Shown: positions 1-64,000, counted from the first letter of the stretch. The stretch: DNA of 64,000 bases from Candidatus Magasanikiibacteriota bacterium (GCA_016189025.1 JACPGS010000007.1:1162-65161), one strand, 5' to 3'. The notes: generated by a model from the letters alone, not told the origin. Numbers and translations are program-made.

Positions 1-1152
1 CGACCGATTCAGGATGGTCTGCGAATGGCGCAGCGACCCGACCGAGCGGTAGCGCACGCCGCGGTACGCGGGATGCTTAAGGATATTGCCGGAAAACAGC
101 GGCCGGGTCTGAATGCGATGATCTTCCAGATAGCGCACCAGGGTATTGCGGTCAAACGGCGCCTCTGATTTAATCGTTACCGGAAACGCCAGCCAGTTAA
201 CCCGCGTGCTTGGGAGCGTTTCCGGCAGATAAAACCATTCGGGATACTGCGCTAAGAAATTATAAATCCGCTTAAAAGCGCGGCGACGTAAGGCCAAGAA
301 TCCGGACAAGCGATCCAGTTGCGCCAGGCCAAAAGCCGCCTGCATCTCGGTGGGGCGGAAATTATAGCCCAGGCCGACAAAAACAAAAGCGCTGTCGTAG
401 GGCCGGCCGTCTAACTTAAAGGTAGCGAGCCGCGAGCGGATTTTTTGATCGTGGCGGGAAATGCCGCGGCCCCAGTCGCGCAACACCCGGGCGCGCTCGC
501 AGAGCGCCTGGTCATTAGTCATCAGCATGCCGCCGGCGCCGCCGGCAGTAATCACGTGCGAAGCGTAAAAGCTGGTGGTAACAATATCGCTCCAGCGTCC
601 CGAGGGCGCCCCGTTAATGGTGCCGCCGATGGTGTCGCAGCTGTCTTCAATCAAAAGCAGCCGGCGCCGGCGGCAGAGGGCGCGCAATCGCGGCAAGTCC
701 GCAAAATTGCCAATTAAATGCGGCACCATTAAGGCCGCAGTAGTTTTGGTAATCGCCCGCTCCACCGCCGCCACATCAATTACGTAAGAAGGAGTTACGT
801 CCACAAATACCGGCGTAAACCCCAGCTGGACAATAGGGCTCGCCGTAGTATTAAAAGTACAGGCCGGGGTAATCACTTCAGCGCCGCGCGGCAGATTACT
901 CGCCGCGAGCGCCAATAAATTGGCCGAGGAGCCGGAATTAACGAACAAGCCATAGCGCTTGCCGAAGAGCCGGGCGACTTTAGTTTCAAACGCCGCTGTA
1001 ATCTTGCCGGTGGTCAGCCAGCGCTGCCGGAGCGCTTGCTCTACCGCCCGCCCCTCGTGCTCGCCAAACGCATCGCCGCCGTTCGGCGCATACCACAGCC
1101 AGTCTTGGCCGGGCACAAAACGTTTGCGGGCGATGAGCGAGGGCAGGGGCAT
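1..1152 (-). CDS. DegT/DnrJ/EryC1/StrS-family PLP-dependent sugar aminotransferase/3-dehydrase (RfbH/DdhC-like); C-terminus runs off the left edge
   Basis: Manual reverse-strand translation from ATG at 1152..1150 gives MPLPSLIARKRFVPGQDWLWYAPNGGDAFGEHEGRAVEQALRQRWLTTGKITAAFETKVARLFGKRYGLFVNSGSSANLLALAASNLPRGAEVITPACTFNTT..., typical of the DegT/RfbH family. It is not in the ORF track because the stop lies outside the window. Confidence 0.75.
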   Translation of the reverse strand, partial: MPLPSLIARKRFVPGQDWLWYAPNGGDAFGEHEGRAVEQALRQRWLTTGKITAAFETKVARLFGKRYGLFVNSGSSANLLALAASNLPRGAEVITPACTFNTTASPIVQLGFTPVFVDVTPSYVIDVAAVERAITKTTAALMVPHLIGNFADLPRLRALCRRRRLLLIEDSCDTIGGTINGAPSGRWSDIVTTSFYASHVITAGGAGGMLMTNDQALCERARVLRDWGRGISRHDQKIRSRLATFKLDGRPYDSAFVFVGLGYNFRPTEMQAAFGLAQLDRLSGFLALRRRAFKRIYNFLAQYPEWFYLPETLPSTRVNWLAFPVTIKSEAPFDRNTLVRYLEDHRIQTRPLFSGNILKHPAYRGVRYRSVGSLRHSQTILNRS

Positions 1153-1155
1153 AAG

Positions 1156-2214
1156 TCAATGCAGTTCAATCTTCCCGCCCTCGGTTTCAATCGGCACTAC
1201 TCGCATCCACAGTTTGCTGCGCCACCAGTCTTCGTTTGCCCGATACCAGTCAATGGTCTGGCGGAGCCCCTCGCGAAAACTCACCTCGGGTTGCCAGCCC
1301 AGCACCCGCTGGATTTTGCCGGTGTCGGCAGTATGGCGGAACACCTGTCCAGGCCGATCGCCGACGTTTAACGCGTATGAAGTAAAATTAATCTCCGATG
1401 CCGCCCCGCCCGCCATCTCCTGCAGAATCAGCTCGGCAATTTGGCGGATGGCAATGCCGGCGCCGGCGCCGACATTAAACACTTCGCCCACCACCAAACC
1501 GGCGGGCGCCAGTGCCGCTAGTTCAATCGCCCGCGCCAAATCCGACACATAACTGAAGTCGCGCTGGCTCTCCCCCGTGCCATGCACCGTCAACGGCTCG
1601 CCCAAAATGCAGCTGGTGATAAAGCGCGGAATCACTTTCTCCAGGTGCTGACGCGGCCCGAACATATTAAAGGGCCGGATAATCACCGCCGGAATTTTAT
1701 AGGTAAGATAGTAAGCCATCACCAGCCGGTCGGCGCCGGCCTTGGCCGCGGCATAAGGACTCTGGGGAATTAAGGGATGGTCCTCGTTCATCAAAGGCTG
1801 CAGCGCCGTGCCGTATACCTCGGAAGTGGAAATGTGAATAAAACGCTCCACGGTGTCGCGGTGCGCCGCCACCGCATTGGCCACCCGCTGGGTGCCAATC
1901 ACGTCGGACTCAAAAAACGGACTGTCGTCGTGAATGGAGCGCGTGACATGCGTTTCCGCGGCAAAATGAATAACGATGTGCGATTGCGCCACTAATTGCT
2001 CTACCACCTTGGCATTGCGCACGTCGCCGTAAATAAAACGAAAGTTAGGCGCGCTGGCAATACGGCTGGGGATATTGCGAAAATCACCGGCATAAGTCAA
2101 AGCATCCAGCACTAAGTAGCGCCACTCGGGATGGCGGGTAAAAAAATAATCCAAAACATAGCTGCCGATAAATCCGGCGGCGCCGGTCATCAAAACGGTT
2201 TTAGTCGGCTCCAT
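1156..2214 (-). CDS. NAD-dependent nucleotide-sugar 4,6-dehydratase/epimerase (RfbB / dTDP-glucose 4,6-dehydratase-like)
   Basis: 352 aa. It has a GAAGFIGS Rossmann motif, LDALTYAG, HFAAETHV and the HISTSEVYG catalytic region of extended SDR sugar dehydratases. Confidence 0.75.
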   Translation of the reverse strand: MEPTKTVLMTGAAGFIGSYVLDYFFTRHPEWRYLVLDALTYAGDFRNIPSRIASAPNFRFIYGDVRNAKVVEQLVAQSHIVIHFAAETHVTRSIHDDSPFFESDVIGTQRVANAVAAHRDTVERFIHISTSEVYGTALQPLMNEDHPLIPQSPYAAAKAGADRLVMAYYLTYKIPAVIIRPFNMFGPRQHLEKVIPRFITSCILGEPLTVHGTGESQRDFSYVSDLARAIELAALAPAGLVVGEVFNVGAGAGIAIRQIAELILQEMAGGAASEINFTSYALNVGDRPGQVFRHTADTGKIQRVLGWQPEVSFREGLRQTIDWYRANEDWWRSKLWMRVVPIETEGGKIELH

Positions 2215-2218
2215 AAAA

Positions 2219-4030
2219 TTATTGGGGAAGATAATTTACGCTATAAATAGCATAAAAATCATCGGCATATTCCGGCCGCAAGCCGGTCTGATTATACCGC
2301 TCCCCGCCCGCTGGGTCAAGCTCTTTATTGTGGACGACATAGGTAACATTATAGCGGCGCAACGATTCGGCCGGGCGCACTTTTACTTCGGCAACATAGC
2401 GCTTAAATAAATCAATAAAATACTGCTCTCCGCGCCAGGAAACGGCCGTCGCCAATTCGCCGCACGGCCGCCCCAGGCGCGGCAGCTGCAGCAGCCAGCA
2501 AATTTTAACGGCGCGGTTATGCGTGCGATACTGATGCACGGCATTACCGACGCCGGCGTAAGTCTGAAAATCCCGCTCCAGATATTCCGGCGTCAATTCT
2601 TTAAATAGACTAGCGACCAAATAGCGGTCCTCTGCCTCGCGCGACGACAACAGATGCAAAATGCCTCCATTGGCAAAGAGCACGTAATGTTTGGTGAGCG
2701 CCGGAATATAGCTGGAGAGAGGATCGGCAGGGCCGGTCAACACTACCTGGGGTTTGGGCGCGGCCTGCTCCAGCCATTGGAGGGCTGGCAAGGAGTGGCG
2801 AAACCGCTCGTAGAGCGCTGCGGTATCATTGCGGGAGCGGAAAAACGACCAGTAGTGGCGGGCCAGGTAGCCCAGGCCAAGAATACTAAACACGAATAAT
2901 GCCAGCAGCAAATAACGCCGGGCACGATTTAAAACCCGCCAACCATCCCGATCTTTTATCGCTAATGCCAGGTAAGCCACCAATGCTAACGGCTGCCAGA
3001 CGGTCATAAAGCGGGAAATGTGCCCGGGCAATTCCAGGTCTTTGCCGGTAATGATGTTGCTGAAAGTTACTCCGATTAAAGCCAACCCGCTGCCAAGAAA
3101 AGTATAGAACGCGGTTCGCGCTAGCGAATTATCTCGCCAGTGATTGAAGAAGCGGTAGGTCAGCCACCATAGCCCTACCAGCGCCGCCACGCCAAAACTG
3201 GTATAAACCGCCTCGGCCATCGGCAGGCGGGTCTGCACCAAACCAATGCGCTCCATAGTTTCCCAGTAATAAGGATGCTGCAGTTGTCGGACGGTATAAA
3301 TAATCATCGGCAACGACAAAACAATCACTCCGGCTGCCATTAGCAACAGGCGCCGGAGGAGCAGCGTGCGCTGCCGCCGCGTGAACAAAAAAATTAAACC
3401 GGCCAGCACTAACCAGGCCAGCGCTACCTGGGCCAGGTAGGTATAAACGTAAAAAGTACCGGCGGCGGACAAAACAAAAAATACCTGCCGCGCCCGCGCG
3501 GTTGGTTGCTTAAACCACACAATAAACGACAGCAGTAGTAGTAGCCAAAAGGGAAATACGGTCTGCATGGAAACCGGCGTAATGATAATAAAGTATCCTT
3601 GGGCAAAGGTTAGCAACGCCCCGAGAGCGCTTCCCCATTTAGACACCCCCAACTGCGACAAAATCAAATAGGAGAAACAGATAAATACGGCAGACCAAAT
3701 CGCAACGTTGAGGAGGATAGTCGCGGCGAGCGGCAGCCCGGCAAACAAAGGCAGGGCGGCCAGCCAGTCGGCCACAAAAAACGCCGGCGCCGGATCGCGG
3801 TTATGCTCCTTAAAATACGGATTGCCGATAAAAGGAAACCCGTCCTTAATTTCGCGCAGCCGCGCGTTATAATAAGTGGAGCCGTAAGTGTGATGCGCCA
3901 GCAAGGCTAAAATTTCGCCGCGCGACCACTGGCGCACCTGGTAGGCCGCCACTATTCCCGGCAGGGCGGCCAGCAGGATAGCGACTGCCGATAAGCCGAT
4001 TAAAAATTTAAGGTGTGATTTCATAATCAT
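2219..4030 (-). CDS. polytopic membrane protein with a large C-terminal soluble domain (putative glycan polymerase/transferase; function unknown)
   Basis: 603 aa with about 10 hydrophobic segments followed by a soluble ~250-aa tail. It sits at the 3' end of the glycan locus. No confident family match from sequence alone. Confidence 0.4.
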   Translation of the reverse strand: MIMKSHLKFLIGLSAVAILLAALPGIVAAYQVRQWSRGEILALLAHHTYGSTYYNARLREIKDGFPFIGNPYFKEHNRDPAPAFFVADWLAALPLFAGLPLAATILLNVAIWSAVFICFSYLILSQLGVSKWGSALGALLTFAQGYFIIITPVSMQTVFPFWLLLLLSFIVWFKQPTARARQVFFVLSAAGTFYVYTYLAQVALAWLVLAGLIFLFTRRQRTLLLRRLLLMAAGVIVLSLPMIIYTVRQLQHPYYWETMERIGLVQTRLPMAEAVYTSFGVAALVGLWWLTYRFFNHWRDNSLARTAFYTFLGSGLALIGVTFSNIITGKDLELPGHISRFMTVWQPLALVAYLALAIKDRDGWRVLNRARRYLLLALFVFSILGLGYLARHYWSFFRSRNDTAALYERFRHSLPALQWLEQAAPKPQVVLTGPADPLSSYIPALTKHYVLFANGGILHLLSSREAEDRYLVASLFKELTPEYLERDFQTYAGVGNAVHQYRTHNRAVKICWLLQLPRLGRPCGELATAVSWRGEQYFIDLFKRYVAEVKVRPAESLRRYNVTYVVHNKELDPAGGERYNQTGLRPEYADDFYAIYSVNYLPQ

Positions 4031-4217
4031 GAGACTGCAGAAGAATAGAAATGACTAGTTAGCATCAGGGCGCGACAGACGAGTGTCTTTGGGCGCGCAC
4101 CCCGATTAAATCGGGGGAGCACCCAAAGAGTGTCTGCCGCGACCAACCAAGTAAATTTTAGCAATAGCGACAGCGACCAGGCGGAAAATGACATAGTTGA
4201 CATTCTTCTACAGTCTT
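4031..4217 (+). mobile_element. MITE-like intergenic repeat, family 1, copy A (forward)
   Basis: Left end GAGACTGCAGAAGAAT, right end ATTCTTCTACAGTCTT. Core hairpin GGCGCGACAGACGAGTGTCTTTGGGCGCGC - CCCGATTAAATCGGGG - GAGCACCCAAAGAGTGTCTGCCGCGACC, plus the TTAGCAATAGCGACAGCGACCAGGCGG box. Confidence 0.85.
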
Positions 4218-4227
4218 AATAAAAACT

Positions 4228-5115
4228 CTATTTCTTGCGCGCCAGCAAAAAAAAGTTATCGCGCAGATTAAGCGAGAGCGAACGCCGGCCCCAGGCTGAC
4301 TGCTGGGCCCGGCGCGCCAGCGACGGCCAGGGCCAGTATGGTTGCCAGCGGGCGATCGTTGCCAATAGATAAGCAACCGTAAATCGCTTACCGATTTTTT
4401 CTGCCGGCAATACGGCAAATCCTAAAGCAGATAACAGCGCCGACAGATTCCGCGGATTAAAATAAACCAGGTGTTCCGGCGGCACTAACTGGTGCCAGAA
4501 ACGCCCGAGGAGCAACGCATACCAGCTGCCGGCGTCCGGAGTATTGATCGCCAGAATTCCTCCTGGCTTCAGCAAAACTAAAACCCGCTCCAGAGCAGCC
4601 TGGGGGTTAGGCAGATGCTCAATCACATCCCACAGGGTAATAACATCAAAATAATTTTCGGCCCCGGTCACCGTATCCAGGGTGCCGGTTTGGACGTCTA
4701 ACCCCTGCGCCCGCCCCCGCCCGGCGGCATAATCCGAAGGTTCCACACCACTCCCCTGCCAGCCGCGCTCGCCGGCTAATTTAACAAAATATCCGGTCGC
4801 GGCGCCCACATCCAACAGCCGCCCCCGCGCCGGCAGCAGGCGCTCTAAGCGATCCAAATATTGTAAAAAGGTACCCCGCATCGCCGCTTTGTCGGCATCG
4901 TAATCAGAATAGCCAAAACCATGGCGGCCGCCGGCAAAATACTGCTCGCCATAGAGCCCGGACCAATCGGGCTCCGGCCAGGGAAAGACAAAACGAGCGG
5001 CACAGTCCTGGCAGCGGTAAATCCGGCAGTTATTTTTAACAACAAAAAATTTACTACGGCCACTGCCGCAGACCGGACAAGGGGAAATTATTGGTTGCTC
5101 CAAATCATCTGCCAT
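4228..5115 (-). CDS. class I SAM-dependent methyltransferase with N-terminal Cys4 zinc-ribbon
   Basis: Likely start is MADDLEQPIISPCPVCGS...CQDC at 5115. It carries LLDVGAATGYF (motif I) and LKPGGIL. The track ORF extends upstream into the neighbouring gene. Confidence 0.7.
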   Translation of the reverse strand: MADDLEQPIISPCPVCGSGRSKFFVVKNNCRIYRCQDCAARFVFPWPEPDWSGLYGEQYFAGGRHGFGYSDYDADKAAMRGTFLQYLDRLERLLPARGRLLDVGAATGYFVKLAGERGWQGSGVEPSDYAAGRGRAQGLDVQTGTLDTVTGAENYFDVITLWDVIEHLPNPQAALERVLVLLKPGGILAINTPDAGSWYALLLGRFWHQLVPPEHLVYFNPRNLSALLSALGFAVLPAEKIGKRFTVAYLLATIARWQPYWPWPSLARRAQQSAWGRRSLSLNLRDNFFLLARKK

Positions 5116-5795
5116 GGCGCTAAAATGGCTTCGCGAATAATATGGCCGGAAATTTTGGATTCGCCGGTGCGGCGATTGCGGAAAGTAATCGGCAGTTCGG
5201 CAAACCGCGCCGCCGCCCGCCACAGGCGGTATTTGAGCTCAATCTGAAAAGCATAACCCGAGGCGCTGAATTGCCTTAAGTCAAGCTGGCGCAAGAGCCT
5301 GGTGGCAAGGGCATTAAACCCGCCGGTGCAGTCCGCCACCGGCAGCCGGGTAATGGAACGCGCATACCAATTGCCGCCGCGGCTTAAGAGGCGCCGCCAG
5401 CTTTCCCAGCCGATTAATTTGCCACCCGGCACGTAGCGCGAACCAACGACCACATCAGCGTTCGCGCGCGCCGCGATTAAACCGGGCAGCGCCGCCGGAT
5501 CGTGCGACAAATCCGCATCCATCATTACTATCGTCTCTACTTCTGGATCGCGCAAAACTTCAGCGAAAGCATGGCGATAAGCCGGTCCCAGGCCCTCCTT
5601 GCGCTCGCGCCGCAATACGGAAAGACGCGGAAATTGGGAACGCAAGGAGAGCGCCAGCCCGGCGGTGCCGTCCGGCGAATTATCGTCTACTATCAGTACG
5701 CGCGCTTCCGGGAGAGAACTAAAAATTCCGCTAAGCAGCGGCGGCAAATTCTCGCGTTCGTTATAGGTGGGAACGACAACGGTAACTGGCGACAC
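5088..5795 (-). CDS. GT2 polyprenyl-phosphate sugar synthase (Dpm1-like dolichol/undecaprenyl-phosphate mannosyl/glucosyl-transferase)
   Basis: VVVPTYNERENL, IVDDNSPDGT, MDADLSHDP and a VVGSRY motif are typical of the Dpm1/GtrB family. Confidence 0.8.
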   Translation of the reverse strand: MSPVTVVVPTYNERENLPPLLSGIFSSLPEARVLIVDDNSPDGTAGLALSLRSQFPRLSVLRRERKEGLGPAYRHAFAEVLRDPEVETIVMMDADLSHDPAALPGLIAARANADVVVGSRYVPGGKLIGWESWRRLLSRGGNWYARSITRLPVADCTGGFNALATRLLRQLDLRQFSASGYAFQIELKYRLWRAAARFAELPITFRNRRTGESKISGHIIREAILAPWQMIWSNQ

Positions 5796-5798
5796 AAA

Positions 5799-6944
5799 TT
5801 ATTTATTCACCGCGGCTAAAATGATGGCGGCCCGCGCCTGCCAGCTAAACTGCCGGCTCAACCGGCGCGAATTTTCCGCCAGTATAGCACAACGCGCCCG
5901 GTCTGCCAACAAATTGGCAAGGCTTCTAGCTAGGCTGGCCGGGTCATCGGGCCTAAACCACGCCGTGGTTTCTTCTGAGAGCACCTCGCGCAGCGCCGGG
6001 ACGTCCGCGGCAATAATCGGCCGCCCGGCGGCCAGATATTCAAACAGTTTAAGCGGCGAGGTATAGCGCGCGCCAATGTCAGTGTGCGCGCTGTTCGGCA
6101 GCACTAATACATCGGCGGCTGCTAGCCACCGCGGGATACGCTCCGGGCTCTGCCAGGGCACAATAGTCAGCTGGGGATTACTGTAGCGCTGCTGAAAAAC
6201 AGCTGCTTCAGCCGCGCTCCCGCCCACTAAATAAATCTGTGCCTTGCTGGCAACCGGTAAATGAGTGGCCGCAGCAGCCAAAGTATCTGCCCCTTTCCAA
6301 GAATAAAGATGGCCGGTGTAAACAACAATCGGCTGGTCCAGGGGCAAACCCAGTTCCCGGCGACATTCGGCCTGGCTGGGCAATCCCGCAAACATTTCTA
6401 AATCAACCGCGTCGCGGGCAATGGTGATTTTGCCAGCGGGGATTCCTATCTTCACTAGCGCTTCTTTCAGGCCGGCGCTAATCACAATAATTCCCTGGCA
6501 GCGCTCCCAGGTGCGCCGGTGGAACCCGGTTATCCGCTGCGGCAGGGTGTGGAGCTCCAGATATACCGGCTGGAGGCGGCGCGCCAGGAACCAGGCAATG
6601 ATGCTATCGCGAGTATAATAAATGCCAGGCGGGGCTGTCGCCAAATACCGTCGCGCCGCGCGGTAAAAAGTATAGCTCAAAATGAAAAAGCCTACCCTCC
6701 CCCACCCCCCGCTCGTTACCAAATCAAGCGCCGGCAGGCGGACAAGGGGAAACCTGGGCGCCGCCTGAAAAAATTCAAACGGATCAACGGCGGAATCAAC
6801 GCGCCGATCAGGCACCAGCATAGTCAACGGCGCCCCGGCCGCGGTCAGCGCCGCCGCGGTCTTGATAATCTGCCACCCATGCGCCCGGTCGCTGGGCAGG
6901 CGGATGGTGGCGAGGTAGTAAAAGGGCCGGGGCATAGGAGGCAA
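5799..6944 (-). CDS. GT4 glycosyltransferase (Glycos_transf_1)
   Basis: 381 aa. The C-terminal half has VVYTGHLYSWKG, LVGGS and LVLPNSAHTDIGARYTSPLKLFEYLAAGRPIIAADVP, typical of GT4. Confidence 0.7.
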   Translation of the reverse strand: MPPMPRPFYYLATIRLPSDRAHGWQIIKTAAALTAAGAPLTMLVPDRRVDSAVDPFEFFQAAPRFPLVRLPALDLVTSGGWGRVGFFILSYTFYRAARRYLATAPPGIYYTRDSIIAWFLARRLQPVYLELHTLPQRITGFHRRTWERCQGIIVISAGLKEALVKIGIPAGKITIARDAVDLEMFAGLPSQAECRRELGLPLDQPIVVYTGHLYSWKGADTLAAAATHLPVASKAQIYLVGGSAAEAAVFQQRYSNPQLTIVPWQSPERIPRWLAAADVLVLPNSAHTDIGARYTSPLKLFEYLAAGRPIIAADVPALREVLSEETTAWFRPDDPASLARSLANLLADRARCAILAENSRRLSRQFSWQARAAIILAAVNK

Positions 6945-7139
6945 GATCTCAAAATTAATAAATAAAATATATGGCTGTGGATAATTTTTTGGCTAACTTG
7001 TGCTATTTATCGTTTATGGAATCAAAATGCAATTGACAAACCTCCTATTTTCTGATAATGTAGAAATACATAAACCTGTATTCCGAACTGTCACCGGACG
7101 GTGGCGTGGCTGGGACATCCAGCATAGGAACGTGGTTGA

Positions 7140-7166
7140 AAAGAGCCCTTCGGGGCTGTTTTTTGT
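7140..7166 (-). terminator. hairpin AGCCC-TTCG-GGGCT with flanking T/A runs, immediately after the DUF3800 gene stop
   Basis: The sequence aaaagagcccttcggggctgttttttg is a tetraloop hairpin with U-tracts on both strands. Confidence 0.5.
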
Positions 7167-7792
7167 TATTTAAACTTCCATTCGTCCTGGATATGATTTT
7201 TAATTATTTTCTTATACACTACAGCGTCGGTCTTGAAATCCTCATACGAACGATGAATACTACCAGCAATCATATCGGCCATTTGAATGAGCACATTCTC
7301 CCTTGAATCCACTAACTTGCAATGCTGCACAATACGTCGCTCATCACTATTTAATTGTGAACGTAGATAACTCACAAAGCTTCTCCGAAAAACACGATCC
7401 CCGCTGCCGTCTACCTTTATCTTCGCATCCAGAATTTTTCCATCACTATATTGCAACACCAACTTAATGGCATAACTATAAAACGACCTCTTATTTGTTC
7501 GCAGCTCCTCACTTCGAATAATAGACTTATCAATAACTAAACTCCGCACCGCAAATGAGAAAGGTAAAATTGTTCTCAAGAATTGTTCGCGGACAGTCTT
7601 GCGTGATTTCGCGAATTTAAACTCTACCGTATCGGGGAAACCCAGTCGGCGCCGCAGTTCCTTGATGGCCACGGCCGCCTTTTCTGCTTCTAGTGGATCG
7701 CGAAAAATAATCAAGGAAATGATAAAGTACCGGCTCGAACCCCGGTCTAGCTTAAATCCCGGATCACCAGAATCATCTATGAATACGAGCAT
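7166..7792 (-). CDS. DUF3800-family protein
   Basis: 208 aa with N-terminal MLVFIDDSGDPGF and later IQMADMIAGSI, resembling DUF3800 signature motifs. Local GC is about 38-40%, versus about 60% in the flanks. Confidence 0.5.
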   Translation of the reverse strand: MLVFIDDSGDPGFKLDRGSSRYFIISLIIFRDPLEAEKAAVAIKELRRRLGFPDTVEFKFAKSRKTVREQFLRTILPFSFAVRSLVIDKSIIRSEELRTNKRSFYSYAIKLVLQYSDGKILDAKIKVDGSGDRVFRRSFVSYLRSQLNSDERRIVQHCKLVDSRENVLIQMADMIAGSIHRSYEDFKTDAVVYKKIIKNHIQDEWKFK

Positions 7793-7817
7793 AAATTTTC
7801 CTCTTTAGCAACTAACT

Positions 7818-8075
7818 CTACTTTTTTCTCCCCCACCACCGCCGCACTATCGGCAAAGACAGCGTGGAGAGCAAATAACCGGCAGCAGGAACAAGCGCCT
7901 TAAGGAAAGAATTGGGGTCGTGGATCATCAGGAGCCAAATGGCGGCGACAATATACGTCAGCGCGGCAAGGAACAGCCGGCGGGTCCAGCTGGTTTCCCA
8001 GGCTTTATCCAGCTCCACCCGCGCGTTGCGCGCTTTGATGTCAGCGATGTCTTGAAATAATTCTTCTATATTCAT
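7818..8075 (-). CDS. small membrane protein (2 TM), hypothetical
   Basis: 85 aa. The hydrophobic segments are LFLAALTYIVAAIWLLMI and LVPAAGYLLSTLSLPIV. Confidence 0.4.
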   Translation of the reverse strand: MNIEELFQDIADIKARNARVELDKAWETSWTRRLFLAALTYIVAAIWLLMIHDPNSFLKALVPAAGYLLSTLSLPIVRRWWGRKK

Positions 8076-8080
8076 ACCAA

Positions 8081-8731
8081 TTACTCCTTCACTTGGTAGA
8101 GCGCCAAATGGAATAAATCCAGGGGCGCCGGGAGGGGAAGTTTTTTCAGCTTTAATAGTTCAAACCTGGAAGCGCGGATAATACGCTCTACGCCGCGGGC
8201 ATTGTGATAATGCACGCCGGCGCCAGGGCCGTGCTCCATCGAATAAGTTCCCTTGAGCACAAAGCGCAGGGTTTTGTACCAGGCCGACTCCACCGGCTCG
8301 CTGGTAATCAGGTAGCCGCCGGGCTTAAGAACGCGCCGGAATTCGGCGAGAGGCGGCAGCAAGTCGGCGATGTGCTCCAGCGTATCCAAAGTAACAATAG
8401 CGTCAAAGGAATGGCTGGGGAATTGCAGGGCATTCAGGTCCTGCACGGCAAAGTGCGCCGGCGCGAGCTTTTGCTTAAGTTCCCCGACTGACGGGTTCAG
8501 ATCAATCCCCCAAATCTCGCCGCCGGTCCAGCCCGATTTCAGTACTAGCTCAATAAATGCTCCCTGGCCGCAGCCGACGTCTAAAAAATTCCTCGCTTCA
8601 GTTTGCCGCAGAAAATCACGGGCAATCGTCAGGCGCCGATGGAATAACCAGCGCACCAGCGGATTGGCCGATTGATACTCGGGCACGATTTCGTGGAGTC
8701 CGATGTCAAATTTTTGGCGCGTGTCCAGCAT
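8081..8731 (-). CDS. class I SAM-dependent methyltransferase
   Basis: FLDVGCGQGAF (motif I), LKPGGYL and an IVTLDTLEHI-type post-I motif. Confidence 0.7.
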   Translation of the reverse strand: MLDTRQKFDIGLHEIVPEYQSANPLVRWLFHRRLTIARDFLRQTEARNFLDVGCGQGAFIELVLKSGWTGGEIWGIDLNPSVGELKQKLAPAHFAVQDLNALQFPSHSFDAIVTLDTLEHIADLLPPLAEFRRVLKPGGYLITSEPVESAWYKTLRFVLKGTYSMEHGPGAGVHYHNARGVERIIRASRFELLKLKKLPLPAPLDLFHLALYQVKE

Positions 8732-8734
8732 ATT

Positions 8735-8924
8735 GAGACTGTAGAAGAATTGAAAAATCAGTTAGCATCGGGGCGTGGCAGACGAGTGTCTTTGGGCGCG
8801 CATCCCCCGCGTCGGCGGGGGGAGCACCCAAAGAGTGTCTGCCACGCCCGACCAGGTTAAACTTAGCAATAGCGATAGCGACCAGTTAAATAGCAGTATT
8901 TCCGGCATTCTTCTACAGTCTCAA
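8735..8924 (+). mobile_element. MITE-like repeat, family 1, copy B (forward)
   Basis: Perfect 16-bp TIR GAGACTGTAGAAGAAT / ATTCTTCTACAGTCTC. The core has apical loop TCCCCCGCGTCGGCGGGGGG. Confidence 0.85.
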
Positions 8925-8940
8925 TATTGAAAAGGTTGGC

Positions 8941-10179
8941 TTATTTTGTAATATTTTGAAAATGACGGGTGATAATGCCGGAGCGTTGCAGATAATCAGT
9001 AAAAAATTTGACTAATTCCTGCGCTACTAACTGGTGGCCGCGGACGTTCAGGTGGCCGTTAAAATACTGGCCGCGCCAGTTATAGAGCGGGGTGGTGGAA
9101 GCCTGTCGGTAGTGGCCGGCAAAGGCCGGCGTCAAATCTACCAACGGCCACTGGCCCTCTTTAGCCTGCTCGGCTAACCAACTATTAGGTAATCGCAAAT
9201 CCCAGCCTGGCTCCCGCAAAGCCGGAAGTTCTTGCTGGAGTGCTGACCATAACCCGTGATCTACCTGCTCGGCTTGCGGCAGGTATGCTACTACAAAAGC
9301 ACTCCCATCAGCAACCGCCCGCTCCGCTGCCTGCTGCAGCAACTGGCGGGTAAATTTATACACCGTGCGGTGCGCCTCGGGCAGCGGATTATGAAAAATA
9401 AAAAAAGTGGGATGCACCCCGTTTTGGCTGGCTCCCATCACCCCGCGATCGTGCAAACCCGCCCGCACCGCTAAATCCGCAAGCCAGGGCACCTCGCGCA
9501 CCCGCCGATCTACTACCTGCGCCAAACGCGAGGTTTGCAGCAAGCGGAATTTAAGATCGCGGCGCCCGGCGTTGAGATTCGCCTGCGCTTCGGGAATATC
9601 CTGCCAGTCGGCGGGATTAGAGGAGAGAAAACGATCGCGGTATTTCAGGTAATACTGGTTATTCTCAAAATCATTGGGAAAGAAAAAGTATACTACCACG
9701 TCGGGACGATATTTGCGCACATACTGCTGATAGCGCAATAATTCTTCCCCCGTGCCCTGGCTGCCCACGGCAAAATTCATTACTTCAAAATTAATTTGCG
9801 GAGAGCGGGCATTAAGGTCGCGCTCCAGGAGAGCGGCAAAAGTGGAGGTAACGTCCACCTGCAGCGCCTCGGTAAAGGAATCGCCGAGGAAGGCCAGGCG
9901 CAAGGTAGAGGTCGGATGATCAATAGTATAATCGCGGCCGACAAATCCTTCGCGGTTAGTCTGTACCAATACCGGCGTGTTGGTTTCCGGCTCGGGAATC
10001 ATGGCATTAAGATTGCGGCGATGGATAGTATAGCCGCGCTCGTCCGCGGTATAGTAAGCATCAAGCGGCGTGCGCCGGGGCGGGACTAATAATCGAGCTG
10101 CTACTTCCAATAAAAGTAAAGAAGAAACGATGCCGAACAGAGCCAATAATAATTTTCCCAGGAAAGCGCGGGGCTTCAT
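8941..10179 (-). CDS. SGNH/GDSL-family hydrolase with N-terminal signal anchor (putative polysaccharide esterase/acyl-transfer accessory)
   Basis: Probable start MKPRAFLGKLLLALFGIVSSLLLLEVAA at 10179. It contains the FLGDSFTE (GDS) block. Confidence 0.55.
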   Translation of the reverse strand: MKPRAFLGKLLLALFGIVSSLLLLEVAARLLVPPRRTPLDAYYTADERGYTIHRRNLNAMIPEPETNTPVLVQTNREGFVGRDYTIDHPTSTLRLAFLGDSFTEALQVDVTSTFAALLERDLNARSPQINFEVMNFAVGSQGTGEELLRYQQYVRKYRPDVVVYFFFPNDFENNQYYLKYRDRFLSSNPADWQDIPEAQANLNAGRRDLKFRLLQTSRLAQVVDRRVREVPWLADLAVRAGLHDRGVMGASQNGVHPTFFIFHNPLPEAHRTVYKFTRQLLQQAAERAVADGSAFVVAYLPQAEQVDHGLWSALQQELPALREPGWDLRLPNSWLAEQAKEGQWPLVDLTPAFAGHYRQASTTPLYNWRGQYFNGHLNVRGHQLVAQELVKFFTDYLQRSGIITRHFQNITK

Positions 10180-10184
10180 AATTT

Positions 10185-11888
10185 CTACTTTGATGACAGT
10201 TGATAAACCAAAACCGTAGGGCCGAGCTGGGGCAGTCGCCATAACAGCGGCGGGAGCCACTGGCGCACGGTGTGCGCTTCGCCGCCGATAAATAGAGCGC
10301 CCCGGCCATCGGGACTATCGCTGCCGGCCAAATCATCGCTTCCCTTAAATTCTTTTACTAAAGTAGCGCGCGCGGGGAGACCGGCGAGGTCGGGGGGCAA
10401 GGAGGCCCAGGAGTCAACTACCAAGTATGGCGCCCGCCCTGATTGCGTCAGTCCGGTAATGAGCTGGGAGCGCTGCTCGCTGTTATTAACATAAAATAAA
10501 TTATGGGTATAAAGGAGCGGCCAGGGAGCTGCTACGCCGGGAGAAGCAAGCGCCCGCTCGGCAGAGCGCAAAGACTGGGGCGCCACCTGCTGTTGAATTT
10601 GCAGAGCCCGAAGGCTAGGCGACAAACGCAGCCGTTCGGAATATATCAGCACCCCGGCGTTTTCCGGCAAATGCTGTACCAGCCATTGCACGGCTGCCAC
10701 TCGCGTATCATTGCGCCAAATTAAGCGATGATAAGGAATAAACAGCCAGGCGCTGTAAACCGCTAAAAAAATCGGAATTGCCAGCGCGCTTCCCCTTTGC
10801 CACCGCCTACTCCCCTCTCCTAAAACCCCTACGCCATAGCCCGCAAGGAGCGCGAAGAGTGGCAAGAGAGGCAGCAGATAGCGCGGGATATTCCAAAAGA
10901 ACGCATACATAATGACCGCAATACTGCCGATGACCAGCAGGGCGCCTAATCCCCAGCGCCAGGAACGCCGCCCCAGCATCAATAATCCGACTAGGGAAAA
11001 AATAACGAGCGGCAGTTCGTAGCGCCCCAGGGTGCTGGCGTAATAAGTTAAGAAACGGCTGATTTCCTTCGGCTCCCCCGGAGCGCTATAGGTATGGGCA
11101 AGCACCTGTTCCACAAACGGCTGGGGATGGACCGCGATAAAAGCCAGGGCGACGGCTAAAAATCCGCCGCCAAAATACAACAGGGCAATACGACGGGCGC
11201 CGGGGAGGCGCGGCGTACTCCACCACACCGTAAGCAAAACCAGGGGGAAATAAAACACCAAATAACCGGCGCCAAAGGAAAGGCCTAATAATACTCCGGG
11301 TAAGGCCATCCGCCACCGCTTGATTCCCTCGGGCAACCAAGCCGCGACCCAGGCCAGGAGACTTAAAAAAATTGCCGGCACCCAATGGCGCGCCGTGGGG
11401 GCAAGAGTTACATCCAGGAAGCTGGTTGCCAAAAAAAGCGCGGCAGCGGCGGCCGCCAAATAATTCTTAAAAATCTGCCGCCCCAAACGATAAACCAGAT
11501 AAACCCCGGCCACGCTCAAAACTACATTCAGGGAGCGCGCCGTGAGCCAGAGCGCAGACGGATCGGCGGCGATCATCGCCTTAAATTGAACTAGCGCCGG
11601 CAATCCGGCAGCTAAAAATTTTACTCCCAGCGCCACCACAAAAATCAGCAGGTAAAGATAGCTCAAGAGCGGGGGGTAATAGAGCAAATCATTAAAGGCC
11701 GCCCAATGGAACACCGGCAGGAGGGTGGGGATTTCTAACATCTTCAGCGCGCCGTAAATGTGCGCTTCTTCGTCGCCCAAAAGGTGAAAGGGCAATCCGT
11801 AACCAATGCCGGGCAGCCGCAGCAGAAAAGCAACCGCCAGTATGATTACCAGCCACCACTGTTTTTTTAAGCTATTAAACCAGGACAT
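10185..11888 (-). CDS. GT-C fold membrane glycosyltransferase (GT39/GT83, PMT/ArnT-like)
   Basis: 567 aa with about 12 TM segments. The first extracytoplasmic loop has GDEEAHIYGALKM (DE motif). Confidence 0.55.
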   Translation of the reverse strand: MSWFNSLKKQWWLVIILAVAFLLRLPGIGYGLPFHLLGDEEAHIYGALKMLEIPTLLPVFHWAAFNDLLYYPPLLSYLYLLIFVVALGVKFLAAGLPALVQFKAMIAADPSALWLTARSLNVVLSVAGVYLVYRLGRQIFKNYLAAAAAALFLATSFLDVTLAPTARHWVPAIFLSLLAWVAAWLPEGIKRWRMALPGVLLGLSFGAGYLVFYFPLVLLTVWWSTPRLPGARRIALLYFGGGFLAVALAFIAVHPQPFVEQVLAHTYSAPGEPKEISRFLTYYASTLGRYELPLVIFSLVGLLMLGRRSWRWGLGALLVIGSIAVIMYAFFWNIPRYLLPLLPLFALLAGYGVGVLGEGSRRWQRGSALAIPIFLAVYSAWLFIPYHRLIWRNDTRVAAVQWLVQHLPENAGVLIYSERLRLSPSLRALQIQQQVAPQSLRSAERALASPGVAAPWPLLYTHNLFYVNNSEQRSQLITGLTQSGRAPYLVVDSWASLPPDLAGLPARATLVKEFKGSDDLAGSDSPDGRGALFIGGEAHTVRQWLPPLLWRLPQLGPTVLVYQLSSK

Positions 11889-12077
11889 ACCAAAATATTA
11901 AAGACTAAGGCCGATACCGTCCGCATTTTCGCAGCGACAGCTTGTTTGAGCCAGCGCTCGGCTCGTTGCCATGGCTGCGGTCTGCAGAGCCGAGCGCGTG
12001 CCCCGAGCGATGCAGCGAGGGGCGGCGAGTTCTGGCGCCAGAAAATGCGGATGGTGAGGCCGATATACTTGGTATTC

Positions 12078-12767
12078 TTAATAAAAACGATACTTAAATA
12101 AGGTCCAAATGGCAATTAAGCCGTCGCGCCAGTTGATTTTTTTGCCTTGAGCTTTGGTGCGGGGGGTATAACTGATGGGAACCTCAACAATTTTTTTTCC
12201 CGCCCGCGCCAGTTGCGCCGTCACTTCTGGGCAGAACGCAAAATCATCGGCCCGCAACGGGAGGCTCAATAATACCTCGCGCCGGAAGCATTTGTAGCCG
12301 GTCGGCTCGTCGGTGAGCGTTGTCTGGTATAATAAATTAGTGAGCGCAGTTAAAAATAATCCCCCGAAAAAGAAAAGCCAGCCGCTCTTTTTTGCTTCGC
12401 GCCAGCGCCGCCCCAATAAGCGCGAGCCGTAAACCGCCTCGGCGCCGGTAACGCGCGCCGCCGCCATAATGGCAACATAATCCGCCGGATCGTACTCCAG
12501 GTCCGCATCCTGGATAATTACCCACTCGCCGGTGGCGCGGGAAAGACCCGAGCGCACCGCCGCCCCTTTGCCGCGATTGCGCGGATGCCTGATGACCAAA
12601 CAATCATGGGCTCCGGCAAGGACAGCGGCGGTTCCGTCGGTAGAGCCGTCGTCAACCACAATCACCTCTTTGACAACATCAGGGATTTCAACCGCCCCCA
12701 CGCGCCGCAGCACCTCGGCAATCGTCGCCTGCTCATTGTAGACTGGAATAATGATTGACAGTTTCAT
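12078..12767 (-). CDS. GT2 polyprenyl-phosphate sugar synthase (Dpm1/GtrB-like) with C-terminal TM
   Basis: MKLSIIIPVYNE, VVDDGSTDGT, IQDADLEYDP, GSR. Confidence 0.8.
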   Translation of the reverse strand: MKLSIIIPVYNEQATIAEVLRRVGAVEIPDVVKEVIVVDDGSTDGTAAVLAGAHDCLVIRHPRNRGKGAAVRSGLSRATGEWVIIQDADLEYDPADYVAIMAAARVTGAEAVYGSRLLGRRWREAKKSGWLFFFGGLFLTALTNLLYQTTLTDEPTGYKCFRREVLLSLPLRADDFAFCPEVTAQLARAGKKIVEVPISYTPRTKAQGKKINWRDGLIAIWTLFKYRFY

Positions 12768-12774
12768 AATTTTT

Positions 12775-12848
12775 GAGACTGTAGAAAATACCGGCAATAC
12801 CCACTGTTTAACTGGTCGCTATCGCTATTGCTAAAACTCACTTGGTTG
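12775..12848 (-). repeat. MITE family 1, truncated copy C (right arm only, reverse orientation)
   Basis: GAGACTGTAGAAAAT...CTGGTCGCTATCGCTATTGCTAAAACTCACTTGGTTG matches the reverse complement of the TTAGCAATAGCGACAGCGACCAGG...ATTCTTCTACAGTCTC arm. The hairpin core is absent. Confidence 0.7.
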
Positions 12849-12851
12849 TTA

Positions 12852-14717
12852 CTACAATTTCTTAATAAACTTCTCATACCACAACTGCCACATTACCACT
12901 GACCAAATGGTATTAAGATGGTAGCCGCCGGCTAAATGCTCGCGCCAAATCTGGCGGACCGCGTCGCCGTTAAACCATTCAGCGGCCAGGCGATCCGGAG
13001 AGAGAATGCTGTTCACGGTACTCCGGAGCGACTCCTGGCGCAGCCATTTGGCGGTGGGGGTAAACCAGCCGCGCTTGGGCTGGCGTTTAACTGCCGGCGG
13101 CAGATATGAATCTATTGCCTGGCGCCACAAGTGTTTGCCGACAAACGAACCCGGGATCGTACGGCCTACTTTAATCTGCCACCGGCTGGGAATTTTTGCC
13201 GCCAGCTCCACCAAGCGAATATCCAAAATCGGCACCCGCGGCTCCAGCCCCGAAGACATTGTCAGCTTATTGCTGCGCAAGAGCGATTCGTCGGGCAGCC
13301 AGCTGCCCCGATCCAACTGCTGAAACCAGCGGACAAAATCTTGCTTAATATAGGGAGGCAAAGGAAACTGCGCTGCCAATAAACTGCTAGCGGCGCCGGA
13401 ATGATACTGCTCGCGATTAAGCAGCGGCGCCAGCGCCTGCTCTTTTTGGCACAAAAAAGCCACCGCGCGCGCCATGGTCGGCGGTAATCCCAATTTATCG
13501 GCTGTTTTCTGATAACCGCAAGCCGAGAACAAGCGCCGGACTATCGTTTGCGCCCCGCCCGGCAGTTTCTGGAAACGCTCAATCAGCGCGCTGTAGTAAT
13601 AGCGCGGATAGCCGCCGAATAATTCATCGCCGCCGTCGCCGCCCAGTACCACCGCGACCGATTGTTTGGCCAAGCGCGCCAGCAAAAAAATCGCGGCGGC
13701 GGTGGCGTTGGCGTTAGGTTCATCCAAATGCCAGACAATCGCCGGCAGTTCCCGCGCCAGATCATCCGGCCCTACTAATAATTCGTGATGATCGGCGCCG
13801 TACCAGCGCGCAGTCTGCCGCGCCAGGCGAAAATCCGTATTAAATTTTTCCTCATCGCGGCTGGCGCGGAAACCCACGGAATAAGTTTTAATTTTGCCTC
13901 CTCCGCGCTCGGCCACCGCTCCCAACACGGCCGTGGAATCAAGGCCGCCGCTTAAAAATATCCCTACCGGCCGATCGGAAACCAGCTGGTCGCGGACAGC
14001 GTTACGGAACAGATCGCGCAAGCGGCCAACGGTTTCGGCCGGATCGGTAAGCGTTGACCAATCGGTAATTTGCCAATAACGCTCCACTTTAATCCCCTCC
14101 CCTTCCTGCCAGCGCAAATAATGCGCGGGCGGCAATTTTTTGATGCCAAGGAACATGGTGTGGGGCGCCGGCACGTAGAGAAGTTCAAAAAATAAACTAA
14201 AGGCCTCTCGGTCCACGGCACGGGGGATATCGTGCGCCAAAATCGCCTTAATTTCCGAAGAAAAAATCAGCCGCTGGCCGTCCCAAAAATAATACAGGGG
14301 ATTGACTCCGCCCGGATCGCGCGCTAACCACAGCTCGCGCGACCGGGCATCCCAGATGGCAAAAGCAAAAATGCCGTTGAATTTAGCCAGGCAGTCGCGG
14401 CCGTATTCGCGGTAGGCATAGAGCGCTACTTCGGTATCGGAAGCGGAACGAAATTGATATTTGGGCTCCAGGGCGCGGCGCAATTCCTGAAAGTTATACA
14501 GCTCGCCGTTGTAGACAATACAAATTTCGCCGGCCGCGTCCCACATCGGTTGAGCCCCGCGCTCCGACAAATCAATAATGGCGAGCCGGTTATGGCCGAG
14601 GCTAATCCCCTCCCCCACCCAGCAATTAGTCTGATCCGGGCCGCGGTGGCGCGTCCGCCGGTTCATCTCCTCAATTTTCTGCCGATCGGCGAAAGTAAAA
14701 CCGTTAATGGCGCACAT
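12852..14717 (-). CDS. asnB: asparagine synthetase (glutamine-hydrolysing) / AsnB-family amidotransferase
   Basis: Begins MCAINGF (Cys2 nucleophile). Has the LSGGLDSTAV PP-loop, 621 aa. Confidence 0.85.
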   Translation of the reverse strand: MCAINGFTFADRQKIEEMNRRTRHRGPDQTNCWVGEGISLGHNRLAIIDLSERGAQPMWDAAGEICIVYNGELYNFQELRRALEPKYQFRSASDTEVALYAYREYGRDCLAKFNGIFAFAIWDARSRELWLARDPGGVNPLYYFWDGQRLIFSSEIKAILAHDIPRAVDREAFSLFFELLYVPAPHTMFLGIKKLPPAHYLRWQEGEGIKVERYWQITDWSTLTDPAETVGRLRDLFRNAVRDQLVSDRPVGIFLSGGLDSTAVLGAVAERGGGKIKTYSVGFRASRDEEKFNTDFRLARQTARWYGADHHELLVGPDDLARELPAIVWHLDEPNANATAAAIFLLARLAKQSVAVVLGGDGGDELFGGYPRYYYSALIERFQKLPGGAQTIVRRLFSACGYQKTADKLGLPPTMARAVAFLCQKEQALAPLLNREQYHSGAASSLLAAQFPLPPYIKQDFVRWFQQLDRGSWLPDESLLRSNKLTMSSGLEPRVPILDIRLVELAAKIPSRWQIKVGRTIPGSFVGKHLWRQAIDSYLPPAVKRQPKRGWFTPTAKWLRQESLRSTVNSILSPDRLAAEWFNGDAVRQIWREHLAGGYHLNTIWSVVMWQLWYEKFIKKL

Positions 14718-14721
14718 AACA

Positions 14722-15726
14722 TTAGACCATCGGCAATTTCACCCCTAGCCTGGCGCAGTCGGCCTCTACCATCAGGCGCACCAGCGCTCGAAACGAAGTG
14801 CGCGGCTGCCAGCCCAGTTTTTCCCGGGCTTTGCCGGGGTCGCCCACCAGGCGGCGGGTATCGGTAGGGCGGAAAAACTGGGAATCAATCACCACATAAT
14901 CAGACGCCTGGAGACCCGCCAGGCGAAACGCTTCGTCCACAAACTCCTGCACTGCATGCGACTCGCCGGTGGCGATGACATAATCGTCCGGCTTGTCCTG
15001 CTGCAGCGAGAGCCACATCGCTTCCACAAAATCCTGCGCATAGCCCCAGTCTTTTTCCGCGGCGAGGTTCCCCAGCCGCAATTCGCGGCGGGTGCCGGCC
15101 AGAATCTCCGCCACCCCCCGGGCAATTTTGCGGGTAACAAAATTTTCGGCGCGCCGGGGCGATTCGTGATTAAACATAATGCCGGTGCAAGCGAACAACT
15201 GATAGTTCTCGCGATAATTGATGGTCATAAAATGAGCAAAAGTTTTGGCGCAGGCATAGGGACTAGTAGGAAACACCGGCGTGGTTTCCCGCTGCGGCAC
15301 TTCCGCCGGCGCGGCGCCGAACATTTCGGCGCTGGAGGCCTGAAAAAAACGCATCGGCTTTTTGCTGGCGCGCATCCACTCCAGCAAGCGCACCGTCCCC
15401 AGGCCCACGATATTAGCGGTATATTCGGGAATCTCAAAGCTGATTGCCACGTGGCTTTGCGCTCCCAAATTGTAAAGTTCATCCGGATCAGCCAGCGTCA
15501 GAATGCGAAACAAGCTGCTGCTGTCGGTCAGGTCGCCGTAATGCAGTTGGAGTTGGCCGGAAGTTTCCGCCGCTGCCAGGTGAGCCAGGCGCTCGCGCGG
15601 ATTATGGCTGGAGCGGGCAATCAGCCCGTGCACTTGATAGCCTTTGCCTAATAATAATTCTGCCAGGTAACTGCCGTCCTGGCCGGCAATGCCGGTAATG
15701 AAGGCGCGCTTGGGCATATTTAGCAA
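14722..15726 (-). CDS. gmd: GDP-mannose 4,6-dehydratase
   Basis: KRAFITGIAGQDGSYLAELLLGKGYQVHGLIARSS, LHYGDLTDSSSL and NLGAQSHV are hallmark Gmd blocks. The true start is probably MPKRAF at 15717. Confidence 0.85.
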   Translation of the reverse strand: MLNMPKRAFITGIAGQDGSYLAELLLGKGYQVHGLIARSSHNPRERLAHLAAAETSGQLQLHYGDLTDSSSLFRILTLADPDELYNLGAQSHVAISFEIPEYTANIVGLGTVRLLEWMRASKKPMRFFQASSAEMFGAAPAEVPQRETTPVFPTSPYACAKTFAHFMTINYRENYQLFACTGIMFNHESPRRAENFVTRKIARGVAEILAGTRRELRLGNLAAEKDWGYAQDFVEAMWLSLQQDKPDDYVIATGESHAVQEFVDEAFRLAGLQASDYVVIDSQFFRPTDTRRLVGDPGKAREKLGWQPRTSFRALVRLMVEADCARLGVKLPMV

Positions 15727-15743
15727 TCAGCTAATCAGCAGAT

Positions 15744-16989
15744 TCAGCGATCAGCTGATAGTAATAATTGTTCTAATTCGGTACGCACTATGTTATCCAG
15801 CACTTCCTGGCTGAATAATTTAGTAGCCAGGGCAACCGCGGCCTGCGACAGTTGCTGCCGCAGGGAAAAAGACTGCAAACGCTCCAAAGATGCCACAAAC
15901 TCTTCCGGAGTTACGCCGGTTAAAACTGATTCATTAGGACGGAACGGATAGCCGGCCAGCCCCCGGCCGTGGGTAATGGTGGGGAACCCCCCGGCCGTGG
16001 GTAATGGTGGGGAACCCGCGCGCCAGCGGCTCAAAAATTTTCTGCTGCATGCCGGCGCCGGAAAGCGAGGGAATCATCGCAATATCCATCGGCTGCAGGG
16101 CGGCATTAAGGTCATCCACATATCCCTCATAATGCACGTTATCGCGAATAAATGATTGCAAATCCGCCGGGAATTTCATGCCGAAGATGTGGAACTGAAA
16201 AGCATCGCCAAATTTCTTAAACACCCGCGGCGCCACCTGGCGCACCACAAACTCCAGCGCCTGCCGGTTATGCGATACGTGGTAGGTGGAACCCATAAAA
16301 AATACTTTCAACGGCTGGCGATTCCCCGGCGGCGTATGGGTACCGATAGTATGAGAAAATCCGCGCAAGGGCAAATTCACGGCATGCCGCGCCCCCCAGC
16401 GCTGGTACTGCTGCTCTTCATCCGGCGTAATGGAAAACAGCACGCCCGCCCGCCGGCCGCTGATATACTCGGTATAAAATTTAGGCAAAGAGCGCAAATA
16501 ATTAAACAGCGTGCGGCCGTCTTCCTCCAAAAAATGGCGCGCTTCAAAATTAATGGAGCGCACCACGATCGGGGTGGCGCGGGGAATCAGCCGGAACAGC
16601 GGCCAAAGATAAGTATAATCGCACCAGACAATATCTGGCTGAAAGCGCTTGACTGCTTCGCGCACCGTATCTCGCATCCGCGGCTCCACATACTCCAAGG
16701 TGGCCGGGTCCAGGCGCCCGGGATGCGGCAGAGTATAGCGCAGCCGCTCTAACTGTTCGCGCCAACCACCGCCGATATAGCGGTAAGGCACCAGGGTCAA
16801 GGGCACCCCGCTGGCTTTCCATTTAGCGCGAATTTCCTCCGGGTCCTGCCAGGTATAGAGCTTACCGATTACTTCAATCTCATATCCTAAGCGGGGCAAT
16901 TGGCGCAGATTCTCGGCCCGATCCTGCTCGCAGGCGCCGCTCGCCGGCTCGGGAAAACGGGGAGTGATGACGAGGATGCGTTTGGACAC
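15744..16989 (-). pseudogene. GT4-like glycosyltransferase split into two frames by a 28-bp tandem duplication (frameshift)
   Basis: ORFs 15934..16989 and 15744..16034 both encode GFPTITHGRG at their junction. The DNA at 15971..16026 is CCCCGGCCGTGGGTAATGGTGGGGAACC repeated twice (28 bp each). Confidence 0.5.
15971..16026. repeat. perfect 28-bp tandem duplication inside the glycosyltransferase ORF
   Basis: ccccggccgtgggtaatggtggggaacc occurs twice in a row. The length is not a multiple of 3. Confidence 0.9.
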
Positions 16990-17013
16990 AATATTATCGG
17001 AATGACAAAAACC

Positions 17014-17706
17014 CTAAGCAAATAAATTATATTTTACAATTGCCCAAATAGCGCTAAAGCCGTCGCGCACGCCGATTTTTTTACCCTCGGCATAGGTGCG
17101 TCCATAATAAGAAATGCCGACCTCATACACCCGCAGGCGGTGCTTGGCGACCCGCGCCGTAATCTCGGGCTCAATGGTAAACCGGTTGGCCGTCAGCTCT
17201 GGCGCAATGGTAGCGAGCGCGGCGCGGGTAAATGCTTTGTAGCAGGTTTCCATATCGGTGAGGTTGAGATTGGTGCAGAGGTTGGAAAGCCAGGTTAAAA
17301 ACTTGTTGCCGACGTAATGCCAAAACAGCAACACCCGATGCGGGCGGCTCCCCACAAAGCGCGAACCATAAACAACATCGGCCACGCCCTGTACTAAAGG
17401 CGCCAACAGATCGCGATACTCGCGGGGGTCATATTCCAAATCCGCGTCCTGCACAATAATAAAGTCACCGGTGGCCTCGCGAAACCCGCGGCGCAAGGCT
17501 GCTCCCTTGCCGGAATTTTTCTCCTGAAAAAAAATTTTGTGCTGGCCGGCCAGCCGCTGCAGAATCTCCCGCGTGCCGTCGGTGGAGCCATCGTCTACAA
17601 TCACTAGTTCTTTTTCCATGCCAGCATCTACTTCGGCTACTGCTGCAATCACCGGCAGAATAGTAGCGGCTTCGTTGTATACCGGAATCACTACGGAAAG
17701 TTTCAT
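17014..17706 (-). CDS. GT2 polyprenyl-phosphate sugar synthase (Dpm1/GtrB-like)
   Basis: MKLSVVIPVYNE, VDDGSTDGT, VQDADLEYDP. Confidence 0.8.
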   Translation of the reverse strand: MKLSVVIPVYNEAATILPVIAAVAEVDAGMEKELVIVDDGSTDGTREILQRLAGQHKIFFQEKNSGKGAALRRGFREATGDFIIVQDADLEYDPREYRDLLAPLVQGVADVVYGSRFVGSRPHRVLLFWHYVGNKFLTWLSNLCTNLNLTDMETCYKAFTRAALATIAPELTANRFTIEPEITARVAKHRLRVYEVGISYYGRTYAEGKKIGVRDGFSAIWAIVKYNLFA

Positions 17707-17708
17707 AC

Positions 17709-18881
17709 TTACTCCTCAAAATAATCAATAATTTTCCCAATCACCGTATCCAAATTATGATGCGCGCGAACAAAACCAATCGCTGCTTGATTAGGCAACT
17801 TTTCCGGCTTTAGTATACCATTCTGCCACATTTTTTCAATGGTTTGGGCCAGGGCCGCCGCGTCTCCGGCGGGGAAGGTCCACACTACTCCCGCGCGCTC
17901 GGCATCAGCATAGGCAGGGCTAGAAGTGATAACGTAGCGGCCGGCGGCGAGCGCCTCCAACACTACCTTATCCGCGCTGCCGGTGCGGCTGGGGTGGATA
18001 AGAAGATGATAACGATGATAAATACTGGGCATCTCCAGATAATCCTTCCGCTCACTGCGGAAACCTACTGCCCTGCCCCGGCTTGGTCGCTCGGTCGCGG
18101 CAGACACTCTAGGTGCTCGCGGAGCTGCGCGCCTAGAGAACTCGTCTGCGGCTCCCTCGCTCATTCGTAATTCAAAGTTATTAGTCATTTCCTCTAAATA
18201 CTTTTGATAATGCTTATCGGCTGCCGTAATTGGACTGCCGACAATGGTAAAACGTAAATGGGGAAAATCAGGCACCTGCTGGAGTTGGATTAAGGCTTGG
18301 AAGATAATTTCGTAATTCTTCACTGCACTAATCCGGCCGACCGCTAAAAGCCACAATTCATGAGGATCGGCAATCTCTTCCGGTCCCGCCGCGAATAATT
18401 CCACCGGAATCCCGTGCCCCACCACCTCCACCTTGGCGCTCGGCAAGCGAAAACTCTCCGGCGAGGCGGTGAAAATTTTGTCCGCTCGCTTTTCCGCCTG
18501 CTTCAACCACCAGTTAACTGATTTATGCACATACCAAAGGAGAATTTTTTTCTGATGTTTCCGCCACCACCAACCGCCGAGCACCACATATTCCGGATTC
18601 ATGTGAACGAAAACACCATCATAATCATTTTGATACTGCCGGATCAAGCGACGAAAACGGAAATAATAAACCAAACGCCGTAGTAGTTTAGGGAGTCTTA
18701 ACATCTTTTCCTTTCCCAGCGACAATACGGTAACATTATTCGGCAACTCAAATTCACCTTGTTCCAAACAAATCACAATCAAGCGCTCGGTGCGCGCCGA
18801 GAGGCGGCGCAGCCATTCAAGAAAAAACCCCAGCGCCGGATCGGCGCGGTCTACTTTTTGAGTAATCACCAATAAACGCAT
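17709..18881 (-). CDS. GT4 glycosyltransferase carrying an in-frame insertion of a MITE family-1 core
   Basis: GT4 C-terminal motifs are IHPSRTGSADKVVLEALAAGRYVITS. An insert of about 35 aa, AADEFSRRAAPRAPRVSAATERPSRGRAVGFRSER, is encoded by the repeat core. Confidence 0.7.
   Translation of the reverse strand: MRLLVITQKVDRADPALGFFLEWLRRLSARTERLIVICLEQGEFELPNNVTVLSLGKEKMLRLPKLLRRLVYYFRFRRLIRQYQNDYDGVFVHMNPEYVVLGGWWWRKHQKKILLWYVHKSVNWWLKQAEKRADKIFTASPESFRLPSAKVEVVGHGIPVELFAAGPEEIADPHELWLLAVGRISAVKNYEIIFQALIQLQQVPDFPHLRFTIVGSPITAADKHYQKYLEEMTNNFELRMSEGAADEFSRRAAPRAPRVSAATERPSRGRAVGFRSERKDYLEMPSIYHRYHLLIHPSRTGSADKVVLEALAAGRYVITSSPAYADAERAGVVWTFPAGDAAALAQTIEKMWQNGILKPEKLPNQAAIGFVRAHHNLDTVIGKIIDYFEE
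18084..18168 (-). repeat. MITE family-1 hairpin core inserted in-frame within a GT4 CDS (copy K)
   Basis: CTTGGTCGCTCGGTCGCGGCAGACACTCTAGGTGCTCGCGGAGCTGCGCGCCTAGAGAACTCGTCTGCGGCTCCCTCGCTCATT aligns with the intergenic copies, for example 52440..52540. The reading frame is preserved. Confidence 0.75.
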
Positions 18882-18885
18882 AAAT

Positions 18886-20118
18886 CTACCACCAACGCCC
18901 CAGGCGTTCGCTGACAGTGCCAAAATTCAACAGCACATCAGCGGCGGTGAGCGCCAAAAGAGAAACGGCAACGCCCACCGCCGGCGCGCGGCGCCACCAA
19001 CCCGGGGTTTCGCGCGCCCAGACTACCAATAGTCCGGCACCCAAAGCCAACCATGGATAAAGCGGAAAGCGATAACGCGACTGCACAACGGTAAACAATA
19101 ACGGCAAGGGGGCAGTAAGAGCCAAAGCCAGCAGATATTTCAGGAGCGGCTGGGGTGATTGGCGCCAAAATAGTGCCAGCCCGGCACCGCCGCTTAAGAA
19201 TAAAATGGCGATGCTTAACGTCGAAAAGGCAACAAAAATAAGCTGACTTAAACCGTACTGATAAAACCAAAATCCCATCGGCCGGATCAAACTCCCGTAG
19301 CGAATTAGTCGCAGGGCAGTAAGTTTAAGGAAAACTAAAGGATGAGCGGTCAAAAACGACCAAAACTCGCGGCTGGCTTCGGCCGAGAGTCCGCCATAGC
19401 CATACTGCTCGCCGTAAACACGCACCGGATTTAGTCCACCGGAGAGTTGCCCGCCGTCCGCCGCCAAAGTATTGCCGATCCATAGATTAAAAGCGCCGAT
19501 CAGAGTAGTGGGGATAAACTCATGAAACACCAGGTAATTGCGCACGGTCCAGGGGACCAGGGGAATAATCAGGCCAAGAAAAAACGGAATCAACGCCCGA
19601 TAACGGCGGGTGGCAATAAACGCTGCTAAAAATACCGGTACGAACAGCACTACCGTAGGGCGGGTGAGAATCGCCAGGGCGCTGACGACGCCAAGGACAA
19701 GAGCTGAACTAAGCCGCGCCTGACTCCGCCACCACTCTACAAAAAGATACACTACCAGCACGGCCAAGAAAAGAAACAGCGTTTCGGTTAAAAGCATTGC
19801 CGAGATTTCAATTAAATCTGGATGCAGCCCAAACAGAGCGGCGGTGATAATCCCCACCAGTTTCCCCCGCTCGCCCCACACGCGCCGCGCGATTAGATAT
19901 AAGAGGAGAGCGGAAAACGCGTGCAGCAGGGATTGGACTACCCAAACCGGCTGGTAGCGATGGCCAAACAGAGCATAAACTGCAGCCAGCCAAAATTCAT
20001 ACCCCGGCCCGGCGCGGGTAATCGCTAAATCGCGGGTAAACCCCTGGCTGCGATCTTCCCGAAAGCCATCACCGCTGACCAGATTCCAGGCAATAGAATC
20101 ATAAGCTTTGGCGTCCAC
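18886..20118 (-). CDS. GT-C fold membrane glycosyltransferase (ArnT/PMT-like, GT39/83); the N-terminal TM helix is encoded upstream, beyond an in-frame TGA
   Basis: Begins (GTG) DAKAYDSIAWNLVSGDGF, which matches the ArnT DE..Y...SGD motif. The same frame at 20230..20149 encodes MFQSWRRLINNNRLLAIIIAASFLLSLGYSF, then TGA. Confidence 0.55.
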   Translation of the reverse strand: MDAKAYDSIAWNLVSGDGFREDRSQGFTRDLAITRAGPGYEFWLAAVYALFGHRYQPVWVVQSLLHAFSALLLYLIARRVWGERGKLVGIITAALFGLHPDLIEISAMLLTETLFLFLAVLVVYLFVEWWRSQARLSSALVLGVVSALAILTRPTVVLFVPVFLAAFIATRRYRALIPFFLGLIIPLVPWTVRNYLVFHEFIPTTLIGAFNLWIGNTLAADGGQLSGGLNPVRVYGEQYGYGGLSAEASREFWSFLTAHPLVFLKLTALRLIRYGSLIRPMGFWFYQYGLSQLIFVAFSTLSIAILFLSGGAGLALFWRQSPQPLLKYLLALALTAPLPLLFTVVQSRYRFPLYPWLALGAGLLVVWARETPGWWRRAPAVGVAVSLLALTAADVLLNFGTVSERLGRWW

Positions 20119-20234
20119 CGCCGGCGGAATGCGGAATCAAAATGAGTAGCCAAGCGATAACAAAAAAGACGCGGCAATAATTATTGCCAGCAGCCGATTA
20201 TTGTTAATTAAACGCCGCCAAGACTGAAACATAG

Positions 20235-20422
20235 TAGATTGCAGCAGAATAGGAACAACTAATTAGCATCAGGGCGCGGCAGACGAGTATCTTTGGGCGC
20301 GCAGCCCCGCGTAAGCGGGGGGAGCACCCAAAGAGTGTCTGCCGCGACCAACCAGGCAATCCTAGCAATAGCGATAGCGACTAGGCGGATAACGATATAG
20401 TTGGTATCCTTCTCCAGTTTCA
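20235..20422 (+). mobile_element. MITE-like repeat, family 1, copy D (forward; degenerate TIRs)
   Basis: TAGATTGCAGCAGAAT ... core with loop GCCCCGCGTAAGCGGGGGG ... TAGCAATAGCGATAGCGACTAGGCGG ... ATCCTTCTCCAGTTTC. Confidence 0.8.
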
Positions 20423-21415
20423 TTAAATCGCACGTAATGCTTTAACCCACTGCTCTTGATTATTGATCGGCAAAATTTGTACTGATTCCCCGGGCAGCAC
20501 CTCATAATTCGCCACGCCCACGTCATTCATAATCACGCGAGTACCCGCGGCCATCGCCTCCATTACGGCTAGACCATAACCTTCACTTAAACTGGGGAGC
20601 AGCAGGGCGTCAACTGTTTTAAGATAGCTCCACGGGTCAGCGGTCCACCCTTCCAGCTTGACATTATTCTCCAGCCGCAATTTTTTAATCAAACGGCGTA
20701 TCCGCGCTTCCGCGCGCCCGGCCCCGGCCAAAAGCAACAGCGCCCGCGGCCGCTCGCGTACCACGGCGGCGAATGTTTTAACCAGCCAAGGCACGTTCTT
20801 TACCGGATCTAAGCGCCCTAGCCACAAAAAAATAGGGCCAAACCCGGGATATTTTTCGCGCGCGGAAAATCGCGGTGCCCAAGCGCGAATCGCTGCCGTA
20901 TCCACCGCAATCGGCTGCACCGTAATTTTATCTGCCGCCACTCCCAAGGAGAGTACGCCGCGCTTTACCCGCTCCCCCACTGCCCGCACCCAAGTAGCGC
21001 GGCGCAAGACGAACTTGCCCAAGTGCCAGCGCAACTGCTCCCCTAGGCTGCCGTGGCGATAATAAGCCGACAGATAAAAATCGCCATGCGCCTGCACCGT
21101 AAGCGCGGCGCCGGTTTCGTATTTCAAAAACCAACCTATCAGCCCGGTTCCAAACGGATCCTGGGCGGTAATCGCGGGAATCTGCCGCTCCTGAATCAGC
21201 CGCTTGCCGCTGGCAAGAAGCCGAAAAAATTGCTGCGGTTTGTTGCCGCCGGTGGATTGCACGTGCACCGTGGGGCTTAAATCCAAGGCCGCCCGCTCCG
21301 GCGCGGGAATAATAATAAATAATTCATCCGTCTCTCCATATTGCCGCATCCGCCCGGCGGCGCGCGAGTGCGGATCCAAAATAGAGCGATCCAGGCTAAT
21401 CATTAGTTGACGCAT
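20423..21415 (-). CDS. GT4 glycosyltransferase
   Basis: FLWLGRLDPVKN, LLLAGAG and LLLPSLSEGYGLAVMEAMAAGTRVI are typical of GT4. Confidence 0.7.
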   Translation of the reverse strand: MRQLMISLDRSILDPHSRAAGRMRQYGETDELFIIIPAPERAALDLSPTVHVQSTGGNKPQQFFRLLASGKRLIQERQIPAITAQDPFGTGLIGWFLKYETGAALTVQAHGDFYLSAYYRHGSLGEQLRWHLGKFVLRRATWVRAVGERVKRGVLSLGVAADKITVQPIAVDTAAIRAWAPRFSAREKYPGFGPIFLWLGRLDPVKNVPWLVKTFAAVVRERPRALLLLAGAGRAEARIRRLIKKLRLENNVKLEGWTADPWSYLKTVDALLLPSLSEGYGLAVMEAMAAGTRVIMNDVGVANYEVLPGESVQILPINNQEQWVKALRAI

Positions 21416-21482
21416 AGTTTATCCACACAAATACACTTGACAAATTTCTGCTTTCATTTATAATAATAATATTCCTACGAAA

Positions 21483-21527
21483 AAAACCCTTATGCGGTTC
21501 TGTCCGCATCGGGGGTTTTTTCTTTTT
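21483..21527 (-). terminator. bidirectional rho-independent terminator hairpin ATGCGG-N6-CCGCAT flanked by A7 / T6
   Basis: aaaaaaacccttatgcggttctgtccgcatcgggggttttttc. It overlaps the 3' end of the NYN gene. Confidence 0.55.
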
Positions 21528-22017
21528 GGGCCTGTAATACGGTTTTTTGATCGTTAATATAAGCAATGGCTACCCCTGTTCTTTTAAGCAAAATTGAGCA
21601 TCGCCGTGTTTCATAGGGCGAAAGTATAACCTGAATTTTTTGTTTTTCCCCTAAGAAAGCGACCAGGCTGGCATAATCGCCGTCGCTGGAAACCAAAATT
21701 GCCTTATTAAAGGTATTTTCATAGGCATCCCTCATTACTCGCACTACAAGATCCGCGTCGCAATTGCCTTTTATCTTGCCGTTGTCGTCGTAGGTTACTT
21801 CTTTAAAAACTAGGGTAAACCCTATTTCTTGCAGATAGGTATACAAATTTTTATATTTCGGAACCAACCCCAAAAATAAATAGGCCTGTTCTACCCTATA
21901 TTTTTCGCGAAGCCAAATGCGTAATCTGCCGTAGTCTAGCTGCCAACCCAGTTGCTTGGCGCCGTTGTGCAAATTCGCGCCGTCAATGTAGGCAAAATTT
22001 CTATCGGTTAATTTCAT
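21490..22017 (-). CDS. NYN/LabA-like (PIN-fold) domain protein
   Basis: AYIDGANLH, GNCDADLVVRVMRD and LVSSDGDYASLV are NYN-domain acidic motifs. It sits in a block with lower GC. Confidence 0.6.
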   Translation of the reverse strand: MKLTDRNFAYIDGANLHNGAKQLGWQLDYGRLRIWLREKYRVEQAYLFLGLVPKYKNLYTYLQEIGFTLVFKEVTYDDNGKIKGNCDADLVVRVMRDAYENTFNKAILVSSDGDYASLVAFLGEKQKIQVILSPYETRRCSILLKRTGVAIAYINDQKTVLQAQKEKTPDADRTA

Positions 22018-22039
22018 AATTAAAATCAAGCTGGCGTCA

Positions 22040-23224
22040 TCAACTGGCGCAAACCTGCTGCAGGGCCTGCCTAGTCAGGGCAATCATGTTATCACCTGAT
22101 AAACCCTTATTGGGTAATAATTGCTGTCTATTTTTAATAATTATCTCTCTTGTTTTGTTATCAGTAGTAAGCTTTAGTATTCCTGAAATCATTACCTCTT
22201 TTTCGTCCGGCTTAAAAAGCAAGCCGTCAGGGAATTGATAGCGACGTTGTAACAGTTCAACATGCGCGACAATGTTGCTCGCAAACACCGGACAACCCAC
22301 TAACCACGATTCTAATATCACATGCGGTAAACCTTCATAACGACTATTAAGAACCAGCAGACCGGATTTGGCCATTTCGCGCAACGCTTGATCATGCGAC
22401 AAAGGGCCGAGCATCTGTACGGCGGATTCTAATTGTAACTGTTGAATTAAAGATTGAATCCGTCCACGTTCTGGTCCATCTCCAATAATGACCAACTGAT
22501 AACTACTGTCCCGACGAAGTAGTTCTGGCATTATTTCTACCATGGTCATTACTCCTTTCCACGGCATGAGCCGACCAATAATAATTATCCTCTTTAGATT
22601 TTTTGGCGAGGAGGCTAATTCAGTTAGAAGTTCGGTCGGTAAAAATACCTCATTATATATAACCCGCACTCGCTCCGGATTAACCCCCCACCCGATCACC
22701 AATTCTTCCAGATATTCACTTGGTACAATGACCAAACTAGCATGTTTAGTGACCGCTATTTCTTTATTCCGTAAAGATCCAATTTTACCACGATACTGAC
22801 GTTTTTGGAAGTCGTCAATCCCCTCTTTTACTAGCCCCAGCACCTGCCCCTGCTCCCAGGCATAATCGCCCACCACCTTCACTGCCAGCTTTTTCTTTCT
22901 CGGACGTAGCAGGCAAGCCAACCGCGCTGGCCAGCCAGCGTTAACAGGCCCCATTGCATACACAATATCTGTCCGCCAAATGAGTACCCACAAGAGCAAA
23001 AAGTATTCACCATAGCGAAACAGCATATTTTTAAAATGAACCCGATATAGTTTAACTTTCGGATCAAGCACGCCCTTATCTGATTGCTTATTCAAGGATA
23101 CAATTTTTACCTTTATTCCTTGCTTTACCAATTCATTCGCCAGCGTAACGCAGTACGTCGCCGGCCCACCGGATTCGGGCGGAAAAATATCAGCGGCAAT
23201 AAGTAACCTCATATAATAGATCAA
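22040..23224 (-). CDS. GT4 glycosyltransferase
   Basis: IIIGRLMPWKG, LVIIGDGPE and LVLNSRYEGLPHVILESWLVGCPVFASN. Confidence 0.7.
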   Translation of the reverse strand: MIYYMRLLIAADIFPPESGGPATYCVTLANELVKQGIKVKIVSLNKQSDKGVLDPKVKLYRVHFKNMLFRYGEYFLLLWVLIWRTDIVYAMGPVNAGWPARLACLLRPRKKKLAVKVVGDYAWEQGQVLGLVKEGIDDFQKRQYRGKIGSLRNKEIAVTKHASLVIVPSEYLEELVIGWGVNPERVRVIYNEVFLPTELLTELASSPKNLKRIIIIGRLMPWKGVMTMVEIMPELLRRDSSYQLVIIGDGPERGRIQSLIQQLQLESAVQMLGPLSHDQALREMAKSGLLVLNSRYEGLPHVILESWLVGCPVFASNIVAHVELLQRRYQFPDGLLFKPDEKEVMISGILKLTTDNKTREIIIKNRQQLLPNKGLSGDNMIALTRQALQQVCAS

Positions 23225-23922
23225 TCATCTATGCTCTTCCAAAATAGCTTGTCCAGCACCACTCCGGTGTTAGCATCAATATATAACTCTTCGCCGTTAG
23301 CCTCATCGCGAGAATCCGATAAGATATTGGAAACCCCCCAGATATAAGTATTATATCGAACATGCCAATTAAACCACGCCTCCCGCCCTTTAATTCCCCC
23401 GCTCAATCCAGCGGCTTCGGCAATGGCGAGCGCCTGCTGTTTGTCAATGGGAAATTTGCACTCTCTAGGTTCCCTCACACAATCCGGCAAACCAAATACG
23501 TCGCGTTCAACAATCAATTGTCCGCTACTATCGAGCGCAAATTCAATAAGCTGATCTTTGACAAAAGGTCGGTCGGGAATAGTAAAAGAATAAACCATTA
23601 AATAATAGGGCTTTTGTAAAAACTGCAAACAAAAAGAGGGATTTTTGATACAGTGTTCATTCGCCGGATAAAGCCTGCTTTTCTGCGTACTAAAAGTGAC
23701 GTACTGGCGAAAAAATTTTTCATCAATTTTGGAAATAATAAAACGATCGGCTTTCGCTATAATAGCTGCCGGCATTGGTTCATGCTTCTCTTCGCGGAAG
23801 CTCCTAGTACTGAATAATGGTGGGCGTAAAATATCGTACCAATACAAACCGAATACGAACCCAATAACCAAAACAATAAATAGTACCACTGCCCTTAACA
23901 ATAACTTAATGCGCAGAGTCAT
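23221..23922 (-). CDS. hypothetical membrane-anchored protein
   Basis: 233 aa with a single N-terminal TM (LLLRAVVLFIVLVIGFVFGLYW). No recognisable family. Low-GC context. Confidence 0.35.
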   Translation of the reverse strand: MTLRIKLLLRAVVLFIVLVIGFVFGLYWYDILRPPLFSTRSFREEKHEPMPAAIIAKADRFIISKIDEKFFRQYVTFSTQKSRLYPANEHCIKNPSFCLQFLQKPYYLMVYSFTIPDRPFVKDQLIEFALDSSGQLIVERDVFGLPDCVREPRECKFPIDKQQALAIAEAAGLSGGIKGREAWFNWHVRYNTYIWGVSNILSDSRDEANGEELYIDANTGVVLDKLFWKSIDD

Positions 23923-25115
23923 AATTGGGAAAAAATTACTTGCATATCTCTGGCGATGCCTTGCCAGATATACTTCTCGGCGATGAGCTTTCGACTATTC
24001 TCCCGCAACCGCTCGGCTAATAATTTATCGTCGAAAATCTTTTTAATCTTCTCCGCAATGTCTTTAGGGTCGCCGACTTGGCAGAATAAACCGGTCTCTC
24101 CGTCTTGCAAAAAATCCGGAATACCGCCGACTGGCGTCGCCACCACCGGCAGACCAGCGGCCATTGCTTCCAAAAAAGCGCTGCCCAGGCCCTCGGAACG
24201 GCTGGGCCGACAGAATACATCGCTGTCCCACAAATACTTAGGCAATTCATCGTGCGATAAACTTCCTAAAAAATGCACTCGCTCGGCTAAATGCAATTGC
24301 TTGGCCAAACTCTTCAATTTGCCTTCTAGGGGACCGCTGCCAGCGATCAATAAATGAACGGATGGCGGTAAAAACTGCATGGCTTTTATGAGATCGGCTA
24401 CCCCATTCTTTTTTACCAAACGCGAGGCGGTAATTACTAAAGAAACATCATTCCGAGCAAAGGGAGCGCTAGCGACCGTAGTCGAGGAATCTCTTAATTT
24501 AGCGAGAAGGATTCCTCCACTCCCCCGACTTAGTCGGGGTCGGTCGGAATGACAGTTGAACCGCTCAATATCTACACCGTTGGGAACCACCTCCACCGGA
24601 CATTTCGCGCCGAGTTGGCGCGCCCAGGCCGCCAAATAATTGCTAATCGCCTGAATCCGATCGGCCCGCTGAAAAATTTGTTTGAAATACGGCCAGCACC
24701 ACCAGACATGTTTATAAATCTGCCACCGACTATCGCCCTCTTGCAGGGTCAGCAAAAAGGGAACGGCCGGATTTCTTTTTTTATAACGCAAAGCAGCGAA
24801 TCCCCCGTAGCTTGCCATAATCGCCCACACCAAATCAAACCGGCCTAACTTCCTGGCTTCCTGCCAACCAACTTTAACGAGCCGGTACTTATCCCAGTGA
24901 TTGTCCTCTCCGATGCGGTGCACCTCAATATTTCCGATACGTTCAATCTCCGGCAATTTTGCATCTAACCGCGCGGTGAGCATCACAAACTCAAACTCGC
25001 CGCCGAGTCGATCGGTAATTTCTTTTACGGCAAACTCGGCGCCGCCCACCAGTGGCAAATAGGCAGTGGAAAAAATCAGAACCCTTTTAGCGGGCAAAGG
25101 CGACATAGTTACCAC
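23919..25115 (-). CDS. GT4 glycosyltransferase carrying an in-frame family-2 repeat insertion
   Basis: Has PLVGGAEFAV and LLIAGSGPLEGKLKSLAK...FCRPSRSEGLGSAFLEAMAAGLPVVATPVGG. The extra segment HSDRPRLSRGSGGILLAKLRDSSTTVASAP is encoded by the repeat at 24485..24560. Confidence 0.7.
   Translation of the reverse strand: MVTMSPLPAKRVLIFSTAYLPLVGGAEFAVKEITDRLGGEFEFVMLTARLDAKLPEIERIGNIEVHRIGEDNHWDKYRLVKVGWQEARKLGRFDLVWAIMASYGGFAALRYKKRNPAVPFLLTLQEGDSRWQIYKHVWWCWPYFKQIFQRADRIQAISNYLAAWARQLGAKCPVEVVPNGVDIERFNCHSDRPRLSRGSGGILLAKLRDSSTTVASAPFARNDVSLVITASRLVKKNGVADLIKAMQFLPPSVHLLIAGSGPLEGKLKSLAKQLHLAERVHFLGSLSHDELPKYLWDSDVFCRPSRSEGLGSAFLEAMAAGLPVVATPVGGIPDFLQDGETGLFCQVGDPKDIAEKIKKIFDDKLLAERLRENSRKLIAEKYIWQGIARDMQVIFSQL
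24485..24560 (-). repeat. family-2 palindromic repeat (core CCCCGACTAAGTCGGGG) inserted in-frame in a GT4 CDS
   Basis: Its reverse complement, ...CCGACCGACCCCGACTAAGTCGGGGGAG..., matches the intergenic copies at 40678..40785 and 56508..56571. Confidence 0.65.
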
Positions 25116-26800
25116 GCGACCGCGCCGGAAGAATCGGCCGTAACGCGATAAACCTTAAACGCCACCTGGCCGTCGGAGCGGCTGATTAACGCCGGCTGAA
25201 AACCAGCGGCCACCAGACGCTGTTCGGTCTGGTCCGCGGCAGGAGTGCGAAATTTTGGCAAATCCAGCGGCGCGTACTCGGTGGCTTTAATAAAATAAAA
25301 CGCTTCCAGATTAAGCTGCGACAATAACTCTGCTTCATTCAAAGAAAACGCCGGGAAATTATTATAAAATCGCCGGCGCTCAAACAGCCAGACGCGCGAG
25401 AACCAGTTAATGTTCCCGTCAAACAAAATAACACGGCTATGGGCAGCGCGCTCCTGCCGCTCGGCGGCGCTGGCTACCAATAAATAACGCCGGAGACTGT
25501 TCTTTTTGATTTTTAAGCTCTGTTGGGGATCAAAATAGGTTAAACTTCGGTCCATCACAGCAATCTGATCTAAATACCGATCCAACTGCGCTACTCCAAA
25601 GTTAATTGGCTGCTCCGATTCTCGCCACCAACCCGGGGCGCCAAACCCTTTGGGCAATAAGTTAGAATTGGCTACAAATACCATCAAATAGACCGACAAA
25701 ATTGCTACTCCTCCTAACCACCAAGAGCGGCGCCACTTCTTTTGGCAATACTGCCGCCCTAAATCAATTAAAAACACTGCAACTACCGGCGCTAAAAATA
25801 TGCCGTATAAATTGCGTGCGCCAATCAAAGTGTCTTCAATCACCAGCCAAACCACTGCTAAACCGGTCAGCAGCAATCCCGGCCGGCGCCGCGCCAGCGT
25901 AAAACTAGCGGCCAATAAAACCAATAAGGCATAGGGAAACGACAAACCATAAATTGCCGCCCGGCCGTTTACCAATATACCCTCCCACCACTCGGGGGCA
26001 ATACCCCCCAGTTTCCAAGGGCTGGACTGCCCCAACAGACGCACCAACTGTAAGCTGAAATGGCCGGTCGCCTGATACATCATCAAATTGTAAATTATTA
26101 CTGGCGCCAACAACAGCAGCGCTAACCCTGCCGCATAATAAAGCTGGCGCCGACGAAAAAGCTCGCGCCGTCTTAACGCTAAATAAACAAAAAAGGCGGG
26201 AATAATAAAAAGAGCGGTAAACTTAGTTTCCAACATTAATCCGACCGCCAGGCCTAATTTCCACCATTCCCGCGCCGGATTATCCAAAAAACGTAAGAAA
26301 TAATACCAGGCCAGAGAGATAAAAAATAACACACCGGCCTCTAAAAAAGTGGTTCTCCCCTGCCAGATAAAATGGGAATTGAGGGCCAACAATAAAGCGG
26401 CGAGGAGCGCGGTGGGGCGATCAAAACAGCGCTTGACCCAGGCATAAGTAAGGACAATCGTCCCCAGTGACATTAACCCAAAGGGTAATTTGGCGAGCCA
26501 CAAGCTAGGGTGCCAGCGCAAAAAAGCATGCTGAATTAAAAACAAAAGCAGCGGGTGATCGTGCCAGGATAAATTAGCCCACCAGGGGAAGCGACTAAAC
26601 CACTGCAGCGGCGTGGACTGCGACTCGTCGTCGCCGAACATGTGATCAACTAATCCGATAGAGCGCGTGCTGTAAATGGCGTCGTCGCCGATCATATCTA
26701 CGGTCGTAATCCGGAATAACAAAAAAAACGCGGCTAGCGCCAAAATGAGGAGCAACCGCTTGTCGTACCGTTCGATCATTCTGGTTAGGGGGCTAATCAC
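25109..26800 (-). CDS. GT-C fold membrane glycosyltransferase (PMT/ArnT-like, GT39/83)
   Basis: 563 aa and multi-TM. The first loop has GDDAIYSTRSIG (D-D/E motif). Confidence 0.55.
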   Translation of the reverse strand: MISPLTRMIERYDKRLLLILALAAFFLLFRITTVDMIGDDAIYSTRSIGLVDHMFGDDESQSTPLQWFSRFPWWANLSWHDHPLLLFLIQHAFLRWHPSLWLAKLPFGLMSLGTIVLTYAWVKRCFDRPTALLAALLLALNSHFIWQGRTTFLEAGVLFFISLAWYYFLRFLDNPAREWWKLGLAVGLMLETKFTALFIIPAFFVYLALRRRELFRRRQLYYAAGLALLLLAPVIIYNLMMYQATGHFSLQLVRLLGQSSPWKLGGIAPEWWEGILVNGRAAIYGLSFPYALLVLLAASFTLARRRPGLLLTGLAVVWLVIEDTLIGARNLYGIFLAPVVAVFLIDLGRQYCQKKWRRSWWLGGVAILSVYLMVFVANSNLLPKGFGAPGWWRESEQPINFGVAQLDRYLDQIAVMDRSLTYFDPQQSLKIKKNSLRRYLLVASAAERQERAAHSRVILFDGNINWFSRVWLFERRRFYNNFPAFSLNEAELLSQLNLEAFYFIKATEYAPLDLPKFRTPAADQTEQRLVAAGFQPALISRSDGQVAFKVYRVTADSSGAVAW

Positions 26801-26811
26801 AGACTAAAAAA

Positions 26812-27753
26812 TCACTTACCTAAACGTTGACGGAAGTCGGCAATGGTTTTCTGCAAACCCTTCTCTAACCCGACGGTCGGCTGCCAACCGAGCAGGGTTT
26901 TTGCTTTAGTGATGTCGGGGCAGCGGCGGCGGGGGTCGTCCTGGGGTAAGGGCAAGTAAGTAATAATACTAGAGGAACCAGTGAGAGCAATAATTTTTTG
27001 GGCGAGTTCGGTAACGGTTTTCTCTTCCGGGTTACCTACATTAATCGGGCCGGTAATCTCCGGCGGGGAATTCATCATTTTAATTAGTCCCGCCACCATA
27101 TCTTCCACATAACAAAAACTCCGCGTTTGCGAACCGCTGCCGTAAATAGTAATCGGCTTGTCCTGTAAGCCCTGGAAAATAAAATTAGAAATCACCCGGC
27201 CATCATTAAAGGCCATCCGCGGGCCATAAGTATTGAAAATCCGCACGATCTTTATTCCGGTGCCGTGCGTCCGATGATAATCAAAACAAATGCTTTCGGC
27301 ATAACGCTTGCCCTCGTCATAACACGCGCGCGGGCCAAAAGGATTAACATTGCCGTGATATTCCTCGGTTTGCGGATGCACTTCCGGATCGCCATACACT
27401 TCGGAGGTAGAGGCCTGCAAAAAGCGCGCCTGATGCCGGCGGGCGATTCCCAACATATTCATTACCCCGATGGTACTAGTCTTGATAGTATGAACCGGAT
27501 TAAGTTGATAATGAGGGGGAGAGGCGGGACAAGCCAGGTTATAAATCTGGTCTACGGATTTATCAAGATAGAGCGGTTCTACAATATCGTGCTTAATAAA
27601 AATAAACTTCGGGTTGGCCATTAACGAAACGATATTTTGTTCAGCGCCGGTAAACAAATTGTCAACGCAAACAACTTCATCGCCGTGGACGATGAGCTGA
27701 TCGCAAAGATGAGACCCGATAAATCCGGCGCCGCCGGTTACTAAAATCCGCAT
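26812..27753 (-). CDS. uxs: UDP-glucuronate decarboxylase (UDP-xylose synthase)
   Basis: [45 protein letters not shown]. Confidence 0.85.
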
Positions 27754-27814
27754 AGTTGCTTAAAAACAATAGCTATAGTATGCTATACCAAGCCAAAAAT
27801 GTCAACGCCAGATT

Positions 27815-29005
27815 ATGCCTAAGAAAAAAATTTTATACGTCATCACCCAAGGGCAGTGGGGCGGCGCGCAGCGGTATGTATATGATCTGGCCAGTTACCT
27901 CGCGCTGGAATTTGATATTACCGTGGCGGTAGGTGAACCGGACGGCCAAAAAGATTTACCGGCGAAATTGCCGACGGCGAACATTAAACTGGTCCAGCTG
28001 AAACATTTGGTAAGGCGCATTTCGCCGTACCACGACCTGCTGGCAGTAAGGGAGTTGGCACAGCTGTTCCGATTGCTACGGCCTGACATTATCCACCTCA
28101 ACAGCTCCAAAGCCGGCATTATCGGCTCACTGGCTAAATCACTGGCAGGAAGGAGCTTGCCGCGCACTACTCAATTCATCTACACTGTCCACGGCTGGGT
28201 GTTCAACGAACCGCTGGGAAGAGCGCGCCAATGGCTCTACTGGTGGCTGGAAAAATACACTGCCCCGGCCAAGAATCATTTTATTGTGCTCTCTGGCCGG
28301 GAAGCGCAGCAGGCCAAACAGGAATTAAACATTTCCCCGGCAAAAATTTCCGTTATTCCGATCGGGATTGCTGTTCCCGATTCTCCCTTAAGCCGCGCCA
28401 CCGCGCGCCAGGCAATAAATAAACTATGGCGCTTCCCGCTGGAATCCGGTGCGGAGGAGCGGACTTGGCTAATCGCCGTCATCGCCAATCTTTACCCGGC
28501 CAAAGGATTGCGCTATTTGCTGGCAGCGCTGGGTAGGATACAAAACAAAATCCAGCCCTGGCGGCTGGTAATTTTTGGCGAGGGGCCGGAGCGCGTCCCG
28601 CTCTCGGTGCTGGTTCAGCAATATAATCTGACTAACCAGGTGCTGCTCCCCGGGGCTGTTCCCGACGCGGCCCGGCTCCTCCCGGGCGCCGACGTTTTTG
28701 TGCTCCCCTCGCTGAAAGAAGGCCTGCCTTATACTATTTTAGAAGCACAGGCCGCGGGCGTGCCGATTATTAGCTCGGCGGTAGGCGGCATTCCGGAAGT
28801 CATTACTGACCGCCAAACCGGCCTCCTGGTTGCCCCGGGCGACCCCCGTGCGCTCTCTGAGGCTCTCCAGTTTGCTCATGATCATCCAGAGGAAATGCGC
28901 TGCTATGCTGCTGCCACGGCAACGCCCAAAGAACCCTACCGTCTAGAAGCGATGGTAAAAGCTACCGCGGCGCTGTACCGGTTGCCCCGGCCGCCGCGCG
29001 GATGA
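27815..29005 (+). CDS. GT4 glycosyltransferase
   Basis: WGGAQRYV, LVIFGEGPER and FVLPSLKEGLPYTILEAQAAGVPIISSAVGGIPEV. Confidence 0.7.
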   Translation: MPKKKILYVITQGQWGGAQRYVYDLASYLALEFDITVAVGEPDGQKDLPAKLPTANIKLVQLKHLVRRISPYHDLLAVRELAQLFRLLRPDIIHLNSSKAGIIGSLAKSLAGRSLPRTTQFIYTVHGWVFNEPLGRARQWLYWWLEKYTAPAKNHFIVLSGREAQQAKQELNISPAKISVIPIGIAVPDSPLSRATARQAINKLWRFPLESGAEERTWLIAVIANLYPAKGLRYLLAALGRIQNKIQPWRLVIFGEGPERVPLSVLVQQYNLTNQVLLPGAVPDAARLLPGADVFVLPSLKEGLPYTILEAQAAGVPIISSAVGGIPEVITDRQTGLLVAPGDPRALSEALQFAHDHPEEMRCYAAATATPKEPYRLEAMVKATAALYRLPRPPRG

Positions 29006-31034
29006 GATTAGCCACCTGAATTCCCTGGTCGTCAAATGCCAGACCAGCTTCCCTAGCGCGCTCCAACACCGCGAGCGCGTTTTTAGTTTGCCCCAAAAAA
29101 TAATAGAGATAAGCCAGGCGCCAGTAGTTTTCTCCGATCCGCGCATTATCGCTGATGGCGCTTTCCAATAAAGTAACGGCCTCTGGCCCCTTGCCCAGCT
29201 GGGCTTTGATGCCGGAGAGCGCGTAAATAAGCTGCTGGCGCCGCGGCGAAAATTGACGCGCCGTTTCCAAATACTGCTCGGCTTCCAGCCAGTAGCGCGG
29301 ATCGCCGCTCCCTACCGCGGCAAATTGCCCTAGTTGCGCCAGCGTCATGTGATTGCGAATGTCACGCGGGTGCAGGGTAACGTTGGTTTGAAGCTCGCCG
29401 TAAATTAACCGCACCATTTCCAAGGCCCGGTCGCGGCCCAGCGCTTCGGCTTGGCTGCTCCCGAGCAGACTGATGATGGAGCGGGCAATGTCGCTCCGGA
29501 TATCGTCAATATGCGGCGAAGAGAATTGTAGGTCCGTGCGTAAAACGCCAAGGGCCGCCAGCGGATCGCGCGCCAGCATCTCCAAAAGCGCAAGCGTTTT
29601 TTGGTTGGCGCGCGCCGGTTGCAGGTTAAAAATAAAAATAACTACCAAAGCGGCGACGGCCGCTCCCCCTACCCAGGCAACCGGGGCCTGGGCGCCGGAG
29701 GGCGGCGCCGCGGAAAAACGGCGCCGCGGCTCGGCCGGCTCCGGATTAACGGCCGGGGCAACCCCGGCGCCTTCTACCAGCGCCAGCCAGAACATAAAAT
29801 ACAAATAAGAAGTGGGATTTTCAAAAACGGTGATATTCTGAAGCAAATGGGCGATTAAAAACGCCCCGCCGGCGAGCGTTACGGAAATGGTTTCGGTACG
29901 CACCCGGCGGCGCAGTAAAATCAAGAGCGCGGTAATAAAAATGGCCAGATAACTGACAATCCCCACTGCCCCCTGCACGGTAAGAGTATTGAGAATAATG
30001 TTGTGGGCATTGTCAAACCAGGTTTCGCCGGGCCCAAATTCCAGAGAGCGCGGATTATAATGCTGATTAAAAGCGTAAAAATAATTATTCGGCCCCCAGC
30101 CGAACACCGGCCGCTCGCGCCAGGATTCCACGGCAATCTGCCAAGCGATCAGCCGGGTGCTGCCGGTGCCGCTGTAGAGGGAAGAGTTGAGCAGGCGCCC
30201 CAGGGTAGGAATATTGCGGACAAAATCCGTGCGGCGATAATAATAGAAGATGCCGAGAATTACCACGGCCAATACCGCCGCTCCGCCGCAGAGCTGGCGC
30301 AGGCGCGGCCGGCCACTGGCTAAAATCGCTCCCCCCACGGTTAAACTGGCAATGCCGACAATCCAGCCCAAGAGCGAGCCGCGCGTGCCGCTGTAAAACA
30401 TTCCTAAAAAAGCCAATACTCCCAATGCCCCCGCTACCCCCCGCCACACATTATTGCGCTCGCGGAATACCAAGAGCAGTGCCACAAAGAACAAAAACAG
30501 TCCGTAGCCGCCGACGTAAATCGGGTTGCCGAGGGTGCTGGCCGTGCGGTCGCTGCCTTGGTTCAACAGCAGATCCGGGTTGCCTACCTGCAACAGGGCA
30601 ATGATCATGACGATTGATCCGGCCGCCAAAAATCCCCACAGCGCTAAACGCCACTCGCCCCAGGAGCGGAATACCCCCCGGCAGATAAAAAAATACACCA
30701 GATAGTGCAGAATGGTGAATAAACCAAGCATCCGCTCGTGGTTATCCCAAAAACTGTGATAGGCGTCAACCCCCAGGATGGTAGAAACAGTAAAGCTGGC
30801 GCCCCAGGCTAAGAGCGCCCAGCTTAAAGGCGAGAGCCGGGGGCGATAGCGCTCCCAATCGTGAACTAACAGCGCGATATAAAACGCCAGGGCAAAGATA
30901 ATGAGCGTGCGCAGCAGCAGCACTTTGGGGACAATAAAAGGGAAAATAAACGAGGACGGCACGACGACGAGCGGCACGAAAAAAGTGGCATAGATAAACC
31001 CTTTCACGATTCGCTCCAGAGTAGAAGTTGACAT
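28962..31034 (-). CDS. O-antigen ligase/polymerase-like (Wzy_C) polytopic membrane protein with C-terminal TPR domain
   Basis: MFYSGTRGSLLGWIVG (Wzy_C-like motif), more than 10 TM segments, and a C-terminal TPR-like region. Confidence 0.5.
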   Translation of the reverse strand: MSTSTLERIVKGFIYATFFVPLVVVPSSFIFPFIVPKVLLLRTLIIFALAFYIALLVHDWERYRPRLSPLSWALLAWGASFTVSTILGVDAYHSFWDNHERMLGLFTILHYLVYFFICRGVFRSWGEWRLALWGFLAAGSIVMIIALLQVGNPDLLLNQGSDRTASTLGNPIYVGGYGLFLFFVALLLVFRERNNVWRGVAGALGVLAFLGMFYSGTRGSLLGWIVGIASLTVGGAILASGRPRLRQLCGGAAVLAVVILGIFYYYRRTDFVRNIPTLGRLLNSSLYSGTGSTRLIAWQIAVESWRERPVFGWGPNNYFYAFNQHYNPRSLEFGPGETWFDNAHNIILNTLTVQGAVGIVSYLAIFITALLILLRRRVRTETISVTLAGGAFLIAHLLQNITVFENPTSYLYFMFWLALVEGAGVAPAVNPEPAEPRRRFSAAPPSGAQAPVAWVGGAAVAALVVIFIFNLQPARANQKTLALLEMLARDPLAALGVLRTDLQFSSPHIDDIRSDIARSIISLLGSSQAEALGRDRALEMVRLIYGELQTNVTLHPRDIRNHMTLAQLGQFAAVGSGDPRYWLEAEQYLETARQFSPRRQQLIYALSGIKAQLGKGPEAVTLLESAISDNARIGENYWRLAYLYYFLGQTKNALAVLERAREAGLAFDDQGIQVANLIRAAAGATGTAPR

Positions 31035-31052
31035 AATTACCGACTATGCTAA

Positions 31053-31745
31053 TTATTTGCTCTTTAAAATTTCCTCTAATTCTTTAATGATTTGCTGATA
31101 CCCCACATAGCGGGGAAAATTAGCGGTAAGCGTGCGGTAATCGGAGAGCGCCTCGGCGTAGAATCCGCGCCGGCGCAGATATTCGGCCCGGGCGATAATG
31201 AGCGGGGTGGGATTAAGCATTTTATTTAGGCCGGAATTTAATACCGCTACCACCTGTTCTTTGGGGCGATGCAGGCGATAATCTAACATTTCGGCCAGCG
31301 CCAGGTAGCTGCTCTCGTCCGCCGGAGAAATCTCAATCGCTTTGCGGAAATAACGCTCGGCCTTGGAAAAATCTTCCAGGCGTTCCGCCAGTTTGGCGGC
31401 GTTCAGATAAAACAAGATATTTTGTTCGCCGTATTTGACGATCCCTTTTTCGTACACGGCAAGCGAACGGCGGAAATAGGGCAAGGGAGAAGTGGTAGTC
31501 GCCAGCTCGCCGATACTCTTCCAGGCCAGCCCGGCATCAAAATAGCGGCGCACCTTTTCGGGGTCGGCCGCAATCTCGGCCTCGGCAGTCTTGGCTTCGC
31601 TGAATAACTTCAGCAATTCCGCGTTGCCAGTAATTGCCCGTTGCAGGGGCCGATCGCCGCTCTGCCGCCACACGATAGCGCTCGTTATCCCGATGAGGGC
31701 AATGACGCCGCTGATAATAAGTAGAAAACGCGTTTTCATAATCAT
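31053..31745 (-). CDS. TPR-repeat protein with N-terminal membrane anchor
   Basis: 230 aa. After one TM come repeated A..Y..A.....A helical pairs. Confidence 0.45.
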   Translation of the reverse strand: MIMKTRFLLIISGVIALIGITSAIVWRQSGDRPLQRAITGNAELLKLFSEAKTAEAEIAADPEKVRRYFDAGLAWKSIGELATTTSPLPYFRRSLAVYEKGIVKYGEQNILFYLNAAKLAERLEDFSKAERYFRKAIEISPADESSYLALAEMLDYRLHRPKEQVVAVLNSGLNKMLNPTPLIIARAEYLRRRGFYAEALSDYRTLTANFPRYVGYQQIIKELEEILKSK

Positions 31746-31842
31746 TATTGCCTGTTATTTTATTTAGGATGGTAGGAAAGTAGGAGATGTAAAAAACTCT
31801 CTCGTTCGCCTACCATCCCTACGCGCCTACTATCCTACCGGC

Positions 31843-34086
31843 CTAATCTAACTGATACTCCTTAATAAACTTTTCCACCTCGCCATGGAGCGGCGGGAAC
31901 AGTTTCCGGATCGTTTCCGCCAGCTCGCGCGCCTTTATTTTGTCGCCCTGGACCGCGTAAGCAGCCGCCAGGCGCACGTACCACAGGGGATTCTCCGGCT
32001 CGGCGTTCAATAATTTCTGATAGCCTGCTATTACTCTACCATATTCTTTCGCGGTCGCCAATAGATCCAGCCAATGCAGGGTCTGATCGCGATTCAGCAG
32101 GTAGCCGAGGGCCGGCGCGCGATCAATCTCGGCCAGGGCGCGGACGCGATCGCCAGCCGCTTCGTAACCTAATCCTAAAAAGAAGTGGCTGATGCCGATT
32201 GAGGGATCAATATCCACCGCCTCTTGCAAAATCTCAATTCCTTGACGGAAACTCCCCGCCAATAAATAACGGCGCGCTGCTAAAAATAAAATATCCTGCT
32301 TGCGCGGTGAAAGAGCGCGCGCTGCTTCCAGGTACTTTCCCGCCTCTTCCCAGTAGCGCGGGTCAACCTGTTCGCCGAGCACCAGATAAATCTGCCCGGC
32401 CCAGATGGGGTAGCCGGCGGCCCCGGGGTGGCGGCGCGCGGCAAAGCCCAAGGCTTCGGCCAACCGGAGTGCGGTAGCAACCGTAGAGGAACTATTAAGG
32501 CGCACACCGGCCTGATCCAGGCGGACAAACTGCTCGGCGACAAATATCAATCCTTCATCCTGTTTGGGGGTGGTTAAAACCAAGGCGGAGGCCGCGGCTG
32601 AAGTCCACTGATTAGCGTCCGGCGCCGTGGCGGCCCGCTGCATCGCGCGTGCCGCGCGCCAGGGAACCAAATGCCATGCCCCTAACGAGTAAACCAGACC
32701 GGCCAAAAGTATTACGCTAGCCAAACCAACAATCGCGCCGGGCAATTTTCTCCCGTTGGCTAAACTGGCTGCCGGCTGCCGAGCCACGATACCGGATTGA
32801 CTGCCGAGCCAGGCCAAAATAAACCAAAACAACAGCAGCGAATTGCTGGTTTCAAATAAAAATAATAAGGAGACAAAATATCCCGCCAGCGTGACCGATA
32901 AAATAACGATTGCCCCGCGCAAAACCGCCTCCTGCTTTACTTTTCTAATCGCCCGCGCCAGCGCACTGCCATAAAGCGCCAGGTAAGCAAGTAAACCAGC
33001 TGCTCCGCTCCCCACCGCCACCTCCAGGGGAAAATTGTGCGGCTTATCCCAGACCGTTTCGGCAAATCCATACTGCAAAAAACGGGGACGGTAATATTTT
33101 AAAAACACCGGCTCAAAATTCCCCCAGCCCCAGCCCAAAAGAGGCCGCTCGCGCACTCCTTCTAGCGCGCTCCCCCAGGCGAGTAAGCGCGTTTCGCCCG
33201 TACCAGTAGTAAAACTGCGCCAATCAAACAAACGCGGTAAGAGAGAGAAACGCGCCGTGACAGTCGGTACGCCAGCCAGCCAAGCACCGCCTACCAGAAG
33301 CAAGATTATCGCCGCGAGCGCGGCAAGGCACCAACGCCGCGCCATAGGCAAAACCATCGCCCCGGCAATAAGCCCCATGATTAGCGCGATCAAAAAGCCG
33401 AGCAGTGGACCGCGACTGCCGCTGAAAAACAAGGCACTGATAATTAAAAATGCTCCGGCTACCACCAGGCTGCGCTTGGTTACTGACCAATTTCGCCAAT
33501 CGGCTGCCAAAGCTGCCAAGGCAATGCCTAGAGCCAACAACAGATACTCGGCGGCAAACGCCCGATTGCCGATAATACCCCCACCGGCAATACTTTGCCA
33601 GCTGGCAGGCAGGCGCGACTGTCCAAACATCGTTAAGGCTACCAGCGCGGCGACTATGGTCATCAGGACCAAAGCCCGCCCACGTTCCGGCTCGCGCGAG
33701 AGCAGGTATCGCCGCGCCAAGGCGTACCAGGCGCCAAAATGCCACCAGGTGAATACTCCGCTCGCGCGCGACAGATTGCCCCAAAAACTAAAAACCGGGT
33801 CACCCCCTAAAAGAGCGGTGGCCGTAATCACTGTCAAAAATGCCGCCACTGCCCAGTCCAGCCCGGTTAACCGCCTGACTATCCACCAAATGTCATTCCC
33901 GCGCCAGCGGGAATCCAGTCGCAGCCACCGCCAGCAATGCAAAAATAACGCTACCTCTACCACCGCTTGGAATAAAATCGTCTTGCCCAAATGCCAGCCA
34001 AAAAGCAACCCGGGCGTAATCGCCAGAGGGAGTAACAGCGTAAGGTAAAGCAGCCAAACAATAAAGCGGGAAATACGATCAGACAT
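31843..34086 (-). CDS. O-antigen ligase/polymerase-like (Wzy_C) membrane protein with C-terminal TPR domain (paralog of 28962..31034)
   Basis: FFSGSRGPLLGFLIALIMG motif. TPR-like tail (YLLNRDQTLHWLDLLATAKEYGRVIAGYQKLLNAEPENPLWYVRLAAAYAVQGD). Confidence 0.5.
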   Translation of the reverse strand: MSDRISRFIVWLLYLTLLLPLAITPGLLFGWHLGKTILFQAVVEVALFLHCWRWLRLDSRWRGNDIWWIVRRLTGLDWAVAAFLTVITATALLGGDPVFSFWGNLSRASGVFTWWHFGAWYALARRYLLSREPERGRALVLMTIVAALVALTMFGQSRLPASWQSIAGGGIIGNRAFAAEYLLLALGIALAALAADWRNWSVTKRSLVVAGAFLIISALFFSGSRGPLLGFLIALIMGLIAGAMVLPMARRWCLAALAAIILLLVGGAWLAGVPTVTARFSLLPRLFDWRSFTTGTGETRLLAWGSALEGVRERPLLGWGWGNFEPVFLKYYRPRFLQYGFAETVWDKPHNFPLEVAVGSGAAGLLAYLALYGSALARAIRKVKQEAVLRGAIVILSVTLAGYFVSLLFLFETSNSLLLFWFILAWLGSQSGIVARQPAASLANGRKLPGAIVGLASVILLAGLVYSLGAWHLVPWRAARAMQRAATAPDANQWTSAAASALVLTTPKQDEGLIFVAEQFVRLDQAGVRLNSSSTVATALRLAEALGFAARRHPGAAGYPIWAGQIYLVLGEQVDPRYWEEAGKYLEAARALSPRKQDILFLAARRYLLAGSFRQGIEILQEAVDIDPSIGISHFFLGLGYEAAGDRVRALAEIDRAPALGYLLNRDQTLHWLDLLATAKEYGRVIAGYQKLLNAEPENPLWYVRLAAAYAVQGDKIKARELAETIRKLFPPLHGEVEKFIKEYQLD

Positions 34087-34145
34087 AACAGCAGAGTAAG
34101 CCCGGTGTAAGCAATAATGAGCGAGGGAAATGAGCGAGGGAGTGG

Positions 34146-34225
34146 TAGACGGGTTCCCTACGCGCGCACCCCCGCGTAGGCGGGGGGAGCACGGAGGGTG
34201 TCTACCACGACCGAGCGACCAGGTT
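34146..34225 (+). repeat. divergent MITE family-1 core (copy J, core only)
   Basis: GTGGTAGACGGGTTCCCTACGCGCGCACCCCCGCGTAGGCGGGGGGAGCACGGAGGGTGTCTACCACGACCGAGCGACCAGG. The hairpin architecture is retained with a GCGT-type apical loop. Confidence 0.6.
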
Positions 34226-34272
34226 AGGGCATTTGGTATTCAGGGGTGTTACGATTGTACCACCGGCGCGGC

Positions 34273-34318
34273 AAAAAACAACCCCCCGCCAGCGCGCGCT
34301 GGCGGGGGGTGTTTTGCC
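34273..34318 (-). terminator. strong rho-independent terminator downstream of the large surface-protein gene
   Basis: 12-bp GC stem CCCCCCGCCAGCG-CGC-GCTGGCGGGGGG, with a U-run on the minus strand (ttgttttttg). Confidence 0.7.
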
Positions 34319-34478
34319 TGTTTAAGGGCTTTGCTAGTTGGCAAACTTCCTTAAACGGATCCAGTTATCCTTAACCTGGCTTGACTAAAATAGGAGGAGG
34401 ATCCCTTCACTGCGTTCAGGGCAAGCTCTTCGATCGCCCTGCCTTAAGCCGGGACTCCCTCCGGATGACAACCTATAA

Positions 34479-37400
34479 TTAGTAAGTGAGGGTCTTGGAC
34501 TGGAGCGGCAGGTCGGAGCCCATGGCAGTTACGTTCGTAGAGACGCCATCACCCCAGGTAACCTGGCCGCTGCCGATGCGCACCGAGAGACTGGGATTCG
34601 GATTGGTCGTCGTCTTGGTGGCGGCATCGGTGGTGTCCAAGGTGACGTGAATCGCCTTGGAAGCGCCCGAGGAAATCTGAAGATCGGTGAAGTTGGCATC
34701 GGTAATTGAAGAATTGCCATTGGCAGTGGTACCAGTACCAGTGCCTTGAGCAAAGGTCATGGAATATGCATAGTTGGTGGTAGCCAACAGGTTGGCGGTA
34801 GCCACGGAATCTTTGTATACCGTCAGGGCGCGCGTTGCCGCCACTCCCGCCGCCTGCGAGATGGTGGTGCCTAAGTTGAAGTTCATCAGCTGCACCGTGG
34901 CAGTGTGGCCTTCCACGTTCGCCTTGTTGGTAATCGTAAAGATTCCAACGGTCTGCGCGCTGTTCGGCGAGGAAGCGCTGGCGGTGGCGAGGAAGCTGGC
35001 ATCCCAGCCCACGGTGAGCTTGGCGCGGTACAAGGTAGTAGTGGGAGCGTGGGCGCCCAGGCTCAAACCGTATTGATTGGCGTTCGTCAGGAACGAAACG
35101 GTCGGGGAAATCGACACGCCGGATTGCATACCGGTCGCCGTGAACGGCGTAATGCTGCCCACATTGAAGGCCGAAAGAATTACGGGTTCAACGGTCTGGC
35201 CGGTAGTCGCGGCGCCGAGTTCGCCAAAGGTGGTAAAGTCAGCTATCAGCTTAATCTTCTTGGTGGCGCCCTTCGGAATCTCCAGATTAAGACCAGTGAA
35301 GGTGGCGTGCGAATAAGTGGTGGAAGCAGCCGAGGTGCCGGCAACAGAATCGCTGAAAGCAGACACGGTGCCGCCGATCTGGGTGCCGGTAACGTCATCC
35401 ACCAGCTTGACGTTCTTCATGGTGCCGGTGGCGCCGGTGGAGAAGCGCGCGCTTACCACGAATTGGGTAATCTTAATCGGCTCGGTGGTGCTCGCTTGCA
35501 GAGCAAACTTGGCAATGGTCTGATTCAGATCGCCCATCAGGTAGTTGTTGGCTACCGGCGAGTCTGAATCTACCGAGGCCATAAAGCTGCCTGCCGCGGC
35601 AATTTCCACATTCTGGAGCCGGACGGCCTGGCCGGTAAGGCTGGCGCTGGAGCCGGTAGTCTTGCCAGTAGCGGTCACACCGGTGAGGTTCAGGAGAGCC
35701 GTGGCGGAAAGCGTGGAAGACTTCACGTCCGCATACACATCCACCGTGTACTGGGCGCCGTTAGTAATAGTTACTGCCGGCGACACGTTAAAGGTGAAGG
35801 TGTTAACCGTGGAACAGGTGGTGGACGGGTTAGGCAAGGTCTGCCCCAGTTGCGTGCCAGCCGAATTCTTCAGCGTCAGGTTCTGCAGATAGGTGCCGGT
35901 ACAAGTATTGGCAGTGCGGTCGGCCAGGGTTATCTGCGAGACTTCTACATCTTCACCTGCCCCGGCGGTAATGACGAACGAGGCTACTTTGACGCTGCTG
36001 GCATTTACCGTGCCAGTCGGGTTAGCAGAAGATTTATCACCGAACGCTCCATTCATCGCCAGACTTACCGTGCCCGCCCGCACCGTCAGGGTGTTGGCGT
36101 TCTGGTTCACCGTGGTAAGGGAGGTAAGCGAGGTCATGCCCTGGGCATTGTTGCTGGTGCCGACCAGGCCGACCACAAAGGTTTCGCCGGCGACTACGGT
36201 GTCGTTGGTGGTGTCGGCGTCTACCGTTACGGTAACGGTTTTGCCGGCTTTAATCACAAAGCTGCTGCCAAACGATCCCCAGCCGCTGTTGGAGGCGCCG
36301 TTGGCAGTTAAGCTGGAGATGGTGGAGCCCACTTGCGAGCCGTCTATCTTCAGGCGGACATTGGCTAATATGTTGTCTACCGAACCAGCTGAAGTGGAAG
36401 ACACATTCAGGCTGGTGATTTTAACGTTTTCACCATTGGCTTTCCACAGGAATTTAGCCAGGGTAATGGTGGTAGCCGCATCGGCAATGTTGCCGCTCGG
36501 CGAATCGGCGGGCACAGTCTGGGTAAGCGTGCCAACGTTAATGGAGTAATCCACCGCGGTGCTGCCGGTAACGGGCTGAATCACCGTAAAGGTGTCGGTG
36601 CCGTTAGACTTGAGGAAGACGTTATAGCCCTTATCGTAGACCACGAAGTCGCCCGCGTTCTGCAAACTGGCGCGGAAAGTGCGGTTGGTACCGCCAACGA
36701 TGTCCAGCTTGAAGCTTATATTCTTAACCTGGCCCTTAGTTACCAGGTAGGGCGCGGCGCTCAAGTCAAAGGTGATGGATTTGTCCGTCGCCATTTCTGG
36801 TACGGTAGAACCAATCTGCTTGCCGCCTTCCCACAGACTAAAATTGGCGAGGTCGCCGACGCTGACTGAACCGACGATGGTTAAGGTCAGTTTGCGCACT
36901 TCGGTGTCCTGGTCGCCGTTGGTGAGGGAAAACCGCCAGGCCTCAAAGCCCGTGGTACCCGGATCAACTGTGCCGTTCGCCGAAGGAGACTGGGTAGCCA
37001 GCAGCAGGTAACCGAGGTCAGAAACCAGCGCCGTGGTAAAGGTGTTACCCGTTACCGGATAGCTCCCGCCCACCGAGGTGGAATTGGAAACTACCGCCTC
37101 CTTGTTCTCTACCGCAAAGCTAAGGGTCTTGCCGGCAGACGTATTGTTGCGCAGGTCAAGTTTAACCGTTATGCTCTTACTGGAGCCCTTGGCAACGGTA
37201 AAGAGGCCGGCGCTCTTGGTGAAGGTAATATAGCTGTTGGATACGGTCGGGTTGCTGCCGGCCATAATATCTCCGTCGTACAGGTACATATTGCTGATAT
37301 CTGTATCGGCAGAAACGCCACCCCGCTTCAGCTTGACGCTGGTAACTTTCACATCGCCATCGCTGCCGGCGGCAAAGGCCAACTTCATTACCGAAATCAT

Positions 37401-38270
37401 GCCCTGACCACCGGTATTGCCGCTCGTATCCGAGTCGGTAACCACGGTCGCCGCAAACGGAGTGTCCGCCGCGAGCGATACGTTAAGCGCGCCGCCCGGA
37501 GTGGATGTGGCAGTTGTTGGCCCTCCCACGACTACTACCCCACCGCTCTGGGTTTTGTCGGTCCAGGCCTTTACTTCGGCCGAAACCGCTTCACCGGTGG
37601 AAACACCGATAACTGCCGAATCCGGCACGGTGCGGACGTACTTAGAGAGGAAGCCGTTCGCGGTCATGCCGCTCTCGGAAACCTCGCGCAGTTTGCCCTC
37701 GGAATCAACATACCAGGTTTTACCGGCATTCTTGACGAGCATGCCGGGGTGCACCTTGGCCTCGGAAATAGCCGGGCCGCGGTTCACGTAGTTCGGCCAG
37801 TCGCGATCGTCAATAGTGTAAGCCTTGAAGTTGGTGCCGTAGAGCACTTTGGCCGCTTCCATAGTGATGGGCGCTAAGGTGTTACCCGGCTCAAGTACAT
37901 AGAGCTGATCCGAAGCAACGCGCTTCACGACCAAGGTGCCCGGGCGGAAGTTAACTCCCACCGGGAAGCCACTCGGCGCCATCAGGGTGTCAAAACACTC
38001 CTGGGTAACGGTAATATAGCCGCCGTAGTTAAGCCGCCAGGTCTTGAACTGATCGCCGCTCCAGAAATAGAGGTACTTGCCATCATTGTTAATGGCGTAG
38101 ATAGGGGGTTTGCCTTTCACTTTAATCATGTCACCCGCGTTAAGGGTGGGGCAAGCGGCGGCGAGCGCTGCCGAAGGCAGCAAGGCCGAAACGCCTACCG
38201 ACCACATGATGGTGGTGAAAGTTACCCCGATTGAGGTAATTTTCTTAAGCAATTTAAAGATATTGGACAT
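34479..38270 (-). CDS. large Thr/Ser/Gly-rich repeat-domain cell-surface protein (S-layer/adhesin-like; candidate glycoprotein)
   Basis: 1263 aa with an N-terminal signal/TM. Ig-like modules of about 100 aa recur, for example MKLAFAAGSDGDVKVTSVKL, AKFLWKANGENVKITSLNV, VASFVITAGAGEDVEVSQITL and AKFALQASTTEPIKITQFVV. Confidence 0.6.
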   Translation of the reverse strand: MSNIFKLLKKITSIGVTFTTIMWSVGVSALLPSAALAAACPTLNAGDMIKVKGKPPIYAINNDGKYLYFWSGDQFKTWRLNYGGYITVTQECFDTLMAPSGFPVGVNFRPGTLVVKRVASDQLYVLEPGNTLAPITMEAAKVLYGTNFKAYTIDDRDWPNYVNRGPAISEAKVHPGMLVKNAGKTWYVDSEGKLREVSESGMTANGFLSKYVRTVPDSAVIGVSTGEAVSAEVKAWTDKTQSGGVVVVGGPTTATSTPGGALNVSLAADTPFAATVVTDSDTSGNTGGQGMISVMKLAFAAGSDGDVKVTSVKLKRGGVSADTDISNMYLYDGDIMAGSNPTVSNSYITFTKSAGLFTVAKGSSKSITVKLDLRNNTSAGKTLSFAVENKEAVVSNSTSVGGSYPVTGNTFTTALVSDLGYLLLATQSPSANGTVDPGTTGFEAWRFSLTNGDQDTEVRKLTLTIVGSVSVGDLANFSLWEGGKQIGSTVPEMATDKSITFDLSAAPYLVTKGQVKNISFKLDIVGGTNRTFRASLQNAGDFVVYDKGYNVFLKSNGTDTFTVIQPVTGSTAVDYSINVGTLTQTVPADSPSGNIADAATTITLAKFLWKANGENVKITSLNVSSTSAGSVDNILANVRLKIDGSQVGSTISSLTANGASNSGWGSFGSSFVIKAGKTVTVTVDADTTNDTVVAGETFVVGLVGTSNNAQGMTSLTSLTTVNQNANTLTVRAGTVSLAMNGAFGDKSSANPTGTVNASSVKVASFVITAGAGEDVEVSQITLADRTANTCTGTYLQNLTLKNSAGTQLGQTLPNPSTTCSTVNTFTFNVSPAVTITNGAQYTVDVYADVKSSTLSATALLNLTGVTATGKTTGSSASLTGQAVRLQNVEIAAAGSFMASVDSDSPVANNYLMGDLNQTIAKFALQASTTEPIKITQFVVSARFSTGATGTMKNVKLVDDVTGTQIGGTVSAFSDSVAGTSAASTTYSHATFTGLNLEIPKGATKKIKLIADFTTFGELGAATTGQTVEPVILSAFNVGSITPFTATGMQSGVSISPTVSFLTNANQYGLSLGAHAPTTTLYRAKLTVGWDASFLATASASSPNSAQTVGIFTITNKANVEGHTATVQLMNFNLGTTISQAAGVAATRALTVYKDSVATANLLATTNYAYSMTFAQGTGTGTTANGNSSITDANFTDLQISSGASKAIHVTLDTTDAATKTTTNPNPSLSVRIGSGQVTWGDGVSTNVTAMGSDLPLQSKTLTY

Positions 38271-38443
38271 AATTTAATTAAGTAATTATGGTGCCGGGTC
38301 AGCGGAAGGTTTCCGCCTTCTCCGGCGCACAAGTGATCAGGCAAGTCCGATATGGACTCTCGACCTTGCGGCGCTGATCAGATTGACAATTTTTCCCTCT
38401 CCCTGCTGTCCGGAAACATTCCGGACAGCAGGGAATAGAAAAA

Positions 38444-39769
38444 CTAACGGCTGACCGGATGGCGGTTGATAGCGGCGCCCGCCCCGCCCCCGACCGGCAA
38501 AGTAGTGGTGGGCAGAGTACTGGACATAGTGGTAACCGGCGCGACCGGCAAGGGCAGCGTAGTGGAAGCGCTGATCGCTTCTTTAACTACTGCTACTGCC
38601 GGCAATACCTCCTGAATCTTGCTGACCGCGGCGTCGCTGATACGCTCCGCCTGGGTGCCGGCGTCGGAAGCTTGCTTAAGCTTATCCACCGCTTGCGCTA
38701 AATCATCTTGCTTTAACCAGCTGGAGGCTTCGGTTACCTGTTTGGTCACTTCGGCCGTAGCAACCTCGTTCTGCAATACCGCTTTAATGGTTTGGTTGGC
38801 GACATCGGTGATTTTGTCTTTTAATTCGGTGGATTTAGTGGTGTCGCCTCCCGCAGTTTTAGTGCTACTTACCAGCTCTTTCGCCTCGCTTTGCGCGGTC
38901 TGCACCATGGTCTTTGCCCCGTCCACGCTCTGCTGGGTTGCCGCGGCGTCTTGCGCCACAGTCCGCAGGGTGGCAGTTAATTCCTGCTTGACCTCCTCTT
39001 TAGAAACACTCCGATCGCCGCCCAGGTGCTTGGCCACCATCGCTTCCGCCGCCTTTACTGCTACGTCCTTAACCAAATTCTTGGTGGTATTCACTTCCTG
39101 CGACAGAGCCTGATCAGCCGTATCGCGGCTAATCAATAAATTCTCTTTCACTTCTTGCAACACGGCCCTAATCTCTTCGGTATTCTGTTTAACATCTTTC
39201 ACGGCCTGGGCCGGCAGACCGTTAACCGGCCGCTGTTTGACCGCTTCCAGTTTATTTTCCACCGTGGTAATTTCACTGGTTAAATCGGCCATCGCTACCC
39301 GCACCTTGTCAGTTTTGGCGGGCGCCGTTTCCGAACGAACCAATTTTTTAGTTTCCACGGCGCGGCGTTTGGCAAATTCCATATGCAAACGGGTGGCCGC
39401 GTCTTTTTTTCCGATAATCGTCGCCACTGCCACCTGGGTTTTTTCCGCGGCGCGCTTCACCGGATAAAGGGCGTCGCCCGGCAGAGTTTCATAGGCCGCA
39501 TCCACCGCGCCGGCGCCGCTCGCCAGCACTGCCACCACTACTAACAGCACCAAAGCCGGGCGCAACACCTGGTACACCAAACTTTCCGGCAGATAATGGG
39601 ACAGGCGCGACCACAGATTTTCTAAAACATTAACCCGCTCCCGGGGCCTGGCCGGCAGCGTATTTTTAATCTGCGACAATAACAGGGCGCGGTTTTGCTG
39701 CACCCATTCCGCCCGGGGACTAGCTTCCCCCTGGCGCAGACGTTTAAGTTGTTCCACTATCTCGCGCAT
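38444..39769 (-). CDS. single-pass membrane protein with extracytoplasmic coiled-coil/Ala-Thr-Lys-rich domain; putative anti-sigma factor
   Basis: Cytoplasmic N-terminus, one TM (LVLLVVVAVLASGAGAV) and a long helical ectodomain. It lies directly downstream of the ECF sigma gene, separated only by a MITE. Confidence 0.35.
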   Translation of the reverse strand: MREIVEQLKRLRQGEASPRAEWVQQNRALLLSQIKNTLPARPRERVNVLENLWSRLSHYLPESLVYQVLRPALVLLVVVAVLASGAGAVDAAYETLPGDALYPVKRAAEKTQVAVATIIGKKDAATRLHMEFAKRRAVETKKLVRSETAPAKTDKVRVAMADLTSEITTVENKLEAVKQRPVNGLPAQAVKDVKQNTEEIRAVLQEVKENLLISRDTADQALSQEVNTTKNLVKDVAVKAAEAMVAKHLGGDRSVSKEEVKQELTATLRTVAQDAAATQQSVDGAKTMVQTAQSEAKELVSSTKTAGGDTTKSTELKDKITDVANQTIKAVLQNEVATAEVTKQVTEASSWLKQDDLAQAVDKLKQASDAGTQAERISDAAVSKIQEVLPAVAVVKEAISASTTLPLPVAPVTTMSSTLPTTTLPVGGGAGAAINRHPVSR

Positions 39770-39804
39770 AATTCCTTTTGCTTACTCTGATCATTACTAA
39801 ACTG

Positions 39805-39982
39805 AAATTGTTGCAGAAGAATCCAAACTATTTCACCTGATTCGCCTGGTCGCTGTCGCTATTGCTGGGACTGCCTGATTGGTCGCGGCAGACACTCTTT
39901 GGGTGCTCCCCCGATTTAATCGGGGTGCGCGCCCAAAGACACTCGTCTGCCGCTCCCTGATGCTAACTGGTTTCTTCAAATT
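39805..39982 (-). mobile_element. MITE-like repeat, family 1, copy E (reverse)
   Basis: TTGCAGAAGAAT...CCTGGTCGCTGTCGCTATTGCT...GGTCGCGGCAGACACTCTTTGGGTGCTCCCCCGATTTAATCGGGGTGCGCGCCCAAAGACACTCGTCTGCCGC... Confidence 0.85.
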
Positions 39983-39990
39983 ATCTCAAA

Positions 39991-40542
39991 CTAACCTAAT
40001 TTCTGCCGCAACCGTTTCAGCGCCCGGTGAATCATTACTCGCACCGTCAGGCCGCGCTTGCCGGTGATCTCGGCAATTTCCTCAATGCTTAATTCATCAA
40101 TATAGCGCAAGGTTATTACTTCCTGATATTCCTGCTTCAGCTGTTTCAGAGCATTGACGATAACGCCGGCGTCCAACGAAGTATGAAGCTCGGCATACCA
40201 CCGTCCCCCATCGCCCGGTTCAATCGCTTCACGCCGCGCTGCTAATGCTTCAATCTTTTGGCTGCCGGCCCGCTTCCGGTACCAGTCAATAATAGAGTTT
40301 CGCGCAATGCGATAGAGCAGGCCGCTGAAACTTTTGATGGCCTTGCCTTCCTGGAAGTACTGCCAGGCTTTCAAAAATACCTCCGAAGCAATATCTTCGG
40401 CCTCTTCGCGACTGCTCACCTTAAAAAAAACAAAGCGATAAATTTGCTGGATGTATTTATCGTAAAGAGCGGCGTAGGCTTCCGGATCCGCGGCGGTTTT
40501 TACCTGATACAATAGTTCCTGGTCTGAAGGCGTTTTAGACAT
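39991..40542 (-). CDS. ECF-type RNA polymerase sigma factor (sigma-70 regions 2 and 4)
   Basis: YDKYIQQIYRFVFFKV, DIASEVFLKAW, DELSIEEIAEITGKRGLTVRVMIHRALKRLR. Confidence 0.8.
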   Translation of the reverse strand: MSKTPSDQELLYQVKTAADPEAYAALYDKYIQQIYRFVFFKVSSREEAEDIASEVFLKAWQYFQEGKAIKSFSGLLYRIARNSIIDWYRKRAGSQKIEALAARREAIEPGDGGRWYAELHTSLDAGVIVNALKQLKQEYQEVITLRYIDELSIEEIAEITGKRGLTVRVMIHRALKRLRQKLG

Positions 40543-40677
40543 TATAGAAGACGGTTAAAAACAGAAAATGTTACACCCCCTGGTTGCAAAGGATAGCCAC
40601 TATCATAGCAAAATCAGCTGAAAATAGCAACCTTTAAACTACCGACTAGGCTGATTAGCAGGCTTAATAATAGGCCA

Positions 40678-40785
40678 AAATATCAATTTTCTTAAGCGGT
40701 CATCGCGGTCGCCTAAGGCGACCGACCGACCCCGACTAAGTCGGGGGAGGGGGTTTGACCGCGAAAAAATTGATATGTTTTAGCC
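40678..40785 (+). repeat. family-2 repeat, full copy with inverted termini AATATCAATTTT / AAAATTGATATG
   Basis: Nested hairpins GTCGCCTAAGGCGAC and CCCCGACTAAGTCGGGGG. Shares the GACCGC...AATTGATATRTTTTAGCC tail with 56508..56571. Confidence 0.65.
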
Positions 40786-40826
40786 TTATATATAGAGAGC
40801 GTTTTAATTAGCACTATTGATTCACT

Positions 40827-41006
40827 AAAATTTGTATAGACTAGTCTATACAAATTTTATCATTTTTGCCTAAAATTAGCAAAAACTCCTTAAACATTAC
40901 TTTTATATATTTGTATACAACAGTGTATACAAATTATTGATTAAAAATAACCCCTTGACAGCTTAGCCAATTTTTGCTAAAATTTGTATACACTAATGTA
41001 TACAAA
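40827..41006 (+). promoter_or_regulatory. three operator-like palindromes TTTGTATA(C/G)A-N4-T(G/C)TATACAAA plus a consensus sigma-70 promoter (TTGACA 40955..40960, N17, TAAAAT 40978..40983)
   Basis: Palindromes at 40827..40858 (perfect, 32 bp), 40909..40934 and 40981..41006. The last overlaps the -10/+1 region of the downstream HTH gene. Confidence 0.6.
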
Positions 41007-41009
41007 CTT

Positions 41010-41345
41010 ATGGCAATGACGAAAAATACTGAAGAAAAAAAGGAGATTATCCGTGTTTCTATCTCGGAAGCAGCCCGGCTGTTCGGCGTTAACAGCCAAA
41101 CTATCCGGCGCGCCATTAAAAATCAGGAAATTACTTATGTAGTAGTGTCCGGACGGTATAAACTTAATTTTGAAAGCCTGGTGCGCTGGTCGCAAATCCA
41201 TACTACCGTAAAGAACAAACTGGCGCATCGCGGCATTGGCCAGTTTGTGGATAAGTGGAAAATTAAAAATCCGCTGTATTCCCCCAATCCTAAATCAATT
41301 ACTCCAAAGTCTCCCGCCCCGCCAATTACTTCAGGGAACCTTTAA
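41010..41345 (+). CDS. small helix-turn-helix DNA-binding protein (excisionase/MerR-superfamily HTH_17-like)
   Basis: MAMTKNTEEKKEIIRVSISEAARLFGVNSQTIRRAIKN. The start is chosen downstream of the promoter. Context is AT-rich. Confidence 0.5.
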   Translation: MAMTKNTEEKKEIIRVSISEAARLFGVNSQTIRRAIKNQEITYVVVSGRYKLNFESLVRWSQIHTTVKNKLAHRGIGQFVDKWKIKNPLYSPNPKSITPKSPAPPITSGNL

Positions 41346-41400
41346 TCCTCCTCTCACCGGGAGGATTTTAGTTTGACCGCAATACTTAGCCTGCTATAAT

Positions 41401-41590
41401 GAAACTGCAGAAGAATATCAACTATTTCGTTATCTACCTGGTCGCTATCGCTATTGCTGGTAACTGCCTGGTTGGTCGCGGCAGACACTCTTTGGGTGCT
41501 CCTCCCGACTAAAGTCGGGACTGCGCGCCCAAAGATACTCGTCTGCCGCTCCCTAATGCTAACTGGTATTTTTAATTCTTCTACAGCCTC
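41401..41590 (-). mobile_element. MITE-like repeat, family 1, copy F (reverse)
   Basis: AAACTGCAGAAGAAT ... core with apical loop CCCGACTAAAGTCGGGA ... ATTCTTCTACAGCCTC. Confidence 0.85.
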
Positions 41591-41604
41591 ATAATACAAA
41601 AAGT

Positions 41605-43326
41605 ATGCGGGTAGGACTATTTTTACAGCAACATTACCGCCAGCGTTACCGCCCGGTCTTCCGCCATGCCCGGCAATTATTTATTTTTGACCTGGTTTTG
41701 CTGGCGGCGGCTCTTGCTTTAGGCGGGGCAACCCTATATTTTTTAATCTGGAAGCCAAACCCGGCTGATAAAATTCAACTTACCCTGGAATTAGCCGGCG
41801 GACGTATTCGGAGCGGCGATTTAATAAATTTCACGGTTAATTACCAAAATCAAAACCAGACTACTATTCGCGACGCTCGCCTCCGGCTGATGATGCCTGC
41901 CTCGTTCATTGCCGCCGCTACTGCTGACCAGGAAATTAATCTGGGAGATTTAGCGCCCCAGGCAAAGGCAAGCCTGGATTTCTCGGGCCGTCTGTGGGCT
42001 ACCCCCGGACTAACCGAACGCCTGACCGCCATCATCTCCTTTTCCCCTGATAAAAATACGGCGGAGAGAGTACAAAAAACCTCTTCCGTTGAGGTAAAGC
42101 TCCCGGCCAGCGCTTTAACCGCCACCCTGGATATTGCCAGCGCCACTTTCGGCGGGGTAGCGCTTCCCTTCACGGTCACTCTTACCAATAATACTGATGC
42201 TGTTTCGCCGCCGCTCCAATTATTAGTAACGCCGCGCCAGGAAACGCTAATTGCCGCCACCACCTTTGCTCCCTTGCCTCCCGGCCAGCCAAAGACTATC
42301 ACCGGCGCTTACTCTCCCGCCCGCGGCCCGGCCGCTAATATCCCTCTCACTCTTACCACCCAAGTAATAACCAAGGGAACAGCCGTCACCCAAAATATTC
42401 TCTCTCCCTCCCTTAAGCGTTTAGCCCCGGCGGTCTCCTTGACTATCCAGGTAAAAGAACGGCCGCCCCGGGCTGAAGCGGCCGGAGAACTGCCGCTGGA
42501 GGTTAGCTGGAAAAACTTAAGCCCTTATCGCTTACTAAAGAGCCGGCTGCTGCTGGCATTTTCGCCGCCCCTGGTAGATCTTAAAACCACGGCAATCAAT
42601 AACCGTCTGCCCACCGAAAACAACAAGCTCCTCTTCACTGCGGAAGAGAGGACTGTTTTGCAGCAGGTAAAACCAGGGGGAAGCGATCAATTTACTATTC
42701 CGCTTCAACTATTATCTACTTTCTCGGCCTTAAATCTTACTACTGCTACCTTTACTATTACGCCTGTTCTGCAGGCGACCTTGGCCGAGGTGCCCCAGGA
42801 AACTTTTGTCGCGACCGGCACTCCTTTAGCTATCCCGATTCTGACCGAACTGAAATTGTCCCCGGAGGTGCGCTATTATACGGATGAGGGCGACCAGCTG
42901 GGGCGCGGCCCCCTGCCGCCTCGGGTCGGCAAAACTACCAAGTACTGGATAATGGCGCGCCTGGCGAACACCGTTAGCCCGGTGTCAGAAGTAAAATTCC
43001 AGGCTGCGCTTGCTCCCAGCGTCACTTTTACCGGCCGCCAAAGCGTTACTTTGGGCGCCCCGTTTACTTACGATACAGCAACGCGGGTCGTTTCCTGGCA
43101 GCATCCAGAGCTTCCCCCGCAAAGCATAACCGGACTTTATTTTGAAGTAGCGCTTACTCCTACGCCGGAAATGGCAGGGAAAGCGCCAACCTTGGTAGAA
43201 ACTATCCGAATTAGGGGAAGCGACGCGGTGGTAAAACAAGAACTGCAGCAGGAGTTTCCTGCTCTGACTAATGAGCTTCCTCCCGCTGATCGCGGCAGAC
43301 GCGCCTCTCCGCTCGTCAACCTATAG
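41605..43326 (+). CDS. membrane-anchored repeat-domain extracytoplasmic protein (hypothetical)
   Basis: 573 aa with an N-terminal TM (LFIFDLVLLAAALALGGATLYFLIW). Thr/Leu/Pro-rich modules of about 90 aa follow. Confidence 0.4.
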   Translation: MRVGLFLQQHYRQRYRPVFRHARQLFIFDLVLLAAALALGGATLYFLIWKPNPADKIQLTLELAGGRIRSGDLINFTVNYQNQNQTTIRDARLRLMMPASFIAAATADQEINLGDLAPQAKASLDFSGRLWATPGLTERLTAIISFSPDKNTAERVQKTSSVEVKLPASALTATLDIASATFGGVALPFTVTLTNNTDAVSPPLQLLVTPRQETLIAATTFAPLPPGQPKTITGAYSPARGPAANIPLTLTTQVITKGTAVTQNILSPSLKRLAPAVSLTIQVKERPPRAEAAGELPLEVSWKNLSPYRLLKSRLLLAFSPPLVDLKTTAINNRLPTENNKLLFTAEERTVLQQVKPGGSDQFTIPLQLLSTFSALNLTTATFTITPVLQATLAEVPQETFVATGTPLAIPILTELKLSPEVRYYTDEGDQLGRGPLPPRVGKTTKYWIMARLANTVSPVSEVKFQAALAPSVTFTGRQSVTLGAPFTYDTATRVVSWQHPELPPQSITGLYFEVALTPTPEMAGKAPTLVETIRIRGSDAVVKQELQQEFPALTNELPPADRGRRASPLVNL

Positions 43327-43486
43327 TCCTCCACTGGATACGTTAGAAAACAGAAAACCGCCTCTTGACGGCAGAGACGGCCTCGGTGGACCTGACGGGA
43401 TTTGCACCCGTTTACCCGGGATATCAATCCGGGGTGTTAACTACATACACCACAGGCCCGCACAGGTCCAACGATAATTGTACAAC

Positions 43487-43516
43487 CAAAAAGTGCCCCT
43501 GACAAGGGCACTTTTT
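43487..43516. terminator. bidirectional rho-independent terminator between convergent genes
   Basis: aaaaAGTGCCCctgacaaGGGCACTtttt. Confidence 0.7.
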
Positions 43517-43650
43517 GTGATATCCCGGTTTATTGATGCCACCCGTAAGGTACGGATAACACCCCGAATTGCTTCAATTATACTATATTCAGGAATTTAG
43601 TCAACACTTGTTATCCACAGCTGCTCCAGAACATCGCTTAGACTCTAAAA

Positions 43651-44796
43651 CTACACCCTACGCTTCAGCTCATCTGCTTTATCAATTTTCTCCCAGGGGA
43701 ATTCGGCGCGGCCGAAGTGGCCGTACACGGCTGTGGCGCGGTAAAGGGGGCGCAATAAATCAAGAGATTCAATGATTTTGCCCGGCCGGAAATCAAACAC
43801 TTCGCCGACTACCGCCGTTAGCTTAGCGTCGGGAACTTTGCCGGTGCCGAAAGTATTAACGTGCAGGCTGGTGGGTTCGGCCCGGCCGATGACATAGGCC
43901 ACCTGCAGTTCGCAGCGCTCGGCGAGGCCGGCGGCGACGATATTTTTAGCCACATAACGGGCCATATAGGCGCCGGAGCGGTCTACTTTGGAAGGGTCTT
44001 TGCCGGAAAAGCAGCCCCCGCCATGGCGGCCCATGCCGCCGTAAGTATCAACGATAATTTTGCGCCCCGTTAGTCCAGTGTCGCCCTGGGGGCCGCCGAC
44101 TACAAAGCGGCCGGTCATGTTGATAAAAAATTGGGTTTCGTTATCCAGGTACCCGGCGCAAACCGGCTTGATCACTTGTTCGGTAATCTCGCGACGCAGC
44201 TGTTCCAGCTCCACTGTTTCGTGGTGCTGGGCCGCAATAATCACGTTGCGCACTCGTTTGGGCTTGCCGTCAACATACTCCACCGCTACCTGGGTTTTGC
44301 CGTCGGGACGCAAATAGGGCAGAGTGTCATTTTTTCGCACTACTGCCAGTTGTTCGGCTAAACGATGCGCCAGGGTAATCGGGAGCGGCATTAACTCCGG
44401 CGTCTCGGCGGTGGCATAGCCAAACATCAGCCCCTGGTCGCCGGCGCCCTGGCTCATTACCGTGGGACGATTCACTCCCTGGGCAATGTCCGGCGATTGT
44501 TCGTGGATAGAAACTAAAATGCCGGCGTGATCCGCGTCAATTCCGTAATCCGGATTGGTATAGCCAATATCAAACAGCACTCCCCGCGCCAGCTTCTGCA
44601 CGTCCACGTACCCCTTGGTGGTTACTTCGCCGCCGACGATTACCAGGCCGGTGGTGGTAAAACATTCCACGGCCACATGCGACTGGGGATCCTGCTCCAA
44701 AAGATTATCCAGCACCGCATCGGAAATCTGGTCGCAGATTTTATCCGGGTGCCCTTCGGTAACTGATTCGGAGGTAAAAAGATAATTATCAGACAT
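43651..44796 (-). CDS. metK: S-adenosylmethionine synthetase
   Basis: [41 protein letters not shown]. Confidence 0.9.
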
Positions 44797-44869
44797 AAAA
44801 CAGATTCAAAATTCAGATTAGAAATAGTTTAGCAAACTGCTGGTAGATTTACAAGAGGGAATGGACTCC

Positions 44870-46072
44870 TTAGCGCCGAACCAGCGCCAGCAGCCGCCAC
44901 AGGGTAAAACCGCCGAAAATAAGGACTATCGGCACAATGGCGAGCGCTGGGCGACGCAGGGCAAAGGCTCCCGGGGAAACATCGCCGGCGCGGCGGGCGC
45001 GTTGATACACCAAAACCAGAGCCAAGGCTTCCAGGCCGACAAAAATGCCGCCTACTACCTCCAAAATCCCGATAAAGCTCCGGGCGCCTAAAGCATAAGC
45101 CAAGAGCGGCACCCCGCCGACTACCAAAAGCGCCCCGAGCCGGGGCAAACGCCAATCCCAGCGCAGGGAATCAATTACCGCGGTGCCAAGGGCCAAGGCC
45201 GCTCCGGCCATTGAAAGCGCCGGCAGCAAATTAAGCAGGCGGGCGAGTAAAGGCGACAGAACCCCACCCAGCCCGACCGTAGCTACCTCGGGGGTGGCGC
45301 CCCCTAAAACGCGGGCAGTGCTGACGGCAAATAATAAATATAAAACCAGCGGCAACAGGGTACCAAGCACCACGGCCTGGCGCAACCGACCGGGCTCCCC
45401 TGGAATTATCGCTTCAGCTTCGGCAATCGCCGGCGCCGCCCGCAGAGAAAAAACCGCCACGCCGTATAAAAGCAGCAGCGCCGAAAACGGCGCCGGGGAC
45501 GCGGGCAAAGACGGCGCCGCCGGACGGGTAAACAGTAACAGTGATAACCCCAATAACAGCGCCATCACCAGGCTGCTTAAAAATTTTTCCAGTCCCGCTA
45601 CTCGCCGCAGACCGCCGGAAAGACAAAGAACCACCAAAAACCAAAATCCCAGACTCCAAACGTGCGCCTTCCCACCCCAAATTGCCTGCAACACCTCACC
45701 TTCACCCACCAGATAAGCAAGCAATGCCCCCAGCGAGGTAACCAAGAAAGTTAACGAGAGTAGCCGTTTGGCCGCTACGCCGACATACTTGCCGCCTAAG
45801 CCCGGTAGCTGCAATGGTTCCCGGGTGCGCGCCACCACTTCGCCGAGCAACAGATGCAGGCCGAGTACGGCGATTCCCAGAATAATTAACGCCAAAGCGG
45901 CGCGGACCATTCCGAACCGCGCAAAGGCATAGGGAAGGCCGTAAACCCCGGCGCCAATGGCCGTGCCGGTTAACAAAAACACAGCGCGGGATAAGCTGCC
46001 GCGCGGCGCGGGATTACCAGATACAGCAGGGCGGCCGCCCAAGGCGGCCGCCCGAGTAATCGCAGCTGACAT
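44870..46072 (-). CDS. amino acid permease, aromatic/hydroxy amino acid (Trp/Tyr permease, HAAAP) family-like
   Basis: LLTGTAIGAGVYGLPYAF is an N-terminal signature. About 11 TM segments. Confidence 0.5.
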   Translation of the reverse strand: MSAAITRAAALGGRPAVSGNPAPRGSLSRAVFLLTGTAIGAGVYGLPYAFARFGMVRAALALIILGIAVLGLHLLLGEVVARTREPLQLPGLGGKYVGVAAKRLLSLTFLVTSLGALLAYLVGEGEVLQAIWGGKAHVWSLGFWFLVVLCLSGGLRRVAGLEKFLSSLVMALLLGLSLLLFTRPAAPSLPASPAPFSALLLLYGVAVFSLRAAPAIAEAEAIIPGEPGRLRQAVVLGTLLPLVLYLLFAVSTARVLGGATPEVATVGLGGVLSPLLARLLNLLPALSMAGAALALGTAVIDSLRWDWRLPRLGALLVVGGVPLLAYALGARSFIGILEVVGGIFVGLEALALVLVYQRARRAGDVSPGAFALRRPALAIVPIVLIFGGFTLWRLLALVRR

Positions 46073-46100
46073 GAACAGAGTGGAAAATTGATGCCGCCGG

Positions 46101-48902
46101 TTATTCCGCCAGAATGGTCAGAGCGCGGGTGGGGGCCAGACGGAAGAAATTGCCGCGCCGATAAGCGCTGACAATCAGCTTCTCCAGATCATTCACCTTG
46201 AACTGATCAAATTTTTCGCCCCCCGTTTCCAGCACTTTCTTTAACTCCTGCTCAAAGGGGCCGGGAGTTACCAACCCCAGCGCTTCGGCCAATTCATCCA
46301 GTTGTTCGCCCAGCTTCCCCAGTCCTTCTATTAAATCAACATTAACCTCGGCGGTGCGCCGCTTGCCCGCGAGGGTGCGCACTTCTGCCAATTGCTGCTG
46401 CGCTTCGGCGAGCAGGGAACGGACTTCCGATAAATCCTCGCCGGCGCGTTCGCGCGCGGTCAGGCGCCGCGTAAAGCGCGTCAAATCAGCGCTGGCCTTA
46501 TTCAAAAAGCGCTGAACATTGGCAACCGCCCGGATTGCTTCAGCCAGCGACTCGGCCTGACCCAGCTTGTCCAGAACATTCTCTTCCAGATAATCAGCCA
46601 CTTCGCTAACCGGCACGGCGCCGCCCCTTACTTCCCCTAACGCTGCCTTAGCTTCGGCAATTAGGGTAGCCATTTGGCCCAGCTCCTCCACTACTTCCAG
46701 CTTAAAGCGCCGGCTGACTGCCACCGCCTCTTTGCGCGCGGCATCCGCGGTTTGCAGCCGGGCCGACAGCACTTTTACAATCCGCGGCAGGCGCGACAGC
46801 TGCTCCAGCTCGGGCAATAATTCATTTAATTGCGCTGCCACTTCTGGCAACTGTTCGGTGAGGTCTTTTACCTCATCGTAAGTTTTGGCGTTTTTCACCC
46901 GTTTGGCTAAATCCCGCGCCGTGGCAATAACTTCTTTAACCTTGGGGTCCACCGTAATTTTGTCTTTTTCCAATTTTTTAATTTTATTCTCCAGGGTGGT
47001 GAGATAACGCTCAAACTGGCGAATCCCCCGCTGCATATCGCGCAGCGCCCGGCGCTGGAATTCCTGGTCACGGCCGCGTTCATCAATCTCCCCCTCCTTT
47101 TCCAGGGCATCCTGGTAGGCATCGCGCAGCAGCTCTACCTCTTCGCGGAAAACATTCATCGTTTCAAAACTGGTGGAATCTTTAGGAGTGAAGGCACTTA
47201 TTTTATCCTGAAGCGCCGCGATTTTGGCTAACATCGCCTCGTCTTTAACTTTCTTAAAGAATTTCTCCATAGTCTTTAATTCCCGCGCCATCCCCCGCTT
47301 TTCCGAATTAAGCTGGCGCACCTGCTGGCGAGTTAATTCGGTAATAATCGGCTTGGGCTCTGGTTCAGGTTTTGGTTCTGGCTTGGGCTCTGGCGGCGGC
47401 ACTACCTGACTGCAGGTTTGCCCGGGCACGGCGCACCATCCGCTTTTCGCCCCGGTTTTATCGGTGCACCAGGTGCCGCCTTTGTTCAGACAAACGGTAA
47501 TCGGATCTTCGGTCTTGGGACACTGATCAGCGGTTTTAACTACGGTGCCATTGGGGCAGGTATATACGGCCGGGCAATCAGCCGTAGCAGCGACTTTTGA
47601 GCCGTCGGCACAAGTCCTGGTGTCAGGGGTAGCGGACCCTTTCTTGGGACAGCCGGAAAGCCGCGCCGCAAAACTCTTGCCGTCCGGGCAGGTCATTTGC
47701 CCGGAGGGGGGCATGGCCATACAAGGTTCTGCGCTGCACCAGCCAGAGCTAGCAGCAGTAGCCGCGCTGGCGGAAGTACACCAGTTTTTTCCGGCGGCTT
47801 GACAGCTAGACTGCGTGGTAGGCATGGTGGGGCAAGTAGCAGGGGAGGTAACTACTGAATTATCCCAACAGCGCATCTGACCCGATTGGGTGGGGGTATA
47901 GCAAGTTTGGATTCCCATCATGCAGGACCCCCCGTAGCTAGCCCCACCAGTAGCAGCGCACCACTTGCCATAGTATTCCTCGCATTCTGTTTGCGCGCTG
48001 GGCCAGGTATAGGTAGGGGTGGGAGTGGGCGTAGGAGTGGGCGTAGTTGACGGACAGCTTTCCGTTGCCGAGGAGGTGCAATAACCGCTGGAGCCGGACG
48101 CTCCGCCCGAACTGGCGCACCATTTGCGGCTTTTGGCTACGCAGGTGGCTTGGTCATAAATCGGACAAGCTCCCGGCGGCGTGGCGCACCAGCCGCTACT
48201 GCCAGAGCTGCCGCTAGTCGTACCGCCCGAACCGGACGTATAAGCGCACCACTCGCCGCCCTGAGTGGAACAATCTGCCGAGGTATAGGCCGGACAAGGG
48301 CTGCTGCCAGTGGAACAATAACCGGACACGCCATCGGAATTCTTGCACCATTTACCCCCGGAACTGGTACAAGTAGTTTGAGCATCAGAAACCGGACACT
48401 GCTGCCCGGTAGCAGCGCACCAATCCGAGCCGCCGCTGGTGCCGCTGCACCACTGCCGGCCTTTGGCTTCGCAGGTGGCTTTGTCGTTCACTGGGCAGCT
48501 GCTGCCGGAGCCGCTGGCGCACCAGCCGGTGGCGCCGCTCATTCCCGGGCACCACTCTCCCCCCTGGGCGCTGCAGCTCGCCGAATCATAAGCCGGACAA
48601 GAACCGGTGCTGTACGAGCAATAGGAGGACCCGCTGGAGCTGGGGCACCATTTATATCCCTGGCTGGTGCAGGTGGTTTGGGGATCGGTGGTGGTACCAG
48701 TTCCCGAGGTGCCGGTACCGGAAGTGCCACCGGAAGTGCCGGAAGTGCCGGTATAAGTACCGGTGCCGGAAGAGCCAGTGCCGCTGTCAGTAGTTTGGGC
48801 TACGGCATAACCTACTAAAATAGTAGCGCCGGCTAGCATAATCAGCGTGGGGCCGATTAACAATAGCCAGCGCCAATGCCGGGGAGTGGTAGTGGATTGC
48901 AT
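46101..48902 (-). CDS. secreted/membrane-anchored Cys-rich repeat protein with a C-terminal long coiled-coil domain
   Basis: 933 aa. A Gly/Thr/Ser-rich region is followed by at least 7 repeats of W-C-x5-15-G-(W/Y)-C-x4-8-C-P, for example QGGEWCPGMSGATGWCASGSGSSCP. Then come a PEPKPEPKPEPEPKP linker and about 400 aa of helix. Confidence 0.55.
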   Translation of the reverse strand: MQSTTTPRHWRWLLLIGPTLIMLAGATILVGYAVAQTTDSGTGSSGTGTYTGTSGTSGGTSGTGTSGTGTTTDPQTTCTSQGYKWCPSSSGSSYCSYSTGSCPAYDSASCSAQGGEWCPGMSGATGWCASGSGSSCPVNDKATCEAKGRQWCSGTSGGSDWCAATGQQCPVSDAQTTCTSSGGKWCKNSDGVSGYCSTGSSPCPAYTSADCSTQGGEWCAYTSGSGGTTSGSSGSSGWCATPPGACPIYDQATCVAKSRKWCASSGGASGSSGYCTSSATESCPSTTPTPTPTPTPTYTWPSAQTECEEYYGKWCAATGGASYGGSCMMGIQTCYTPTQSGQMRCWDNSVVTSPATCPTMPTTQSSCQAAGKNWCTSASAATAASSGWCSAEPCMAMPPSGQMTCPDGKSFAARLSGCPKKGSATPDTRTCADGSKVAATADCPAVYTCPNGTVVKTADQCPKTEDPITVCLNKGGTWCTDKTGAKSGWCAVPGQTCSQVVPPPEPKPEPKPEPEPKPIITELTRQQVRQLNSEKRGMARELKTMEKFFKKVKDEAMLAKIAALQDKISAFTPKDSTSFETMNVFREEVELLRDAYQDALEKEGEIDERGRDQEFQRRALRDMQRGIRQFERYLTTLENKIKKLEKDKITVDPKVKEVIATARDLAKRVKNAKTYDEVKDLTEQLPEVAAQLNELLPELEQLSRLPRIVKVLSARLQTADAARKEAVAVSRRFKLEVVEELGQMATLIAEAKAALGEVRGGAVPVSEVADYLEENVLDKLGQAESLAEAIRAVANVQRFLNKASADLTRFTRRLTARERAGEDLSEVRSLLAEAQQQLAEVRTLAGKRRTAEVNVDLIEGLGKLGEQLDELAEALGLVTPGPFEQELKKVLETGGEKFDQFKVNDLEKLIVSAYRRGNFFRLAPTRALTILAE

Positions 48903-48962
48903 AGAGCTTCCTCCTAAAAATAAATAAAATTAATACGAATTAAATTTTCGCTTCCGGAGAAT

Positions 48963-48991
48963 ATTATAGCATATCCTAACCCAAGTGATAA
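48963..48991 (-). promoter_or_regulatory. sigma-70-like promoter (TTATCA-N17-TATAAT) with AGGAGG Shine-Dalgarno, for the Cys-rich protein gene
   Basis: On the minus strand the sequence reads ttatcacttgggttaggatatgctataat...ttaggaggaagctctATG. Confidence 0.55.
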
Positions 48992-48996
48992 ATAAA

Positions 48997-49025
48997 AACA
49001 CGCCCCGTCAAGGGGGCGTGTGGAT
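48997..49025 (-). terminator. rho-independent terminator after the DsbA-like gene
   Basis: CACGCCCC-gtcaa-GGGGCGTG, followed on the minus strand by tttttattt. Confidence 0.6.
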
Positions 49026-49045
49026 AACCTGATTTACTGCTTGCT

Positions 49046-49885
49046 TTACCTTAACTTAGCCTCCACCGCTGCTTTAAGCTGCTCATACGAAACCGCGCCG
49101 GAAATCAACTGGGCATTGCCGTTGGCGTCCACCAAAAATGACCCGGGCGTGCCCTGCACCCCCGCCGCGGCCCCGGCATTCAGCTGCTCGCGCACTGGAG
49201 TGGCATATTTGCCAGAATCCAGGCAGGCCTTAAACCTGCTTTCGCTTAACCCTAATTCCCGCGCTAAAGGTGCCAGGGCATCCAGGGCAAAACCAGTGCC
49301 ATTGGCAGTGGTACGTTCAAAAATTTTATCTACATATCGCCAAAAAGCGTCGTTGCCACCCAGTTCGGCCGCGCACTCCGAGGCTTCAGCTTCTTTTTGG
49401 GCATTAGCATGGAACGATAAAGGATAATGCCGATACACCCACTTTACCTTACCGTCGTACTCCTGCAACAAGCGCTGCACCGTGGAGTGGAAACGCTGGC
49501 AGAATGGGCATTCCAGGTCCGAATATTCAATTAAAGTGAGCCGGGCGTTGCGGCTGCCGCGCACATGGTCGCTGGCAGCTAAAGGAGGCACCGGGCCGGT
49601 GGGTAGCTCCGGGGGAGCGGCAACGCCTGCCCCTCCTAGGGCCTGACCCGTGGGAGCATTACCAGCCAAACTATCGGACGCGCCCAGGCTAAACTGAGCA
49701 TTACCGCGCAGCATCAGCCCTAATAAAACAAAAAAACCGATGGTGCAGAGCACCAGAATGCCGCCGACTACGCCAACGAGGAGCGCCTGCTTGGGCGACA
49801 GCGCATTGAAAACCGACTGACCCGCCGGCGGGCGTTCCGGCGCGTCAAAATCCGGATCGTGAGGGAGAGGAGACATAAAGTTCAA
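49046..49885 (-). CDS. DsbA-family thiol:disulfide oxidoreductase (thioredoxin fold, CPFC active site), membrane-anchored
   Basis: YSDLECPFCQRFH, N-terminal TM (LLVGVVGGILVLCTIGFFVLLGL). Confidence 0.7.
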   Translation of the reverse strand: MNFMSPLPHDPDFDAPERPPAGQSVFNALSPKQALLVGVVGGILVLCTIGFFVLLGLMLRGNAQFSLGASDSLAGNAPTGQALGGAGVAAPPELPTGPVPPLAASDHVRGSRNARLTLIEYSDLECPFCQRFHSTVQRLLQEYDGKVKWVYRHYPLSFHANAQKEAEASECAAELGGNDAFWRYVDKIFERTTANGTGFALDALAPLARELGLSESRFKACLDSGKYATPVREQLNAGAAAGVQGTPGSFLVDANGNAQLISGAVSYEQLKAAVEAKLR

Positions 49886-49967
49886 AGGTAAAAAATGAAA
49901 GGTGCCAAGTCAAATCAGTATACTACAGCGCTGCGGCAAAGTCTATATAGACTTCATGTGGATAAAC

Positions 49968-50040
49968 TGAAACTGTAGAAGAATTGAAAAACGACAGCGA
50001 CCAGGCGGAAAATGATATAGTCGGTATTATTCTACAGTCT
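49968..50040 (+). repeat. MITE family 1, internally deleted copy G (TIRs plus right arm, no hairpin core)
   Basis: AAACTGTAGAAGAATTGAAAAA-CGACAGCGACCAGGCGGAAAATGATATAGTCGGTATTATTCTACAGTCT. Confidence 0.75.
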
Positions 50041-50044
50041 AAAG

Positions 50045-52369
50045 CTAACGTTCCGGGGCCAGGCGGCGCAGGCGCAAACTGTTGCCGACCACGCTGACGC
50101 TGGAAAAAGCCATCGCCGCCGCGGCAATCAGCGGATTCAACAAACCAAAAGCGGCGAGCGGCAGAGCCGCGGCATTATAGAAAAAAGCCCAGAATAAATT
50201 CTGCTTAATGATGCGGAAGGTGGCGCGCGACAGGATAATCGCTTCTACTGCTTTCAAGGGACTCCCCTTGACCAAAACAATACTGCCGGCTTCAATGGCA
50301 ATGTCCGTGCCGGTGCCGAGCGCTACCCCAAGATCTGCCTGGGTCAGAGCCGGCGCATCGTTAATGCCGTCGCCGACAAAGGCCACCCGCTGGCCTTTGG
50401 CCTGTAACTGCTGCACTTGCCGGGCTTTATCGGCCGGTAATACCTCGGCGAGGATAGTTTTGAACCCTAGCGCCTCGCCCACGGCGCGCGCCGTGCGCGC
50501 ATTGTCGCCGGTCATTAAAATCGGCTCCACTCCCATTCCCTTGAGTTTGGCTACGGCTTCTCCCGCATCAGACTTAGGAGTATCCGCCACCGCAATCAAA
50601 CCCATGAGCTCGGCCGGCTGGCCGGCAGATTGCTGAATTTGCTGATTGCTTACGGCTAACATCATTACGGTCTTACCTTTAGTTTCCAGAGCCTGAATTT
50701 GCGCTTCCGCCGCGGCGTCTAAAGTAACTCCGCGTTCGGCTAATAATGCCCGCGTGCCAATCAGCACCGCGCGCCTAGCCTCGCCCCCCTGCACTTCGGC
50801 GGTTACCCCTTTACCCGGTACGGCCTGGAAGGTGGCTACCGGCAGTAGTTTAACTTTATCCGCCGTACCGCGCTCCACTATGGCGCGCGCCAAAGGGTGC
50901 TCGGAATGAGCTTCTACGGATGCTGCTAATTGCAACAAAAGCTGGCGGCTGATTGCTGAATCTGCTGATTGCTGAATCTGCTGATTGCTAACAACTACAT
51001 CGGTCACCCGCGGCTTGCCTTCGGTGAGCGTGCCGGTTTTGTCAAACACCACCGCATCAATCCGTTTGGCTTTTTCCAGCGCTTCGCCGTTTTTAATGAG
51101 AATCCCCCGCCGCGCCCCCAGCCCGGTGCCGACCATAATGGCAGTGGGAGTAGCTAACCCCAGGGCGCAGGGGCAGGCAATTACCAGCACCGCTACCGCC
51201 GGAATCAGGCTGGCAGTAACGTCGCCCGTCTTCAGCCCCCAGGCCACCGCGGTAACCGCGGCAATCACCAGCACCACCGGCACAAAAATGCCGGAAATTT
51301 TATCTGCTAATTTTTGAATGGGCGCTTTCTTTTCCTGGGCTTCGGCCACCAGTTTTACAATCTGGGCCAAAACCGTATTCTCTCCTACCTTAGTGGCGGC
51401 AATTACCAGCGACCCATTGGTATTAATAGTAGCGCCGTATACTAAATCGCCTGCTTGCTTATCTGCGGGAATGGACTCGCCGGTCAGCATCGATTCGTCC
51501 AGCGCCGCCGCGCCCCGGATAATTTTGCCGTCGGTGGGAATTTTTTCGCCTGGTTTCACCATCAGCCAATCTCCTACGCTGATTGCTTCAATCGGCACTT
51601 CTTCGGTTTCCCCGGTCTCGTCGGATGCTGCTTTTTCCTTAATCCGCCGCGCAGTTTTGGCTCCTAACGCCAATAATTTAGCAATCGCCGCGCTGGCCGC
51701 GCCGGTACTTCTAGCTTCAAAAAATTTACCGAGCAGAATTAAAGCGGTAATGATAGCGCCGATTTCAAAATAAAGATTGGGGTGTTGGGTTGCCATCGCC
51801 CACACACTATAACCAAGTGCGGCAAGTGTTCCTAACGAAATCAGGGTATCCATCCCCGGCGCCAGATGGCGCACTTCGCGGGTCATGCCGCGGTGAAACT
51901 GCTGCCCGACGTAAAGAATAACAATCGCCGCCAGCGCCGCCGAGAGCCATAAAGAAAGCGGATAACCATAAAGCAATTGCCCAAATTCCCAGCCGGACAT
52001 GCCGATAATGGCAGCGGGAGTGGCTAAAACCAGCGCCACGACGGCCCGGCGTTTGGCAACGCCGACTTCGGCCTGCAGATGAGCGGTGTGATCAACCGGG
52101 GCCGCGCTATCCGGCCCGGCGGCGTGATGACCGGCATGAGCGGGGGCAGCAGTAGGCGCCGGAGCAGCCACCTCGTATCCCTCGCCGCGCACGGCCTGAT
52201 GCAAGGCGTGTTCGTCGGCTTTAGTTTCATCGTAAGTAACCGTCGCGGTCTTGAACGCAAAATTAACACTGGCATCGCTCACCCCCGGCACCTTTTTCAG
52301 GGCTCCTTCGTTGCGCGCCACGCACGAAGCGCAGTGCATGCCCTGAATGCCAAAAGTAATTTTTTTCAT
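50045..52369 (-). CDS. copA: copper-translocating P1B-type ATPase
   Basis: N-terminal HMA (GMHCASC), CPC (ACPCALGLATP), DKTGTLT, GDGINDAP. The probable start is MKKITFGIQGM at 52369. The longer track ORF reads through a MITE. Confidence 0.9.
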   Translation of the reverse strand: MKKITFGIQGMHCASCVARNEGALKKVPGVSDASVNFAFKTATVTYDETKADEHALHQAVRGEGYEVAAPAPTAAPAHAGHHAAGPDSAAPVDHTAHLQAEVGVAKRRAVVALVLATPAAIIGMSGWEFGQLLYGYPLSLWLSAALAAIVILYVGQQFHRGMTREVRHLAPGMDTLISLGTLAALGYSVWAMATQHPNLYFEIGAIITALILLGKFFEARSTGAASAAIAKLLALGAKTARRIKEKAASDETGETEEVPIEAISVGDWLMVKPGEKIPTDGKIIRGAAALDESMLTGESIPADKQAGDLVYGATINTNGSLVIAATKVGENTVLAQIVKLVAEAQEKKAPIQKLADKISGIFVPVVLVIAAVTAVAWGLKTGDVTASLIPAVAVLVIACPCALGLATPTAIMVGTGLGARRGILIKNGEALEKAKRIDAVVFDKTGTLTEGKPRVTDVVVSNQQIQQSADSAISRQLLLQLAASVEAHSEHPLARAIVERGTADKVKLLPVATFQAVPGKGVTAEVQGGEARRAVLIGTRALLAERGVTLDAAAEAQIQALETKGKTVMMLAVSNQQIQQSAGQPAELMGLIAVADTPKSDAGEAVAKLKGMGVEPILMTGDNARTARAVGEALGFKTILAEVLPADKARQVQQLQAKGQRVAFVGDGINDAPALTQADLGVALGTGTDIAIEAGSIVLVKGSPLKAVEAIILSRATFRIIKQNLFWAFFYNAAALPLAAFGLLNPLIAAAAMAFSSVSVVGNSLRLRRLAPER

Positions 52370-52382
52370 ATCCAGATTGAGG

Positions 52383-52556
52383 TTGTTGAAGAATATGACA
52401 TTGTTATCCGCCTGGTCGCTGTCGCTATTGCTAAAATTTACTTGGTTGGTCGCGGCAGACACTCTTTGGGTGCTCCCCCGATTTAATCGGGGTGCGCACC
52501 CAAAGACACTCGTCTGCCGCTCCCTGATGCTAACTGATTATTCCTATTCTTCTAGA
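52383..52556 (-). mobile_element. MITE-like repeat, family 1, copy H (reverse)
   Basis: GTTGAAGAAT ... core with loop CCCGATTTAATCGGGG ... ATTCTTCTAG. Confidence 0.85.
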
Positions 52557-52598
52557 ATATTAATATCGTAAGCGTTCTTCTGAAGACTTCAGATTAAG

Positions 52599-52723
52599 TA
52601 GGACTTACGCGTTTGGCTGCAGTTCAAGGCGGCAGCGAGCACCGGAGCGAGACGTAGCCAAAGCCTACGGCGAGCGAGGAGCGTAGCGACAACGCCGAAA
52701 TGCACCAAACGCGTAAGTCCTAT
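52599..52723. repeat. long inverted repeat: 18-bp perfect arms TAGGACTTACGCGTTTGG / CCAAACGCGTAAGTCCTA around an ~89-bp GC-rich spacer
   Basis: It lies between MITE H and the 3' end of the HMA-permease gene. The spacer has internal repeats (GGCGGCAGCGAGC / GGCGAGCGAGG / CGTAGCC). Confidence 0.5.
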
Positions 52724-52727
52724 TAAG

Positions 52728-54368
52728 CTATGAACTGCTCTTCGGCAGCACCGTAAAACTCCCCTGCACCATGCCCATGCTGCAGCTAAAGGCAATGCGG
52801 CCCTGGCGGGGCGGGGTAAATTCAATCAGATTCGGGCCGCGCGTTAAATAGCGCTGGATATTTAATTCGCGGGAGACCAATACCGAGGTGCAGCCCGCGG
52901 CCCGGGTACCGTCCACTTCCCAGCGCACTGGCGTGCCCTGGCGCACCACAAAATTAGCCGGCGTAAATCCGGTCGGCTCCACGCTCATTTTAATTACCTG
53001 CTTGCCGCTAATAATTTTTCCGCTTAATTCCTGCGCCTCCGCGTTAGCGCTGCCCACCGGCAACAGATGCGCCAGCGGGTAACCGGCGATATTAAAGGCA
53101 TTCTGAAAATTCCACAGGCCTAAAATTACCACCAAAGCGCCGGAAAATTGCACAAACCACCGCCCAGCCCGGCCTTTCAAACCGCTGGAAGCAAACCCCA
53201 AAATCAGCAAAGCCGGCGCCGTGCCCAGGGCAAAGGCCAACAGTACCGTGGCCGCGGCGGTAAAACTGCCGGTAGTTAAGGCATAGAGTTGCAGCGCCTG
53301 GGTAAAGCCGCAGGGAATAAAGAAAGTGGCGGCGCCCAAAGCAAACGGCGTGCCCCAATGATTTTTCCCTTCTACTGCCAATAGCCGATGGGAAATGCTT
53401 TTGGGCATCCGGGGCAACAGTTCGCGGAGCCACACCGGCGCCCAGCCCAGCATTTCTAACCCCATCATAAACATATAGAGCGCGGCGAGCAGGGTGATGA
53501 ACGCGGTAACCAAGGGAGAGGGAACCAGAACGCGCCCGACTACTCCCAAGAGCCCGCCCAGTAAGGCGTAGCTCGCCACCCGCCCGGCGACAAACAACAA
53601 AACCGGAGTAAAGCGCCCCGACCACCCGGCCCCGGCATATCGTTCGTTAAATTTAGCCGCCGCCGAAAGCAGCAGGCCGCCGGTAACCGCAATGCAGGAA
53701 GAGCTGGCCGCGACCAGCCCCACCAAAAATACCGCGCCAAAAGTCATTGTGGAGCCAGTGCCAAAGTTTGACTGCCACAGACCCAGGCGCGACAATAATG
53801 TATACAATAGAAAGATTAAGGCCGTGAGCCCCAGAAATCTGATGAATGATACCCGGTGCGCCGGCTGACTACGGGGCGCCGGAGCAGACGAAACCGAACG
53901 ATTAGCCGCGACGGAACGCACCCGATAATGAGTAGCGCCGAGCGCTTGCGCCAAATTTTGCTGAAGTAAATTAGTGTCGGCCGGAGTGCCGGGCGCCAGC
54001 GTCAGGTGCGCTACCCCGCGCCCCGCATTAACCTCTACTTTAGCCACGCCGGGGAGCTTCCCCCAGGCGCGCTCAATCGTTACTTCGCAGCTGCGGCAGG
54101 TCATGCCGTCGATCGCTACCGTCAGGGCGCGCGGGCTCGCCACCGCCTCGGCTGCTACTGCCGCGGCCTGCCAGCCGGCTTGGCGCAACGCTTCGCTCAC
54201 TGTCGCTGCCGTCAAATTAGCGTGGCCGATTACCCGCACCAAAGATTTAGCGACGTTAACATCTACCTGCCTGACGCCGGCTAAATGAATTAAACGCTCA
54301 CGCAACCGCTCGCCAGCGCCGGATTCCAGCGCCGGCTGCAGAGAAAATTTATAGGCTACTGGTTCCAT
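52728..54368 (-). CDS. HMA-domain membrane protein (two HMA domains + TauE/SafE- or DsbD_2-like permease + C-terminal cupredoxin-like domain); copper homeostasis
   Basis: GMTCRSCEVTIE (HMA), about 7 TM segments with Gly-rich helices, and a C-terminal beta-rich domain ending in SCSMGM. Confidence 0.5.
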   Translation of the reverse strand: MEPVAYKFSLQPALESGAGERLRERLIHLAGVRQVDVNVAKSLVRVIGHANLTAATVSEALRQAGWQAAAVAAEAVASPRALTVAIDGMTCRSCEVTIERAWGKLPGVAKVEVNAGRGVAHLTLAPGTPADTNLLQQNLAQALGATHYRVRSVAANRSVSSAPAPRSQPAHRVSFIRFLGLTALIFLLYTLLSRLGLWQSNFGTGSTMTFGAVFLVGLVAASSSCIAVTGGLLLSAAAKFNERYAGAGWSGRFTPVLLFVAGRVASYALLGGLLGVVGRVLVPSPLVTAFITLLAALYMFMMGLEMLGWAPVWLRELLPRMPKSISHRLLAVEGKNHWGTPFALGAATFFIPCGFTQALQLYALTTGSFTAAATVLLAFALGTAPALLILGFASSGLKGRAGRWFVQFSGALVVILGLWNFQNAFNIAGYPLAHLLPVGSANAEAQELSGKIISGKQVIKMSVEPTGFTPANFVVRQGTPVRWEVDGTRAAGCTSVLVSRELNIQRYLTRGPNLIEFTPPRQGRIAFSCSMGMVQGSFTVLPKSSS

Positions 54369-54398
54369 AGGAAGCCACTATAGCATAAATTTATAATC

Positions 54399-54428
54399 TT
54401 GACAAATAACCGCCCCCGTGTTAGAATC
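54399..54428 (+). promoter_or_regulatory. consensus sigma-70 promoter TTGACA-N17-TAGAAT
   Basis: cttgacaaataaccgcccccgtgttagaatcattatcATG. The ATG is at 54435. Confidence 0.6.
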
Positions 54429-54434
54429 ATTATC

Positions 54435-54887
54435 ATGAACAAACCCTCAAGAAAAAGAGTCTCTGGGCTACTGGCCGGCGGCCTGATTATTTTAGTAGCG
54501 CTGATTTATGTTTGTTCCCCTGGCCTGACCGGAATGAGCGCAATGATAACGGGCAGCCATGCCTCCCCCTGCCAAAATTACTCGGGGGATGCCTCCCTTA
54601 ATAATGCTATGAGCATGGTGAATTGTCTTAATGCTCATCTGCCCGCGGCCGGCGCGATTGCCCAAGACTTTACTACGGCGGCAGCGCTGCTGCTGTTGCT
54701 GGTTTCGGCGGCCATCGGTTATTGGCTGAAACGGGATATTTTATCATCCTGGTTCCGCTCCGCTTTAACGCGCGGCCAATATTGGTACCGTCGCTATCGC
54801 CTGGCCATCAAATCGCTCTGGGAAAGAAAATTATTGCGCTTCCTGAATCTTTTGGGTAATTACACGGCAGTCGCTTTGGCAGTATAG
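54435..54887 (+). CDS. hypothetical membrane protein (2 TM, Cys-containing loop)
   Basis: MNKPSRKRVSGLLAGGLIILVALIYV...HASPCQ...VNCLNAH... Confidence 0.4.
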   Translation: MNKPSRKRVSGLLAGGLIILVALIYVCSPGLTGMSAMITGSHASPCQNYSGDASLNNAMSMVNCLNAHLPAAGAIAQDFTTAAALLLLLVSAAIGYWLKRDILSSWFRSALTRGQYWYRRYRLAIKSLWERKLLRFLNLLGNYTAVALAV

Positions 54888-54989
54888 TTTTCCCCCTCGC
54901 CGTACCGGCGTTTAATTTAAGATGGGGAAACTGATAGTCCAAAGCGATTTTTTGTTGTAAAAATTTTATTTATCCTACCATTAGCACTA

Positions 54990-55964
54990 TTGATATTTAA
55001 TTCTATGTTAGACCCAACAGCAAAAAAGTATCTGCTTTACGGAATCGGATCGGGCGCTGCCGTGGTAGCGATCGCCGTGGTGTTTCTGCTCGGCGTAATC
55101 TACGGACCAGACTTGCGCGGACGTCTTACCAATAAAACAGCCGGCATCGCCAACGTTGCCGCGAGTCCTGGCATAACCGCGCCCCCGGCTGCTACGGAAG
55201 CCGAGGTGGCTCGCCTCGCCGAATCGGTAATCCCTTCGGCCGGTATTGAGCTGCCGGTGAGCTGGGGTGATTTGGGCAGGCAATTGGTGGCAAACGGAGT
55301 AATTGACCGCAATCAATTCCTGGCCCTTTACCAGGGCCGAGGCGGCCTACTGCCGGACGAGCAAAAATTATTGGACGGGAATAACAACGGCCGGCTGAAA
55401 ATCACCCCGGAAAACTCCGGCTTCCTGCTGAATTTGCTCTGGGCCCTGGGGCTAGGCAATAAAAATCCCATTCTGGATACCGGGCCGATGGTGGACAAAC
55501 GCTACGGCGGCGCCGGCAACTTTGCCTCTACCGGCGGCTGGTCGCTGGCTAAAGGCAAGGCGATGGATCATTACAGTAAACATGGATTCATTAAACTTAA
55601 CCCCACGCAACAAGCGCTGGTGGAGCGGGTCTCCCAAGGGATTTATCGACCCTGCTGCAATAATGCCACGTACTTCCCGGACTGCAACCACGGCATGGCG
55701 ATGCTGGGGCTGTTGGAATTGATGGCGGCGAAAGGGGTGAGCGAAGCCGAAATGTATAAAACGGCGCTGCAGGTGAATGCTTACTGGTTCCCCGATACTT
55801 ATCTGACGCTCGCTAAATACGAGGCCACCAACAACACGGCCTGGGAGCAGGTTGACCCAAAAAAATTGTTAAGCGCCGAGTATTCCAGCGCCGGCGGTTT
55901 CCGCGCCATTCAATCGCGGGTGCAGCCGGTGCAGCAGGGCGGCGGCGGCGGGTGCGGGGTGTAA
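54990..55964 (+). CDS. hypothetical membrane-anchored extracytoplasmic protein
   Basis: 324 aa with an N-terminal TM. Has YRPCCNNATYFPDCNHGM and a C-terminal GGGGGCGV. No family assignment. Confidence 0.35.
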   Translation: MIFNSMLDPTAKKYLLYGIGSGAAVVAIAVVFLLGVIYGPDLRGRLTNKTAGIANVAASPGITAPPAATEAEVARLAESVIPSAGIELPVSWGDLGRQLVANGVIDRNQFLALYQGRGGLLPDEQKLLDGNNNGRLKITPENSGFLLNLLWALGLGNKNPILDTGPMVDKRYGGAGNFASTGGWSLAKGKAMDHYSKHGFIKLNPTQQALVERVSQGIYRPCCNNATYFPDCNHGMAMLGLLELMAAKGVSEAEMYKTALQVNAYWFPDTYLTLAKYEATNNTAWEQVDPKKLLSAEYSSAGGFRAIQSRVQPVQQGGGGGCGV

Positions 55965-55977
55965 CCTAACGCTTATT

Positions 55978-56508
55978 ATGGAAAACGAATCACAAATTGA
56001 GTTAAGTAGAAAAGAGCGGAAAGAATTGCGCCGCGAACAACGCCTTGAAGAAAGGCAAAAAAATGCCGGGCAACGCGTTATAAGGCGTGCCGTAAAAATC
56101 GCCCTGATAGCGATTATAACAGCCGGCAGTATCGCGGCTTTTGGTTGGTATATCGCTACTCGCCCGCCTATTCCTAAAGAGGAAATACTTTCCCGCCGCG
56201 GTTTACACTGGCACCCGGCACTGGCAATTTTCGTCAAAGGAGAAAAACAGACAATACCCGCGAACCTTGGCATTGGCGCGGTGCATAATCCTATGCACAC
56301 TCACGATTCAAGCGGTGTGATTCATCTGGAGTTTCCCGGCGTTGTTCGCAAAGATAACCTGAAGCTCGGCCGCTTTTTTGAAGTGTGGGGCAAGGACCTG
56401 ATGGAGTTCGGCTCCGTGGTCAAAATGACAGTCAACGGCGAGGAAAATGCCGAGCTGCAAAGCTACCTGATGAAAGACGGCGATAAAATCGAATTACGAT
56501 ATGAATAG
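55978..56508 (+). CDS. hypothetical membrane-anchored protein
   Basis: 176 aa. A charged N-terminus is followed by TM IALIAIITAGSIAAFGWYIA. Confidence 0.35.
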   Translation: MENESQIELSRKERKELRREQRLEERQKNAGQRVIRRAVKIALIAIITAGSIAAFGWYIATRPPIPKEEILSRRGLHWHPALAIFVKGEKQTIPANLGIGAVHNPMHTHDSSGVIHLEFPGVVRKDNLKLGRFFEVWGKDLMEFGSVVKMTVNGEENAELQSYLMKDGDKIELRYE

Positions 56509-56571
56509 AAATCTATTCGCCCCGACTAAGTCGGAACGCGACGACCGCTAGCCAATTGATATATTTTAGCC
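56508..56571 (+). repeat. family-2 repeat, short copy
   Basis: GCCCCGACTAAGTCGGAACGCGACGACCGCTAGCCAATTGATATATTTTAGCC. Confidence 0.6.
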
Positions 56572-56582
56572 GATTTATCCTT

Positions 56583-57455
56583 ATGGACTTGATCTCTGGA
56601 ACTTCGCTAGTCGCCGCCTTTATTGCCGGCGTGGCGGCGCTGTTTGCGCCCTGCTGCATTACCGTGCTCTTGCCTTCTTACCTGGGTTCTATCTTCCGGG
56701 AGCGCCGTCGCGTGTTGGTGATGACCTTTATCTTCTTTTTGGGAGTGCTTTTGGTATTTTTGCCGCTGGGGCTGGGGTCGGCCGCTTTCGGACAATTGTT
56801 AACCAAATATCACAACACCATCTTTCTCGTCGGCGGCATCTTTCTGTTGGTGCTGGGGCTGACGCTGGTCTTCGGCATCCACTTCTCTTTACCGTGGCGC
56901 GTTAATCCCGCCCTCAAGAGCCATCACCCGGCCTCGGTTTTTGTGTTAGGAATATTCGCCGGCATTGCCACCACCTGCTGCGCGCCGGTGTTGGCCGGCG
57001 TGTTAGCGCTCGCCGCGCTGCCCGGCTCCCTGTTTTGGGGGGTGATGTACACCTTAAGCTATGTGCTGGGGATGGTAGCGCCGCTGTTCTTTTTGTCCGC
57101 GGTGCTGGATAAAACGCAGGCTACCAAAAAATTGATGGCGCTGAAGCGGCCGCTACAATATTCCCTGGGACCGGTTAAAGTAAACCTGACGCTGTCCGAA
57201 GCAATTTCGGGCCTGGTATTTATTGCCATGGGCATTCTCACCATCAGTCTGGCGTTTACCAATCAACTGACAATGCGCTCGGGTTTCCAGGTAAGCGTAA
57301 ACATCTATCTGACTAAGCTCCTGAATGCCCTCCAGGGTGTGGTCACTTTGCTGCCCGAGTACGGCTGGGCCCTGCTCTTTATCGGGCTGCTCGTTGCCTT
57401 ACTGATTAAAATAATTTTTATTCTTAAGAAAGAATCCTATGAGCAAAAACAATAA
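56583..57455 (+). CDS. CcdA/DsbD-family transmembrane thiol-disulfide (electron) transporter
   Basis: FAPCCITVLLPSYLG in TM1, a second Cys pair IATTCCAPVLAG, and 6+ TM segments. Confidence 0.55.
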   Translation: MDLISGTSLVAAFIAGVAALFAPCCITVLLPSYLGSIFRERRRVLVMTFIFFLGVLLVFLPLGLGSAAFGQLLTKYHNTIFLVGGIFLLVLGLTLVFGIHFSLPWRVNPALKSHHPASVFVLGIFAGIATTCCAPVLAGVLALAALPGSLFWGVMYTLSYVLGMVAPLFFLSAVLDKTQATKKLMALKRPLQYSLGPVKVNLTLSEAISGLVFIAMGILTISLAFTNQLTMRSGFQVSVNIYLTKLLNALQGVVTLLPEYGWALLFIGLLVALLIKIIFILKKESYEQKQ

Positions 57456-58125
57456 ACCAGGGGACCAGAAAACTAACGCCATTGTCTTGGGAATTATCGC
57501 CGGGATTACCGTGGTGATTGTAGCGGCGATCGGAATGTTTTCCCGCGGGGGAAACCCCGAAAGCAGCGCCAGGGAGGGGAGCAGCGCCCCGCCGGCCGCC
57601 GCCGATAGTATGGCCGATCATCATGGCGGCGGCGCCCCGCCCCCGCCGGCAGTTCCCCTGGACGCCCTGGTGGGGAAACCCCTGCCGGATTTTACCCTGG
57701 CGGACCGCGACGGCAAAATTTACAATAAAGAAACGCTCCGAGGGAAAACCGCCGTGTTGTTCTTTAACGAGGGGCTGATGTGCTACCCGGCCTGCTGGCA
57801 GCAGATTGCCGGGCTCGCTGCCGACCCCCGGCTGCAGCGCGCCGATGCGGTAATGTTGTCCGTGGTAATTGACCCGCCAGGGGAATGGCAGCGGGCGATA
57901 AATAAAATGCCGGAGTTGGGGAAAGCAAACGTGCTCTTTGATGCTAATTCCACTGTTTCCCGGCAGCTCGGCATGCTCACCGCCCCCTCTTCCATGCACT
58001 ACGGATCTTTCCCCGGCCATACCTACCTGGTGATTGATAAAGAAGGCGTGATAAAACATGTTTATGACGACCCCCGAATGGCGCTGCATAACGATCAACT
58101 GGTAGAGGAGCTGAAAAAGCTGTAA
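57439..58125 (+). CDS. membrane-anchored thioredoxin-fold redoxin (TlpA/SCO-like, C-x3-C)
   Basis: N-terminal TM. GKTAVLFFNEGLMCYPAC lies in a redoxin-like fold. Confidence 0.5.
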   Translation: MSKNNKPGDQKTNAIVLGIIAGITVVIVAAIGMFSRGGNPESSAREGSSAPPAAADSMADHHGGGAPPPPAVPLDALVGKPLPDFTLADRDGKIYNKETLRGKTAVLFFNEGLMCYPACWQQIAGLAADPRLQRADAVMLSVVIDPPGEWQRAINKMPELGKANVLFDANSTVSRQLGMLTAPSSMHYGSFPGHTYLVIDKEGVIKHVYDDPRMALHNDQLVEELKKL

Positions 58126-58134
58126 ACTATTCCC

Positions 58135-58896
58135 ATGATCCCCTATTTCTCGCTGACTGCCATTAACATCGGCCCGGTGCGCCTGCATCTCTGGGGGCTG
58201 ATGGTGGCGCTGGCCTTTGGCGCTGCCCTGGGTGTGGCAGCGCGGCGGGCCAAACGCGCCGGATTGAATACTGCAGTCTTGTTGGATTTAGCGGTCTGGA
58301 TTATAATCGCCGCCTTCCTGGGAGCGCGTTTGGCCCATGTATTTTTGTATAATTGGTCCTATTTTTCCCTCTCTCCCTGGGAGATCATTAAAATCTGGCA
58401 GGGTGGGCTATCATCGTTCGGCGGATTTATCGGCGCGGCAGCCGCAGCGGTAATTTACGCGCGCCGGAACCAGCTGAACTTTTGGCACTATGCTGATGCT
58501 ATTATGTACGGCTTCCCCTTGGGCTTAGGGGTAGGCCGGCTGGGATGCTTTATTACTCATATGCACCCGGGCAGATTGAGCAATTCCCTCCTGGCCGTGG
58601 CTTACCCGGGCGGAGCGCGGCTGGACCTGGGGCTACTGGAATCGCTGTTCGGTTTCCTGCTGTTCGGAGTTTATTTTTTCTGGCTGCGCCAAACGCCCCG
58701 AAAAATATTTCTGCCTCTGACTATGCTGATTTACGGCAGCGTCAGATTTATGCTGGACTTCAACCGCGCTACCGACATAATCGGCGCCGATGCCCGTTAC
58801 GCCGGTTTAACGCCGGCCCAGTACGGATCGCTGTTATTGGTGCTGGGATCCGTTTATTTACTGATTGCCCATCCCTGGGCTAAAGCATCAGACTGA
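58135..58896 (+). CDS. lgt: prolipoprotein diacylglyceryl transferase
   Basis: Lgt blocks LHLWGLMVALAFG, FLGARLAHV, GGLSSFGG and GVGRLGCF. Confidence 0.85.
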   Translation: MIPYFSLTAINIGPVRLHLWGLMVALAFGAALGVAARRAKRAGLNTAVLLDLAVWIIIAAFLGARLAHVFLYNWSYFSLSPWEIIKIWQGGLSSFGGFIGAAAAAVIYARRNQLNFWHYADAIMYGFPLGLGVGRLGCFITHMHPGRLSNSLLAVAYPGGARLDLGLLESLFGFLLFGVYFFWLRQTPRKIFLPLTMLIYGSVRFMLDFNRATDIIGADARYAGLTPAQYGSLLLVLGSVYLLIAHPWAKASD

Positions 58897-58909
58897 AAAT
58901 ACTAACCTT

Positions 58910-59293
58910 ATGCCTTACTGTTACCAAAAATCAGTCCCCTATCAGTACCAAGAAGCGCTCGCCAAAACTAAACAAGCCCTGGCAGCCGAAGGATTTGGCG
59001 TGCTGACGGAAATTGACGTCAAGGCTGCCCTGAAAGCCAAATTGAACGCTGACTTTGACAATTATGCCATTCTCGGCGCCTGCCACCCGGCGCTGGCTTA
59101 TCAGGCCTTAAATACCGAAAAAACTATCGGCGTGCTGATGCCGTGCAATGTTATTGTCTACGAAGATCAGGGCCAGGTACAGGTAGCGGCAATCCGGCCG
59201 ACCATCTCCCTGGAGCGAATCAATAATCCGGCGCTCTTGCCGCTTGCCCAAGCAGCCGAAGCAAAACTGAAACAAGCAATAGATAACATCTAA
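58910..59293 (+). CDS. DUF302-domain protein
   Basis: EGFGVLTEIDVKAALKAKL...YAILGACHP...VLMPCNVIVYE. Confidence 0.55.
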   Translation: MPYCYQKSVPYQYQEALAKTKQALAAEGFGVLTEIDVKAALKAKLNADFDNYAILGACHPALAYQALNTEKTIGVLMPCNVIVYEDQGQVQVAAIRPTISLERINNPALLPLAQAAEAKLKQAIDNI

Positions 59294-59320
59294 CCTGTTA
59301 ATCATTACTTAATAACCTGA

Positions 59321-59508
59321 GGCTGTAGAAAAATTAAAAAACCAGTTAGCATCAGGGCGCGGCAGACGAGTGTCTTTGGGCGCGCAGTCCCGACTTTAGT
59401 CGGGAGGAGCACCCAAAGAGTGTCTGCCGCGACCAACCAAGTGAGTTTTAGCAATAGCGACAGCGACCAGGCGGATAATGATAAAGTGAGTGTGCTTCTA
59501 CAGTTTCA
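59321..59508 (+). mobile_element. MITE-like repeat, family 1, copy I (forward)
   Basis: GGCTGTAGAAAAAT ... core with loop TCCCGACTTTAGTCGGGA ... TTAGCAATAGCGACAGCGACCAGGCGG ... GCTTCTACAGTTTC. Confidence 0.85.
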
Positions 59509-59523
59509 AACCTTGAATTTGAT

Positions 59524-60141
59524 ATGGATGGGGAAAGCGTAAAAAAACTCTATGCCCTGGGCAGCGCCCGCTGGTATGATTGGTTCAAGAAGATTTGGAA
59601 TAAACTGGTGGCAGCGGAAGCGGAAAAAGAGCTGGGGCAATTTCTCCAACAGAATGTTACCGCCGCCGCCAGCATCCTGGAGCTGGGCTGCGGCACGGCC
59701 TTGAATTTAGAAAAAATATCAGCCCTCGGCCTGACTTTTAAAAAATACCTGGGGCTGGATTTTTCGCCCGACATGCTGCGGGTTGCGCAACATAAATTTG
59801 CCGGCCGGCCTAATGTGGAATTCAGGCAGCAAGACATTACGCAGCTGGATGACATCGCCGAAAAATTTGACCTCATCATCTGTACCTGGGTATTGTCGCA
59901 TCTTCCGTCACCGTCCGTTTTGGTAAATCGCGCGGCGGACCGGCTGGCGCCCGGCGGCAGATTCTTCCTGATTTTCTTTGCAACGCCGCGCTGGTACGTG
60001 CGCTGGTGGCTGTCGCCTCTCGCTAGATATGTATTTAGGGCAAAATTTGTTTCCGCCGCGGAAGTAAGAAAAATTAACAAGATAAAAAATGTGCACCGCT
60101 ATTCAGCAGATCTGGCGACCGTAATGGAAATCGCTAACTAA
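59524..60141 (+). CDS. class I SAM-dependent methyltransferase
   Basis: ILELGCGTALN (motif I), LAPGGRF. Confidence 0.7.
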   Translation: MDGESVKKLYALGSARWYDWFKKIWNKLVAAEAEKELGQFLQQNVTAAASILELGCGTALNLEKISALGLTFKKYLGLDFSPDMLRVAQHKFAGRPNVEFRQQDITQLDDIAEKFDLIICTWVLSHLPSPSVLVNRAADRLAPGGRFFLIFFATPRWYVRWWLSPLARYVFRAKFVSAAEVRKINKIKNVHRYSADLATVMEIAN

Positions 60142-60193
60142 AGGTGAAAGGAGGTGGACAATAGACAGCGCCTGGAGCGCGGCGCGGGTGGTG

Positions 60194-60267
60194 TGCACGC
60201 CAAGGGAGTCGAACCCCTGACCTTCTCGGTGTAAACGAGACGCTCTAACCAGCTGAGCTAGGCGTGC
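60194..60267 (-). tRNA. tRNA-Val (anticodon TAC)
   Basis: Folded by hand from the minus strand: GCACGCC-TA-GCTC-AGCTGGTTA-GAGC-G-TCTCG-TTTACAC-CGAGA-AGGTC-AGGGG-TTCGACT-CCCTT-GGCGTGC-A (74 nt). All four stems pair. 3' CCA is not encoded. Confidence 0.8.
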
Positions 60268-60427
60268 GCTGGGTGATGGCGTATTTTAAGCTGTTTTCCC
60301 TACGGTTGTCAATGCTATTCCTTTAGACCCGTTGAAAAACTATTTTTGAGACACAGTTGTTATCCTTGCGAAACCTGTCTTCTGGATTCCCGCGTACGCG
60401 GGAATGACAGGTGAATTTTTCAACGTT

Positions 60428-61438
60428 CTATTCCTTCGGCATTGCTTTAACATCTTCGGCCATTGCCGGTTTCCCCTGCTTCGCCAGCCACTCCCACCAC
60501 TCGGCGCCCCATAAATACGCTCGCGGCACCCCCAAACGCCGAGCATAAACGATATTCTGCCGGAGCCGGTGCAAATTCATTGAGCGCGCCTGCTCGGTGA
60601 GCGGCGTAGCGGTAGTTACCCCGTGCGGAATCCAGGGCTCGGCCTGCAATTCGGTAATAAAAGTGCTGGCGCGGTCGCGCCCGGTTAAACGCAGCTTGGC
60701 GCGGTAAAACGCCGGCGGCAGCCAGTCGTAATTCCAATAACCGATAAGACGATTCCAGACTACGCGATACAGGGTGGTGCCAAAATAATCAGTAGCGCGG
60801 GCGGTGCGGCGCCAGGGGGAAAGTTCGCCGGAGTCCGAGGTAAGAATCGGGTGCGCCGGATCAAGGCGTTTAACCAGCGCCAGCTCGCCAGTAAAATCTT
60901 TCGGCAAAAAAGGCGGACAAATGCCAAAACCTAAAAACGGTTCGTTTTCTACCTGCCACATTTCCAGGGCCGGATGATTGCGATAACGCTTCACGATAAC
61001 TTCCACCGAGCGGTAGAGCGCAGCGATGCGCTCCTGGTGCGATAAATCCTTTGCCCACTCCGGCAGGTGGCACTCGGGCCAGCGGGGAGTTTTTTGCCCA
61101 ACCGCGAGCATAACTTTGGCGCCCGCGCGGGCAGCGCGATTCATCAAATCATCTAAATCCGTCCACTGATACTCGCCGCGGCGCGGCTCAATGCTGGCCC
61201 ACTGGGCCGAGAGGCGGAGACGGCGGAACCGGTATTCATCAAGAAGTTTCTGAAAAACAGTCGCCGGGTCTAGCCCCAACCACCGCGCCTGCTCGGCGCT
61301 GAAACTAACGCCGATCACCATATCCTGCCGCGGCGGGAACCGGTCAAACCATTGGTAATAGGCGTAAATACCGAACAGAACGATGACAACGATCGTACTA
61401 ACAACGAGCAGACGATTAGGCGAAGTCATAAAACTCAC
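60428..61438 (-). CDS. membrane-anchored TIM-barrel glycoside hydrolase (GH5/GH113-like, NEP catalytic motif)
   Basis: N-terminal TM. WQVENEP is a candidate acid/base motif. 336 aa. Confidence 0.4.
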   Translation of the reverse strand: MSFMTSPNRLLVVSTIVVIVLFGIYAYYQWFDRFPPRQDMVIGVSFSAEQARWLGLDPATVFQKLLDEYRFRRLRLSAQWASIEPRRGEYQWTDLDDLMNRAARAGAKVMLAVGQKTPRWPECHLPEWAKDLSHQERIAALYRSVEVIVKRYRNHPALEMWQVENEPFLGFGICPPFLPKDFTGELALVKRLDPAHPILTSDSGELSPWRRTARATDYFGTTLYRVVWNRLIGYWNYDWLPPAFYRAKLRLTGRDRASTFITELQAEPWIPHGVTTATPLTEQARSMNLHRLRQNIVYARRLGVPRAYLWGAEWWEWLAKQGKPAMAEDVKAMPKE

Positions 61439-62355
61439 CTCACCAACATTATAATCCCAGCCGCAATTAAGGCCACCGCCAGCACCTCTTGCCGCAATTC
61501 CCCGCGCGCGTACTGTTCGCGGAACAGGGTCGGGCGGAAACGAGAGATAACGGCCACTAAGATAATCAGCAGCGCTTCGCGCACGCCGCTTAAAGCGCCT
61601 ACCAACCCTACTGACCCAAGCGAAATTGCGTACTGCAGCAGTATCACTGCCCCGACCCCTAAACTCTGATTAACAATCATCAGCGCCAAGTGGCCGGGCT
61701 GGCTTTGACGCCCCGCGCGGGAAGCTGCCGGGCGGGAAAACCAGCCGCGAATTTCGGCGCGCACGGCCGGGTGAAACAACAGCAAAACGCCGAATAGCCC
61801 CATAATCCCACGGCTCCAGACAAAACCAGAGTAAAAACCGATAGCGCCATAAAGATAACGCGAAGCGACGTGAGAGGTGGCATACAGCGCGCCGGCGAGG
61901 ATAATCCACAGCATGCCGCGGTGCCAGCCGTTGTGGCGCCGGCTGCGTTCAGAGGCAATTAAAAGCGAACCGGCGACGAGCAATGCCACGGCCCAGTACT
62001 GCCAGGTGCTAAGTTCTTCGCCGAGGAATAACCGGCCAAACCACACCGCAAATACTGCCACTGATGCCCCAACCAACGGCCCGGCATGGCTCACTTCACT
62101 TTCCTGGTAGCCCCGATACATGGTCCACAGGGCAAAAGTAAAGGCCAGGGCAGAAATGGCTGCCGCCAGTCCTTCTCCCAGAGCAGCCGGAAAGCGCACG
62201 CCGAACGGAACTAGAACTAAAACCAGCAAAACCGGAAAAGTGGAAAACCAGGTAAACAAAGCCGGCGTCACCCGCCGCTTGGAAATTAAAAATTTATCCA
62301 GCACCGCCACGGCGGCGAGAATGGCATAACCAACCAGAGCAAATTGCAGCCACAT
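61435..62355 (-). CDS. EamA/DMT-family transporter
   Basis: 10 TM segments in two halves. The start overlaps the downstream gene by 4 nt. Confidence 0.5.
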   Translation of the reverse strand: MWLQFALVGYAILAAVAVLDKFLISKRRVTPALFTWFSTFPVLLVLVLVPFGVRFPAALGEGLAAAISALAFTFALWTMYRGYQESEVSHAGPLVGASVAVFAVWFGRLFLGEELSTWQYWAVALLVAGSLLIASERSRRHNGWHRGMLWIILAGALYATSHVASRYLYGAIGFYSGFVWSRGIMGLFGVLLLFHPAVRAEIRGWFSRPAASRAGRQSQPGHLALMIVNQSLGVGAVILLQYAISLGSVGLVGALSGVREALLIILVAVISRFRPTLFREQYARGELRQEVLAVALIAAGIIMLVR

Positions 62356-62535
62356 AATTTGTCATCCCCGCGCCAGCGGGTATCCAATTCCTACATTTTA
62401 CCATAAAAAAACAACGGCCGCTATGCCGTTATTAAAGGCGAGTCGGGCGGTCGAGCGTTTTCCTCCCGACCGCCCCTGTTGCTAGCACCCTAGTTGCTAA
62501 CCGCCGAAGCGGCAGGCAACATTGGCTATTATCTA

Positions 62536-63369
62536 CTACTTCTCTAGTCTCCGAAAGTGCGCCCGGAGCTTCTTAAGAGCGCGCTGTTCGACCTGCCGGA
62601 TGCGCTCACGGGTTACTTCTTGCTGGCTGCCGAGTGTCTTTAAAGTAGCCGGTTCCTCAACCAAGTGCCGCCGCCTCACAATCTCCCGCTCCCGCGGATT
62701 GAGTGCCCGCAAACCGATCTGTAGCTGCCGGGCGGCGAATGCGTTCTCCTCGGCCGCTAATAGCAACTCCTCCGGCGAAGCCGCCTCGGACGGCAACACA
62801 TCAGAGAGCGTCCGTTTTGTATCCACCGGAGTAGCGAGCGAGATTTCCGGATGCCCCATCCGCTCTGCCATCTCCTCTACCACGGAAAGCGGCATATCCA
62901 ACCACTCGGCGATTCCCCTGGCATCAGCCAAGAGCCCGTCTTTCTCCAGCTGCCGGCGCGCCCGCGAGATGTGAAAAAACAAGCGGCGCTGCTCGTGGGT
63001 GGTGCCTAGTTTCACCAGCCGGAAATTTCGGATGATGAAACGCAGAATGAAAGCGCGAATCCACCACGCCGCGTAAGTGGAGAGCTGTGTGCCGTGGTTC
63101 GGATCAAACTTTTCCACTGCCCGCAACAGGCCCAGGTTACCCTCGCTTACCAGGTCTTCCCAAGGAAAACCATAGCCCCGATACTGCCCCGCAATCTTGA
63201 TTACCAACCGAAGATTGCTGGTAACCAACCGATTGCGCGCCGGCTGGTTTCCGGCCCTGGCCTGCACGGCAAGCCTGCGCTCTTCTTCTGATGAATTAAG
63301 CAACGGATACTGACTGACCTCGCGAACATAAGCTCCCCACACGGAGGAGCTTTCCCTTGGCTGACGCAT
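62536..63369 (-). CDS. sigma-70 family RNA polymerase sigma factor, RpoH-like (heat-shock sigma-32-like)
   Basis: Region 2 (GNLGLLRAVEKFDP...LSTYAAWWIRAFI), an RpoH-box-like QRRLFFHISR, and region 4 (EREIVRRRHL...TLKTLGSQQEVTRERIRQVEQRALKKLR). Confidence 0.65.
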   Translation of the reverse strand: MRQPRESSSVWGAYVREVSQYPLLNSSEEERRLAVQARAGNQPARNRLVTSNLRLVIKIAGQYRGYGFPWEDLVSEGNLGLLRAVEKFDPNHGTQLSTYAAWWIRAFILRFIIRNFRLVKLGTTHEQRRLFFHISRARRQLEKDGLLADARGIAEWLDMPLSVVEEMAERMGHPEISLATPVDTKRTLSDVLPSEAASPEELLLAAEENAFAARQLQIGLRALNPREREIVRRRHLVEEPATLKTLGSQQEVTRERIRQVEQRALKKLRAHFRRLEK

Positions 63370-63846
63370 GGTTCCCCCCTTTTTCTAGGGTGTGTGAAAA
63401 GAGCGGCGCGGACTATTCCGCGTTTCTCTGTTCTAGTTGCCACTAATCCTAAGTGAAACTAGGCTAGTTGTCAAGCCGAGAACGGCTTACAGCCAGAGCT
63501 AACGCAATGAGTAAATTTTAGGCGATTACTCACTCCGTTAGAAATGACTGTCTATAAAGAACTTCGGAGGGAGGGCGGCCAGCTGCTGCTGGCCGCCCTC
63601 CCGGGACTCCCCCCGAGAGGTGGGGTGGAGGTGGAGAGCCGAATCCCGACGGAAGTCGGGAGGCTCTACTCGAAATGGCGCGACTTCAATTGCCCGGTTC
63701 GGTGGGCGGGGTGGACGGCCGGCGCGCGGGGCGCGAAGGCCGGGGCGTGCCGAGCCCGGTGCTGGGCGCCGGCGGGCAGACGTAGGGCGGCGGACGGGGG
63801 GTGGAGTTAGGCTGGGGCGTGGGTTCGGGCATGGCTCCCTCCTCGC

Positions 63847-64000
63847 CTAGGCCGCCGCCACGCGCGGGGTGAGAACGCGACCCGCCGACAGCGCGAGTAC
63901 GAACTCGCACGCCGACTGCGCTTCCTCCTTGTTGCCAAGGAGCGCAGCGAGGTCGTCGCCTGTGATGCCCTGCTTGGTGAGCGCCCGCTGCAGCCTCTCG
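63847..64000 (-). CDS. 3' end of a gene with very high GC3 (partial, function unknown) in a compositionally distinct segment
   Basis: Reverse-strand translation gives ...ERLQRALTKQGITGDDLAALLGNKEEAQSACEFVLALSAGRVLTPRVAAA*. GC is about 72% from about 63540 to the end. Confidence 0.3.
   Translation of the reverse strand, partial: ERLQRALTKQGITGDDLAALLGNKEEAQSACEFVLALSAGRVLTPRVAAA

Follow-up and report, generated by a model that had tools for sequence, protein, structure and literature searches.

A predicted exported, cysteine-rich envelope protein of Candidatus Magasanikbacteria that combines four-cysteine modules with a helical domain

We propose that a 933-aa open reading frame on the minus strand (46101..48902, stop codon included) encodes a Sec-exported, heavily disulfide-bonded protein of the cell envelope or cell surface, and we give this reading a probability of roughly 0.6. 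The frame lies in a window of 64,000 nucleotides, the whole stretch of DNA that was analysed. It had been noted in an initial annotation of the window and is real; its product is identical to the NCBI entry 'MAG: hypothetical protein HYV42_01290 [Candidatus Magasanikbacteria bacterium]'. Candidatus Magasanikbacteria are ultrasmall bacteria of a candidate phylum. From sequence searches and structure prediction, both the four-Cys mini-domain and the 415-residue helical domain of the protein appear to be previously undescribed. What is new is the domain family; the kind of architecture is familiar. The features of the gene and its product, from the downstream side, are as follows.

44870..46072, minus strand: amino-acid-permease-like gene, beginning 28 nt past the stop codon of the Cys-rich gene
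46104..47348, minus strand: Cys-free domain predicted to be all-alpha, 415 aa (aa 519-933)
47349..47402, minus strand: Pro-rich EP/KP spacer VPPPEPKPEPKPEPEPKP (aa 501-518)
47403..48011, minus strand: second Cys-rich half (aa 298-500), collinear throughout the family
48012..48044, minus strand: Thr-Pro linker TPTPTPTPTPT (aa 287-297)
48045..48677, minus strand: six tandem four-Cys modules (aa 76-286), of three subtypes arranged as a (C-A-B)x2 super-repeat
48687..48794, minus strand: G/T/S-rich low-complexity tract (aa 37-72) with 9- and 12-nt micro-tandem repeats
48795..48902, minus strand: predicted signal peptide (aa 1-36), ending AVA|QT
48910..48915, minus strand: Shine-Dalgarno sequence AGGAGG, 7 nt 5' of the ATG at 48902
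48963..48991, minus strand: promoter-like site, TTATCA, 17-nt spacer and TATAAT (10/12 matches)

The strong promoter and Shine-Dalgarno sequence credited to the gene in the initial annotation were both recovered, and the TATAAT is preceded by TG, making an extended -10. No terminator was found between the Cys-rich gene and the permease-like gene; because the gap is also short (28 nt), co-transcription of the two is possible. The permease-like gene is not conserved as a neighbour of family members in other loci.

We infer from the N-terminus that the protein is exported by the Sec route, with predicted cleavage at AVA|QT. It contains a basic n-region with R8 and R11, an h-region at aa 11-35 and the A-x-A|Q-T site, which is kept in homologues. 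The h-region is the sole hydrophobic segment: elsewhere Kyte-Doolittle hydropathy reaches at most 0.85 (19-residue window), no second transmembrane segment was found and the C-terminus is not hydrophobic. A motif scan detected neither a lipobox nor an LPxTG-like motif, and Pfam gave no SLH or Gram_pos_anchor match. A sortase (LPXTG) substrate, a lipoprotein and an SLH-anchored S-layer protein were therefore rejected. The Gly/Thr/Ser-rich leader of the initial annotation is present as aa 37-72 (T 42%, G 33%, S 19%) and is unconserved among homologues.

All 44 Cys of the protein lie within aa 73-500. Nine modules of about 30 residues carry four Cys each in the pattern C-x7-WC-x8..19-[WY]C-x4..7-C(P); six are in tandem and three are dispersed (aa 305-337, 365-397 and 469-500). 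They are accompanied by four two-Cys 'CPDG' hairpins of the form C[PAW][DN]G...CP (aa 343-360, 403-421, 429-446 and 447-464), so that the Cys total is 9x4 + 4x2. The strict WC...[WY]C...CP motif occurs 8 times in aa 73-500, whereas 5000 shuffles gave 0.05 occurrences on average and never more than 2, and 14 of the 16 Trp in this region stand immediately before a Cys. At least seven modules with three Cys each had been described before; the repeated motif stands, whereas the count and the Cys number become nine and four. The module Cys 8 residues ahead of the first WC had been overlooked. The repetitiveness that had been seen in the DNA between 47400 and 48700 is there but weak, as the repeats are only 18-42 nt long and 62-85% identical. 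All their spacings are divisible by 3, and micro-tandems are confined to the G/T/S and TP tracts.

AlphaFold2 modelled the Cys-rich region with a mean pLDDT of 72, and of about 75-87 in the modules. In each four-Cys module a short helix is predicted to precede a beta-hairpin, the strands of which end in WC or YC, with Cys C2 and C3 placed in the two strands. Because the alignments behind the AlphaFold2 models were shallow (14-16 sequences; pTM 0.30 and 0.52), the arrangement of the modules relative to one another is unreliable.

The Cys pattern fits disulfides rather than metal sites. The Cys columns are invariant among 30 family members, 25 of which have an even number of Cys (p=1.6e-4), and the helical domain is free of Cys in all 16 members examined. 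The 933 residues contain no CxxC, CxC or CC motif and no His-rich site. A metallothionein-like or Zn-ribbon protein was rejected on the missing motifs and the even Cys counts.

The helical domain is the constant, family-defining part of these proteins. The AlphaFold2 monomer is all-alpha (mean pLDDT 81), and short loops connect its 14 helices, each 8-55 residues long; a conserved A-Y-R-x-x-x-F-F-R motif lies at the C-terminus. Coiled-coil Pfam families gave only scattered, generic, sub-threshold matches to this domain. The coiled coil of about 400 aa proposed initially survives as an all-alpha stretch of 415 aa, which the monomer model predicts to be a set of helical bundles rather than one continuous coil. 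The rigid PEPK-type spacer noted earlier was found in front of it at aa 501-518, with a sequence that differs from homologue to homologue.

Neither the module nor the helical domain matched Pfam, NCBIfam, PDB sequences or PDB folds. The repeat had not been recognised as a described domain, and profile and fold searches returned no known domain for it. When 1.84 billion representative proteins were searched with the module profile, no more than 36 clusters were recovered. Of the full-length matches, nearly all also had the C-terminal helical domain, and the named source organisms were Patescibacteria. The family has so far been found in Candidatus Magasanikbacteria and related Patescibacteria. 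In four members (P0040, P0031, P0043 and P0058) the helical domain stands behind fn3, Big_3_5 or ChitinaseA_N modules, or occurs without Cys modules.

An envelope protein was already the general reading of the initial annotation, and it agrees with the signal peptide, the even Cys counts, the missing CxxC, CxC and CC motifs and the relatives with fn3 or Ig-like modules. The mature chain would consist of a variable N-terminal ectodomain, the Pro-rich EP/KP spacer and the conserved Cys-free helical-bundle domain of 415 residues. In the ectodomain, the nine mini-domains of about 30 residues and the four two-Cys hairpins could hold up to 22 disulfides, with the conserved Trp beside the Cys probably packing against them and so standing in for a hydrophobic core. 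This would make the ectodomain a stiff 'beads-on-a-string' rod. The helical domain most likely self-assembles or attaches at the envelope, and the Cys-rich rod would point away from the cell and serve for structure or adhesion. We infer both the adhesive role and this polarity, with the helical domain proximal and the rod distal; the polarity is argued only from which part of the family proteins is constant and which is variable. Context that suits an envelope protein comes from the strong promoter and Shine-Dalgarno signals and from genes that recur beside family members elsewhere, among them those for Wzy_C proteins (6 loci) and for an SLT_2 lytic-transglycosylase-like protein (5 loci).

Other roles for such a protein were considered. 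The four-Cys modules could be lectin-like units of the hevein/CBM18 kind that bind carbohydrate or peptidoglycan and tie the cell to a wall, either its own or that of a host. Conserved aromatics do flank the Cys (WC, [WY]C), the modules are tandem and multivalent, and their G-W-C recalls the hevein motif S-x-x-G-W-C-G. The recurrence of lytic-transglycosylase-like and Wzy_C genes nearby and the ChitinaseA_N module in one family member point the same way, as does the view that many CPR bacteria are host-associated or episymbiotic (PMC9166423). However, Pfam Chitin_bind_1 (PF00187) had no match in the 933-aa protein and none even at E<=10 in 14 family ectodomains, and hhalign of 253 modules with 10 hevein-type domains, the sequences of which were entered by hand, gave a probability of 2% over 14 columns. 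No WGA or hevein entry appeared in a PDB profile search, and the Trp may simply pack against the disulfides. We regard lectin-like binding as doubtful. A purely structural role, as an abundant protein with an oligomerising helical domain that forms an S-layer-type lattice or a stalk in the CPR envelope, seemed to us somewhat less plausible still. It would suit the strong promoter, the perfect Shine-Dalgarno sequence and a secreted protein in which the helical domain is constant while the outer modules vary, and CPR cells bear S-layers of unknown composition. S-layer proteins are typically Cys-poor, though, and this protein is Cys-rich; moreover, the family is rare, numbering a few dozen clusters, and does not occur throughout the lineage. 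Neither an SLH domain nor any other known anchor was detected, and the window holds a better candidate, a beta-rich, S/T-rich secreted protein of 1263 aa with 4 Cys. We attach next to no credence to a host-directed effector whose helical domain resembles the alpha-pore-forming toxins ClyA, AhlB and SmhB. These three rank first among the Foldseek PDB matches to the helical-domain model, but the matches are not significant because E is 0.13-0.5 and TM-scores are 0.09-0.17. The helical domain lacks a hydrophobic head or tongue (its 19-residue hydropathy likewise stays at or below 0.85), and Pfam yielded nothing beyond the sub-threshold coiled-coil noise.

The remaining alternatives concern the genes on the other side of the promoter.

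48998..49021, minus strand: intrinsic-terminator-like hairpin directly past the stop of the DsbA-like gene, with a 9-bp stem (7 GC pairs) and a T-run
49046..49885, minus strand: DsbA-like gene, for a membrane-anchored DsbA/BdbD/ScsC-type thioredoxin-fold protein
50045..52462, minus strand: HMA-domain P-type (CopA-like) ATPase; its gene is a conserved partner of the DsbA-like gene on the upstream side
52728..54368, minus strand: HMA + DsbD_2 + cupredoxin membrane protein, encoded by the gene that opens a conserved three-gene block

The membrane-anchored DsbA-like protein with its own terminator was found as described initially, with CPFC at aa 126-129, a transmembrane segment at about aa 33-58 and matches to PF13462 (88 bits, cutoff 23.2) and PF01323 (68.9 bits). 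It had been said to follow the Cys-rich gene; since the minus strand carries both, the DsbA-like gene lies upstream (5'). The terminator of the DsbA-like gene and then the promoter of the Cys-rich gene stand between them, and by these signals the two are predicted to be separate transcription units.

That the two proteins form a dedicated substrate/oxidase pair, as the initial annotation suggested, was an attractive idea, given that the genes adjoin on one strand, the Cys-rich protein would require up to 22 disulfides and the neighbour is anchored in the membrane and has a CPFC active site. The intervening terminator and promoter speak against it, and so does synteny: an adjacent DsbA gene was found at 1 of 22 distinct family loci, that of the window itself, and at none of about 21 others. 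At three loci a DsbA gene lies 3.5-5.6 kb from the family member, VKOR-paired in two of them (L002 and L021). The DsbA-like protein has >3,648 homologue clusters as against a few dozen for the Cys-rich protein. Two of the three closest orthologue contexts (L027 and L028) repeat this three-gene arrangement, order and strand included, HMA-DsbD_2-cupredoxin > CopA > DsbA, at identities of 38-50%, 44-45% and 62-64%; in the third (L029) a CDF transporter and DsbB take the place of the block. No Cys-rich homologue was seen near the DsbA-like orthologues (62-64% identity) in the CopA block. Dedicated pairing is thus largely refuted by synteny and in our judgement very unlikely, and the DsbA-like gene closes a conserved copper/thiol-redox block. 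The same block raises the idea of an extracytoplasmic ectodomain that binds or sequesters copper together with the CopA, HMA-DsbD_2-cupredoxin and DsbA proteins. The 44 Cys, their closeness to copper-export and thiol-redox genes, and a CopA fragment lying some 5.5 kb upstream from the family member at L021 are in its favour. We nevertheless hold it to be more improbable even than the dedicated pair: CxxC, CxC, CC and His-rich sites are all missing, the four-Cys spacing is fixed with even parity family-wide, and the Cys sit within predicted beta-hairpins and helices of mini-domains. In addition, the copper block is conserved without the Cys-rich gene, which itself usually occurs without the block. 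For the disulfide-bonded envelope protein that we favour, oxidative folding would fall to the general machinery of the cell; related genomes contain VKOR-paired DsbA genes.

The neighbouring DsbA-like protein resembles BdbD, actinobacterial DsbA and ScsC in its Thioredoxin_4/DSBA domain and CxxC (CPFC) site, and its PDB sequence relatives include 4n30, BdbD 3eu3, DsbA 4pwp and ScsC 4gxz/6nen/6mhh. It differs from them in its N-terminal transmembrane anchor. As in the scs ('suppressor of copper sensitivity') system, its gene sits with copper-handling and DsbD-type genes, although ScsA or ScsD equivalents were not identified around it. The spacer of the Cys-rich protein shares EP/KP dipeptides with the (Glu-Pro)n(Lys-Pro)m segment of TonB, a Pro-rich segment that is taken as extended and rigid. 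The NCBIfam TonB match to aa 501-518 alone is weak (E=0.008, far below the cutoff); unlike TonB, the spacer here has 18 residues, is unconserved among homologues and is not joined to a TonB C-terminal domain.

Hevein/CBM18 domains, as in WGA arrays, are likewise mini-domains, about 30-40 residues long, that disulfides hold together where a true hydrophobic core is missing. They share the G-[WY]-C motif and the aromatics beside the Cys and also occur in tandem arrays in secreted proteins. They have 8 Cys and a CC doublet per 30-43 aa, whereas the modules here have four Cys and no CC. Membership was rejected on these differences and the missing profile match, and the resemblance is one of motif and possible way of working. 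EGF-like, LDL-receptor class A and follistatin/TNFR-type repeats also build 'beads-on-a-string' extracellular rods from small disulfide-knotted units. They are eukaryotic with 6 Cys, in contrast to 4 Cys with C-x7-WC-x8-19-[WY]C-x4-7-C spacing in a bacterial (CPR) protein. The only PDB fold matches to the Cys-rich model were LRP2, VLDLR and follistatin, all non-significant (best Foldseek E=4.5); with no Pfam match either, EGF-like and other described Cys-rich repeats were rejected. Modular Gram-positive surface proteins carry an LPXTG/sortase signal, an SLH domain or a lipobox, which this protein does not, and where they have a conserved C-terminal attachment region it has a helical domain of 415 aa for which no relatives are known. 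The overall plan is nevertheless theirs: a signal peptide, small extracellular modules in varying number, a spacer rich in Pro and conservation at the C-terminal end. Their variable N-terminal modules are of the Ig/fn3 type, and some members of the family do carry fn3 or Ig-like modules.

The gene for the 933-aa Cys-rich protein (HYV42_01290) sits in a run of minus-strand genes ordered HMA-DsbD_2-cupredoxin, CopA-type ATPase, DsbA-like, Cys-rich, amino-acid-permease-like and MetK. Its DsbA-like neighbour precedes it on this strand; the initial annotation had placed it after. The features of this region are:

52728-54368, minus strand, HMA-DsbD_2-cupredoxin protein
50045-52462, minus strand, CopA-type ATPase
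49046-49885, minus strand, DsbA-like protein (279-aa ORF)
49021-48998, minus strand, terminator-like hairpin between the DsbA-like and Cys-rich genes (9-bp stem, 7 GC pairs, T-run)
48991-48963, minus strand, promoter-like site with extended -10 between the same genes (TTATCA-17-TG-n-TATAAT)
7 nt before the ATG of the Cys-rich gene, minus strand, Shine-Dalgarno AGGAGG
46101-48902, minus strand, Cys-rich protein (933-aa ORF)
44870-46072, minus strand, amino-acid-permease-like gene

The strong promoter and Shine-Dalgarno sequence ascribed to the Cys-rich gene are real, as is the terminator ascribed to the DsbA-like gene. Terminator and promoter both lie between the two genes, and these signals favour separate transcription units over an operon. 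The Cys-rich protein itself is laid out as follows:

aa 1-36, hydrophobic segment, the only one in the protein, ending AVA/QT
aa 37-72, low-complexity tract, 94% T, G and S, with 9- and 12-nt micro-tandems in the DNA
aa 73-500, Cys-rich region holding all 44 Cys
aa 501-518, spacer VPPPEPKPEPKPEPEPKP
aa 519-933, helical domain

The T/G/S tract is absent from homologues. The Cys-rich region is built from four-Cys modules with the consensus C-x7-[W]C-x8..19-[WY]C-x4..7-C, mostly with Pro next. Nine are present: six in tandem (aa 76-286), which fall into three subtypes in the order (C-A-B)x2, and three in the second half (aa 298-500), which also contains four two-Cys hairpins ('C[PAW][DN]G....CP') and is collinear throughout the family. 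The repeated WC motif described earlier was therefore correct, with four Cys per unit instead of three and nine units instead of seven. The strict module pattern occurs eight times; 5000 shuffles that preserved composition averaged 0.05 occurrences and never exceeded 2. Of the 16 Trp, 14 directly precede a Cys. Pairwise identity among the modules is 30-73%. The internal repetitiveness reported for the DNA amounts to short imperfect repeats, every spacing being divisible by three, and goes no further.

We then weighed disulfide bonding against metal binding. The Cys columns are invariant across 30 family members, and the Cys count is even in 25 of the 30 (binomial p=1.6e-4, relatedness not corrected), a parity logic that follows published surveys of bacterial disulfide capacity. 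The protein contains no CxxC, CxC or CC motif. A metallothionein-like protein was rejected on this absence of metal motifs and on the even parity. Combined with the signal peptide, Cys invariance, parity and lack of metal motifs support an exported, disulfide-bonded protein.

The DsbA-like gene had been proposed to encode a dedicated folding partner. Its product is a genuine Thioredoxin_4/DSBA protein, anchored in the membrane and with a CPFC site; among its solved relatives are BdbD, actinobacterial DsbA and copper-resistance ScsC proteins. The pairing is not conserved: a DsbA gene adjoins a family member at one of 22 distinct loci, the window itself. Two other loci (L002 and L021) carry, on the opposite strand and at a distance of 3.5-4.5 kb, a DsbA of another paralogue type that is paired with VKOR, and a further one (L008) has a DsbA some 5.6 kb upstream. 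Homologues of the DsbA-like protein form more than 3,648 clusters (E<=1e-20) in CPR lineages. Of the orthologues examined, the closest two, with 64% and 62% identity, lie in precisely the window's block HMA-DsbD_2-cupredoxin > CopA > DsbA, with no homologue of the Cys-rich protein within 5 kb. A third orthologue follows a CDF transporter and has DsbB nearby. A dedicated partnership thus fails on the transcription signals, the adjacency count, the abundance of the DsbA-like protein and its own synteny, and on this comparison of gene orders the adjacency looks incidental, a copper/thiol-redox block having been brought beside the Cys-rich gene. The three-gene block (HMA + DsbD_2 + cupredoxin, CopA-type ATPase, DsbA/ScsC-like) was located in CPR at:

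49046-54368 of the window, minus strand
1212-5765 of L027, a locus from another genome
734-5837 of L028, likewise

Since the DsbA-like gene belongs to this conserved copper-ATPase/DsbD-type block, its annotation as a folding partner is unwarranted, a negative result that we judge equally useful. CPR genomes with the copper block also hold a second, VKOR-paired DsbA paralogue, which suggests that the two paralogues divide copper-stress thiol repair and general oxidation between them.

The two parts of the protein were modelled separately with AlphaFold2. For aa 72-500 (alignment of 14 sequences; mean pLDDT 72, pTM 0.30), every module placed C1 on a short helix, C2 and C3 in a two-stranded hairpin, one on each strand, and C4 in coil. 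Judging from the strand register of the model, C2 and C3 would point to the two different sides of the hairpin, with each bonded to C1 or C4 and one Trp packed on either face. For aa 519-933 (16 sequences; mean pLDDT 81, pTM 0.52), the model contained 14 helices, 8-55 residues long and joined by short loops, then a disordered stretch and a conserved C-terminal A-Y-R-x-x-x-F-F-R helix. The region is thus predicted to be an all-alpha bundle-type domain and not one continuous coiled coil, the label it had been given. None of 16 family members has a Cys in this domain, and internal repetition is limited to one weak segment pair, 32 columns long, to which hhalign gave 90% probability.

The Cys-rich protein has the same sequence as an NCBI 'hypothetical protein' from a Candidatus Magasanikbacteria MAG. 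Its homologues fall into 37 clusters at 30-44% identity, none of which is named or has a Pfam domain. A double-module profile matched only 36 clusters among 1.84 billion representative proteins, and local hmmsearch found the helical domain in nearly all full-length matches; those without it were fragments, low-complexity false matches and one 1542-aa protein. The module is thus limited to this family. The helical domain also occurs behind other modules, among them fn3, Big_3_5, ChitinaseA_N and Pur_ac_phosph_N, and one member lacks Cys modules altogether. On this sequence evidence the family keeps the helical domain constant and varies the extracellular modules in front of it, both in kind and in number (5-12 Cys modules). 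When the helical-domain alignment was searched against a 5.8-billion-protein set, only two proteins (P0039 and P0040) were listed, probably because low-complexity words from the helices crowded out other candidates. The related loci were found with the Cys-rich alignment and are biased towards members having Cys modules.

Species-representative genomes yielded 18 loci encoding family members, and those informatively titled are from Magasanikbacteria, 'Patescibacteria group' or Parcubacteria. For seven loci (L010, L011, L013, L015, L024-L026) the MAG title reads 'uncultured Gammaproteobacteria bacterium', yet the protein is clearly of CPR type; this label is probably mistaken or was filled in by default. 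L024 and L026 are separate contigs of one MAG (CAYHWE01) with a family member on each, and so paralogues can coexist within a genome.

Known relatives were sought in several libraries. Pfam and NCBIfam gave only sub-threshold coiled-coil and Pro-rich noise for the whole protein; 14 family ectodomains had no Pfam match even at E<=10, and the noise matches of 16 helical domains were scattered, any one family recurring in at most 6 of them. PDB sequence searches with the whole-family and double-module profiles were negative, as was Foldseek against the PDB for the Cys-region model (best E=4.5) and the helical-domain model (best E=0.13, TM about 0.1). The claim of a novel repeat therefore stands against all libraries searched (Pfam, NCBIfam, PDB sequences and PDB folds), and we found no description of the family in literature on cysteine-rich, disulfide or surface proteins of Patescibacteria or Magasanikbacteria. 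Kinship of the helical domain with the DUF5667 protein of the same window (38444-39769) was rejected (hhalign 0.2% probability), and so was an alpha-pore-forming toxin, for which matches were not significant and no hydrophobic segment was found in the domain.

Genes with a Wzy_C domain (O-antigen-ligase / O-oligosaccharyltransferase-type) occur beside or near the family member at six loci (L001, L002, L005, L007, L011, L021). Their placement takes three forms: adjoining it on the upstream side, adjoining it on the downstream side, or following a NUDIX gene. They may glycosylate the S/T-rich protein or share an envelope function with it. Five genomes of one clade have, directly upstream and divergent from the family member, a lytic-transglycosylase-like gene of about 440-452 aa, whose product resembles a coiled coil at its N-terminus and contains an SLT_2 domain scoring 29.6 bits (cutoff 24.3):

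L001, 4559-5881
L002, 4572-5930
L007, 4246-5589
L015, 2423-3733
L021, 4268-5590

Both recurrent neighbours fit an envelope context and suggest possible links to wall glycans or protein O-glycosylation.

Other parts of the window were also inspected. Positions 1-34086 hold a long minus-strand gene run that includes a Wzy_C+TPR protein (31843-34086), and glycosyltransferase-like and sugar epimerase/dehydratase-like N-termini make it probably an envelope-polysaccharide cluster. A secreted, beta-rich, S/T-rich 1263-aa protein (34479-38270, minus) with only 4 Cys and no Pfam match resembles a conventional candidate S-layer protein, or large surface protein, more closely than the Cys-rich protein does. 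On the minus strand beside it (38444-40542), an ECF-type sigma factor (39991-40542) and then the sub-threshold DUF5667-like protein may form a sigma/anti-sigma pair. GC content dips to 0.43 at 22-24 kb and to 0.45 at 40-42 kb, the latter covering about 1 kb without an ORF (40543-41604). A small ORF (54399-54887, plus) with a weak LPXTG cell-wall-anchor match (E=5.6e-4) hints at sortase anchoring in this organism; the Cys-rich protein has no LPXTG signal. An Rfam DUF3800-IX RNA motif (7073-7141, plus; 54.4 bits, gathering score 36.8) adjoins a DUF3800-looking ORF (7166-7792, minus; N-terminus MLVFIDDSGDPGF).

What the initial annotation observed was largely right in substance, apart from strand order, Cys and module counts and the coiled-coil label. 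We propose that the protein is exported and loses its signal peptide, and that the general DsbA/VKOR system oxidises it fully, with about 22 disulfides formed. The mini-domains would form a stiff, exposed rod and the helical domain the assembly or attachment end, and the role would be structural or adhesive. A large part of bacterial diversity belongs to the CPR/Patescibacteria, and to our knowledge almost nothing is known of their surface proteins, although these must mediate a host-dependent lifestyle. The family indicates that CPR organisms invest in extensive extracytoplasmic disulfide chemistry, and the protein is a concrete, highly expressed-looking candidate for envelope/attachment studies and structure determination. 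It combines two domains without detectable relatives in Pfam, NCBIfam or the PDB, a two-disulfide mini-domain of roughly 30 residues and a 415-residue helical domain.

We consider it improbable that the module represents a novel glycan- or peptidoglycan-binding fold restricted to CPR, displayed multivalently on a helical stalk or base, perhaps O-glycosylated by the Wzy_C-type neighbours, that attaches the cell to a host wall or organises its own unusual envelope. The G-W-C motif prompted a comparison with hevein/CBM18; membership is rejected (hhalign 2% probability; Pfam and PDB profile searches negative), and the likeness is retained as no more than a functional analogy. The modules and their helical domain are an uncharacterised, lineage-restricted domain family of a familiar class, the modular, disulfide-braced secreted surface proteins.
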